Assembly (NCBI GenBank): GCA_000934665.2
Contig: JYFJ02001690.1
Span: 1-64,000, forward strand
Source of the DNA: Catajapyx aquilonaris
Taxonomy: Eukaryota
Length of the DNA stretch: 64,000 bases
Direction of reading: 5' to 3'
Below, piece by piece: positions 1-64,000 of this stretch (within the stretch, counting starts at the first letter, position 1; every line of letters begins with the position of its first letter). Below the pieces are notes generated by a model, which saw nothing but the letters and a program-made list of their open reading frames with translations, had not been told where the DNA came from and made no database searches. The translations under genes were made by a program, and so were the position numbers.

Positions 1-559
1 GATAATCTTAATGGAAACTTTTTATCACATCCTGTGTATAACCCCACCACTCCATTTTTTGGGGGTGTCCCAATATTTTCAGATCAGGGCAAGTACATTC
101 CAGTTTTGCAAAAATCTGCTTTTGAAATGTGCAAATTTATTAATATTTTTCTGTGTATCCACTTATGTAAAATCACTTCATTTCATGACATGTAAGACTT
201 AGTTAACAATATTCACTCATTCACTTACATCACAGCTTGTTTCTAATTAGGAGTAGCCAGAAATAATGCATAGGATGCGGCATTCTGCTTCATTTCACAT
301 GACTTGGTAAAGGAACCTCTAGTGATCAGTATGCAACTGGAAAAGTAGGTCTTCATCTACAAGGGCCATTCAAGGGTGACAGAGACTTTCATTTCTCCAG
401 AGAAAGTGGAAAGTCAGACAAGCACCAAACTGCATCAGTTTCTCAAAGTATTCCCTATCTGCTTCCAGGAACCACTGCCATAGTTGAGGCAGATCCCCGA
501 TACCTTTGGCATAGAAAGGTCTGGGCTAATGTCTTACCCATTGCAAGATATTGTCTTTT

Positions 560-860
560 TTCAGTGCTTAATCTGCCTTGAATTTTTTCCCACCCAGACG
601 ATCCTTAAGGGGCTCAAATAAATGATAATCACTGGGGGCTAAGTCGGGACTGTAAGGGGCATGGGGAAAAACCTCATAGTGCATTTCAGCCGAAGTTTCT
701 CCTGTCAAATGGGCTGTGGGGCTGGGCATTGTCATGGAGTAGAATGACATTTCCAGACAACACCCAGCTCTTTTCTTGAGAATGGCATTTTGACCAGCAC
801 CCTTCATCAATGTGCAGTAATACTGGACATTAATTGTGACCCCTTTCACAAAAAAAAAAA
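560..860 (-). mobile_element. Degenerate mariner transposase remnant (C-terminal DD34D region)
   Basis: The minus-strand translation contains PHAPYSPDLAPSDYHLFEPLKDRLGGKKF, including the YSPDLAP motif diagnostic of mariner transposases. Upstream sequence is frame-disrupted, and boundaries are approximate. Confidence 0.85.
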
Positions 861-2218
861 TCCACGTGGATAACACCTTGCATGTCTGCAGGATTGTTCG
901 TGTAGTTCATTGTCACCATCTCTCGTTCTTCGCCAAACTGTTGTTATCATTCCTACACTGTTGCCCATGATATCGTTTGTTCCCCATACTGTGCTTGCAA
1001 TATTATGAAAGGTGTATCTGTTCCAGCGAAAGTGAAAATGAATGTTCATTCCTTATTATTTTTACGAAATGAATAAATGTACGAGTAATACAGCATAATA
1101 CAGTGCACTTAGAAAATTCATTTTTGAAAAATACTGCAGAACAACATTCGTTTCTCTCTAGCGTCATTTGACAACTAAACTCTCTTAAGTACATGTATAT
1201 TTCCTACGGCTTTTTATATACTTCAACTCACCATAAAACACGTTTGATTTACATTGTAATTTTTATGCTGAAGCGTGCTGAAGAGTTCAGTCATTAGTGT
1301 GCTAAATACTATAATTTGGTAACTTGGGTATTTCAGTTATCATGGCGGTATATTCATAATGTACCGTACGTTGCATATATCCTGTATTCATAGCAGCAGT
1401 GTCCTTCTTTTTGGAGATTTGGAAATGGCCACCCTATGTCCAGGAGAACTGTAAGTCATGTGGGCAGTGGCCTGAAACCCCAAACAACAACTGCATGACC
1501 ACCTGCTAGAACACAGTGTAATCTGCGCATAGCATAAATTGCATGGGACTCTAAAATTGTTCCATAACGGACAGGTTTGCACTATATTTGACACCATCTT
1601 TTCCGAGAATTCTTAACTTGAGATTTTTTGCCAGTGAAAAGGACAGGGAAAGGGGGAGACAGGTCAATTTGGACATTACAAGTCACAATCCCCTTTGTCC
1701 CTAACAGTCTCACCATCTCCAAACAAAAAGAGTGCCCTTTCCTCACCGATGTCTTCAAGACAATGGGGGCATTGCAATTCCAGCAATTATGAGATATATG
1801 GTGTAGAAAAGTCCACAAAAGGCTGACTCGGAGGCTTGCTCAAGTAGTAGAGTGAGCTAGGCTGGAGCTTCTGTTTTCGTGCCAGAGACTGGCAGATCAT
1901 GTCCAAGCATTTTGATTTCTGTCATGAACGGAGATTTTCTGTGAATGGAGACAAAAATCTGGTTCGTTTCCCTGTCAGGCAGGTTTTGTTACAATCAAAA
2001 CATACATTCCCAGAAAAAAATTCCAAAATGGACAGGTTTCCACTACTCACTTTACCTGTTGGTCAGACATATGGCAGCTGTTTGTAGCCCAGTTTGCACC
2101 TGGCCTTAGTTGCCTTGACTCTTCTAATAAACCAAACTGTATATGAGAAATGTTAGGGCAACCCTTTTGATTAAGTTTGCTCATTTGAATATTGGCCCCT
2201 GCACCATTAGCATGGTAA

Positions 2219-2345
2219 GGGCCGGTTTCACCGAGCTCAGTATATGATAAAACCAGGGTTCTTTCTCAAAATCCCTATCTATTTGTATGGGATTTTCCTA
2301 AAGAAACCTGGTTTTATCATACACCAAGCTCGGTGAAACCGGCCC
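2219..2345. mobile_element. 127-bp palindromic MITE, PIF/Harbinger (Tourist)-like
   Basis: GGGCCGGTTTCACCGAGCT...AGCTCGGTGAAACCGGCCC fold-back flanked by TAA on both sides. A near-identical inverted copy lies at 50459-50585. Confidence 0.85.
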
Positions 2346-3036
2346 TAAAAGTCCAAGTTTTTACTTAATAAATAAGGTGAATTTTGGAGTGTTCATTGAG
2401 CAAACTTAGTACTGTCAGTAATTCACATAAAATAATTACAAGGCACAATTTTTCACATCTTGTCTTCAACAACTGGTACAATATGGAAATTTTGCCACAT
2501 GAGACAGAGGGAATAAAAGCATCACAAGGTATACAAATGAGACTACAAACAGGTTTACACATAGCTCACAGATCTTTTTACATGGAACATTTGAAAACCT
2601 TCCTCGGGAACCACAAAAATATCATCGTACATGCTGTATGAGTGCATGCCACCGAATGATAGCACCACCAATTAATGGGGCATATCAGGATATACTATAA
2701 CATGTTTATGCCATTTCCATATATTTCACGCAAGTCTTCCGAAGTCCCTTTCCCACAGTAATAAATATGTACGAGGTAAACACAATCAGGAATGGACTTA
2801 GGTAGAAGTTTACTGTATCAATTTCTGAATACTTTGGCTGGAGTTTAACACATGATAGGAATTACACCACCAACATATGTGGTATGAACACATAATAAAA
2901 TCCCCCCACCCCCCTGCACCTGAACCTGAGGAAAAGGATGAGACCTATGGCCTGCAGACAAATTTCCAATGACAGGTACGTATGGCACCATAATTTCAGA
3001 CATAAAAAAAATATGTATTTGGTAACACCTCAGGCT

Positions 3037-5433
3037 TCAGGTCCTATGAGATATCTCAGAAAAGCCTGAGTGGTTCGTGTCCTTGGCATGCTGCCGAGCC
3101 TCTGCTTCTCCCCGTAGAAGAGCTCCACATTCGCCGCAACGAAGCGAAAAGTTGCGCAGATCAGTATATTCTTGTGCTTCACGGGCCTCTCTGGCAAGCT
3201 CACGAGCTTGGGTCATGACTTCCATGTCACTGGTGCTAAACCTTGTTTGATTCCAGTTGTCACCAGGCCCTTCCAAAGTCAGGTACAGTGGATCGTAATG
3301 AATCCCATCATATAGCAGCATAATTCTCTCATCATAGCCTTGGCTCTCACCAAAGCAATTAGTGAAGCCATGTTGTGTATCTACCACAACAATTTCCAAT
3401 CCCAAGTAGCAAGAGAGAACAGCCAGCTCAATCGCACCACCCCAAGCCTCATCAGTAGCAATCCAGTGGACATACTGTCGTGGTGACTGACCAAGTACCG
3501 CTTCAGAGTATGTCACCGGGTCAGCAGAAATGATTGCGGCAACTTTCTTGCGCATCTCACGAACATGTTCTACCTCTAAAGTTCCTGCAACAACAAAAAC
3601 TGTTGTTTTGAAGGTACAAATATACGTAGTACAACACTCACCTTGCGCAGCATAACAGACACTGGAGAACAGGCAGGAGTTGTCAGCAGGAACCACTTTT
3701 CTGATGAGCACGCCATGTTGGTGGTGTCCGTCTGCTTCCATATTGCATGACCCTTGAGAACTGGATGCCATATCATTTGACAAATCCCCTTGTTCTGTCC
3801 TCTCTTTGATGATAATGGTGTCACCAGACCTGATTCCACGGGATGTCATCAGTGTGCTCTCTTCACTCATATTTAGTGGACGAGGGGGAAATCCAATCAA
3901 CACCAATAACTGTGGTGCGGGGATGCCTAAAACATGAATAAGTTGTTAGACGTTGAAATAAAGTGCCCTTTTGCAGAATCTTGCTTAGGAAAAAGAGAGG
4001 CCAGATCGTCCTCCACAGGAGCAGGTAGCAGAGATTTATTGATTTATTGACAGTGCTTATGGGGGTTGTGTAGGTGGAAGCTTCCTCAAAGGAAGAATGG
4101 GACAAAAATAATTGCCCTTTCTTGCTCCGGAAGCTCTGATTTCTCAGTCTCCCACAAAGGTGTTTAATGAATAGAGTTTCCTTTCGGGTAAAATTAATTA
4201 TGACATCAATAAAGTTCAACGCCTTTCTTGCTAGCTTCTAATCCAATAAGTTTAGCAAAAGAATACATATATAGCTTCCAAAAATCTCCATGCCAGTATT
4301 TCTGGCCTATAAAATCAGGAGAAGCCTTAGAAGTCTGCAAGGAAGCACTACCACTTCAGTTTTTAGCAGATATGGGAGAATTATCAGACAAATCCTGGGA
4401 CAGATGGACTCTCCACTAGTATGACTTGCCCTTGCTGATGCATACATAATAATTCATACCCCGTTATCAGCCTATCGGCTCTTTAGGGAGGAGGTTTTTG
4501 TTTTGCCTGGAACTCTTTGCTTCCATTTTACTGCGCTTTTTGGGATAGGATAGGGACGGAAGGAAGCGGCTGTGGCCTATTAATTACGGAAGCAACTCCG
4601 GAATTCTCCTGGAAGGACCGTGGGAAACCACAGAAAACCACGGTCAGAGTTGCCGGCCCCGGGATTCGAACCCAGGACCTCCCGATTAGCAGTCGGACTC
4701 CTTATCCACTATGCCAACCTGCTTCGGTCTTGCTGATGCATACACAGCCACTGGTATTATAATGTCCAAGATATATAGGACTTTAAAATATTGCAAATCA
4801 TATAATATTTAAAGAATTATGTATAATGGCAGTCCCATGTCTTTGTGTCGAGTGCTTGTCAATTATATCCAGGCACCTTATCCACTTAGAGAGGGCAGGT
4901 CCAAGTAGTGATTTTTACACGAACACTTTTATCACTAAGTAGTGTATCTAGTACTCCCTCGGCTCTGGTTTTTAGTACATGTGAAAGGAATTCATGTCTG
5001 GATAGCTGCACCTCTATTCTTGATTCGGAGGGAAGGGAGAGCATTTGGCTAAGTGAATTAGGCCGCCTTGGAAATGGGGAGGAAGTGGAAGGCAGGAAGG
5101 TGGCAGTATGGCAGCCGAATTTTCCCTGCATGCCTGAGCTCTAAGTATCAACAATAACTAAGCTTATCAAGCAGTATATTCACTAACATATGTTAAAAAT
5201 TTGGTCCCCTCCCCCTCCACTCCCAAGGTCCAAATCATGTGATAGTAAAATGTTCCTGCCACATTACTATAGTTAAGCAATTTAAAATACCCCAAATAAT
5301 TACACTTACCTGTCAAGGCGGCCAGCTTGGCCTTCAAATCGCCAATAGTAGCATCAGAATGAAGTCCATGCAGCGGAGTCAGGCCATCTTTGGTTTTAAC
5401 CCGGATAGCAAGCTGTGTTCGAGCTTCAGCCAT
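3037..5433 (-). CDS. YOD1: Ubiquitin thioesterase OTU1/YOD1 (UBX-like, OTU and C2H2 zinc-finger domains), about 318 aa, 3 exons
   Basis: Exons 5433-5310, 3926-3642 and 3584-3037 join in frame across GT-AG introns (957 nt). Motifs: IGFPPRPL (UBL end), VPADNSCLFSS (catalytic Cys), WGGAIEL, LLYDGIHYDPL (catalytic His), and the zinc finger CGECG...ARQHAKDTNH. Confidence 0.95.
4447..4728 (-). mobile_element. tRNA-derived SINE, family A, in YOD1 intron 1
   Basis: Pol III A box (TGGCATAGTGG) and B box (GGTTCGAATCC). 16-bp TSD CTTGCTGATGCATACA at 4431-4446 and 4729-4744. Homologous to 14388-14617, 59839-60067 and 27030-27178. Confidence 0.9.
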
Positions 5434-6068
5434 GTTCAGATCATCCAACAATCGGCCTGCAATGCCAAGAAACACCGTACGGTTAGCTAGCCCCAAACTT
5501 CACGTGCGTCCAACCCCCAGCGCAAGCTTACTCGTTCTATTTCTGGGCTGCCTGCAGCGAGCTCGGGGACCTCCCTCCTCAACGCCTCCGGAGTCTTCTG
5601 TGAATGGTATCCTAGGCAACGTGGGTCGCAGGGGTGGCTGGACTTCCGGGCCGAGGGAAGAGGAAAGCGTCTGGGAGCTTGAACTCAGCCGGTTGGCAAG
5701 CGGCGAGCAGGCTAGGCAACCATTTGGCGCGATGATGCGTAAACGCGCCTCCAAGCGGACTGCTTCGTCACCATCCCTGGAGCGTGGTTAACAGTCACTC
5801 AATTATTTAAAAATTAATCGACATAAAATGGCATCAATTTATATTTGATGTTATTTTACAATTTATATACGGGATATGCAACTTTTTTGTGTTTTAAGTT
5901 GGTCACAGTTTTTCCGCTCGTCGTCTGTTTTTCGTTCTTTTTTTTATTTATTTTGTCATTCTTTTTTCCTTCAGCAAGGTGAGGGTAGTTAGTGGCCGCA
6001 GGTCGCTATGTCTTCGCCGTCGTATTACAGCCTGGGAGATTATGATGAATGCTGACCACTGAAGGACG
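5434..6068. promoter_or_regulatory. Bidirectional promoter and 5'UTRs of YOD1 and LMBR1
   Basis: The two start codons diverge about 635 bp apart. The interval has a CpG-rich stretch (~5450-5790), an AT-rich core and an ATCGAC DRE-like motif near 5817. Confidence 0.65.
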
Positions 6069-9000
6069 ATGGAAGATGATGCGGATCTTCGAGAGCAGAT
6101 TTTTCACAACAACGTCAGGGAATACATAGTGAGTTGTGGTTTCCTAAACTGGCCATTTCTGGTGGGGGATACATTACAATTTGCACAACTAACTCTAATG
6201 TCAGTGCTTCACACTTGACAGTATAGGGGACGTTATTGCAAAAATTAAGACATGGGTTAGCCTGTAATTGTGAAGCCCGTCGGTGGAAAATATTAATTGC
6301 GGTAACATGACACCGGAAGTGGTTTGACTGAGTACTTTCTGATTTTTACTGGTCCGTAAGAGAGTCATGTCATGTGAAGGTATGCAAGCCTACGCTAAAA
6401 AATGAGTTGGCATAAACTACGACAATTTTATTGTGATGTGATGGTAGCCTGCTGATGTAAGCAGAATGCATTTGGTAGGAAAGCTTGGCAGTTGCTTAGG
6501 GAAACAGTTTTGTGGGCTTGATGTGCTTTGGACATTGGAGAGGCAGGTTTGTTTCTGCCATGTTGGCATTGTTGTCACAAGGAATCCGTTGGAGAATGGA
6601 AGGGTTTGGTGCAAAAACCAGAAGTCCACTTTTATTACTTTCGAGAAAACAAAGAAAAACTGAATTACCAACAAATTTAAAGAAGGTTTCTAATGCTAAT
6701 TTTTTGTTTAATAACAGGATACCAAAGTCTGTAGTGAACTGTAGTGCATACCACACTTATGGGTGTATAGGTACATGAACTTAAAGAAAAGTTACAGCCC
6801 ATTTGAAAAATAAAAATCTTTTTTCAAATGTCCTCATATGAGGACATTAGCCCTCTAGAGGCTATGTTTTCTCAGTGGAGGGCATGACATGTCTGATTTT
6901 TGTACCAAAAGATGCAGAATGGTCCCAAGATGGCAGAAACACCCATAACTCATTTTCGGCCAAAAGTGGTCTTATCCTGTTTTTGCACCAAACCCTTCAA
7001 TTGTGTTGTCTACTTGGCATCTTGCATCGCAAGGAGAATGGGAAGCAGAGCAGGGGGGAGGTGCGCAGAGCACTGCTTTACGGTGATTGTGACATGTATG
7101 TGGGACAAAAAACTCGTATTAGAATGTCTGTTTAGCTCATTGCATCCTGAGCACCTGCAATGCATGGATCTAATGTAAGGAGCTTTGGTTCGGCTGGCCT
7201 GGTTAATGCACTTTGCGGTGATTGGAGGGCTTAGCAACGTATAGCACAAGGAGCAAGTGTGCAGGGTGTGAGGGAGGGAGAGCAGAAGCAGAGAGACAGT
7301 GGGGAGGGAAGATGACATTGCCAGGACAGGTCATCATGGCCATTACCAAGATGTCTGGCTCATACTGCACTTGCAGCAATAGGAGCTAGATAGCATATGG
7401 TGGCTCAGTGGCTAAAATAATCTGACTAATACATGCATACAGGAGGCAGAATAATCTAGATTGTACACGCATTAGTTGATAATTATGTAATGTTGGTCCA
7501 ATTATAGGAGACAAGTTACCTGAACATGGTCGCAAATATATAAATGCACAAGAATTCTACTGCTTTAATAAGTGAAAAAATCTAGAAAGAATGCTGTGAA
7601 ATCTAGGCCATTGTGATATGTAAAATTCTTTATTTGCCTGTTTTAGATGCCTAAGGGGAGGCTCGTATGCAGTTTTAGTTGCAATTTTTTGTTGTACAAC
7701 TGAAATAAGAACAAATGAGAGAAATGAAGGTCAAGCATTAGTATCTGGTTGCTTAACCAGTGACTTGTTTTTGGTGCTAGTGATGCAAGGAAACAAAAAA
7801 AGGGAAGATTACAGACATGTCTATTTAGTGGAAAAGAAAAATGTTGAGAACTGATGAGAATGCTACCGGGGGGGGGTTTAACCATGTCGTTGGTGATCAT
7901 GCAAAACCTCGTATCTCCAGCAAAAATCAATTGGAGCTACGAGGTTTTGCATGATCACCGACGATGTGTCAGTTACATTTAATAATTGCTTTCCTTTTTT
8001 TCTTCAATTGTAGCATTTGGAACGTATAGGTTATAGTAGTAATGATTCTACTGGCATGTTGATCCCGTGCTGTTAACTATATGTCAGACCAAGTTTTAAT
8101 ATGTTGGGGACAGGTAAATGGCAACTACTGTAATTATGCATTTTCCTCTGGAGAATGCTGATGTAAGTATAGTCTACTTCATGCATTAAATATTTTTGAG
8201 TGCCCAGGAGCTACTTCAAAAATCTCAAATCTGTAAAGTATGAAATAATATATTTTTCTTGGTGATGGATCTGGCTGATCATTGAAAATGCACAGCTGAA
8301 TTAGGTACCTATAGAGAAAAATTCATAACTAATGCAATGCTCCTAGATAGGGGTGGGTCAGCCTGTCAGTGTGATGTGATCAATGGTAGAGCCAAGTGTT
8401 TGGCTGTGAATTATGTAACATCACTCAAGCACCTGATCAATTTGCTGCTTTAAATGTTTTTTATTGATTTTCTTGTATCCTGAAATGACCTTGGCAGAGT
8501 CAATTAAAGTGGTTCAACAACAATATTCTCACATGCAGTTCATTACTTTGTTTGCAAGTAAGGGTTTACATATTTTGGAAGAATACACTGACAAAATTAA
8601 ATTGTTTTCTGGGAATTGGAGGTGGGGTCCATTTTTCAGGTGGTGGGGTCACACGCTCATGTGGGGGTTAAATGGGGGAGGGGATGCCCAAAATTACGCA
8701 GTGCGTGATATTGCATTAATTTTAGGTATTGTGGTGTACTATGTACTCTTGCAGTCAATAATAGGGTATAGGCGTACCCCTATTGGGGTCTTGCCGGACC
8801 TTTATTAATCGTCAGATACAAATTGGTTCCTATTTATACAGCGCCCGGGCCCACGGGCAGGAAGGGATGACAGGAGGGGATGTGCAAGTGCAGTGCCTTG
8901 TCCGCATGTGGTCGTTTTGTGAGCTCCCCCGGGTGGATTAGTCTGTGAATATTCCACCCGAGACGAAGTCAGAGACGACACTTAACTCTGCACGAGATGA

Positions 9001-12000
9001 AGGGGGTGTCCCCGGGCCGGGATCGAACCCGGGACCTTAACATCCATGGGCGCGAACGTTACCGTTGCGCCACTTCGCCTCCCCTCGTGCAGTCAATGGA
9101 ATAATAAGCATTAATACCGTATTACCTCACTTAAAGCGGCATGCCGGTGTAGTCGAGGTCGACCAGTTTTTAGAAATGCATGATCTGGTGGCTATACTGG
9201 CATGCTGGTCTAAGCGAGGTGTGCCGGTGTAATGTGAGGTTTTCTTAAGGTCAGCATTATCACTATCTCTCTGAAAATTATTATTGTAAAATGAAATGAA
9301 TGTATTACACCAAGTTCTACTGTGTGGAAACAACCCAGAACACTTCTGTTGCCTGACACATCCCATAAGACCGTTCGTTAAGTTCAAATTTCGCTGCAAC
9401 ATTTTCAATTAAAAGTGCAAGGCTGCAAGAAGGGAAGCATACCTATCAGAATATTTCATAAGTTTGGTTTGGATTTTATTATCTGAGTAATGAGCCTTCT
9501 CAGGCAAATTGATCCCACTACACAAAGTGATTCTCTGATTGCCAACGCTATCTGCGACCAGCGAGCTATTGAGCAAAACGAAGGACTGAAGGAATTTGCC
9601 TGGGTCCTTTGTAATGTTTAGGGGGGTTCCCCTCTCAGAGCAGGCTGAATATGGGATTGGTCACACACTATGCCCTGTGCAACAGATATGAACTTTCATA
9701 TTCTCACAGCCCTGTACTCGCACAGTTTTCACTGTAACAGTCTTTTAGTACAGTACCAGATGAATTCCCCAAAAAATTGGCAAGGATCAAAATAATGGAA
9801 ATCTACCTTGGTTATTGCGGCATGCCGGCCTCCCCTGGGTTATACTGGCATGCTGGTCGACCTCGTTTTTTTTACTGGCATGCCGCTTTAACACTTAACC
9901 ACCAACGTGTATCTGCCATACATTGGCTACAACGTGGGGTCTTGAAGGACCCCACACAGTTTTAATTTTTAAAATAATTTGACTTAATAGCACTAAAGCC
10001 ATTCTTCCCCGCTAAATTTGGCTTGTATTCTCATTTGTATGTGTAAAAAAATCGATCTCTTGTGACCATTAGTTGAGTCATAAGGGACTTGAGACTCCGT
10101 TATCGCAGCTTCGTAGCCTTCCAGCTCGACGCCGTAAGTAATGGCTTATAACGTAAACATTCCCAGCTGCAGGTGCCCCAGGTGGAAAGCAAGATTTTAG
10201 TTCCGGGTAATATTTATTCTTGTATTTATTGCTGGATAACATCATTCACACTTTATAAAATACAATTTGCTGTGATGCGCTGTGATGTGTTCTCTAAAAA
10301 GTTATGTACATTGGCTACGACGTGGAGTATATCTGGACCCCAGCAGGGACGCTTAGCAGCATTAAAGTACCAGTAACTCTGCAAAGATTTTTTGCACTGA
10401 TGCCAAAGTTTTTCATTGGATCGAAGAACGTATGTCTGAGGAATATAGGCCTGCCATTTTTCATTTCATACCAAATTTATTAATTGCGATGGTATTAGCT
10501 ACATTGTGGGGTCCAAAAAGACTCCATGTTGGTGGTTAAGGGTTAAGTGAGGTAATACGGTAATCAATAATTGTTAGTAGATGTAAGACAGTAAGACAAG
10601 CTGTTTCAGGCCACATATTGGAATGTGCAGTAAACTCACAGCTACATATTTTTTCAGATATTTCTGCTCTTCTTCCTTGTGCTGTACCTGTCAAGCTATG
10701 CCCTTCTATGTGCATTTCGTTATATTGACAAAGATGACCATCGTGATGAAGATGAAGACCTTGTGTACCGGATTAGGTATATTTTGAATTAATCACCTTC
10801 AATTATATGCTGAGATATGTGTCTATTGATCCTTTTGTATCCCAAAGTGTGTGGCTCTGTGCCTTCTCCTTTGCGGTAGCTGTAGGAGCAGCCCTGCTTC
10901 TGCCAATTTCAATTGTGGCAAATGAAGTCCTACTTTTATACCCTGCCAGCTATTATGTGAAATGGCTGAACACTTCTCTGATTCAAGGTGAGCTGCACAT
11001 TTGTTTGCCATTGGTGAAATGGAATTCACACAAGGAAGAATGTAATTAAATTAATCTTGCTTTCTTTGCAGGTCTGTGGAACCTCATCTTTTTGTTTTCC
11101 AATGGCGCGCTCTTCATCATGTTGCCTTTTACCTACCTGTTTACGGAGTCAGAAGGCTTCCTTGGTGTTCGAAAGGTGAAGTTTAATTATATGAAGCAAT
11201 GAATGACTCCTAAGGATTATAAGGGTATTCACAAGGTCAGGTGTTACAGCTCGTTACAGTCTGTGTTCTCACAGTTAACAAGGTGAAAACAAATAAATAT
11301 TCAATGTAAAATTGACATTGGGATTTTAAAAAGTCTGATGAAGGCAGAGCCTGAGCGATTTATATAGTTTAATGGGCTTAGTTAATTTGTTCAAAAATGT
11401 TTACATCGATTTTAAAATTCAGTACAAACTAGCCATTTTCCTGTTCTGTGTTAAAGTCCAGTTCATGTGCCACCAAGTATTAGCCTTGACAGCTGTTGGC
11501 ACCCAATGGCATGCATTTTCCAGGACTGGAGGGTTGGATAGCTAAGTGAGCAAGGGTAAGAACATATCACGGGGTGAGAATTACAAGGTTGTAACTACAT
11601 TGCAGTTACGACCTTGTAATTCTCACCCCACGATATGCCCCAGCCAATGCTGTGTGCATCTTAACTCAAGGTGTAATGATGTAATACTCTATTTTGTCAC
11701 CTTTTAAACCCACCACAATATTAGACTGTAATGTACTGACATCGTCAAGTGTGACCTAGAAATTGCTATATGTCATTTCGATGTTCATCAAGTGTATTGT
11801 GTAGATCAGCGTTTCACAACCTTTTTACCCTTGCGGGACCCTTGAAATAATATTCATGTCTCAGGGAACCCCTACATAAAAATTAATGTATTATCGGTCT
11901 ATCAAGTAATGACTCAAAAATACATTCATGTCTGATTAGCTTCACATCTGATTCATCACTGTTTCTCGCGGGACCCCTGGTGATTGCTCGTGGAACCCAG

Positions 12001-13392
12001 GTTGAGAAATGCTGGTTTAGATTGTCTAAGTAAGGGTCCAAATCTGCTTCAAATTTTCTGTGTGTGCAATGATGCTTTTGTTTCAACATTATAAACATTA
12101 CATGACTTACAGTAAAAACTGACATTCTATAACAACTCTAGAATCAACCCACATATATTACTCATCTTGGTCAAATTCATTTCAGGGTGTGATGAGTCGT
12201 GCTTATGAAGCTGGTGCAGTTCTGGCACTGATTGGGGTAGTGCTGCTTGGTATTGCATACATCTTGGTCGCTCTATTTGATGAGGAGAGGGCACAACTGG
12301 TGGCCTTTTTTGACGTCTGGAATTTTTATCTCCCATTTCTTTATTCATGTGTGGCCTTTGTTGGAGTCCTACTTTTACTCTGTGAGTGAGAGATTTACAT
12401 CTTGACAAAAATGAAGGCAGTTTTTAAGTTGATATTTCTCCTTTCAGTATGCACTCCCCTTGGGTTTGCACGTCTCTTTACTGTTGTTGGGGGACTTATT
12501 GAGGCTAAACCTCAGTTTTTACTGCGTCATCTGATCGATGACAGCTACAAAGCCAAATTGGAAGAGGAAAGTCTGGCCCGTCGACTGAAAGAAGTGACAG
12601 AAGAAGAATCTAGGAAGCAACGCCGACACCAGCTGAGTCGAAGAATGTCTCTTGACTCCCCTCCATCAAGGTAAAAGCTGCTATTGACCACTGCTGACAC
12701 CATGATAACTGTATTTAATTTCAGCTCAATTCCATCACCATTGCTGAATCGTCCGATGTCAGTGGAAGATATTACATGCTCCACAACTGCATCCAAACTG
12801 TGTGACATCCGCATGAATGGAATCCAAAAGAGAACTGAAACAACCCCCTCCAGACTACTTGAACGCTTACAAAATGCTGAGTCTGAAAGGAAGAAGCTAG
12901 GTGAGATGACTGTGATAAATACTATATAGTGCAATTCCTGTTACTGTTCAAATTGCTATTTTAAGTTCTCCCAGATGAAAAGACACCTTGGTAGAGAGAG
13001 TTGTATATAAGTCCTCTTTCTCAGACTCTGATAGGAGACGGTGGACTGTCTGCAGTCACCAATTTTCAGGCAGTTGGAGTGCCTTACATCTACTTTTTCT
13101 GCAGGCATTACGTAGTTTTGTACCCTCTCTCTGGATTCACTTTCTATCACTTGTGAATCTTTGTGCAGTGTTATTGAACTACTGGATGCAGAGTGAACAA
13201 ATGATGGAAGTCCCAAATGTGTTTTACACTGGTATTTGTTGCCCTACTTGGCGACCTTGAAACCACTGGAAGTATTGTACTCAACTTTTCATACAGGGTG
13301 TTTTGTAATAACACGGAGAGGGGGAACTCCTGGGAACCCAAAGGTCATGTTGTATACAGGTGTCATTTAGTCTCTGAAGCTCCATTACTGAC

Positions 13393-13449
<57 letters not shown>

Positions 13450-16400
13450 GATACCCCGTGATAAGCCTCCTTGGGCTTTTTAGGGGATCATCTTTTTAAG
13501 TGACCGACTTTAATCATTGCCTTTGATGCGATGGATTTTAATAGTGGGGGGAAACGGGAGAACCCCGAGAAAACCCACGCGAACACTGAGAGAACCCATC
13601 AAAACTCTATCCACATAAACATCCTCTTTCCGATCCGGGGATCGAACTCTGGACCTTAGAGGTGGAAGGCTGTGGCGCTAACCACTCGGCCACCATGTCG
13701 CCCCCATTACTGACATAATTGTCTTTAATCAAAGAGTGCATTATACCATCTCCTATCTCCCATGTTCTATGTAGCGGATACAACTGTGACACTTCCATCG
13801 ACTTGGCCACTGCCTGCTACACCTAATCCTAATGGGATCACAGTTTAAATTAAAACTTCACTGTGACACCTCAAATACAGGGTGATCCAACTTTATCGCC
13901 CCAACAGTTATTGTAAAAATTGCGCAAGCTGCTACTTTTTAAGCAGCTACTTGCTAAGAGTTACTTTCTCGAGTATCTGGAATAGCACCTGCTGATATTA
14001 GGTCCAATGCCCATGTACCAATATTATTAATGACCTATTTATTGACACAACCGGGTCTGTCCTGTTCGATGGATTAGCCCTCTGATTGGCAGCTAGTGAC
14101 CTCATCTGAATCCCTCCATGGACAACCCTTTTTTCCCTCATTAATTGCTACATGGGCATTGGACCTAATATCAGTAGGTGCTATTCCAGATACTCGACAA
14201 AGTAACTCTTAGCAAGTAGCTGCTTAAAAAGTAGCAGCTTGCGCGATTTTTACAATAACTGTTGGGGCGATAAAGTTGGATCACCCTGTATAAATGAAAA
14301 GGGCAAGGTGACTTGCAGGGATTGTATACAAGTCGCAAGATTTTATACCTTCCAATTACAACTCATTATCTCGGTAACAAGGCTGCACCGAAGCAGGTTG
14401 GCATGGTGGATAAGGCGTCTGACTGCTAATCGGGAGGTCCTGGGTTCGAATCCCGGGGCCGGCAACCCTGACCGTGGTTTTCTGTGGTTTTCCACGGTCT
14501 TTCTAGGATAATTCAGGGGTCGTTTCCGTATAATAGGCCACAGCCGCTTCCTTCCTTCCCTATCCTTGGAAGTTGAAAGGCAATGCTGGGCCAACCTCCC
14601 TAATATCAATTAATTCAGTAACAAGGCTGCAGAGGTGAAATGATGTCTTTATGAAGTGATCCTCTAGTCCCCAGTTTACCCTGGAAGTTTGTTGTGTTAT
14701 GGAACACACTACATATTAAGGGGGCGATCAAGAGAATTTGTATCTTCTTCGAGTTCCAACTCTGGCCGAAAGAGGAGACACTCGATGCCACCCTCCCTAC
14801 ATAAAAGAAGGGTTGCATTTGCGGTTGACCATTCCCTCTATGCACAATAAAAACTGTGGAAATTAGGGTTCTCCCAACTGCTAGTAGTACTCAAATCAGT
14901 CAAATTTTGGCAAAATTATTATTTGCCGGAAAGGTATAGCTAAACATAAAAATCAGCTTCATTGGTCAGGAGCACCAATTTTTTGCACATTTTTGGGTGC
15001 TTGTTATGAGATCACTTAAAGGGACACGCCACTCAAAATACAAGTTGGCCCCCAAAAATTGGGCAAAAAATCCTGATTCCGAATGTGCAATTGGTTTTTT
15101 TCTCCGCCCAACGGTAACACGGAAAATCACGGAAAATCATATATCTACACACGTCGTCTGCTAAGAAGGGCGATACAGCACCATCCCGCGGCAAACCGGA
15201 GAAGTATAACGCGCACAGTAAACACCTGCCGCGCCAGGCGTGCCTGGTCTAGTTCCGCCCGGTTCCACTCTGGTGGCGTCGCCACCTGTGCCCACCGCCC
15301 CGCGCGCGGTTTTCGAACGACACACTTCCAGCTTTCACACTGGCCTTACCGTTCGTCTCTAAGAAAAACTGCTTATACCCTCGGAATCAGGATTTTTTGC
15401 CCGATTTTTAGAACCCAACTTGTATTTTGAGTGGCGTGTCCCTTTAACATTTCGCAACGGTGTAAATTACTCCTGCATGCAAGTGGTTTTTAAAAATACT
15501 ATATTAATAATATGTAAAAAGTACCACAAACATGTGTAAGACAGATGTCAGTTACACTTACACAGAATTTTTTTTGGTTCTGCTATTGTTAGTTAGCGAG
15601 AATTTTACTTCCAAATTCTCTTTATCCCCCCCTTAATTTGTACATTCCTGAAATATTAGAAGCTAATAATTTGATACCTTGTGATAGAGAGGATTTTTAA
15701 CCACCCCCAACTAGCCAGGAGCTAGAACAATATTGTATATTTATACTTCATTAACCAAGAAAAATACTTCACATGCCAGCTGACAGTGAGCAAAGCTTTT
15801 GTTTATGTAGCCTTGATTTGATGCTTCCATGTCTTCTTTCCCCAGAAAAGTTGCAGCAATCTTCAACTCTGCATCGAACTCTGACCTATCCTCTTGCGAT
15901 GCTGGGTCTCCTCTTCATGACAGCTCTAGCAGTGCTCCTGGTCCTTCACAATACACTGCAGCTCCTTGTTGGAATTAAAGCACTACCTCTGAAGCAAGTC
16001 CAGGTACATCTACAGACACCATCAATGTTGCCAATTTCTTTTGTGCAAGCACAATCTGTTTCCCTTCTCTCACACGCTCTCGGCAAGCTCAGAAGCGGCT
16101 GCGTCCGATGAGTGTTTCTTTCCACTCCAGTCTCGAGGTGTACATGCATGATTCTTGTGAAAGCAAAGTACAATCATCCTAATACTTATTTCCCTATTTC
16201 AGCAATTTTCGTTGGGCCTGTCTTCACTGTCCAGCCTGGGACCACCTGGAGCTGCCATTCAGGTGGTGCTCATCGTGTACCTTTTGGCCACATCGTTGGT
16301 GGGACTTTACTCCCTTCCCTTTGTGCGCCATCTTCGTCCAAAGAAGCATCAAACACCTGTGGCCCAACTGGTGCTCAACTGTGCTCTCGTACTCATTCTC

Positions 16401-19400
16401 TCATGTGCACTCCCTCTACTAGCTAGAATACTTGGTATGTTGTAATTGTTAATGTCCTGTACAAAGGGTCCACAACCTTTGTTGACTGCAGTTCTCTTAA
16501 CAAGAGATCCTAATTTACATATTCATAGAATTTTATCAAGAGGTGGTATTGGCCAGAGGAAATTTTAAAAAGAATGTGCATGTTTGGATCAGTATATGTT
16601 TCACCTGATGACCCTGCTACCCACCAGTGGGTTGTGGTCAGGACTAGGACAATCACTTGCCGAGACATTGATTCATCATTCACCCACATTCATTAAGCAG
16701 TGTCATGAATAAATTTATACGGAGAAAATCAATGCAAGAAGAGTAAACTCGAGACTTTATGCTGGTCTTGCCCATCTAGGGCAAGAACTACTTCTGGCCC
16801 ATTGTGAAGCTACCAGACTTGATTGTGAGGGAGGAAGGGTATGGGTTGTGTAGGCGTAGTTGGGATGTTGCTTATGGTAAGCATATGCAACACCCCCACC
16901 CTCAACTCAGCATGTCAGTTCAGCTGCACATTTGGCCAGCAGTAGTAGCTTACAGTCAACTACTATATCTACTTTGATTCCATCAAAGTGGCATTAATTT
17001 TTCAGGTGCATTGTTTACACATTGTACCCAGAATTTGCTTGGGAACAAGCTCATTGCACATTTAAGTTAACTTCCCTTCTAATGACAAAATTGTCGTCAA
17101 TGTTCAGTCACATAATTAGATAACTTATCAACTAAAATCCAAACTAACAATGATGATGATAATAATGGATACCCCGTGATGGGCCTCTTAGGGGATAATC
17201 TTTTATTCAACCGTCTTTAATCATTTCCTTTGGTGTGATGGATTTTGATTGTGGGAGGAACCGGGAGAACCCCGAGAAAATCCATGCGAACACGGAGAGA
17301 ACCCATCGAAACTCTATCCACATAAGTATCCTCCATCCGACCCGGGGATCGAACTCGGGACCTTAAAGGTGGAAGGCTGCGACGCTAACCACTCCGCCAC
17401 CGTGTCGCCCACTAAAATCCAAATTGTCACAGCCTTGTAGATCTGTCTGAGATGCCAAGCTTGTGTTTTTTACTGGCTCCTCCGTCAAAAAAGATAATTA
17501 AGTAAGAGAAAGGCTCAACCCTAATGAGTTATGGGAAAATATTTGATAAATTCTTATGACAATTTGGTGTAATCTGAGATTTTCCCTCTGCATTGTTATG
17601 ACTGGGCAGAAGTACGAGGAATACTTACCATTTTGACTTTGCAGAGGTTGATCAGGAAATATTGACTTGGATTGATGGAATGGAATCCCTAATCTGGTGT
17701 TGTAACCTTTGTTTACATCTCATTAAGAGTTGCCAGACAGGAATGTGACGTACTGGTGGCACTGCGAGCTGATGCGGAAAAAGAGTGAATCGAACCGATT
17801 TATTAGTTGCTTATTCATCGCTTCAATTTGCTCTTTTGCCACAGCAGCTCTTTTGCCATAGCAGCTCTTGGTGCCACCAGTACTGGTACTTCACCATTCC
17901 TGTCCAGCACTGAACAGCAGTGTGTTCTTGACCCAATACGCAGGGTGTTCCAACAAGTCTGGTACACTTGTTTTGTTGATGACGATGTCTAAAATTTCAG
18001 TAGTGCCAAGTTAGCACATTACACTTATGATATATGAGAATCACGTGAGCTTATCAGTTAAACACATACCAAATACAATATGTGCTTATTAATCAAACTA
18101 GAAATTTTGGAACAGTGAGCCCCAACTTACAATGCCAGTTTTGGATCGAGTCACAGTATAACTTTGGGGGTTGACTGGAAAGAAGCTTATTTATGTTTTT
18201 TGATCAGAAAACTTGTGTGAAAAATCACTTACATTCATGTAAATGTACCAAATATTTGTAGATGTTGATGGTGTCAGTGAGCTGCTCTAGTTACTTTCTA
18301 GTTATTCAGTCTGTACCCGCGGAATATAGTTATAACTGACTTATGTATATCAATTTGTGACACATTGTAGTGTTTATGGCATAAAGTCCTTCTGTCCCAT
18401 CATACGTTACTTTGAGACTCTAGACAACTCGATCATCTGTCACGTTAAAAGGATTTGTTTTAGGGGGGCCGCCCCGACTTAGCCTTACAGCCCAACAGTG
18501 AAAAAGAAATTACCCAGATCACAAGGGTATCAAAAATAAACCCATAATAGTGGCATTGCTCTAATAAGGTCCATATTTTGCCATTGAAAGGAATGAAAGA
18601 TGGCGAAAAGGATGTGACTATAGTTCCCGGCTGGCTAACTTGTCAGTCCGCCCACCCAACACTCCGAGCCAATGGCTTGCCTGGATTGGGATGGGGGAAT
18701 GGAGGAGTCGAGGTGAAGTGGGGATGTGTGACATTAACCAAGATATGCCCAGTGTCCCCTACAGGGGACACCTGCCCAGTTGTTACATTTTAATTTTTTT
18801 GCGCAGGTTCTTCTGCTGCTAAAGAGCTGGCAGTAGTGATGGGGGCTTCAGTAGAGTCCCAGCTAACTATACAAGTTCAAACCGGCTCAATATTGCTTCA
18901 GATTTTTAAGATACAGGTGTTTGAATTTTAACGCAGGAAATAATGGCTGCACCTCCACGTTCCGAAGATTATTAGTAATTAATTCTCGAATGTTGATTAG
19001 CATTATGAGTAATTTTTTGTTTGTAATACTTAGAAAACTTATGAATGATGATGTCGATGTGGAAATATAGGAATATTTTTTACTTTCCTTGTCTGAGAGT
19101 AGTGTTGAAATCTGGGGAACGCAAGAGGCAAATGCACCCACATTTGGACTAGTAAAGTATGTGTGTGGATTTTGTACGCTTTGTTGAACTGTATTTTAAT
19201 GAATCTATACAATGAAAATGAGATTACATGGCAATTGGTTAACATGGCAACAATCCTTGATTGTTGATTGTTACTCAGTCACAACCCCTTCTTTTCACTG
19301 CCTATTTCCGTGGTAATGCAATGGACAACAATGAATCATTGGTGATATTATGAAACTATGGATGTTGCTGAATGTCACTGTTGCCATGGTAATGTAATCA

Positions 19401-20143
19401 GCAACTATTATAGCCATACTAGGTTGCATTTTCATGGAATCCCTTATTTATAAGGAACTGCCATTTTCTGGCAAACAAGCATTCAGAAAAATGGTTTATG
19501 TCGAGTTTTGTGCTTTGGGAACTAATGTGAACTAATAGAAACAAGAAAAGTTCAAAAATTCAACAAAAACTTTTCCAGGCATATCTGGGTTAACCGGAAC
19601 AGCCGCCGGAAGCTATGTCAGATGCTTGAAATACATGTGTACATGTGACACGTTAGGAGGCAATCTACTATATAATGTTGTTATCAATGTCTTTCCAGCA
19701 TGAGCATAGCGACAAATAAGGGGAACCAAAGAAAACCCATGGACTTGGCTAATGAAAACATGAAGCCTTGCCCCACACCAGATATCTTCAGTTACCTCAG
19801 TTACTTTTTCTAATTACAGGTATCACTAACTTCGACTTGCTTGGTGATTTCGGTCGCATTGAGTGGCTGGGAAACTTTCATCTTGTACTACTGTACAATG
19901 CAGTTTTTGCAGTCACTGCTGTCTTGTGCCTCATCAAGTACTTTACAACAGCTGTGTGGGCACAAATTGGGAAAAAGTGAGGAAACATTTTTACACTCTT
20001 AAATCATATACCATTGTAAAGAAACAAAATCTGAGTTGTAACTTGTGGTTTCCTCTAGCTTGCGGCAGGTGGGTATGGCAGTGGTGCAGCGACTAAAAGG
20101 AAGGTCAGCAATAAGACTGCAACCATCCCAGAAAGATGATTAA
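6069..20143 (+). CDS. LMBR1: LMBR1/LMBR1L-family multi-pass membrane protein (lilipod-like), 11 coding exons
   Basis: Exons 6069-6128, 10658-10776, 10848-10987, 11072-11175, 12186-12381, 12448-12670, 12725-12900, 15846-16003, 16203-16434, 19820-19976 and 20059-20143, all GT-AG and phase-consistent. Hallmark motifs: DLREQIFHNNVREY, LLPISIVANEVLLLYPASYYVKWLNTSLIQGLWN, FTESEGF, CTPLGFARLF and GITNFDLLGDFGRIEWLGNF. Confidence 0.95.
8760..9087 (-). mobile_element. tRNA-derived SINE, family B
   Basis: Head GGGAGGCGAAGTGGCGCAACGGTAACG with B box GGTTCGATCCC. TSD TGCAGTCAAT at 8750-8759 and 9088-9097. Homologous to the copies at 36455, 43436, 48210 and 59016. Confidence 0.9.
9135..9887. mobile_element. 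Non-autonomous TIR transposon with TTAA TSD (Kolobok-like)
   Basis: TIR AGCGGCATGCCGGT.../...ACTGGCATGCCGCT with subterminal GGCATG repeats. TTAA at 9131-9134 and 9888-9891; purine-rich terminus. Confidence 0.75.
9892..10542. mobile_element. Non-autonomous piggyBac-like element (TTAA TSD)
   Basis: Termini CACTTAACCACCAAC.../...GTTGGTGGTTAAGGG, TTAA on both sides (9888-9891 and 10543-10546), and an internal repeated GCTAC..GTGGGGTC motif. Confidence 0.75.
11807..12014. mobile_element. hAT (Charlie/Buster-like) MITE
   Basis: Termini CAGCGTTTCACAACCT.../...AGGTTGAGAAATGCTG. 8-bp TSD GTGTAGAT/GTTTAGAT (7/8 match, central TA). Confidence 0.8.
13398..13703 (-). mobile_element. tRNA-derived SINE, family D (V-domain-like core), with (ATT)n tail
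   Basis: A box TGGCCGAGTGG and B box AGTTCGATCCC. TSD CCATTACTGACATAAT at 13382-13397 and 13704-13719. Confidence 0.9.
13878..14288. mobile_element. Tc1/mariner-type MITE with ~140-bp TIRs
   Basis: TA-CAGGGTGATCCAACTTTATCGCCCC...GGGGCGATAAAGTTGGATCACCCTG-TA with long, near-perfect inverted arms. Confidence 0.88.
14388..14617 (+). mobile_element. tRNA-derived SINE, family A (alternative short tail)
   Basis: Head CCGAAGCAGGTTGGCATGGTGG...GGTTCGAATCC. TSD GTAACAAGGCTGCA at 14374-14387 and 14618-14631. Confidence 0.9.
15020..15443. mobile_element. Kolobok-like MITE (TTAA TSD)
   Basis: TTAA-AGGGACACGCCACTCAAAATACAAGTTGG...CCAACTTGTATTTTGAGTGGCGTGTCCCT-TTAA. TIR about 60 bp with a CpG-rich interior. 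Confidence 0.8.
17144..17410 (-). mobile_element. tRNA-derived SINE, family D
   Basis: Homologous to 13398-13703. TSD ACTAAAATCCAAA at 17131-17143 and 17411-17423. Confidence 0.9.
17734..17905. repeat. Decayed fold-back inverted repeat (old MITE)
   Basis: GACAGGAATGTGA..GTACTGGTGGCAC pairs with GTGCCACCAGTAC..TCACCATTCCTGTC. Confidence 0.55.
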
Positions 20144-21181
20144 GTGATGGAAGACAGGTGTGACAGAGAAGTGAGGATAGAAGCAAAGGTGAGACCAAAG
20201 TGGTTGAAAGTTTTGGCCAGTATAGACATCAGAAACGAGTCAGGATGGAGAAGCCATAAGATATACTTTTTTTGTGATACCACGGTGGTCACTGATTTAT
20301 TTATGTGTAAATACAGTATGTACCTGTACAGATAGTAAATTCTGCTCAATATGTGGACAGTCTACACAAATCATAAACTTTTCATAGTGCATTTAATTGG
20401 TGCCTTTTTTTGGCAATTACGAGAAGATGCTACAAATGTTTGCATGACATTACAATGCGAGTTCCTTTGAAATCCAAGCCCATGTAATATTCCTCTAGCT
20501 TTCATATGTGTAGTAAAGAGTGTATTATTCTGAATCCTGCTTTTTGTGGTGGAAATTTTCAGCATGGTTGGTTGAATTCTGAAAATGAACATGCAACATT
20601 AATGGTGCCACTACTGCTGCGATCACTATAGGGAAAGTTATATAGGTGTTTCTCATATTGAGAGTGAATGCAATTGAGGAGCACTTTGTCCCATGTTGAT
20701 GAGCTCCATCTGCATCCTGAAACTCTACACATGCATGATTTGTAAAAAGAAAAAAGTCTCTGTGACTGTTGTCAAAGTGAAAGGAGGCTCTTAAGTATTT
20801 CTAGCCATGATCAATCAGGTCCTTTAGCAGTACAGGCTGGGAGCAAACGATGACAGTCTCGGTCACGATACCCCAAAAGGGCAGCTCTGATATCCTCCAG
20901 TGGCCATCTTTGGCTTCCACTTAACTTGCTAGCCAACCAGCTGCCCCCTAGACTGCAACATAAATCAGTGGTCAGCAATATTTATAGTTTGCCATTCATA
21001 GCTACTCACCTCCAAGCAGGAACTAGGAATCCAAAGGCTCCACCAACTACATTGGCCTGTCTCATACTTCCACACACATGACGCTGCCAACATGCCCTGT
21101 CATCACGCATTTTCAGGAAGGCCTCCACTCCACGTGCCAGGTTGAGTGCCATCACCTCTGTTGCTGCACTGGCTAGGATAA

Positions 21182-21189
<8 letters not shown>

Positions 21190-21241
<52 letters not shown>

Positions 21242-21494
21242 GATACCCCGTGTTAGGCCTCCTTGGGCCTCTTAGGGGGTCATCTTTTATTTAACCGACT
21301 CTAATCATTGCCTGCGCTGTGATGGATTTTGATAGCAGGAGGAAACAGGAGAACCCCGAGAATACCCATGTGAACACGGAGAGAACCCATCGAAACTCTA
21401 TCCACATAAGAATCCACTGTCCGATCCAGGGATCGAACTTGGGACCTTAGAGGTGGAAGGCTGCAGCGCTAACCACTCGGCCACCGTGTCGCCT
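21190..21494 (-). mobile_element. tRNA-derived SINE, family D, with (ATT)n tail
   Basis: Homologous to 13398-13703. TSD GGATAAGAGTTAAT at 21176-21189 and 21495-21508. Confidence 0.9.
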
Positions 21495-21929
21495 GGATAA
21501 GAGTTAATTTGGTCATGGGAAAATTACCTATTCGCAAATAAACTGGGCCATGCTTGGTCCTGGCTCAGTACTTTGTCAGTGATTTCTCAGAAAACAATAA
21601 CAATGAAGTAGAGGGCTGTGCCTAGGCCAGTCCAATTTACTTGTGACTGTAAATGCACCCAGTGTTACTGTCAAAAGAAAATTGACTTGCTATGGCTTTG
21701 ATTAAATCACATGGAATATAATATGCTTTATTTTCATAGTGCCAGTGCATGTAGAAAAACTGCGTTGAGATGATACAGGGTCAGTATCCCAGGCTACAGA
21801 AGCATGGTAGGGACCACATACAGCAAAACTAGACAGTTAAGTGTTGCTTTGCTGCCATGAACAACATGCCTCATATCAGCCCCCTGCAACTCATACGATA
21901 TGGCAGTTCTGGGGTGTGGGGATCTTCAT

Positions 21930-22097
21930 AATCTATATTTTAGTTCGTTTGTGAGTTTATCCCTTATAGAAATCCAGGGGAACGCCCCTACACCGCCTTA
22001 AAGTAGCTCCTTGGGGGTTACTTTTTTCGAGGAATTTAACGCTGCATGTTTCAGCTTCCGAAAATGAGCCTAACGCATATTCCCGATTCATCTCACT
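21930..22097 (-). repeat. Dispersed repeat, possibly a non-autonomous Helitron/Helentron 3' part; inverted copy at 47791-47985
   Basis: Shares CCTTATAGAAATCCAGGGGAA..CCCCTACACCGCCTTAAA and GGAATTTAACG..CATGTTTCAGCTTCCGAAAATGA with the reverse complement of 47791-47985. The class assignment is tentative. Confidence 0.6.
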
Positions 22098-24504
22098 GCA
22101 ACCCTCAACAATAACCAACTTAACAATATAACATGCAGTATATCAACATAAATGACAATTTTATCAACGATGACTCTCTTTTCAATTTCCCAATCCCATG
22201 GAGATGCCCTTGCGCAACAATACCTAGCAAATTATAGGTAGAGTCCGGATTTTTAGGCAAATGCCTGTTCAGTTCCTTAACAGTTGGGATGGTTTTGTGA
22301 AGAGGTCTATCAGTTTCATAAGTGCAGGATTTGATAACTATTTTGCCCATTCTGGCTTTTTGCCACTTTTCATGCCTATTTGGCTTGGGATAGTTTTTGA
22401 ACTTTTTGAAGCAATTTGGGGACTTTTTGGACCTATTTCTTCAGAGGCATGTTTGGTTGTTTTTTTAGGAGTATTTTTTGTGCTCCTGAAAGGACCAAAA
22501 TCTTTCAGAATAAGTAATACCTTGGTAATACCAAGGTAATACTACGAATCATGTTCCTGTGACGCACATGCCAAATATTTTTCTAAACTTTCCTCTGATT
22601 GTCCTCTGATTGAAAACAGAAGAAAATTGAGAAGAATATTATTTTGGCAGCATTGTGCAAGTGGAAACTGGCTATAAAGCAGTCGAGTCCAGAGCAAGTG
22701 ATACTTGCTTGCACTTTGTGTTTTTTGCCCAAGTTTCGTGATTTCCTGCCAGTTTATCGTTGTTATTCGGTTTTTGCTATGGTTTGTGACCTTATATTAA
22801 TACTTTAGGGTTTAGGTCTATAAAATATATTATTCTAGCTGTTTTATTTCCTGTAACATTATCCTCCATACTCCCGAAAAAGTAAAAATAAGCCAAAGTT
22901 TGTCACTATCTGTGATAGATTACCTGCTTCGGTTATAGCGTAGTCGACGCAGATATGCTGATCGGATGTGTAAAGAGAGGAATGCAGTTAGAGTTGGCCC
23001 AGGAAAAGACTCCAGCCATGAGTTTTCCTAAAATATACATACCCCTACCTTTACCAGCACCCCAATATACCCAGGCAAGGCCGGGTTACTTGCTAGTCCA
23101 CAATATGGAAGCTGCACTGTGCCCTTTCTCCCACACAATTGAGAATAGAATTGCCTGGGGTGAGAGAGTCTGTTCAGAGATGCACAAGCAGTACAGCATT
23201 AACTATCAGAAAAAGTATGACACTTCAAACACATTTGCTGAAACCTTCTCATTTGTGGGAAAGATCTATGCATATTATTATTAGGGAAGTCTATCGTTTA
23301 TCCGCACCTAGCGACGCGTGCTCCAAACATGTTGGCTACGCGTCGCAAACAACCGGTTGCCGGGACAGCATAACAAATGGCGTCTTCTTACCCCTGCCAC
23401 GCGAACCGTTCAGACGAGTGCTAGGACCACAGTATTAATGAAGGAGGTGGGAAATATGAAAGCCATGATGGTTGCTGCAGTCCGTTAACCCAAAGAAGGA
23501 TATGATGTCACACCAGCCGTGTTTTCTGAGCGTGTGCAGTAGTATGCCTGCAGAGTGAGTCGTGGGCATGATTGGAGGGGAGAGCCGGGTGGTGGCGGGC
23601 GGAACTTGGCGTCATGACTGTGTGAAGGTGTACTTCGCGCTTGGCAAAGCCACAATAGCGTTGGTTGGCCTGCGGCGCCACAAGACGGACAGTCAATGTT
23701 GCGGATACAGAAACCCACAATAAGCGCCCAGCTCCGCTGTCGCTCCGCAAAAACTAAGAATATCACGCACGGGCGACGTACCATGCCTGGCAGGGCCACA
23801 ACAATGTACAGTACTGTTGCGGTAACAAAAAGCCATACAGCAATACCTAGACAAAGGGCTATTCCATCCACTTAATCACCTCAAAATCCCTGTCTGTGTC
23901 CACAAAAAACTGTGTGGGACATCAACTTAAAGTGCTACAAAAGCCCAATGATTGCAGGTGTATAGGTAGATTAGAAAAAATATTTTCACACATTCCATTA
24001 TTGTAGCTTACCGATTATTGAGCCTCTCAATTTTATCAAAAGTGGCTAATTCTTTTGAAGAAAAGGTATTTTTGCTGATTTTTGGGCTGGGACTTGGAAT
24101 CTGGGCAAAAAACATACATTCTCCATCACAACTTCCATGTGCTGCCATGTCATGAATAAGTGGAATGCTTATTAATGTATTATCCTCAAAGTGACACTAC
24201 ACATTATTGTAAGAGAATATTATTTGCTCCACTTTTTTTTATGAAGTTATGCCAAAACTTTCATCTGGCCATGTTAGACGTATCGTCGGTTGCAAGCGCA
24301 TAGCTGTTTTCAAGGCTATTGTTACAGTATGTGGAATGCAATGTGCGTCAGTTGCAAGGGCAGGACTACAGCAAATTGATGTAGCAATTATGATGGTTTT
24401 AGTTGAGAATCCGTCAAGCATTTCACAATGGTCGAGTTCATTCACCCCGAAATGGTGTCATGGAGGAGGTTATTTTGGTCCTTCTTAAGAGACTCCTCAA
24501 TATA

Positions 24505-24700
24505 CAGGGTGTTCCAGATTCGTGGGTCACTTTTTGATAACTGATATCGCCCGATAGCAGTTTTATAGCTTGTTGTGCCCCATTCTACAGCACCTGCTAT
24601 ATTCGACCCCCGGGCACCTGGTTAGGGCCACAACAAGCTACAAAAAATAACTGCTATCGGGCGATATCAGTTATCAAAAAGTGACTCACGAATCTGGAAC
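24505..24700. mobile_element. Tc1/mariner-type MITE (right terminus truncated)
   Basis: TA-CAGGGTGTTCCAGATTCGTGGGTCACTTTTTGATAACTGATATCGCCCGATAGCAG is mirrored at 24650-24700. Confidence 0.8.
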
Positions 24701-25282
24701 AGTATTATGGACTATAACGAGAACATGGATAGGGTCTTTCAGAAATTGTAGGCCACAGATGGCACAGTGGAACTGTTCCAATGGTAATGTTGCACTGCAG
24801 CTTGTCCGTACAAGCCTTGCAAAGGAAGCGCATAGAGGTGAGCTGTACCTTCAAGAAAAGAAGGTAAGAATAAAGGGAGTGTGATGCTATAAGCAGCATT
24901 TTTCCAATAAAAATTCCGAGATAAGGCCGTCTAAAAGCCTGGGGACCTTGCCTGAAGGCATAAAGGAACAGACATAAAGGCATACAGGGCATATAAAAGG
25001 AACCTCCTACGAGAGCCACCTAATTGGAGCTTAACCGATTCCTTATCATTTTTATAGAAGAGGAGGGGGATATTTTTCATAATATACGGAGTGGTGCAAA
25101 AGTTGTGTACAGGCTTGAGCTTGAGGTTCAGATCGATTTTATACCTTCTGACGTAAACACTACAGTCAATATATATTGTCAGCTAATTTTTTGAAGAGAT
25201 AATAAAATTCTTCTTAGTAACATAATTATGTGCCGTTTAATTCCACTTGATATATTCAAAATCATTGACGTTTGCAATATTT

Positions 25283-25348
25283 TATTTTATTTTTATTTTA
25301 TTTATTTAAGTAACCCCATTGTTGGGGCAGAGCTCCTTTAGGGGGAGG
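25283..25348 (-). mobile_element. Severely 5'-truncated retroposon (SINE/LINE 3' tail only)
   Basis: CCCCCTAAAGG...TGGGGTTAC tail plus an A-rich tail, between direct repeats TTGACGTTTGCAATATTT and TTGACGTTTCCAATATTT. Confidence 0.65.
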
Positions 25349-26950
25349 TTGACGTTTCCAATATTTTCGGGGGAAAAACATACTGTATATGGTACATCCT
25401 CTGGCAATCGCGTTGTCAGTAATACTGTCACCTGAGCGATGATGTTATCACATTTTCATTTCATATACGGTGACCTTCTACTCTTCTAGTAAGCCGCTGA
25501 ATTCGCTAAATTCTCAGAAGATAGCTTTCTCTTGATGCCTTGGCACAGCATAGTTGTTATTGTAGCTTTTGCGCCGCGAAATCCTAGCCAATCAATCTTA
25601 TGACGCCCTTGCCATTAGCGTATAGTCCTAATGTTGGTCGCAGGTGTCAGTTGCTGCTATTCTTCGTTTTTCTTTACGAGGTGCCCTCACTTCCATTACG
25701 TGCGGCTTGTTTGGTTGATGGGAACTCAATGTCAGATTAAATTACATCAGTCTAAACCATAATAACCTTGGCCAAATGGACTCCAGGTTATTAAAGGCAT
25801 CATTTTATTACTAAACACTGGCTACATAGTACATACCATTCAGCATCGGATGATAAACATGACTCGAGAGAACCGGGCTTTCCAACGATTATTATGTTGA
25901 AAGGAAGTATAGAACGACCTTTCCCCCGATACAGATCTGATCCGACTTTTGTCTCCGGAATCAGGCAGGCAGTGGAACAATACCTGCCGCAAACGAGCAC
26001 CCTTTTCACCACCCTGTAGAGTATTTTGGTTAACCTCTCCTATTTGTTCCGTGGGCCCCGTAAACACAGCCATAGGCGGTATCGATTCTTTCAGTCATAC
26101 AAAAGGAGTGGTGTCAGCCCTGAGTCCACCACGATTTTTTATCTGCCTCTGTTTCACATAAGAAGCTGATGTTACCATGTCTACGAGTACTACGACAAAC
26201 TACAGACCAAAGGTGTAGGTCAACAACCGATAACTGCGCAATAACCCTCTTTGAACCCTCGGCATTCATACCGTAATGAATAACACATATTAGAAAGATG
26301 TTGTGTAACACCTGTCCTTTCCCACGTGTAGACCGTTGCTATGTCAACCGTCTGGAGTCCGTGTCAGAGGTTCATTCGCCCATGCTACCGGGACCTTTTA
26401 ATTGACCGGTATTAACTCCAGACTGGGGACTGTTGATTTAGCAGCACTTTCATGATGCTGGTAAACAGTTTTGTGCTCTAGCTTGAAGACGCAATAAATA
26501 GTTTATGAAAAAGATGTGCTGCCGAACTACGCATTGGAGAATGCACGGGCGAGCTCCTTTCAGGCTTAGGCACCCACAGTCATCCCGTCTTGCTATATCA
26601 ACTCCTCAGATCTTGTCGTCAAGCAATGACAATCACAAATCAAGGCCAAGAGAAGCTGGCATTGATTTGTATGCATTGCGCATCCATCTTTCGCAATCTG
26701 AGCCTTGAAGAAGGGAGGTTAGGATTTTAATTGGTTATTAAATGTGGAGTGAACGTTTTCTTTCTATAGTGTTGAAGCTACGTATATTCATCAACCAAGA
26801 GGTTTTATATTTTGCGGATGATTGGGTCTCTAATTCTTTTTAATTGTCCGTATCATTGGTAATGAGTGTAATTAATTTTAATGCTGTCTTCAGATCTGTG
26901 TGGCCCCTCAGGTTCATTATTAAAACTAATGTCCTGCAAGTAACATACAG

Positions 26951-27274
26951 TATAAACGTAGCGGCAGCAATTTTTACCAGACCCCACGGAAATTCACTGC
27001 CGAAGCTAATAGCATATAGCGTATTAAGAGGTTGCTTCCGTAATTAATAGGCCACAGCCGCTTCCTTCCGTCCCTATCCTATCCCAAAAAGCGCAGTAAA
27101 ATGAAAGCAAAGAGTTCCAGGCAAAACAAAACTTCCCCCCTAAAGAGCCGATAGGCTGATAACGGGGTATGAATTATTAACTTTGAAATTTCATCTTAAT
27201 ACGCTATATACTATTAGCTTCGGCAGTGAATTTCCGTGGGGTCTGGTATAAAAATTGCTGCCGCTACGTTTATA
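26951..27274. mobile_element. MITE with ~80-bp TIRs enclosing the 3' half of a family A SINE
   Basis: TATAAACGTAGCGGCAGCAATTTTTA...GCGTATTAAGA is mirrored at 27195-27274. The interior 27030-27178 matches the 3' part of the SINE at 4447-4728. Confidence 0.8.
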
Positions 27275-27279
27275 ACGTA

Positions 27280-27600
27280 AGTTACTGGATCTACTGGGGG
27301 GTGGCACACCACCAGCAGTTTTCTGTATATTTTTACTACTTCATTGTCCGGTGCAAGGAAAGGACATTGGGAAAGGATATGGATTTTTTGGGGAGGGAAC
27401 ATGGGTGCAAGTGCAATGTCCGTAAATGGGTCTTGTGGTGTTCCCCAGGAGGTTTAGGTTGCCGGACACCTCCTTGGTGCAGGTTAGAGACCCTTCTGAC
27501 GCAGGTGAAAGGAAAACTCCCCAGGCGGGGATCGAACCTGGGGCCTTTTTCACTCAGCAAGCCGAGACGTTACCATCTCGGCCATCTACAACCCCCCCCC
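27280..27600 (-). mobile_element. tRNA-derived SINE, family C
   Basis: Head TGGCCGAGATGGTAACGTCTCGGC...GGTTCGATCCC. Homologous to 46090-46421. Confidence 0.88.
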
Positions 27601-28076
27601 GAATTGTGCCTACTATTCGAATGAAAGAAATCTCAGCAAGGTGAGGATCCGCCTTTACTTTGCCACTGATGTCTTCTAGTTACGACCTCTTTTGTTTGTT
27701 GATCTTTAAGTTGTTAACTGTCAAATCAACTTCAACTTTGGTGTCCCCCTATAACTCCAATGTTACGATTCATAATATTATTCTAAAGTCCAGATAATCT
27801 TAATGGAGATTTTTTATCACATTTTGTTTATTAGTAATCGCGTTTTTCTTGTTGCCGGAGATGTTACTAGGCACAGTTGCTGCTTCATTTTTAACTATTT
27901 ATATGAAGCACAGACTACATGTATGCAGTTAACAGCTCTAATTAGCATGCGAATAATTAAACGCCGCTTGCTGCCGTATAATGAAGATCTTTGAAATAGG
28001 AAGTGGGCGGTTGAGCTGCTGTTGCAGTGACAGTACATGAAGTGAAGCAGGCATTATGGTAGAATGGTTGCCTTAC

Positions 28077-28915
28077 CTGGTAGAAGGAAGGCTGCGTGTC
28101 TTCTATTCCTACCCTTGAGGGCCCTGGCAGTGCCTGTCGGTTCTGCCGTAGGAGATGGGCTTGTGCCAGTTACTGTAGCCGTACCTGTACCTGTTGCAGT
28201 GCCTGTCATCATTCCTGTCTGTAAAAGCCATTAATATGGCCATTAATATGGCAGGAATATGCGGTGCCAAATTATTCATTGCATAATTTGCCGATTTTAA
28301 TCTGGTGTTAATGGAAGATATTCATTCTCATTATATGTGGTCTATGCTGAACAAGTTCCGTTGTATGGCTGGCTGATTAAATTTGTTCTCGTGTTACTGC
28401 CAACCCTGTAAGCAGCTCTTATTGCCTTTAATTTTCTTACGTAACGCCATATTGTATAACTCTAGTGACATTTCAAATTATGCAAACTACCCATAGAACA
28501 GCATGTTTATACTTTGGTCAAATTACTTACCGAAAAAAATGCGTCTAGCAGAAGATTCATTAGGAAGACTCCGAAACTGAGAAAAGCCAGGGCGGTCAGG
28601 GCAAGGTCAAACAGACTTCCGAAGCTCATGCCCTTGTCACCTTTGCCTTTTCCTCCTCCACCACCATATCCGCTTCCTGCAGCGCTGACATAGTCACGAC
28701 CCGACAGCCTGCATGGGCATCCACCACTTATTACAGGATTGATCTAAGAAAGCCGGTATAGCTGACCTGAGATGACTGGAGGTAGCTTCTGCCAGCTGGT
28801 AGCCACCCACATGATGGTTGCGGTCGAACCAATGACTTCCATCCAACTGGTGGTTACCGCCATCAACAGCCAACAATAGACAAAAGATGAACCAGAGCTG
28901 CCTTCTAAGACTCAT
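28077..28915 (-). CDS. Uncharacterised signal-peptide plus single-TM protein (Gly-rich, then TM, then Thr/Gly-rich with a furin-like RNRR); terminal exon not resolved
   Basis: Exons 28915-28767, 28708-28531 and 28218-28077 are phase-consistent with GT-AG introns. Protein: MSLRRQLWFIFCLLLAVDG...RLSGRDYVSAAGSGYGGGGGKGKGDKGMSFGSLFDLALTALAFLSFGVFLMNLLLDAFFSTGMMTGTATGTGTATV...GRNRRHAAFLLP. A TATAAAAG lies at 29119-29112. Confidence 0.75.
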
Positions 28916-29675
28916 ATTGTCGCTGAAATGCAGAACCAGAATCACCAGGGCGGACCTTTTGCATGAGGGCACCTGCCCATGACCACTTCCTCTCTTTTTC
29001 TCTCATCCGTGCAAATCCGGAAGAGATGACAAGCCAGATGACCGCCAGCAGCAGGGTTGGAGGATGATGGCAATACGTCTCCCTACCCCCACCCTAGTCT
29101 TCTCTTCCCAACTTTTATATGCTCATCATTCTGAAGGGGGCATCGATTCTCACACCGGAGCAGATGGTCATATTCTCACCACATCTCCCCCCTCAGCTCA
29201 CCCATCCTCCCACCATCTCTCACCTCCAACGCCCAGATTTCTTTCCACCCCCAAAACGCCTTTTGGGGAACTTTTAGGGGGAGGGGGGGAGGGAGCGATA
29301 ATGACCCTTCTTCCCTCCCCTCCTGCCCCCTTCCTCCCCCACAACAAGTTGCATCGTTTCTGTCGACAGCGCAGATTCTCCCAGCTTGGAGGCACTGGCC
29401 TGCCCACTGTCTTTATCCAATTAGGATTCATGAAACATTATACATCAGGGGCCTTAAATTATGGTGTAACTTCATATTAGTGTGTATCGATCACTGGTGT
29501 CTCACCCCTCAGGTCAGCACATGCCTAGTGACGCAGAATTCACACGCGCCTGATGGTCCAGCTTTGGATGCAAACACACTGGTATATCCCACGCAAGGAT
29601 GAGACATCGTTGTATAAAGGTATATTAAGCTTCAAAACACCCATTTATTCATATTTGTGACATATGCATAACCAG

Positions 29676-29964
29676 CTATTCCACACCCATGCGGGTGTGA
29701 CAGCATATGTATCTGTCCAAGTTTCTCTGGTAGCAGCAGTTGTTATTGTCGCAGTTAATAAAATCTCCGCACTGAAAGACAACAAGATGGCACACATGAC
29801 CTTATTACGAGTATTGTAGCAACATTCTGGGGACTTACTCTTCCACCGAGCATCATGGGTTTTTCCATGTTGGCGCGCATTAGAATGAAGAATATCGTTG
29901 CCAATATCATGGCTCCCAGTAGTTTGGCCCGGTGGGATACGACATCGCTTACGTGGTACATCAT
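29676..29964 (-). CDS. Small secreted cysteine-rich peptide precursor, 73 aa, 2 exons (mature C-X5-C-X4-CC-X9-CC)
   Basis: Exon 1 29964-29839 (donor AGA|GTAAGT), a 67-nt intron, acceptor GTCTTTCAG|, exon 2 29771-29676. Protein: MMYHVSDVVSHRAKLLGAMILATIFFILMRANMEKPMMLGGR|CGDFINCDNNNCCYQRNLDRYICCHTRMGVE*. AATAAA at 29649-29644. Confidence 0.8.
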
Positions 29965-30124
29965 GCTGATGCCGAGTCAAAGGGATCCTGCTGCTGGGTT
30001 GAAATAGCTCGGGTCAACAACTCACTGAATGGCACGGGCACTGACCTACCTTGTGACAAGAACGGCTGTGGTGGGGTCTGTTGTCGTGTATGTGATGGCA
30101 GCTGTGGACCAGTCGGGCTAAAGA

Positions 30125-30157
30125 GAATGAGTGGTCCTCCAAGCTCCAGTTTATATA
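30125..30157 (-). promoter_or_regulatory. TATA box plus initiator core promoter of the Cys-rich peptide gene
   Basis: Minus-strand TATATAAA starts at 30157. TCATTC (Inr consensus TCAKTY) has its +1 A at 30128, 29 nt downstream, which is canonical spacing. Confidence 0.7.
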
Positions 30158-31197
30158 GGTGGTGTTTGTTGTGGCAAATAGGAGATATCATAAAATCAGC
30201 GGGACACAATGAGCCATTATTGTATTTTTCGGGGCATTATTTACATGCCATGAGGAACATCTAAGAGACAGATAAGCGTCACAACGTGCAATGACGCAAG
30301 TGTTGAGCAGAATTTTAGCAAAAGTTGTCTTCTGTAAGAGAAAAACATGGTACTTATGGTGCATCGAAGCACGTCAGTTTAGCAAACTGCGTGTGAAGCA
30401 AATTAATGTGTAGATGTAACGCTCAATTGTTAGAGTGGCATAATGTTAACTAAAACTAATACGAAATAAATGATTTTGCAATATCCGAACACAAGTTTAA
30501 ATGGGGAAATACACTACAATGGGTATCCATAATTGTGGACATTATCATCAATTCTGGTTTAATGAAAAATAAATCATAATCTACCATTGTTTGAATAATT
30601 AAAATTAAAATTAAAATTTTCCGACGTTCCTAGAGCTCCTCTCGTGGTGGTTTTAAGGTGGAAATGAAGCTAGAGTCACTTAATGAGAATTTTATGAAAA
30701 AAACATACGTTACGCAGTTTTGTGTCCTCTTATCAATGGTGCAAAGAAAAATACACGTCACCGTGCAAATTAGCGAACTAGAGGGCTCAGAAGTTCGCGA
30801 TTTAACATGGGCCCTTATGGCAGAATTTTCAATAGTCCACAAAAAAATCATAAGTAAATGAGAATTTTAAAATTTAATGTGGAACATGTCGGGAACTATA
30901 TACTGATCGCAACCGCAAAAAGAAAAACCTACCTCACCGTGCTCTTTCAATTTGTATTGCTGAAAAACGATCCGAAAATGATCCAGTGACGTCACATTGC
31001 TCCACTCGAGTGAGGACGTGGCAACACAGCGTTGTTTACGGTAGCGAGATACGGTTGCATATGACCGCGAAATATGAGTGCAAGTTAGTATGATGGTTTT
31101 TACAATGGCTCACACAGGATTTTCGTTTGGCGGGGGTGTTTGTCAGACGTCAGAACCGTTATATTAGTTTATATAGTTATAATTGTAATATAATACT

Positions 31198-31650
31198 ACC
31201 GAAGCAGTAGTGGTGTAGTGGATATGGTGTCCGACTGCTAATCGGGAGGTCCTGGGTTCGAATCCCGGAGGCCGGCGATCCTGACCTTGGTTTTCTGTGG
31301 TTTCCCAAGGTCACTCCAGGAATAATTTCCGGGATCGTACCGTAATGTAGGCCACAGCCGCTTCCCTCCTTTCCCTGTCCTGGAGGAGATGCGGGTCAGT
31401 CTGGGGTTTCTGACCCGCATCTAGGGGGGCCATCTATGGCGAACGGACCCCCCTGGGGCCTGGGGGACTGCACACGACCCCCAACATGAGAGATTGCACA
31501 TGCACCAGTGTCCCCCCTTCCTATCCTTACCTTGTCCCTGCACCAGCTAATGTAAAAATAATAATAACAAAAATAAAGGAACGTGTGATATACCCCCAGT
31601 TGGGGGTGAAAGCACTACCCCAGTTATGTTATGTTATGTTATGTTATTAT
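31198..31650 (+). mobile_element. Chimeric tRNA-derived SINE (family A head, structured insert, family C-like body, (GTTAT)n tail)
   Basis: 18-bp TSD TAATTGTAATATAATACT at 31180-31197 and 31651-31668. 31199-31380 matches family A, and 31460-31550 matches the family C body (CTGGGGGACTGCACA...GAGATTGCACATGCACC). Confidence 0.88.
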
Positions 31651-32626
31651 TAATTGTAATATAATACTCGAATGATTCGAATCCACCCGGCAATGACGTC
31701 ACATACTGCTACGCGATAATTGGCCCGGACCTTTGCTGCGTTGCCGCTTCTATCTGTCACACGCGTACCAACTGAACGTGTTCCAAATCCGACACAAATG
31801 TTACAGGCTCTCCTTTCGGAACTAAACTTTTAAAAATGCCATGACAAATTGGGACCTCGTAATTACAACCGAATAAAATCGATTTCCATCAAAAATAAAA
31901 AATATTAAGCACACCTCCGAATACCATGTTTAAGTTGGCAGTCGTGAAAATTGCGCCTGCGCACAAAAACTTGCAGCCGGTAATAGGCCCATATTAAATC
32001 GAGTTTAAAACGCAGATTCGAATGGAATGCATAGGATTGAACAGCATTTACTGCTGCATCGGTTGCATATGTTTCCCTGATTTTAGCCCTTCTTATTAAC
32101 ATTCCAATTCTAGACTCTCATTTTTTTGATTATCAAGTCGCTTCATTTCCACCTTAAAGTAAAAAAATGGCAAAAGTGCGAATTTCAAATGCGGAATTTC
32201 TGGGAATTTCGCAATACCAGGATCGATAGGACCGGATATGACAAATATTATTTTCATCTGCCATCTGACATTATTATAAACAACTTCCAGTAACAATATG
32301 TAGGCTACTGCGGAGAAAAACGATCCCTGGAACTCATCCATCCTGCATAAGGTCATTAATCTTTTCTGAAATATAAATAACTTTCCTATCAGTAATCCTA
32401 TATGGACGGCGTTATGCAATAATGGGTCAACCCACAAGAATGTCAAAATTGAGTTAAACCCAGGAACATACACCCAAAGGATAGTAGGCCTACTTCATTC
32501 AGTTAAAATCAAGGTGGCAAAATCTGCATACTTCTGCCACAAATGACTGAAAAGTTAACTCACAAATGGTGTGCATGGACGGTATATGCAATGAATTGTC
32601 AACCCACAAAAATGTCAGGCCCTAGA

Positions 32627-32890
32627 TTCGATTTCCGCCTGGGAGTTCCCTTTCACCTGCGTCGGGAGGGTCTCTGACTGGCAACCTAACCTCCTGGGGG
32701 ATTGCACATGGCCCATTATTGAGACATTGCACCTGCACCCATGTCCCCTCCCCGAAAATCCCTATCCTTATACCATATGCGTCCTTGATTCCTTAACCAG
32801 AGATTGAAGTTAAATTCAGAAAAATTGATCGAAATGGTGGTATTCCACCCCCATGAAAGGGCCCACGGCCTACGGGGTAAACAGCAAAAA
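32627..32890 (+). mobile_element. Family C SINE, 5'-truncated with an internal deletion
   Basis: CCGCCTGGGAGTTCCCTTTCACCTGCGTCGGGAGGGTCTCTGAC is identical to 46156-46199. Tail CTACGGGGTA. Confidence 0.85.
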
Positions 32891-35193
32891 ATATATATGA
32901 TTTACACATAACAATATTACTCCAACCATTACGGCTTACTGCAGATATGCAAAAAGTAAGACTTCAGGTGACCTAGCAGAGCGAATGTTTGTGCACGCTA
33001 TAGGCTAGCAGCAGTACTATCATTTTATAGTATAGTATAGTATAATACATAATTATAGTAGGCTATAATTATATTGTGTCTCAGCCTTGACTCCGGCCTG
33101 ATTTTAATAAGGCGAGAACAGAGCAGATTGCGTAACCAAAATATTCAGGTTATACAGTAATAATTAAGTAAATCATTTCAGAATTTTATCAGAATTTTGT
33201 GTAACTCAGTGAAAGTTAGTACAGTGGACAGGTGCAATAATGAATTAAGACAGCAAGGTCCTTATGATTGATACTGTACAGTGCGCGTGGCTACCTATAC
33301 CAAGAATACATGCGGATAATATATTATCCACGTGTACTGCCTTTGGTCATTTCCTTAATAATTTGCATTTACCGTGTACATAATTAGTATTGGTAAAGAT
33401 CACCTGACTTCACAATGCAACATGGATTCCCGAGTCACGATTAGCATCAGGACCAAAATATGTAAAAGAATAAGGCTATAGTAAAATCCAGACAACTATT
33501 CCAGAAACGATCTTTTTAAATGTTCCACATGATCCCAAATATTCTGTGGCGGTACTTTACCGTGCGCGTTTTTTTTTTGTTACGTGTGCACGGTACCGTT
33601 CACCCAGATTCGAAGCGGGCTGATACCGTAAGAACATGCAAGCGAGCATATACCGGTATGCTAGCGAAAATTCTTTATCTGCCAGGGGAGAATCTATAAT
33701 GCAGGTATTATTTTTTGAAGTTTTTTACAAGTCGATGTAAATTATAGCGTGACATGAAAAGTGATTGTTGCCCCGCTGTAAGATGTGTCAAACAGTGACA
33801 GATCATATTTTTGGTATTAGAGTGTCAGTTACATATGGTATACCCCATTTGCACTACATTTTTGGTATGCCTCTAATCATGTGTCAGACGTTATGAGTGG
33901 TTCATGTAACTCGTGTGTCGTCAAAGCTTTCTGCCTCTTGGGTCAGATAACCTGCTCGTTAAAAAATAATGTTCACATGCTCATTATGATGATTTCATAT
34001 ATTTATTAGGCCCTACTTTAAACATTGCACAATAGGCATACATTACAAAATATCACGGGCAACATACAGGTTAAATCCATGAAGTTAAAAACACACACAA
34101 GTTTCGAGAGGATCCAAGTGAAAGATTAGGCCTTGCACTTGCTTACATGTTACAGTAGTATACAGAAAATCCTGTCTTTCTGACTCCTTATGAATCTTCA
34201 GGACTAAATGGACTTCACCAGAGCGATATATCAGAATAAATATGCTAATCAATGGTGTAAGTAACTCAATTCCGCGAAATTTATTATTATTACACTTGCA
34301 TCATGTCCGATAGGTATTGGTATATTCAGTTATTCAGTATACTGTCCACAGCGGCAAGAACTGGCACGCAATAAAATAATATCACGTTTGTCAAAGGAAC
34401 AACATCAAAATAACAATGGAGACTTTCTGTTCTCTACGGTACGTTAACGTTCAGGCGGCGCAGTTCCAAAAAAATACGGTAACAAATATGAAATAAAGGG
34501 TGCTGAGCCTTGGCAACGACCCAAACAAACTTGCTTATATGCATAGGCAGCATATGGGGATTCGACATGTCTACATTTCTGTGCACGGTCGCAAAAATTG
34601 TTCAATCGGCACAGAAATTGCACCAAAAAATAGAACATGATCTGGCGCAGTGCACCTATAGTGTGTGCGTGTCTTTTTTTTTCATTTTTCGGCCTAGAAG
34701 TGACCTTTACAGCAAGTTGAAGTTCGCGGAAAATGTCGTCTCCGAAAAGTCCTTTTCGGTGGCCGTATATGTCCAAAATTTCAATGCAATCATGTCGGGT
34801 ACGGTATCACTGTAAAGGCCAAACCTTTGAGCAGGGCGCCTAGTTCGTGTTTTTCCAGATTAACGTCGTATTTCGCCACAAACAAATAAAGTTCCATCAA
34901 AAATACCCCTATCGTATTTTTACTACTGCGCCGCCTTAACGTATAAACTCGGCTCGCAATTATTGGTTTAGAATAAGGTTACTGTATACATACTGGTAAC
35001 GTTAGCGTATACCATTAGGGCAGAAGTCTCCACTGTCATTTTGACGCAGCAGACAGCTGCATATTTGAGAGTAATGACATGATACGCCCTTATACACTAC
35101 CCGAATTATCCTCTCGTGGGCAGAGGGATGAAAAATTCATGGTTCATCTCGGTTCATCTCTATACCTTTGAAAGGTTATTGTGTACTTGTATA

Positions 35194-35631
35194 CAGGGTG
35201 TATCGGAACTCTACCATAAGCCATGTACCATTGGCATAAGGGGCACCAGAGCATCATTATATGTAGAGGGGTCATCATGTCTAGGCAGCCACATCACGTA
35301 GATAATTGATCATTTGCGAAGTAGCGATTGCGCTTAAGCGTGATTGTAGAATAGCAGTGCATCTGGGGGGAACTGCATTCTAAGAGCCCTTAGTGACTAC
35401 CCCAATAGCAGTGTGGCAGTAGCCCCCCAGAAAATAGCTGCCACCTTCACCTGTGATGCGATTGGCGGCTGAAGGTTTGCATACCTGCCAGGATATTTTA
35501 TACCTATTGGTTGAGGTCAATTATCTCGGTCATGCGGCGGCCCAGGCCTATGATTCCGATACTGTAAATAATCATCTGCTGACCATTACGCCATTGGCAT
35601 ATGGCTTATGGTAGAGTTCCGATACACCCTG
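35194..35631. mobile_element. Tc1/mariner-type MITE
   Basis: TA-CAGGGTGTATCGGAACTCTACCATAAGCCAT...ATGGCTTATGGTAGAGTTCCGATACACCCTG-TA. Confidence 0.88.
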
Positions 35632-36454
35632 TATATACAGTGCAAGCATATAATAATACTAACAGCTCATTGAAATGAGCCAGGTCAAAGAGGTCAAATC
35701 CCTTATCAACCTGGCTCCTCGTTCGAGCAGACCAAAAAAAAAAAATGCCCCAGTGCAGAGCTCAGCGGTTCATGTGAATACAGCATGTGCATCTTCCTGT
35801 ACACGTTAATATAGTATACAGGATAAAGGTACGGTATAAACGAGGGGGTTGATTTGTCGCTTGATTCCGGAGCCATCAAAAGTGCCTTTGAGGGGCGCAC
35901 CGTATGGCAGCCGGCGGTAATATGACTCTGAGTGACCTGTCCTCCAGCAGGGTTCATCAGACTGCGTGGCACATCAAAGGGGATGATACTCCAGGATGTG
36001 AGTAATTGCGAAACGTTGGAACTGGTGACTGGCAAATGCGTAGGTTTCATTGATCTGGTGACTCTCTTGTTCTCAACATCCTCTTGTTGAAGATGTGTCG
36101 TTGTATTGTGTGTGTATATTTCTTTTCATGGATGATCATCGAATTAAGACCTTCTCTGTCGCAGAATTGCAGCATTCAAAAAACCACAAATCCTTTCAAC
36201 TATTTCGTCTGCGTCTTGCAGGTGCAGTTTTTGCAAATGAAGAACATACTGCATATATCCTCAGAAGTAATAGCGTAATTTCCTGGCACATGTCTAACGA
36301 TGTAGCGGTTTAAAAAATATTAGAACTCACAATACGGATGGTGGCCACTGGAATCAGAAGCACTGGTTTCACAGAATCTGAAAACTATCGATATTAAATC
36401 CTAAAAATATATCTCGGCGCCCACAAACTGACTTCGACAAAATAATATGGTATA

Positions 36455-36783
36455 TAATATAATAATATAATAATCCGGGGTCGTGCTGACCTCATCAGAG
36501 GTATATAGCACGGACGTTTATTTTTATTATGTCTTGCACATTGGAGCCTTTATACGTAACGCCCTGGCCCATGGGCAGGATGACAGAAGGGGATGTGCAA
36601 GGTGCACCATTTTTAGTGAACTCCCCCGGGTGGTTTAGTCTATAAGAAATACCACCCGAGATGAAGCCAGAGACGGCTCAACTCTGCACGAGATGAAGGG
36701 GGTGTCCCCGGGCTGGGATCGAACCCGGGACCTTAACATCTGTGGACGCATACGTTACTGCAGCGCCACTTCGCCTCCCTAAG
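36455..36783 (-). mobile_element. tRNA-derived SINE, family B
   Basis: Homologous to 43436-43778. TSD AATATGGTATA at 36444-36454 and 36784-36794. Confidence 0.9.
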
Positions 36784-37153
36784 AATATGGTATAGAGCTG
36801 TGGGCGTAATCATATTTGATTTGATTTTTTGCGGCTATAAACCTTTCCAGGACAATCTACCAATATCAAACATGACAGCTCCTTCCAGCCAGGAAAATCT
36901 CCAATCTAGAAAACTGAGAGTGATGTGGCCTGCTACGTACCGTATATATCGCTCAAAAAGATAGAGACGATTGGCATTTGATTCAAGTGCAAGTTGCACT
37001 TGAGTCAAATGCAAAATCGTCTCTATCTTTTTGAGCGATATAGTACATGTATGCTGGCATGAATTGAAGCCCACGCAGCAAAGACTTCTATAGATATCGG
37101 GGCAAGATTTATGGATAATGTGCGGTAAAACTGAAAAGGTGCACAGTACACTT

Positions 37154-37465
37154 CATGGTCTTAGAATGGTAAGGTCTGGACACTCCCCCTCTTATCGCTT
37201 AGGGGCCTGACGGGGTGTTTCGCGGCAGGTGGCCGCGTGATAGCGCTTATCAGGCGCGAATAGACATTTGGCGACCCTAACGGACTGCTCTGAACTTAGG
37301 TAGAGGAGAAGCGCTTCTCTGCTACCTAAGTTCAGTGCAGTCTGGTAGAGTCGCACATGTCTATTCGCGCCTGGTGTTATCAAGAGGCCACCTGCAGCAA
37401 AACACCCCGTCAGGCCCCTAAGGCGATAAGAGGGGGTGTCCAGACCTTACTATTCTAAGACCATG
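37154..37465. mobile_element. 312-bp full fold-back MITE with CATG termini (P- or hAT-like)
   Basis: CATGGTCTTAGAATGGTAAGGTCTGGACAC...GTGTCCAGACCTTACTATTCTAAGACCATG; the arms pair to the centre (GAGAAGCGCTTCTC). Flanks GTACACTT/GTACACTC give a 7/8 TSD. Confidence 0.8.
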
Positions 37466-38069
37466 GTACACTCTATGAAAAAAAGGTCGGCCAGACGTAT
37501 CCTGTAACGATACAATCGTCAACATACTGTATGTATAGTCAGTGGAGTGGTGCAGAGCACAAATTGTTGCTCGCAATTGTGGCTTCGGACTTCCGGTGGT
37601 ATACCATCACCTCTTCTCATAACTCCACTGTTGGACTCATTTCTCCAGCGACAATGAGGTGGCCAGTGACATGCACTAGTGATTGGATGGAAGGGATGAA
37701 CGTTTTATTGAATTCAGAAGACATGGTGGGTGGTTTACTGTCCAAGGAAATCCACGTAATTTAAAAAAAAAGTCATGGATTGTTACCCAATCACCCAGTT
37801 CAAAAAGAAACAGCAATGTCCACAAAAGAACGTGTCCCTAATTGTTCCTTCGAACTATAGCTTCGGGTGTAAACAATCCTCATCTTTCCCTGAACTGCGA
37901 AGACTTAATGAACCGCCATGTAAGCCCCTCTGTTCCAGAATATTTTCGAAGAAATTCTAAGTCATCAGGGTGTTTAGATTGTCAGAATGACACAACTAAT
38001 AGCCGAGTCAGACACAGCCACTTTCAAGTGACAAAATAACACATTGCAGCACACCCACTCCCTGCGGCC

Positions 38070-38610
38070 TAATAGGTGAGGGGACATGAAAAAGACAAAT
38101 TTTCAAAGCTGTAAACTAACTTAACTTAACCTACCCTATCCTACGTGACCTAGGTGAGAAAAATGAACTTTTCTAAAACTCTACATCTAGAAATAGTGGG
38201 GACTTGTCCCCACTACTGTAAAAGCAAACCCGCAATTTTCTTGTGGGGACCGTAAACGTCCCCGCAAGGGGGGAAAATGTCCCCAGTAAAAACAACTACT
38301 TCCTGTCACACAGCTTATTGAAGACAGGTTTGCACGCCATTAGCTGTGGGGACATGGCTAACACAACTTTTGAAACCTAGTTTGTCCTAACATACTATGC
38401 TAACCTAACCTAACCTAACATACCTAACCTACCCTACCCTACCCTAACTAACCTAGGCTGAGATAAATGGTTTTTAAAGAGACGCAATTGTGGGGACATG
38501 TCCCCACTATGTATGTACCCAACCGGTGAAATCAATTGTGGGGACGAGAAATGTCCCCACAGTTACAGTTAAAAGTCCCATTTCCGTCCCCAGAGCTAAT
38601 TGAAGACCCG
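38070..38610. repeat. Complex subterminal-type repeat array (GTGGGGAC/GTCCCCAC palindromes and (CCTAA)n), two diverged units; probable DNA transposon remnant
   Basis: Repeated GTGGGGACNTGTCCCCAC, AACCT/ACCCT runs, and a duplicated ATTGAAGAC ending at about 38325 and 38607. Confidence 0.6.
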
Positions 38611-39539
38611 TACATGTTGTCCAACCTGTGTGTCGATTTCAAAATCACAGAAAATTCTCCAATAACTTCTCGAATCTCAAAAGGCTATAAAAAGTAACTC
38701 GTTTTGACTCGCATTAAAAATGTGAACTTTGGGTTAAGCCCATTTGGTTATCCTTTTGTGTGTGGGACGAAGAGGAAGGGACAGGTTGGTCGAACAGTGC
38801 AGTTCTCCCCATCTTGAGTGATGTCATGTGTTTAGGATCGGATTGAAGCAGGCTGAGCGATGCACCTCCAGCGCTTGATGACGTTTCTAACGTGGCAAAA
38901 TGGGAGACTTGAGCTTCGCTAAAAGCATTTACCATCGTGTGCGAGCAGGGTGCGGGGGAGGAGGCTGTTGAACGAAGGAGGGGAGAAAGAGAAATGGGGG
39001 GAGAAAGGCGATAAATGGGGCCCATTGGGTGGTCGGGACCCCCGTTTTGAGCAGAGATTTTCGATCGGGCAAACGAGGTATGAAAAGAAGGTGGGGGGAG
39101 GAGGGGGGGAGGGCAATCCTCCCCTCCCATCCAAAAACTCGCCTCCACTAAGGGGAGCCAATGGGAAAGGGCGACGGGTGACTGATGGGGCGGTGCCCAC
39201 CTGGGAAAAGCAGCAAATGGGGCCTTTTCCAACCGGGGAGGGGTATAGACCTGGGAGGTGTGAGGACCAGGTGGGGGTGCTAGTTTGCACCTTCATGAAC
39301 TAGAAAAGTGGCTTTCACCCTGCAATTTAGCACATTAATCCCTAACCCTGGGGTTGCTACGCCATTTTACCTCCGGGTAAAAATGGGGGTAATTGCGAAC
39401 AACTCCAGCAGTCTCTGCCTCATTCCCCCCCCCTCCCTTCCCATTCTCCCCCTTTCAACTGCTCTCCCCGCACTCAGCATTCCCACGTTTCTCACCTGCC
39501 AGGTGCGAATCGCTCCCAAAGAGGATCCTAATGGACCAT

Positions 39540-39690
39540 CTCGAGGCTGTAGCCGCTCGCAGGCCGCCCGCCACGTGACGTCACACCTCGCTGCCAATGG
39601 TAGCTGCTCTCCGGACTATTCATGTGACGTCACAGCGACCTTACGCTGCCCCCCGCCCGCTGCTAATGGCATCTGTCAACAATAGGATGG
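39540..39690. promoter_or_regulatory. Candidate proximal enhancer or promoter of the homeobox gene
   Basis: CpG-rich cluster with CACGTGACGTCAC (overlapping E-box and CRE), a second TGACGTCA near 39625 and a CCAAT box, about 550-650 bp upstream of the ATG. Confidence 0.45.
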
Positions 39691-40209
39691 GCCCTGGGAA
39701 GGAAGGGGTGCGTGGGAGGGAAGGGCGGAACCAGCAGAGAAGGATTTAGACTCTTATATGCATTTCTAGTAGAAAATAAACGTATAATATGGCGGAAAAT
39801 ATCGTGCTACCCACATATTGCATGCAATGGGAATCGATAACACAGGCTTGTTTTCCAGTGCTTTGTCCTGTGTTTCATGGGCAGTATGGCATGATAATGG
39901 ACACTATGGGTCTGGTACAGAATCCCTAAACACACCTCCATGCTGCTTTGTGTTCTAGGATGGGCCACTCCTCTCCACCCCCCACATCACCCCCTCTCCT
40001 GCACCTCGCCCTCCTCTTCCCAAAATTGACAAGAAGGAGGTGAGAATGGGCGAGGGGGAGTTCAGGTAGCGTTCCCCCCTCCACCCCCACCATTCCCTCC
40101 CAATCCTCCCGGGAATCTCTCTTCATTGTTGTAGGCGGTAGCTGGCAGGAAGGATTGTTCGCCACATCTCTGCATTTAACCAGAGACATTTAGAGTTCTT
40201 GTACTAAAC

Positions 40210-45038
<4,829 letters not shown>

Positions 45039-46089
45039 GCCTATTATAGTCAATAAAAAAATTTGAAAAATCCGAATGAAAGGCACAGTTGTTGCGGGAT
45101 GATGGTTGCTGGGAGGTTGACAACACTCACTCCTTCGCCACTCGTGCCTTCGAGTCTCCAATGGCCCCAAAATGTGAGTCGGTAAAGTGATTGCTCCAGT
45201 CGTCTTGGGAGATAATTTGTCAGTGGCCAGCATCAGATGTTACGTAGAGGTGACTTCTCAGTTCGAGAAAAGAAAATTGCGGCCAGGCAAAATAGGCATA
45301 TTGTATTAGACATAAGCTCACGAATGCTTATATACTGTAGATATCGCAACTGCGACTGGTGACATCAGGCATGACAAAGCTGTTGTTTTGTTTGTTTCTA
45401 ACCCGATAAGCAGACAGTCACTTCTCTTCGAGAATTAATTCAAACCCTACGATGTAATAAAATGAGGCATCGAATTGATGGGTTCGAATTGTAGAGGCTG
45501 CTGATGTTTCTGGAAAATACTAGTAATTATATGTTGTAGGTTATGCAGTAGAACTACATGTAAGTTTATATAACTTAGGAATGATGTTAATTGGTTACAA
45601 GCATTGAAGTTGTGTGCCTTCACGTAAAATGCCACGTCATCCTATGAGAATGATGACGTTCTAAATCAACGTTCTGTCATACGAGCGTATAATAATATAT
45701 TGCAGGAAGGCGTTCACAAAATAGGAAAACCCTTCATATTATGAGATATCGGTGTATGGCAACAAACATCTGTGAAATAAAAACTTATCGCAGCCTTGAA
45801 GAGGTTTCGTTGTCATTAGTATGCACGTTTATTCATGTCAGCGGTAAATCTCGCAGGTATATGGGCCATTATTATTTGTAACTATAATAATGTCGTACCG
45901 GTAATGAGATAAGAGAAAGCGGCCTTTTACAGAACTGATGCTGCTGGTGTGGAAATGTACATGAAAAATAACTTGCGATAGGCATGCATTTAATACTGTC
46001 ATATTGCAAAAATTATTATTGCCATCTCCTTGTTCTCAAGGAGTGCCATTAGATTTTTGGCGACAATAAGTGTATAGTAGCAACACAAC

Positions 46090-46421
46090 GGGGAGGTGCG
46101 GTGGCCGAGATGGTAACGTCTCGGCTTGCTGAGTGAAAGGTCCCAGGTTCGATCCCCGCCTGGGAGTTCCCTTTCACCTGCGTCGGGAGGGTCTCTGACC
46201 TGCACCTTGGAGGTGTCTGGCAACCTAACCTCCTGGGGAACAGCACATGACCCCATATCAGACATTGCACTTGCACCCCATGTTCCCTCCCCAAAAATCC
46301 CGATCCTTACCCAGTGTCCTTGTTTCCCTGCACCGGAGTGAAGATAAATAAGAAAATTGATAGAAAAATGGTGGTGTACCCCCCNAGGGTCATCACGGGG
46401 TACAACAACAACAACAACAAC
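46090..46421 (+). mobile_element. tRNA-derived SINE, family C, with (CAA)n tail
   Basis: Head GGGGAGGTGCGGTGGCCGAGATGGTAACG...GGTTCGATCCC. Tail CATCACGGGGTA(CAA)n. Confidence 0.9.
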
Positions 46422-47452
46422 ATGTCTTTCTACTGTAAATCTTTCTTTAAGAAATGAATTTTTCTTACTCTCAAAACTTATTCATGATGGCTAATAAACA
46501 GCTACGCGGCATGTCCAGTGATTCTCCAAGTTCGTTATTCGTAGTATGATTATACAATTCATACCATTACGGCATTACCGAATGATGAATGCAAGATCAG
46601 TAAGTTGTAGTTTAAATATTCAATTTCATGGGAAAACGTTTAACTTCCTTACTTTTTCACTCGCGTTTTCACCACCATCAATAAAAATTTATTCGACCTT
46701 CCCCTTGCACAAAATTGAGTATACAGTAGTTAAACATGTGCTACCAAAAGTAACGAACACGTGAAGTTTGACCTACATTGCAGAGATTTAAACTAACTGA
46801 AGCGCAATTTAAATGAAAACGTTATTTATAATAGTATACGTTAATCTAATAGTTTGAACATTCCTCGAACGAAATACAGGGTCATCGAAAATAGTGCTCG
46901 AAATTTAAAACACTATAACTCGAAAACTTGCAGACATAACATCTTAATGATTTAAGTTTTGAAATACTAAGAAGTGTCTAAACTCTAACGTTTTGGTCTT
47001 ACCATAGTTTGTTTCTATAATTATGAGCTCCATTTGTTGCTTGGCAAAAATGTAAATCCGGCAATCGGTGTATAAACTACCAAACAGACAGGATGCAGCA
47101 GTCGGACTGCACACTTCAGAATTCGGACTGCACAAAGTGTGCGGAATACACGGTTAAATTAGGCCCTGTAAATTCTAACCACAGGTTAAGTTCACCTGAG
47201 ATATGACATACAACGCATGTGTATCGAGTATTTTGAAAACCTTTGATTTTGAAACCTCTTATTGTTTCCCAGTTTAACTCGCATCCATATATAAATGGCC
47301 CTAAGTTTCAACAAAATAACCATATCTAAAAGACAAGTATATTTTGTAAGGACAGGGTGATCGAAAAAGAATGCTCGGATTTTGAAACCCAAGAACTCGA
47401 AATCTTGTTGACATATCTACATGATGTAAGTTTTGAAATGTGGTAATATTGT

Positions 47453-47610
47453 GAAAAATCCCCAACCCTTACCCCATTTCCTAGTAATCCTTGCACCGGA
47501 GTTCGAAGAAAAGTAGAAAACTGAAAACCGAATGGTGGTAGGCTACCCCCCGAAAGGCCCATAGAGGGGCATCAAGGGGTACGGAAAATTAAAAATAAAA
47601 AAATAACAAA
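47453..47610 (+). mobile_element. 3' fragment of a family C SINE
   Basis: AAAAATCCC..CCTTACC..TGCACCGGAGT..AATGGTGGT..CCCCC..CATCAAGGGGTA followed by an A-rich tail. Confidence 0.75.
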
Positions 47611-47790
47611 TTGTGAAAGAGCGCACGTGAGATGGCCAATTAGCGTAATTGGCGGATGTGTTGAATATAATTTACGGAGATGGGACGTGCATTAGGGCAT
47701 TTCCATGGGATTGCGAACTTGGAAAAAGAGAAATTGTTGTCGTTGTTAATTGTTATTGATGTTGATATACAATATTGTTGAGGCCCGAGT

Positions 47791-47985
47791 AGTGAGAAGA
47801 TTCGGGAATATGCGTGTTGTGGGAATTAAGTTCATTTTCGGAAGCTGAAACATGCGGCGTTAAATTCCTTGAAAAATGTAACCACCGATATGCTCATTTA
47901 AGGCGGTGTAGGGGCCTTCCCCTGGATTTCTATAAGGGACAAACAAACTCACAAACAAACGAACTAAATTATAGATATATAAGAA
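47791..47985 (+). repeat. Dispersed repeat, inverted copy of 21930-22097
   Basis: Direct sequence similarity to 21930-22097. It ends in ACAAACAAAC repeats and TATAGATATATA. Confidence 0.6.
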
Positions 47986-48099
47986 GATGGAATATTTGGA
48001 GTAATTTAATTTAGGCAGTGGGAAGGGTTCTTTATTGAACAACATAGGCTACGTAAAAGTTGTGTTTTGATGTACCTGTCTAACTTGAACACCCTGTCA

Positions 48100-48125
48100 T
48101 TATGATGATGATGATGATGATTATG

Positions 48126-48209
<84 letters not shown>

Positions 48210-48210
48210 T
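48100..48210. repeat. (ATG)n/(ATT)n microsatellite
   Basis: Long uninterrupted ATT run adjoining the tail of the SINE at 48210. Confidence 0.95.
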
Positions 48211-48552
48211 TAAATAACAATAATTGGGTTAGTGCACCGCCCGTTGGTGGGCATCTGGCACGGTACCTTTATTTGCTTTACAGCTACATATTTGGTCCTT
48301 TTCCGTAACGCCCGGGTACCGCGAGCGATAGGGGATGACAGGAGGGGATGTGCCAGTGCAGTGCAATGCTGTACGAGGTCATTTTGTGAACTCCCCCGGG
48401 TGGATTTGTCTGTAGGATATTCCACCCAGAAACGAAGCCAGAGACGACCCACACTCTGCACGAGATGAAGGGGGTGTCCCCGGGCGGGATTTGATCCCGT
48501 GACCTTAACATCCGTGGGCGCACACGTTACCGCGGCGCCACTCCGTATCCCC
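48210..48552 (-). mobile_element. tRNA-derived SINE, family B
   Basis: Body ACTCTGCACGAGATGAAGGGGGTGTCCCCGGG is shared with 8760, 36455 and 43436. The element is embedded in ATT repeats. Confidence 0.88.
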
Positions 48553-48555
48553 ATT

Positions 48556-48588
<33 letters not shown>

Positions 48589-49156
48589 TTTTTTTAAAAA
48601 AAAAATGTTTCATTTCCAGCTGATGATTGACGACTACGGTTTGTCCTGTGTATTAGTAGATTCAGCGGAATGTAGTCACCTGCGGCAATTCTCGAGTGAC
48701 AATGTTGCATTTTCTATTGAACAGCCTTATTACTGCTATAGCCTATGTACGAGTATAAGACAAGCAGTCATTTGCGTAGTTTCTGGTAGCTTACAACAAC
48801 AACAACAACATCAACAACCCAAACACATCACTAATTGTTGAGGTCACAATTCTTGGGCATGTGACTGAGCAAGTGAATGAAATGCTATATATATTTTTTT
48901 ACATTTTAGAGGGAAACTAATGCCATAGACGTATTCTCCTGGTGTTTCTCTTTCTTTTGATATATTATGTCCATTGGGTTTTGACTTGGGTTTTGACCAA
49001 AATGGAATCTCCAAAAAAGGGCCTCATTTTCAGGCATTTCCAGATTTTTGCGATTTTTTCCCCTCATCATGGTATTGCGCAATGTGACTGAAACTTTATC
49101 AGCAGCATTAAGGAATAGATGAGTACATATGAAATGATTTGCACCAAGATTCGATT

Positions 49157-49460
49157 TGGTTGGTTGGTTGGTTGGTAGGAAGGGTTACCCAGCTTGTATG
49201 GCTCTGTCTGAGTCGAGCCTTGGCAGCCGGGGGTAGGAGAGGAAGGTGTGGGATTGCAAGGTAGGGGTGGGTGAGAAGGGCGGGGGAGAGGAGGGCTGGC
49301 CCCGGCTGTACTGCAATGCCAGGTTCAACCCAGGGACGGGGGTAGGATATTCTCCCAAGCACCCCGTCCGACCAAGAAATGCGAGTCAGGTCCGAGGACC
49401 GCTCGAGGAAGAGAGTACGTCGCTGGCGAACCAGCCGGGACCTCATACAACCTCATGATT
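49157..49460 (-). mobile_element. GC-rich structured element with (CCAA)n tail; probable retroposon of an unassigned family
   Basis: Abrupt GC-rich block in AT-rich DNA, with several hairpins (GCTGG-TTCG-CCAGC, GGTCC-TC-GGACC), ending in (CCAA)n on the minus strand. No tRNA boxes or TSD were seen. Confidence 0.45.
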
Positions 49461-49676
49461 AATGAGTGTAATAACGAATAACAACATTTAGGCTCACTTG
49501 ATTTGGAAAGACCCCTAGTAAACCGTTCAAAGTTTTAAAACTACGAAAACTTTAACTTTAAAACTACGAAAACTCGTATATATCTCAAAAACTGCCTGAC
49601 AGCACAATTATTCTAATTACATATTTGGAATCGTCGGCGAAGGCACATCTTGAAACACATAATTATCATAACCCAA

Positions 49677-49940
49677 GAGCGACACGTTGGCGGAGTGGTT
49701 AGCGCCACAGCCTTCCACCTCTAAGGTCCCGAGTTCGATCCCCGGGTCGGACGGAGGATACTTACGTGGATAGAGTTTCGATGTGTTCTCTCCGTGTTCG
49801 CGTGGGTTTTCTCGGGGTTCTCCCGTTTCCTCCCGCAATCAAAATCCATCACAGCGCAGGCAGTGATTAAAGTCGGTATTTAAAATATGATCCCCTAAGA
49901 GGCCCAAGGAGGCCTATCACGGGTTATCCATTATTATTAA
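49677..49940 (+). mobile_element. tRNA-derived SINE, family D
   Basis: Homologous to 13398, 17144 and 21190. Tail GGCCTATCACGGGTTATCCATTATT. Confidence 0.9.
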
Positions 49941-50458
49941 ACACACTAGCAGGATACCCGGCGAAATACTTTTCCATGTAGGTGTAAGTCATTGATTTGG
50001 TAGTAACCTTTGAAATAATTATGGCTATACAATGTTGGCATACCTGTAACATGGAGCATATTGCATGTGCATGAAGTCCAAACACCAAACTGCTGATGGC
50101 AGATTGTAAGAGAGTACACACTAATACACTATTTAACTATACATAATTATGTTTCAATCCACAGTGAACCAGAGTATAATGTTATTGAGGATGACAAATA
50201 AGTCAAAAGAAATATATTCGCACGCCCCTGGGAGTCAGTATATCGTATATGGAGTTGTATGGACGGTACCGGTATCTGAAATTATTGTATACGAGTATCT
50301 TATCTACTATCTAGCTACAATGTCGAACGATCTAGTACAATATCTATAGATTGAAATATTTCCAAGTATCTAGTATCTTATCTAGATACTTTTTGAAAGT
50401 ATCTTCCCCATCACTGCACTGGTGGTAACCACGGTATTACTATGGTTAAGAAGATTTA

Positions 50459-50585
50459 GGGCCGGTTTCACCGAGCTTGGTATATGATAAAACCAGGTTT
50501 CTTTAGGAAAATCCCATACAAATAGATAGGGATTTTGAGAAAGAACCCTGGTTTTATCATATACTGAGCTCGGTGAAACCGGCCC
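50459..50585. mobile_element. 127-bp palindromic PIF/Harbinger-like MITE
   Basis: TTA TSD on both sides; reverse complement of 2219-2345. Confidence 0.88.
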
Positions 50586-53500
50586 TTAGGCGTGCGTGTG
50601 ACGCGTCAGAAACCCTCGTTTTCTGATGGAACAATGTGTCTGACTTCTGAGGCACCAAGTGTATTGGCAAAAAATGTTTCTTGCATGACTATACTTTTAA
50701 TTGTTGTTGCCTCGGAAACACTTTGGTACGGTATGAATTTATTTTCTTTCTCACAGGTCCTTGGTAATGGATCAGAGTAACTGCAGGCAATCATGTGTAG
50801 ATGCGCACCGGAATTATTCCCAGGCGATCATAAATGACAAATGGCCAAGTTTGTTTGCATGTTTGTCTGTCCATGTTTAGCAACCATGTTAAACTGATTA
50901 TTATCAGTTTAGCAACGTTTTGGCAACCGGTTCACTAGTATATCCAATATTTCAAGTACCGGTACTCATATAGTACGTAGGTTATAGGTTATTAATAAAA
51001 GCAGGAATTTTGATTTGTCAAATTTTTTCCTGAGGCATGTTAATTTTTGACTTTTATTATACGGAGCCTACCAAGTATAAGCTACCAGTGGGATCCACCC
51101 CTTTGAATATACAATGTTAAAAAATTTGCAGGCGATTTTGACATGTAGGCCTACAGATTCTAGAAGTATAGCGTTGCACAAAATTCCAGTAGCCCATTAA
51201 GTTGACGATCTCCCTGGACTACCTCTGTAGTCCACCTCGTACCCTGCAGAGACGACCTGATCCGACAGGCGCAGCTTCAACGTGGGCTACCAATTCTCCG
51301 AATTTCAAGAAAATCGGTGAGTTTTTGGCATTTACGAGTTGACTTCTGCCCCACAAAAAGGGGTCACCGGGTCATTTTGAGCAGGTCACTTTAGGTGCGT
51401 TTTTCATCCCTTGGTGTGGGCTACCAGTGCACCAAATTTCATGGAAATCCGCGATTGGCACTTGGAAAGTGTCCCTTGTGAGTTCGAGAGGTCATAACTT
51501 TTGACCTTGTAGGGATTTGCCGAAACGGTTTGCATTTTGCTTAATAACTTACCTGCCTATATTATTGTGCCAAGTTTCATTCAGCAACTCCATTTACAAC
51601 ACTTACAGTTCCCTTGTAAGATACAAACAGCAAAAACGAAAGCTTTCAACGCTGTGTATTAAAGGGACTGAACCAAACACAGAACTACAGCCAAAATCCC
51701 CAAAAGATGCTGTCAAATCATAATTCAGATTTTTTTAAAAAGGAAGTCCCAAACAACCAAATATTATTTCTCCATGATCTCATTATTATAATACGGTAAC
51801 AGCCTGATAATACTCACTGAAATATTACGAGGAGGCCTACCTGTAGTCTGATGGTAATTTTACCATAAGAACAAATTGACTTTAGATCCTTTGAAACACA
51901 TATTTACACTAAGTTCCTTATCCAATAATAATTGAGAGCTTAATATATTGATTTATCTTAGGCATTTAATTCAGTCCATCATCAACTACTAATTCATAAA
52001 TTTCTCAACAATTGGTCTTTCTGTGAAGCTATAAAATACTAGGGCCGTTCCAAAATGCTTTACAATTATTTTCTTTGCTACAAAATAATACAGGGCCCAT
52101 GAAGGTAGGCAAATGGGCACACATTAGTCCACTCTAATTAAAACAATGCTTCGACGTCTAAAACCATCATTTTTACTTCTTTGACTCAAAAAATATTTCC
52201 CATAATCAGTTACACAAGTGAGATTTGGGGCCATAAACATATCAAAATAAACTAGCGCTCAGCGATAGGTTATCAAAAAGGTCCTTATTGCAGGCCCCCC
52301 TGCTTAAATTCCTTTTTGGACTGGAAATAGCGGATCGCATATTATATATCGATTAGTGAAACATTAAGACGTATAAAAGGTTAATTCAAATAATAGGCGT
52401 GCATGTAGATCTAGTCCCAAAAGTAGTTTGGAATCAAGAAGTTATTATTGGAATTATCACTCAGAATAAAGAGTACCTAAGTTAAATGTAACAGAAGCAA
52501 TCAAGTTGTAATTTTATAAAGGAACAAGGATTGTCGTTTAATAACTTACGGCAGATAATAATATTATTGTCTCTGGAGACACACGAGGGTAATAAAACAT
52601 GTAATGGAATCCAGAATCGACCAATCGACATATTTTATTTTTATTATAAAAATTCTCATTTTTCTCCCATGCCGGCACCATTTATCTGCTGGCAAAATTA
52701 CTCAAACGGAAATGAAGGTGATTAGGTTTATTGGCGATACAATCTGATATTTAAAAAAAGAAACCTTGTGCAATCTGTAACACTTTCCAATATATTTCTT
52801 CCTGTAGCCCACTGTAGCCCAGCATCATTATATGTTCAAAAATTGGGGATTCCCAATATTTTGACACATGCGGATCTCATTTGATTATTATTACTCCTTT
52901 AAAATTCAAGCTTCCCCTTTTTATTTGCACTATTATGGACCTTCACCTTCCCAATATATTCTTGCTCGGTGACAAATGTGCGTCGCAAAAAATTTTTTTC
53001 TCATTTTTAAGCATTCTTTTGCTCACCAAATATTCCTGAAACCCGGAGAAAATTTGATGTACTGTAGCTTAGCAAGGGAACAACAGGTCAGCAGCCGAAA
53101 CAAGGACACATGCAAACGACGCATTTTACCAGGGACACAGTCTGAAATGCGCAGGGTTTTATTGCTTGAGTAAAGAGGATTGTTTCCTACGCAGTGACTA
53201 CATTCACACCGAGTCCACTTTGTTGTCAGGCCTGGCAGCCGTGTTGATCCTTTACGAGATATACGATGCGGTATCAATCGGCAGCAAGTATAAGGTCCGA
53301 CTTAAGTCCCATGTTTTGTTTTTTTTTACTTTGTCTCTGTCCCAAGGCGTGAGATACGGAAATAGAATAATAAAATAGCGCAGTAGGGAAATCCTTGGTA
53401 TATTCTGCCACGCAGTTATCCAGCTTTATTTTCAGACACTAAGAAAAGAGAAGCTCGGCCTGGTCTTGATCGATCCAACTTGCCTGATTGCCTGTGGGAG

Positions 53501-55344
53501 CAGGACATCTACCCACTGCACACTGTACCAAACCTAAGTGAGAAGAAACAAATATTATGCTAGTAGTTGTTCCTCATTTGATAATAATTACTGCATAGGA
53601 ATGTGAGGTAGGCTACCATGCCTTATTTTGGGTAAAGCTTTTTGGAGACCAATGCTCGGAGTGAAATGTCTATAGTCGCTTCTGGACATACGTTCCAGTT
53701 TAACCCTCAATTCAGTCTCCGAATTGCCATGTAAATTGACTTTGTCGCTTCCATTTCCCTTCGCCACCTCACACCCTAGCTTCTTAGCACTCCCAGCGGT
53801 GCAGAATTTCTAGTCAGGGTGCCCAAGTTGATCCAAGGGCGACCAAAGGTTTCTTAGACAAGTTTATAACAGCGCACTTAGTATATTCGGTAGCTGTTTA
53901 GCATTAGCATGCTATTATGCTCATTCAAATTTCCAACTTTATTGCCCATATTAGCGCGATTTGGTCAGCCGAGAATACGACCAGAAAAATTGTTGAGTTT
54001 GCTGAGCTTGGAAACGCTTAGCACTTTTGCCCTGTTCAAACAATACCTTGACCTACTCGAAGTGAAACCCGATGCCGTGCCTGAAAGTATTAGGGCAACC
54101 GTGCCGTGGGATCTTTTCGGACCCCATCCATATTTTTATTTTAATTAATTATTATATAATACTTTTCAATGTATTTTGACTATATACAATCATTCTTTGA
54201 ACAATGCCTAAAATGATCGCTAATTCAAAATAAACCTCCACTTCCTGTTATATACTGTAAAAAAATGGCAAAAGTTCACTGTAATTATCATTTTAATGCA
54301 TTTTAATTCCTTGGGGTCCAAAAAGTTCCAGGGTTAATACCTGAGCTCTATTGAGGTCCCAATACTGCCCCTGTTTTCCAAGCGAAGATAAGGCACACAA
54401 TCATCTACTTGTAGGTATACAATATTAAAATGCAATTAGGCTATGCCTTTAGCATAAACATTCATAAACACACTTCCCGATACCGTACTTGAGTTTTTTT
54501 TTTTAAATTCGGGCCATGCCATGTTGTAAACTAGACAAGCGAGTCTAATACATGGTAGATAAATAATATTAACAGCAACACATCGCTCGTGACTGAATTG
54601 CTAGAATCTCCAAATGGCACAGAGCGCATGTGAGCACCTGTTGGACGAACCCCACTGTGTCGTCACCATGGCATCAACATGAGCAGACGTATCTAGCGCC
54701 TGTAGCGCCGGATCCTCCTCATTCGTCCTCCTAGTCCTCTCCAGGTGAGTCATCCTGGAACGAACATCCCTACTCTCCCCCAATTCTTCCACATCAACAG
54801 CAATTTCTACTTGCGATTTTTTGAGACGAGGAAAAAGAAGCAAGCCGCAGACGCTGTTCCCTCAGGGATAGCTTTTTGCCATTCTCCTAATTGCCTCAAC
54901 TTCACATTCATTTCTGTGGCGCTATGCTAGTCTGTCGTATTCACCCATTTTTTACCTTCTTCCTATGTCCGCTTCCTCGGGGGAAAAGTGAACTAATGAT
55001 TCTGTCCGGAGTTTCCTTTCCTCTCATTTCCCATCACTGACTTATTAGCTTGAGACTTTTTTATCCTCGCAATTGCTACGAGTTCAGAGTGAGCAAGTTG
55101 TGTTAAGTGGAGCGGACTTTTGAAGTGATTGTTGCGGGAGAGAAGTCAGATAGGTAGGCAGGCAGGCGATTGGGATTTCGTGTCGGCAAACAGCCTGGAA
55201 GGATGGAGGCTTTGTGAAGCCGGGAAGAAAGAAAACTGATTGATTGCACCGTTGCCGTCTTGACTTGTCAAGTCCTGACTACCTCTCCTGCACCATCCAC
55301 ATTCACTGATCAGGTGGAAGTCCAGCACAGTTGGTGTGGGCAAG

Positions 55345-55817
55345 ATGGCTCGTGGTATGGATGTCTATGTGGGCAAAGTGAGGGCCTGGAGGATGAATCT
55401 CCAGGAGTGCTACCAGCAGTGGAAGGATAAACCCTGTCAGAGGGCTAGGGAGCGGCAGAATGAAGATTGGGCTCATCTTATCAGGTAAATAGGGTTCTTT
55501 TATTTGGTGCAAATTGAGAACAAAAAAGTGTGTAATGGCGTCTAAACATTTCAGACGTAAGACTCTGATTGAGCTGGTGAGGGCTTCGGCTGCTGTAGCT
55601 GGTATTGAGTTCTCCTATGCTGCGGAGACGGCGTTTGTGTCACCAACTCTACTCAAAATTGGCCTGCCACATCGCAAGATGACATTGCTGTGGTGCCTGA
55701 GTCCTCTGATTGGGCTCTTTTTGACGCCTATTCTGGGGTCTCTCAGTGATGGTTGCCGTTCCAAGTGGGGACGCCGACGGCCCTTCTTGTTGCTGCTGGC
55801 AGTAGGAGTCACATTGG
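55345..55817 (+). CDS. SLC45: SLC45-family proton-associated sugar transporter (lovit/Slc45-2-like), first two coding exons; no further coding exon recognised in the window
   Basis: Exons 55345-55484 and 55555-55817 (70-nt intron, phase 2), with donor G|GTGAGT at 55818. Protein: MARGMDVYVGKVRAWR...DWAHLIRRKTLIELVRASAAVAGIEFSYAAETAFVSPTLLKIG...LSPLIGLFLTPILGSLSDGCRSKWGRRRPF, carrying the SLC45/SUT signature SD.C.S.WGRRRPF. Confidence 0.92.
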
Positions 55818-55962
55818 GTGAGTCTCCCTTGAAGGGTTTTCTGCGTCTTAAGTGCGTGAGTTTGCGAAGGTTGTCTTCTGAATTCTAAAACGTTATTGCT
55901 ATTTCTACTAATTAAACGAAAGTTTGTGCTAAAAATGACAGTGGACTTCAAAATTCCGCGGA

Positions 55963-58900
55963 TTAGGACTGGGTGTCTTCACAAGTTCCACCCTGTTCCT
56001 TGCTCCAATAAGTAATGCGGGTGTGGGCCTTGACCTCGTCGCGTACGTCCGCATTCTGTAAGAACAAAACAAAACACGTTATATCAAATGTGGATTGTCG
56101 AGGATTTTGTCCGGGGTTGGGAAAAGAAGTAGAAAATAAACAAAGAGATTCGGTGCTACATGGGGAAAGACAGTGTACAACTTATTTAGAAGTTAATGAT
56201 CTGTGTAGTGTGTGTATGCTAGATTACCCTGGGTGCGTTGAAAATTATTTTTTAAATTGATAATTAATTTTAGCAGTCAAAATAATGGTGCTTAAAACTA
56301 TGACAGGACAGGTTATTCTGCCAGACCTAGGGTGACTAGTAGAGTCTTCCGAGGAATGAGTGAATAAGACGTTATATTATTGTCGAATTGAGGTCAAGAT
56401 TCACTTTGAGTTCCACAGATCATTAAGTAAAGAAAACAAGCCAGTCAACAATATTTTTGAAGCTTCAAGTTACAGTTATGACAGACAGGTTGCGAATTTC
56501 ATTTTCAATTTTTATGTGGCTTCATTCCCAACTTTTATTTTCTTCCCCGCTGAATTACAGTGTACATTTGTCATGATGGGCTTCCAGGATATTCCATGAA
56601 ATAGAATACATGTACAAACAATAATTTTAAAGGGAACTCCTTTTAAGTAATTTTATGGTAGGCCCTATTGATTGTGTTGAAGTTGATGTAATGAACAAAG
56701 AAAAATAAAATGACCCTGTAGAAAAAGCCGAAATCCATTATCATAATTATGTGAAACTAGAATAGACTGTGCATGAATATTTGTCTACTATGGTAGCTTG
56801 TTCAATCTTATATCGAGTGTGGGATATGAGTAAAAAATTTAGGTTTGATACACAAAAAAAAAAAATATTCTGAATTCCCTAACCCTTAACGCGGGCTTGT
56901 ATTCTTAAATTATTATTTCCGACTCTTTGTCCAACATGCAGCTAATAAGACTGCTGAGTTTTAAAAACCAATTTATTTCACTTTATATCGTCTTCTTTTG
57001 ATTAAACCTGCCACGAATTTGAATAGATTGTTTCGTATCACTGTAGTTGGGGTTGTGTCACGTTATAGCTCTCTGTAGGTGCAATAGCAGTGGCCGCGCA
57101 TTGGCAGATTTCAGGAATAACTGAAGATGAGATTCCAAACAAGAGGTAGAAAAATTCCAATTGAGAAAATCTTGACAGATGCAAATGCTCAAAGTAATAA
57201 AATTCTTACCCTGGACACAATTTGGCGAAGCAAGGGCCCTAGAGACTTGAGATGGACATCCGGAATTTCTCCCATCCATGCTTCGACGAGTAGCCCATTT
57301 AGTTCCTGCGAGGAAAAAGCACTTTTAACTCTCGATTTTGTTAAAAGTAATGTAGCCTAACTTTACTTTTTAAAACCATGATACACCTGCTATGCAGGAG
57401 GACAAACACAAATTCTATTGCTTTATGAAACTATACACGTAAGTCCCATATTAAATTTTTTTTCACTATTTAAAACACGTCTTTACCAATCTCAGCATGC
57501 ACGAAGCTGACAATTATTATACATGGCGTTGGGTATAGTATAACTATAGAGGAAATAAAGAAATATCCTTACATTGCCCCTGAAGCTTGCACTATTATCA
57601 TCAACAAATACGGTTGTTTTAGGATCAAATCCCAAAGTGGTAAAATCTTTGGTGTAGGAACCATCCTCGAAGGTGCAGTGCTCTCGGTGAAAAATATACC
57701 TGCAATGAAGAGTGCCGTTAAACGCTATATTTGGACAAAAAAATCAATGGTTTTTCGGAAGCTCCTGAATCTACAGTTGGTAGCTACTACTGCATATACC
57801 GCCAAGTTCATAAGAGCCGGTCATAATCGCTTCCACATTGGATTAGCACAAGGTTTGTCATTGCTGATTTTGGAATTAGTTCGAACTTCAAATTTGGCCC
57901 CGAAATTTTTGGAAATTAAATATGGTGTATATCAGTTAATAATTTTTCTCGATCAGTAAGTAATTCTTTGGGTAAATGCTTTCATCATGGTTTAAAAAAA
58001 TTATACGTAGAAAAGGTGCAGTAAGAATTCAAATCTATCAGGAAAAGTAAACCCTACGGATTTACTTGTTGGATTAAAATTGAGGCCATTTTTTTAACAT
58101 GGGCCACTTTAAAAACGAATAGTTTAAAACAGGAAAGTGAGAAATTTCCCTTGATGCGGATAACAGCTGGCTTCCGTTCCACCCGGTTCCCTATAATTAT
58201 GACAATAAATATTTGTTAGGCACTTGCTTGATCCTTTTCTTGGTGGGATCTATCTTGTTAACGATAGGGGAAGCATACGTGGCAGTAGCTGCGGTGAACA
58301 CATAAATATCATAGATCCGGGCCATTTGCTTCAGGAATTTCTTTGCCCATGGCCGCAGGTAGGCATCTAGGCCTTCGTGTTCTAATGCGCATATCCACTG
58401 TGCTCCCGGTATATTCTCTTCGTTTGTATATATCAAGGTGGAGTCCTGCAAAATATATAGTGTTAAACAATATTGTTGTGTCGTAACACGATCATTTGAG
58501 TCAGAATGAAAACAACAAAGTCTACTCCAGTGTGATACAACTGATATGCCCTTATAGCAGTTATCGATTTTTTTGGTAATAAGCTGCTCATTATTTTAAG
58601 CAGTTACTTCTATATGTGACCAAAAATATTAGTTGATAAAACTATTTTGAACGGAAGCCCAGGCCCTAAATTGCGATTCGCGCTCGAGAGTTTGTTGTAT
58701 CACAATCAACTAAAAATTATGGAAGAAAGTCAGATTGTATATTGTGAACACCAATACATTTTCCTATTTCCCCTCTTGCCTTAGGGTGAAATGGTGTACC
58801 AATTCGACCTAATATTAGCAGCTAATAGATGGTTCGGACAATTAGGTCAATCTTAGGTGAATCTCCTCCATTGATATAGCGCGAATCCCCACGTCAATTA

Positions 58901-60599
58901 TAAGGAATTTTGAGTGAATCTCGCAAGTTTTTGTCGAAATGTTCAACCCTTCGTAACTACTACATTATTTCGACAGCCTCTAGAATTAACTTACCCAAAG
59001 TAGCAGCTTAATAATTTATTTATTTATTTATTTTCATTACCCCACGGGGGGAGTTATACTACTCCTTAGGGGGGGTGGGTTGCCACCTTTGGAATTTGTT
59101 TTGGAGCGAGTTTAAGAATAATCTTTAATTAGTATGCTCCAAGGGTGGGTGGGAGGGGATGTGCAAAGTGCAAGTGCAATGTCTCTAATCGTCATTTTGT
59201 GAACTCCCCCGGGTGGCTTAGTCTGCCGGAAATTGCCACCCGAAACGAAGCCAGAGATGGCCCAACTCTGCACGAAAGAAGGTGGGAACCCCGGGTGTGG
59301 ATTGAACCCGGGACCTTAACTTCCGTGGGCGCGCGCGTTACCGCGGCGCCACTCCGTCTCCCCTAATAGCAGCTTAATAATAAGCTACTTCATGCAAAGA
59401 AATCCCCAACCATTACGGACTACTCAAATCGTCCAGAATAACAAGACCACATATTAAAGCTGATGCATTCGCTATGGTCCTATAATTTTTATGTATAGTG
59501 TTTCTTTCTTCTCATTGGCTTTTGCTTAACAGCATGCACACCGCCATCGTGAATTGATGGTCTTACTGCAACAATGGGTTAATCCGCATTTTGAAAATGA
59601 ACTCAAACTACAAAAACGCTTCATGTTTTGGCACATGTGCAAAGAGTTTGTTGCAGGTTGAAGATCACAAAAATAAGGAATCAGAGGGGAGTCGCGGTGG
59701 CCGAGACGGTAACGTCTCGGTTTGCTGTGCGGAAGGTCCCGGGTTCGAACCCTGCCCGGGTACTCCCTCTCGCCTGCGTCCGGAGGGTCTCTGACCCGCG
59801 CCTTGGAGGCTTCTGGCAACCTGACCTCCTGGGAGACTTTATTATTGATATTAAGGAGGTTGGCCCATCATTGCCTTTCAACCTCCAAGGATAGGGAAGG
59901 AAGGAAGCGGCTGTGGCCTATTATATGGAAACAACCCCGGAATTATCCTAGGAAGACCGTGGAAAACCACAGAAAACCACGGTCAGGGTTGCCGGCCCCG
60001 GGATTCGAACCCAGGACCTCCCGATTAGCAGGCGGACGCCCTATCCACTATGCCAACCTGCTTCGGTCCTCCTGGGAGACTGCACATGGCCCAACGGTTA
60101 AGACATTGCATCTGCACCTGTGTCTCCTCCCCAGAAATCCCCATCCCCATCCTATATTTTTTCATCCCTGCACGGTGTCTGAAGGAAAATCATAGAAATT
60201 GTATGGAAAATGGTGGTAGTCCACCCCCACCCCCCAAGAGGGTATCTGGCCCTATCACGGGGTAGCGTAAAAAAATAAAAGTAAATGGTATATCTATTTC
60301 TATCATTATGTGGGTTAGCACATTGTTGCAGTAAGCCCTTCAATTGCTAGTTATTGGCTGATTTAAGTCAGGTAATCAACAGGGTTACCAGTGTCATCTC
60401 CGAGGTAAAGAAGGGCTTCAAATACAGTAATCTATAATTAATCTTGATGTAGGCCTACAAATGATGGTTCTACAGATTAAATACTTTTTACTGACGAATC
60501 GCGGGTCAGTGTACTTACGAGATCCAACATGAGCGTGTACTTATGCTTCTTCAAAGAAACGGCAGGATGAACCGTGGGATTTTCCATTACCGGAGCCAT
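55963..60599 (-). CDS. FCP1/SCP (NIF-domain, HAD) CTD small phosphatase-like protein, 204 aa, 5 exons, nested antisense in the SLC45 intron
   Basis: Exons 60599-60519, 58445-58228, 57699-57573, 57305-57210 and 56055-55963 (615 nt). Motifs: YTLMLDL|DSTLIY (DxDxT), LRPWAKKFL, YDIYVFTAATATYASPIVNKIDP, FHREHC...YTKDF, VFVDD, NG..VEAWMG and DVR. Intron 2 needs a phase-2 donor, best met by AA|GCAAGT. Confidence 0.88.
59016..59366 (-). mobile_element. tRNA-derived SINE, family B head and body with a different tail
   Basis: TSD TAGCAGCTTAATAAT at 59001-59015 and 59367-59381. Tail CCCCCTAAGGAG...CCGTGGGTA followed by (AAAT)n. Confidence 0.88.
59686..60280 (+). mobile_element. Family C SINE interrupted by an antisense family A SINE (59839-60067)
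   Basis: The inner element is flanked by TSD CCTCCTGGGAGACT at 59825-59838 and 60068-60081. The outer halves rejoin into a family C sequence. Confidence 0.9.
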
Positions 60600-61001
60600 T
60601 CTTCAAAGAGCAGCAGCTGCCTCTGATTCGCTAGCTGAAAGTGACACAAAAAGGCACTGATTAATCAACAACTTAATTGACATACTCTGGTGTCAATCCT
60701 GGAATAACTGACATCAGAAAGTTTTTGAACATGTGGAGAAGGCCTGTACATGCCATGTTTTGAAAGTCATTTGACCTTCCATTATCTGCTGTACTGAGAC
60801 AATAATTGAAGGTAGTGTAGTGACCGTATGGCAGTGACAATGTGCAGATAGATTCAGTTGTTTTATGCCGCAGCTTGCATTAATGCATAAACCTTCGCAT
60901 CTCAGAATTTTTTGCTTAGCGAGTAGTCCTTTTTTTCAACTGATATGCCATGAACGATAGCCATATTAGTAGCGCCTCATTCAAGGGTAAAAGTTTCGGT
61001 A

Positions 61002-61553
61002 GGTAATGGATTCTCAGAAAGAGACATAAAAGACGAATTATTTTCTGACTTCTAGGTAGTAGTAGCTACCAGTGTCAACAACTAGTAGTCATGGCAATCC
61101 ATGACAAAACTAATGGGAGAATCCTCTGATAGAGAGGATTCTGCTTCGGAATCAAGGTGATTCTGCCATCAACCAGTCCATCGTCTCGGCTGCAGGATCT
61201 GCAGACCCCCTGGCTTGCAGCATCCCTTTCTTCGGCCCCTGACGATGACGGTCCTCTTGGGCCCTCACCTCCTCTTGGCCCAAACAGTTGTCCCAATCCA
61301 GATGCTTTGCCGCTGTCTGGCTGTTGTTCTGGCAACGCCCGCTGCTGATGTCCAAACAAATAGGATCTCCCACCTCTTGACGAAATGATCTTGCCTGCTA
61401 TAGCAGTATACTGCTATAGTCTCTGCTATAGAGGATTCTCCCATTAGTTTTTTCATGGATTGCCATGGTTACTAGTTGTTGACACTGGTACTGCTCCCTA
61501 TAGAAGTCAGAAAATAATTCGTCTTTTGTGTCTCTTTCTGAGAATCCATTACC
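61002..61553. mobile_element. TIR element with ~125-bp arms and a GC-rich non-repetitive interior
   Basis: GGTAATGGATTCTCAGAAAGAGAC...GGGAGAATCCTCT is mirrored at 61430-61553. No clear TSD. Confidence 0.8.
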
Positions 61554-61610
61554 CATGGGAAGCATGGGAAGCATGACCTAGTGTGACAGGACGAAAATTT
61601 CGCCCCAGGT

Positions 61611-61843
61611 CAGTGCTTCCCAATTTCTTTATTTCGTTGATGACCCCAAAAAATTGTCTCGTAAAATGCGACCCCCTATATGTGCACATTTCGATCCGCC
61701 AACATGAACAGACAGGTAAACAGTGAAATGACCTTACCTTATGGTCATGATTTTCAGCAAGATAGCACCATTTTGTGAAAATAATTTGTTACCCTCCCTC
61801 GCGACCCCAAATGGGGTCGCGACCCGCAATTTGGGAAGCGCTG
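61611..61843. mobile_element. hAT (Charlie-like) MITE
   Basis: CAGTGCTTCCCAA.../...TTGGGAAGCGCTG with a subterminal GCGACCCCAAATGGGGTCGC palindrome. Degenerate 8-bp TSD CCCCAGGT/CCCTATGT. Confidence 0.75.
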
Positions 61844-62554
61844 CCCTATGTTAATACCTATTATCTCATGCTACATTATTTCGAGCCGAGCTAGCCAGAA
61901 GAAAATTAGTTTAAAAAAATGATGGCTGCATGGAGAGTTCTAAAGCAATAAGGAACATACTGAAGTAATGCAAATTTACATTACCGGTATTGCAGAAGGC
62001 AATACATCATGCGCACTGTTACAGTGTAAGCAGATAGCGTAACTTAAACCAAGGAGTACACCTTTGTCATTATCTGTAATATTATTGTTAGTAATGTTAG
62101 AACAATGGAATTTGAGAGTGGGGCACAATACAGGGTATTATACCACTCCTAAAGGTCAACCATGAGGTGGTTGACTCCTTCCCACTGTTTGCTTGATGTA
62201 TCGTTGTGTTCAGATTGCGCAGTCGAATGAATAACATCCACTATGTTGGAAAGTGTCCCTTTAATGATCTTGACCTTTCTAATGATATGCAACTATAAAT
62301 AACTCGGAAATTGGGAGCCACGATCGGTGTCGGTGTTATCTATATAGCATGATTCGGAATCAGGCTATATAGATTTCCACCGTCACCGATCAGAAGTGAC
62401 TCTCGTAATGCAGGGCACATTTTTTATTAATAATGGCTTTCAGATGGTTTATTTTCAGGTGATATAATATTCTGACCATTATTTGATTCATATTTTGGGT
62501 TACTTGTGGCTCCCGTCATCGCTGACTACCCCTTATAGGGAAATGTCGTGATGG

Positions 62555-62610
<56 letters not shown>
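62555..62610. repeat. (GTT)n microsatellite
   Basis: Perfect GTT run. Confidence 0.95.
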
Positions 62611-62942
62611 CAAGCCAAGATATATAAAATGTACTGTTGTCCATCGATCACGTCAAGAGTTGTTGGACATCTCGGTCGCAACTATTCCCGTCTTATGCAT
62701 TTAGATTTTAGAGGCTATGTAATTGCGGGATATTCGATTACTTTCTTTTTAAAAGTTTTGCTATTTAAAAGTTTTCATGGGATTCCTGGTCCCTGAAGTT
62801 AATTATTCGAAAATCAGGGAATTTAGAGTGTCTTTCTGAGGTATAGTCTGCTCTTCCACAACTACTGTCAAAAATTCTCGCATTAAATTGTGACACACTT
62901 TCATTACCCCCATATTATCACGTAGAGTATAATAAACACAAT

Positions 62943-63187
62943 ATTGAAGGGCTCTCTGCAATAAGAAGGCCTGGTATGTGCACTCATGACTTTTTCCCTG
63001 TGTTATAAAGCGAAAAGCCTACAAACCAGGTAAGACCACATTGTCCACGTTGCAGAGAACCCTTACCTGGAAGGGTTCTCTGCAGTAACGAGGTATGTGA
63101 ACTTACCTGGTTTATAGGCTTTTCGCTTTAAAACACAGTAAAAAGTCCTAAGTGCACATACCTGCTTATTGCAGAGAGCCCTTCAAT
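62943..63187. mobile_element. 245-bp fold-back element
   Basis: ATTGAAGGGCTCTCTGCAATAAG...CTTATTGCAGAGAGCCCTTCAAT pairs through to the centre, and the terminal motif recurs internally (GAAGGGTTCTCTGCA). Confidence 0.8.
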
Positions 63188-64000
63188 TTTGAAATGCTAT
63201 TTTAAACGGTATTTGCACCATGGTAATTATTTTACTAACTAAATCATCATCTATTACCTGGCATAGTAATTACTAACTACTTTTAGTTATCTTCTAGTTA
63301 TCTTATCTTATACCAGCGCTCGGGCAAGTTCAGCTTCTTTTATTACAATATGCTGCTACTGACACTGCGGCTTGGATAACATAGTGATCAGATCACAGTT
63401 GGAAAAACATTCAGCAAGATCATAAAGAATATGACCTACTGCACGTGACTAAGCAAATGTCGGTGTCAAGTTCCGTATTGTGAGTTGGTGGCTAATTTTT
63501 TGCATTAAAATGCATGCATATAAATGCGTGCTGACACCGGATAAGCAAAAATTAAAGCCAGGCCTAAGTGCAATATTCTCATATCAAGAACAAGAACAAG
63601 AATTGCAAAAAGTGACCAACACCAGAATAGTTGACCCATGTGAATAAGCACCACCTGCAACACTTACCATGTTATCTCATAAAAATTCCCTCATAGACAA
63701 TTTTAGCCTCATTTATTTCTGTATTCTGCCCAAATAAATTGAATAATTATTTCTCTTCCAACCTTCCCATTATTTTGTAACCTTTAGAGTAGTACCGGTA
63801 CTGTACTGTACAGCAACATCACATCATCAAACTGCCTTACTTCACTCGATACACAGCATACTGCAAACTATTTCCTGGACATTTATCAAGAAACTGACTC
63901 CAAAACCTTCGAAACTGAAACACGCGTTTTAGAGCTAACCAATAGGGCAAGGTTCGAAGTCCAGCAAGGTAGAAAATGGTGCTGAGAGTTCCAAATAAAA

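Follow-up and report, generated by a model that had tools for sequence, protein, structure and literature searches.

On the minus strand of the window (the whole 64-kb stretch of DNA that was analysed, animal DNA of ~42% G+C), a candidate two-exon gene with a full open frame of 73 codons was read from the following features, given here in the 5′ to 3′ order of that strand.

30150–30157, minus strand: TATA box TATATAAA, read from the sequence, with its 5′ T at −29 relative to the putative start site
30125–30130, minus strand: initiator TCATTC, with the putative +1 A at 30128
29965–30128, minus strand: putative 5′ untranslated region (UTR) of 164 nt, with zero ATG and with an in-frame TGA 12 nt 5′ of the start codon
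29839–29964, minus strand: coding part of exon 1, 42 codons, devoid of Cys and ending in GGR
29772–29838, minus strand: intron of 67 nt in phase 0, with a GTAAGT donor (29838–29833), a pyrimidine tract, and a CAG acceptor
29676–29771, minus strand: coding part of exon 2, 31 codons (29771–29679) and a TAG stop codon (29678–29676)
29644–29649, minus strand: AATAAA polyadenylation signal, 26 nt 3′ of the stop codon, with a GT-rich stretch next to it

The original prediction, made from the same letters, had described a TATA box at −29, the TCATTC element, an ATG, an exon end at GGR, the GTAAGT donor, and a 67-nt intron, and all of them were present at the places proposed on the minus strand; the AATAAA, which had been put at about 27 nt past the stop codon, was found at 26 nt. 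The TCATTC hexamer is a match to the arthropod initiator consensus TCAKTY. The start codon ATG (29964) has an A at the −3 position, and the putative 5′ UTR preceding it contains a donor-like AG/GTAGGT (30050–30044, minus strand). The exon 1 product consists, in order, of a charged N-region, a 15-residue hydrophobic core (LLGAMILATIFFILM), and the segment RANMEKPMMLGGR. All six Cys residues are encoded by exon 2, and the first of them coincides exactly with the exon boundary. The framework C-X5-C-X4-CC-X9-CC claimed for this exon was indeed present at 29771–29679 (minus strand), followed by a 7-residue tail, and the putative mature peptide, for which ~3.7 kDa had been estimated, has a computed mass of 3674 Da in the reduced form and 3668 Da with three disulfides. 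Its calculated pI is 5.57 with a net charge of about −1.2. Residues 32–73 of the precursor have a pI of 6.73 and a mass of about 4913.6 Da.

Besides the candidate, the window contains the following recognizable protein-coding features.

3037–3945, minus strand: OTU1/YOD1-type deubiquitinase, a single open reading frame (ORF) with an OTU domain and a C-terminal C2H2 finger
10777–11046, 12123–12386, and 16161–16442, plus strand: exons of an LMBR1-like membrane protein gene (at least three exons)
44613–45038, plus strand: homeobox exon, in which the third helix is recognizable, followed by long poly-Ala runs
55493–55888, plus strand: MFS/sugar-transporter-like exon
58197–58595, minus strand: NIF (CTD-phosphatase-like) exon

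The best relative of the OTU1/YOD1 protein is 45% identical, and insects, Daphnia, chelicerates, molluscs, and vertebrates all fall at 35–45%. In the OTU1 tree, the branch of the protein is very long and falls among the pancrustacean rows (support 92/89), its placement being unsure, and the protein is either a fast-evolving copy or derived from an unsampled host lineage. The host is therefore probably an arthropod-like animal. In the ~23-kb stretch around the candidate (17–40 kb), none of the ORFs of at least 55 codons gave a Pfam match. Nesting of the candidate within the LMBR1-like gene is excluded, the last recognized exon of that gene ending at 16442. A G+C content of 48–50% was found at 38–42 kb (a stretch that includes 40300–40720), a region that may hold the first exon of the homeobox gene or a CpG-rich promoter. 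Copies of a tRNA-derived SINE-like repeat are located at 4651–4722, 14393–14464, and 59990–60061, and also at about 31240–31300, 27430–27620, and 46100–46300; this repeat yields the recurring ORF text ...SKPRRYHLGH... and inflates the counts of NF-kB-like motifs. A search against Rfam gave only three weak tRNA-like matches (30.7–32.5 bits), which come from copies of this repeat and all lie outside the candidate.

Directly downstream of the candidate, on the same strand and beginning ~500 nt away, there is a second gene model of the TATA-plus-signal-peptide type.

28531–29125, minus strand: second unannotated gene model

This model has TATAAAAG near 29120 and an ATG at 28914 with a clear signal-peptide-like start, followed by a 58-nt intron (28766–28709) and then by a Gly-rich exon containing a hydrophobic helix and ending at a GTRAGT donor (28530). 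It gave no Pfam match; its Gly-rich exon was protein-like in the ESM Atlas, where the nearest clusters (0.82–0.85) include uncharacterised arthropod proteins, to be taken as a lead only. The LMBR1-like gene likewise contains a short intron, a GTGAGT...CAG intron of 66 nt (12382–12447). Because the neighbouring models thus have introns of 58 and 66 nt, the 67-nt intron of the candidate is normal for this genome.

The extent to which such an arrangement is expected by chance was estimated with shuffled and reversed sequences. A relaxed-loop C..C..CC..CC pattern occurs once in the 64-kb window, as compared with 0.01 times per window in 100 shuffles. Stop-free stretches of 32 residues that contain at least six Cys residues, on the other hand, number 13 in the window versus 3.1 in the shuffles (40 shuffles), and Cys richness by itself is therefore weak evidence for a gene. 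The whole arrangement was examined with a two-exon finder that needs an ATG, a hydrophobic core, a GTRAGT donor, an intron of 50–500 nt, and a pyrimidine tract plus YAG, followed by a second exon that is open for 20–100 codons. In the real window, the finder produced three models, namely, one formed by an exon pair in the LMBR1-like gene, one by a pair internal to the neighbouring gene, and the candidate, and only the last of the three combines a TATA box, an ATG-free leader, an initiator, an AATAAA within 60 nt past the stop codon, and six Cys residues. An initiator correctly spaced from a TATA box was also found, in the 64-kb window, with the finder model of the candidate only. Two thousand Markov shuffles gave 341 basic models, among which 13 had the AATAAA, 13 had the TATA box, one had at least six Cys residues in its second exon, and none had all three. 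The product of the single-feature shuffle rates is ~7e-7 per window, a value that leaves out the initiator spacing, the perfect donor, and the exon boundary on the first Cys, and that is to be read with the caution that the null model consists of Markov shuffles, from which real genomes differ, and that the scan is large. Moreover, a decoy made by reversing (not complementing) the window gave no basic models. The finder, the 2000 shuffles, and the reversed decoy agree that the two-exon model, which is internally coherent, goes well beyond chance; the signals in the sequence, and how improbable their combination is by chance, are matters of direct observation. A real gene, of a kind of which invertebrate genomes contain many, is far more probable than coincidence.

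Homologues of the candidate were sought in sequence and structure collections. For the exon 2 product, zero candidates were found among 5.8 billion proteins in a word-indexed search (73–2000 aa and 22–72 aa ranges), and HMMER gave no matches at E ≤ 0.001 among 1.84 billion representatives, the protein collections searched lacking the proteome of the host and of any close relative. Comparison with PDB sequences gave only a chance match (E = 4) to the rhinovirus 2A proteinase, and the best score of exon 2 in the ESM Atlas was 0.77, with a recognition value of 1949, below the 2300 reached by 91% of known families. The original prediction had proposed HMM searches against granulin and toxin families, and no match was obtained: hmmscan against Pfam-A with the 41-, 33-, and 31-residue translations gave no families at E ≤ 1 or at E ≤ 10, Granulin and the toxin/defence families included, in a scan limited at its upper end by the HMMER filters, which discard most matches above E ~0.1. 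Within the 64-kb window, tblastn with both exon products and blastn with 28500–31000 returned only the query itself, the latter indicating that the window contains no second copy of the locus.

A single-sequence AlphaFold2 model of exon 2 (mean pLDDT 66.8) predicts a hairpin with strands at residues 12–15 and 20–23, between the two CC pairs. With this low-confidence model, Foldseek found nothing in the PDB at E ≤ 0.001, the best rows being EGF-, BCMA-, and TACI-type hairpins at E 4–10, and VIA-align found nothing at Z ≥ 2 among 48,161 chains. Because the host is absent from the protein collections, the blank homology searches with exon 2 show only the absence of an annotated, detectable relative. 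With no homologue found, exon 2 is so far without a sign of selective constraint, and the labels toxin, antimicrobial, and lineage-specific, which the original prediction had attached to the peptide, are unsupported, though also not refuted.

Codon usage was evaluated with a table built from 687 codons of the recognizable exons in the window, which is a small training set. The candidate has a log-odds score of −0.067 per codon, which 59% of the 185 unselected ORFs of the window equal or exceed; the exons from which the table was built, when scored on it themselves, give 0.10–0.35. The codon usage is thus an absence of support for the candidate and speaks mildly against a gene, and only mildly, because the training set is small and the composition of the peptide is unusual.

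These results can be read in several ways. The promoter, splice sites, and polyadenylation signal may be real while the RNA is non-coding, or belongs to a very young de novo gene, with the frame and the Cys pattern being fortuitous. The zero homologues in the protein collections agree with such a reading, as do a codon usage indistinguishable from that of random ORFs, the commonness of Cys-rich stop-free stretches (13 in the window), and the location in a 23-kb stretch devoid of Pfam-recognizable ORFs and adjoining a homeobox gene. However, the first ATG after the ATG-free 164-nt leader opens a frame that encodes a hydrophobic targeting segment at its start, continues in phase across the intron, and has all six Cys residues in its second exon, a Cys content reached in only 1 of the 341 shuffled models; we therefore regard a non-coding or de novo origin as quite improbable. 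The doubt may also be carried further, to the gene itself: the arrangement could be an after-the-fact coincidence picked from a very large scan, or a dead gene or the end of a mobile element that carries a TATA box and an AATAAA. Very many windows were scanned, and the features were chosen once they had been seen; each signal is frequent alone (AATAAA and TATAAA occur in the window at 0.92 and 0.53 per kb per strand, respectively), and neither the conservation searches nor codon bias lends independent support. Against this stand the joint rate obtained with the shuffled windows, already very low before the initiator spacing, the donor, and the exon boundary are counted, the empty reversed decoy, and the single-copy nature of the region in the window, so that the presence of no gene at all appears unlikely.

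A further alternative concerns the hydrophobic segment of exon 1 and the form of the product. The claim of a signal-like segment is upheld by its 15-residue hydrophobic core, which follows an n-region containing Arg and Lys, but not by a clean cleavage site after it. Such a core has the length of the h-region of a signal peptide and is short for a membrane span; a weak match of exon 1 to the Pfam family TM_ErbB1 (E 0.084) reflects its hydrophobicity only. According to the −3/−1 rule, no clean signal-peptidase site was found within 3–7 residues past the core: at Ala31, the sole Ala-X-Ala-like position, the −3 residue is Met, and the rule is satisfied only within the core or at Gly41, 12 residues beyond. 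Together with the Arg directly after the core and the nearly balanced charges flanking it, these features would suit an uncleaved signal anchor, the product then being a type II single-pass microprotein of 73 residues, of which 43 would form a Cys-rich tail in the lumen or outside the cell. The shortness of the core argues against this topology, and so does the site at the end of exon 1. Exon 1 ends in Arg42, for which the P8 residue is Lys; since a basic residue there fits the rule for monobasic convertase sites, release by a convertase of exactly the peptide encoded by exon 2 is plausible. The membrane-anchored form is an unlikely one in our estimation. Whether the segment is a cleaved signal or a signal anchor, the Cys-rich exon product would face the ER lumen, where three disulfides can form.

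Collectively, the candidate is best explained as a real, unannotated two-exon transcription unit on the minus strand that would encode a secretory-pathway peptide with six Cys residues, to which we assign a probability of roughly 0.55. The TATA/initiator core promoter would give rise to a spliced mRNA of roughly 430 nt, and its first ATG would open the 73-codon frame, in which exon 1 would provide an N-terminal hydrophobic ER-targeting segment and a short spacer ending in Arg, and exon 2 a 31-residue, slightly acidic domain whose six Cys residues would form three disulfides in the ER lumen. The likeliest end product would be a soluble secreted peptide of about 42 residues after release by signal peptidase, or of 31 residues (3668 Da in the oxidised form) after an additional convertase cut at the single Arg42 with its Lys at P8. 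The peptide would presumably fold into a β-hairpin that lies between the two CC pairs and is stapled by disulfides, resembling the ‘mini-granulin’ half-module described below, and may function extracellularly as a ligand or as a binder of the defence or toxin type. We infer these steps, from transcription, splicing, and translation through targeting and processing to fold and activity, from the sequence.

The candidate is probably the precursor of an orphan disulfide-rich secreted peptide of no recognized family. Invertebrates commonly have genes for small disulfide-rich secreted peptides, which are often orphans. If expressed, the candidate would be another such peptide missed by ORF-based annotation, which overlooks the gene because the short intron splits its reading frame. 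Its value is local and lies in the annotation and in offering a candidate for a ligand, a toxin, or a defence peptide; a toxin or granulin-like nature of the peptide is a guess.

Several families with a similar Cys arrangement were compared with the candidate. The Cys order C-C-CC-CC is also that of the penaeidins. Like the candidate, the penaeidin/hyastatin group consists of arthropod signal-peptide precursors with a C-terminal six-Cys, three-disulfide domain, as described in the excerpted text of PMC9409781. According to the same excerpt, however, penaeidins are cationic (pI 9.3–9.8) and have a Pro/Arg-rich domain at the N-terminus as well as a helical Cys-rich domain (PMC9409781), whereas the candidate has a pI of 5.6, no Pro-rich domain, a predicted hairpin, and no Pfam match. 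Penaeidin identity was therefore rejected on charge (pI 5.57 for exon 2 and 6.73 for residues 32–73), domain layout, and profile. The mild acidity of the peptide also argues against a cationic, membrane-active antimicrobial.

A C…C…CC…CC pattern was reportedly noted in STMC6 proteins by Pei and Grishin in 2012. In these proteins, the transmembrane segment and the PPxY motifs come after the Cys domain. The Shisa-like STMC6 proteins (CYYR1, WBP1, VOPP1, and TMEM92) resemble the candidate in being small and in combining a hydrophobic segment with a six-Cys domain, and the excerpted text of PMC11399591 attributes to them a transmembrane segment and several PPxY motifs. The frame of the candidate, in contrast, ends 7 residues past the last CC, its hydrophobic segment precedes the Cys domain, and it contains zero PPxY motifs and gives no Pfam match. 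No hydrophobic exon was found between its stop codon and the TATA box of the next gene. STMC6 identity was rejected, as neither a transmembrane segment nor PPxY follows the Cys domain.

The layout of signal, short pro-region, and disulfide-rich mature part, together with the small size, is also reminiscent of venom and defence prepropeptides such as conotoxins, centipede SLPTX, and knottins. In the excerpts of the literature on ‘C-C-CC-CC’, which comprises papers on venoms, toxins, and other cysteine-rich peptides, the motif is shown inside eight-Cys frameworks, centipede included, and no six-Cys toxin family with a C-C-CC-CC framework was identified in those excerpts.

The resemblance to a half-granulin that had been pointed out in the original prediction proved sound as regards the C-C-CC-CC order and the 24-residue Cys span, but not as regards the Granulin profile, which was unmatched. 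Canonical granulin loops are of 5–6/5/8 residues. Those of the candidate are of 5/4/9 residues, and the II–III loop of four residues instead of the canonical five is unusual; moreover, the Pro/Gly residues usually found around the CC pairs are absent, the gene would comprise a half-module only, and the Pfam Granulin profile (PF00396) gave no match at E ≤ 10. On the side of likeness, the first six Cys residues of a granulin module constitute its N-half, which is encoded by its own exon, as stated in the excerpted text of PMC4527844, and the putative half-module of the candidate similarly occupies exon 2. The same excerpt gives granulin N-halves as 30 codons, a count that includes two residues preceding the first Cys and four following the second CC (PMC4527844); the Cys span is therefore 24 residues, equal to that of the candidate, which thus shares with paragranulin and the granulin N-half, as far as these excerpts describe them, both the order of the six Cys residues and their span. 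Single-residue differences in length between Cys I–II and IV–V are reported there to occur naturally in granulins, and some of the granulin genes described contain no more than one full module (PMC4527844). Furthermore, natural and engineered half-granulins fold alone as a ‘mini-granulin’ with a hairpin at residues 13–23 and I–III, II–V, and IV–VI disulfides, according to the excerpted text of PMC7463432, and the hairpin predicted for the candidate (12–15/20–23), lying between the CC pairs, is comparable to this NMR hairpin (13–23).

The comparison with granulins stands as far as architecture goes. We do not class the candidate as a granulin in view of the absent profile match, the short II–III loop, and the missing residues at the CC pairs. 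That the candidate is a free-standing half-granulin gene, with a single N-type exon behind a signal sequence and its product a natural ‘mini-granulin’ in an arthropod-like animal, strikes us as very doubtful. If true, it would provide a living example of the half-module proposed as the ancestor of the 12-Cys granulin scaffold, used alone in secreted signalling or defence. Such a relationship, if confirmed, would bear on how the granulin hairpin stack arose, and it is the only route by which the candidate would gain wider interest.

The surroundings of the putative promoter show one further feature.

30371–31152, no strand assigned: CRE-like motifs (TGACGT) clustered upstream of the promoter, at 30371, 30755, 30987 (palindromic TGACGTCA), and 31147

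Four TGACGT-type sites, one of them a full palindrome, are thus located in the 1 kb upstream of the promoter. The count of CRE-like motifs there is five hits as compared with 0.36 per kb window-wide, and five were reached in 8 of 630 sliding windows. The cluster gives a weak, post-hoc indication of bZIP/CREB-type control, as in secretory and neuroendocrine genes. CRE-like motifs are locally dense over 30371–31696, and those at 30987 and 31694 are full TGACGTCA palindromes. An immune-type promoter was rejected, as the nearest match to the NF-kB-like motif GGGRNWYYCC is at 32641, ~2.5 kb upstream of the TATA box. Antisense to the leader of the candidate, at 29923–30264 on the plus strand, there is a stop-free frame of 113 codons with nine Cys residues. 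It lacks a start codon close to where it begins, matches nothing in Pfam, and probably arises as a by-product of the leader on the opposite strand, which is CA-rich.
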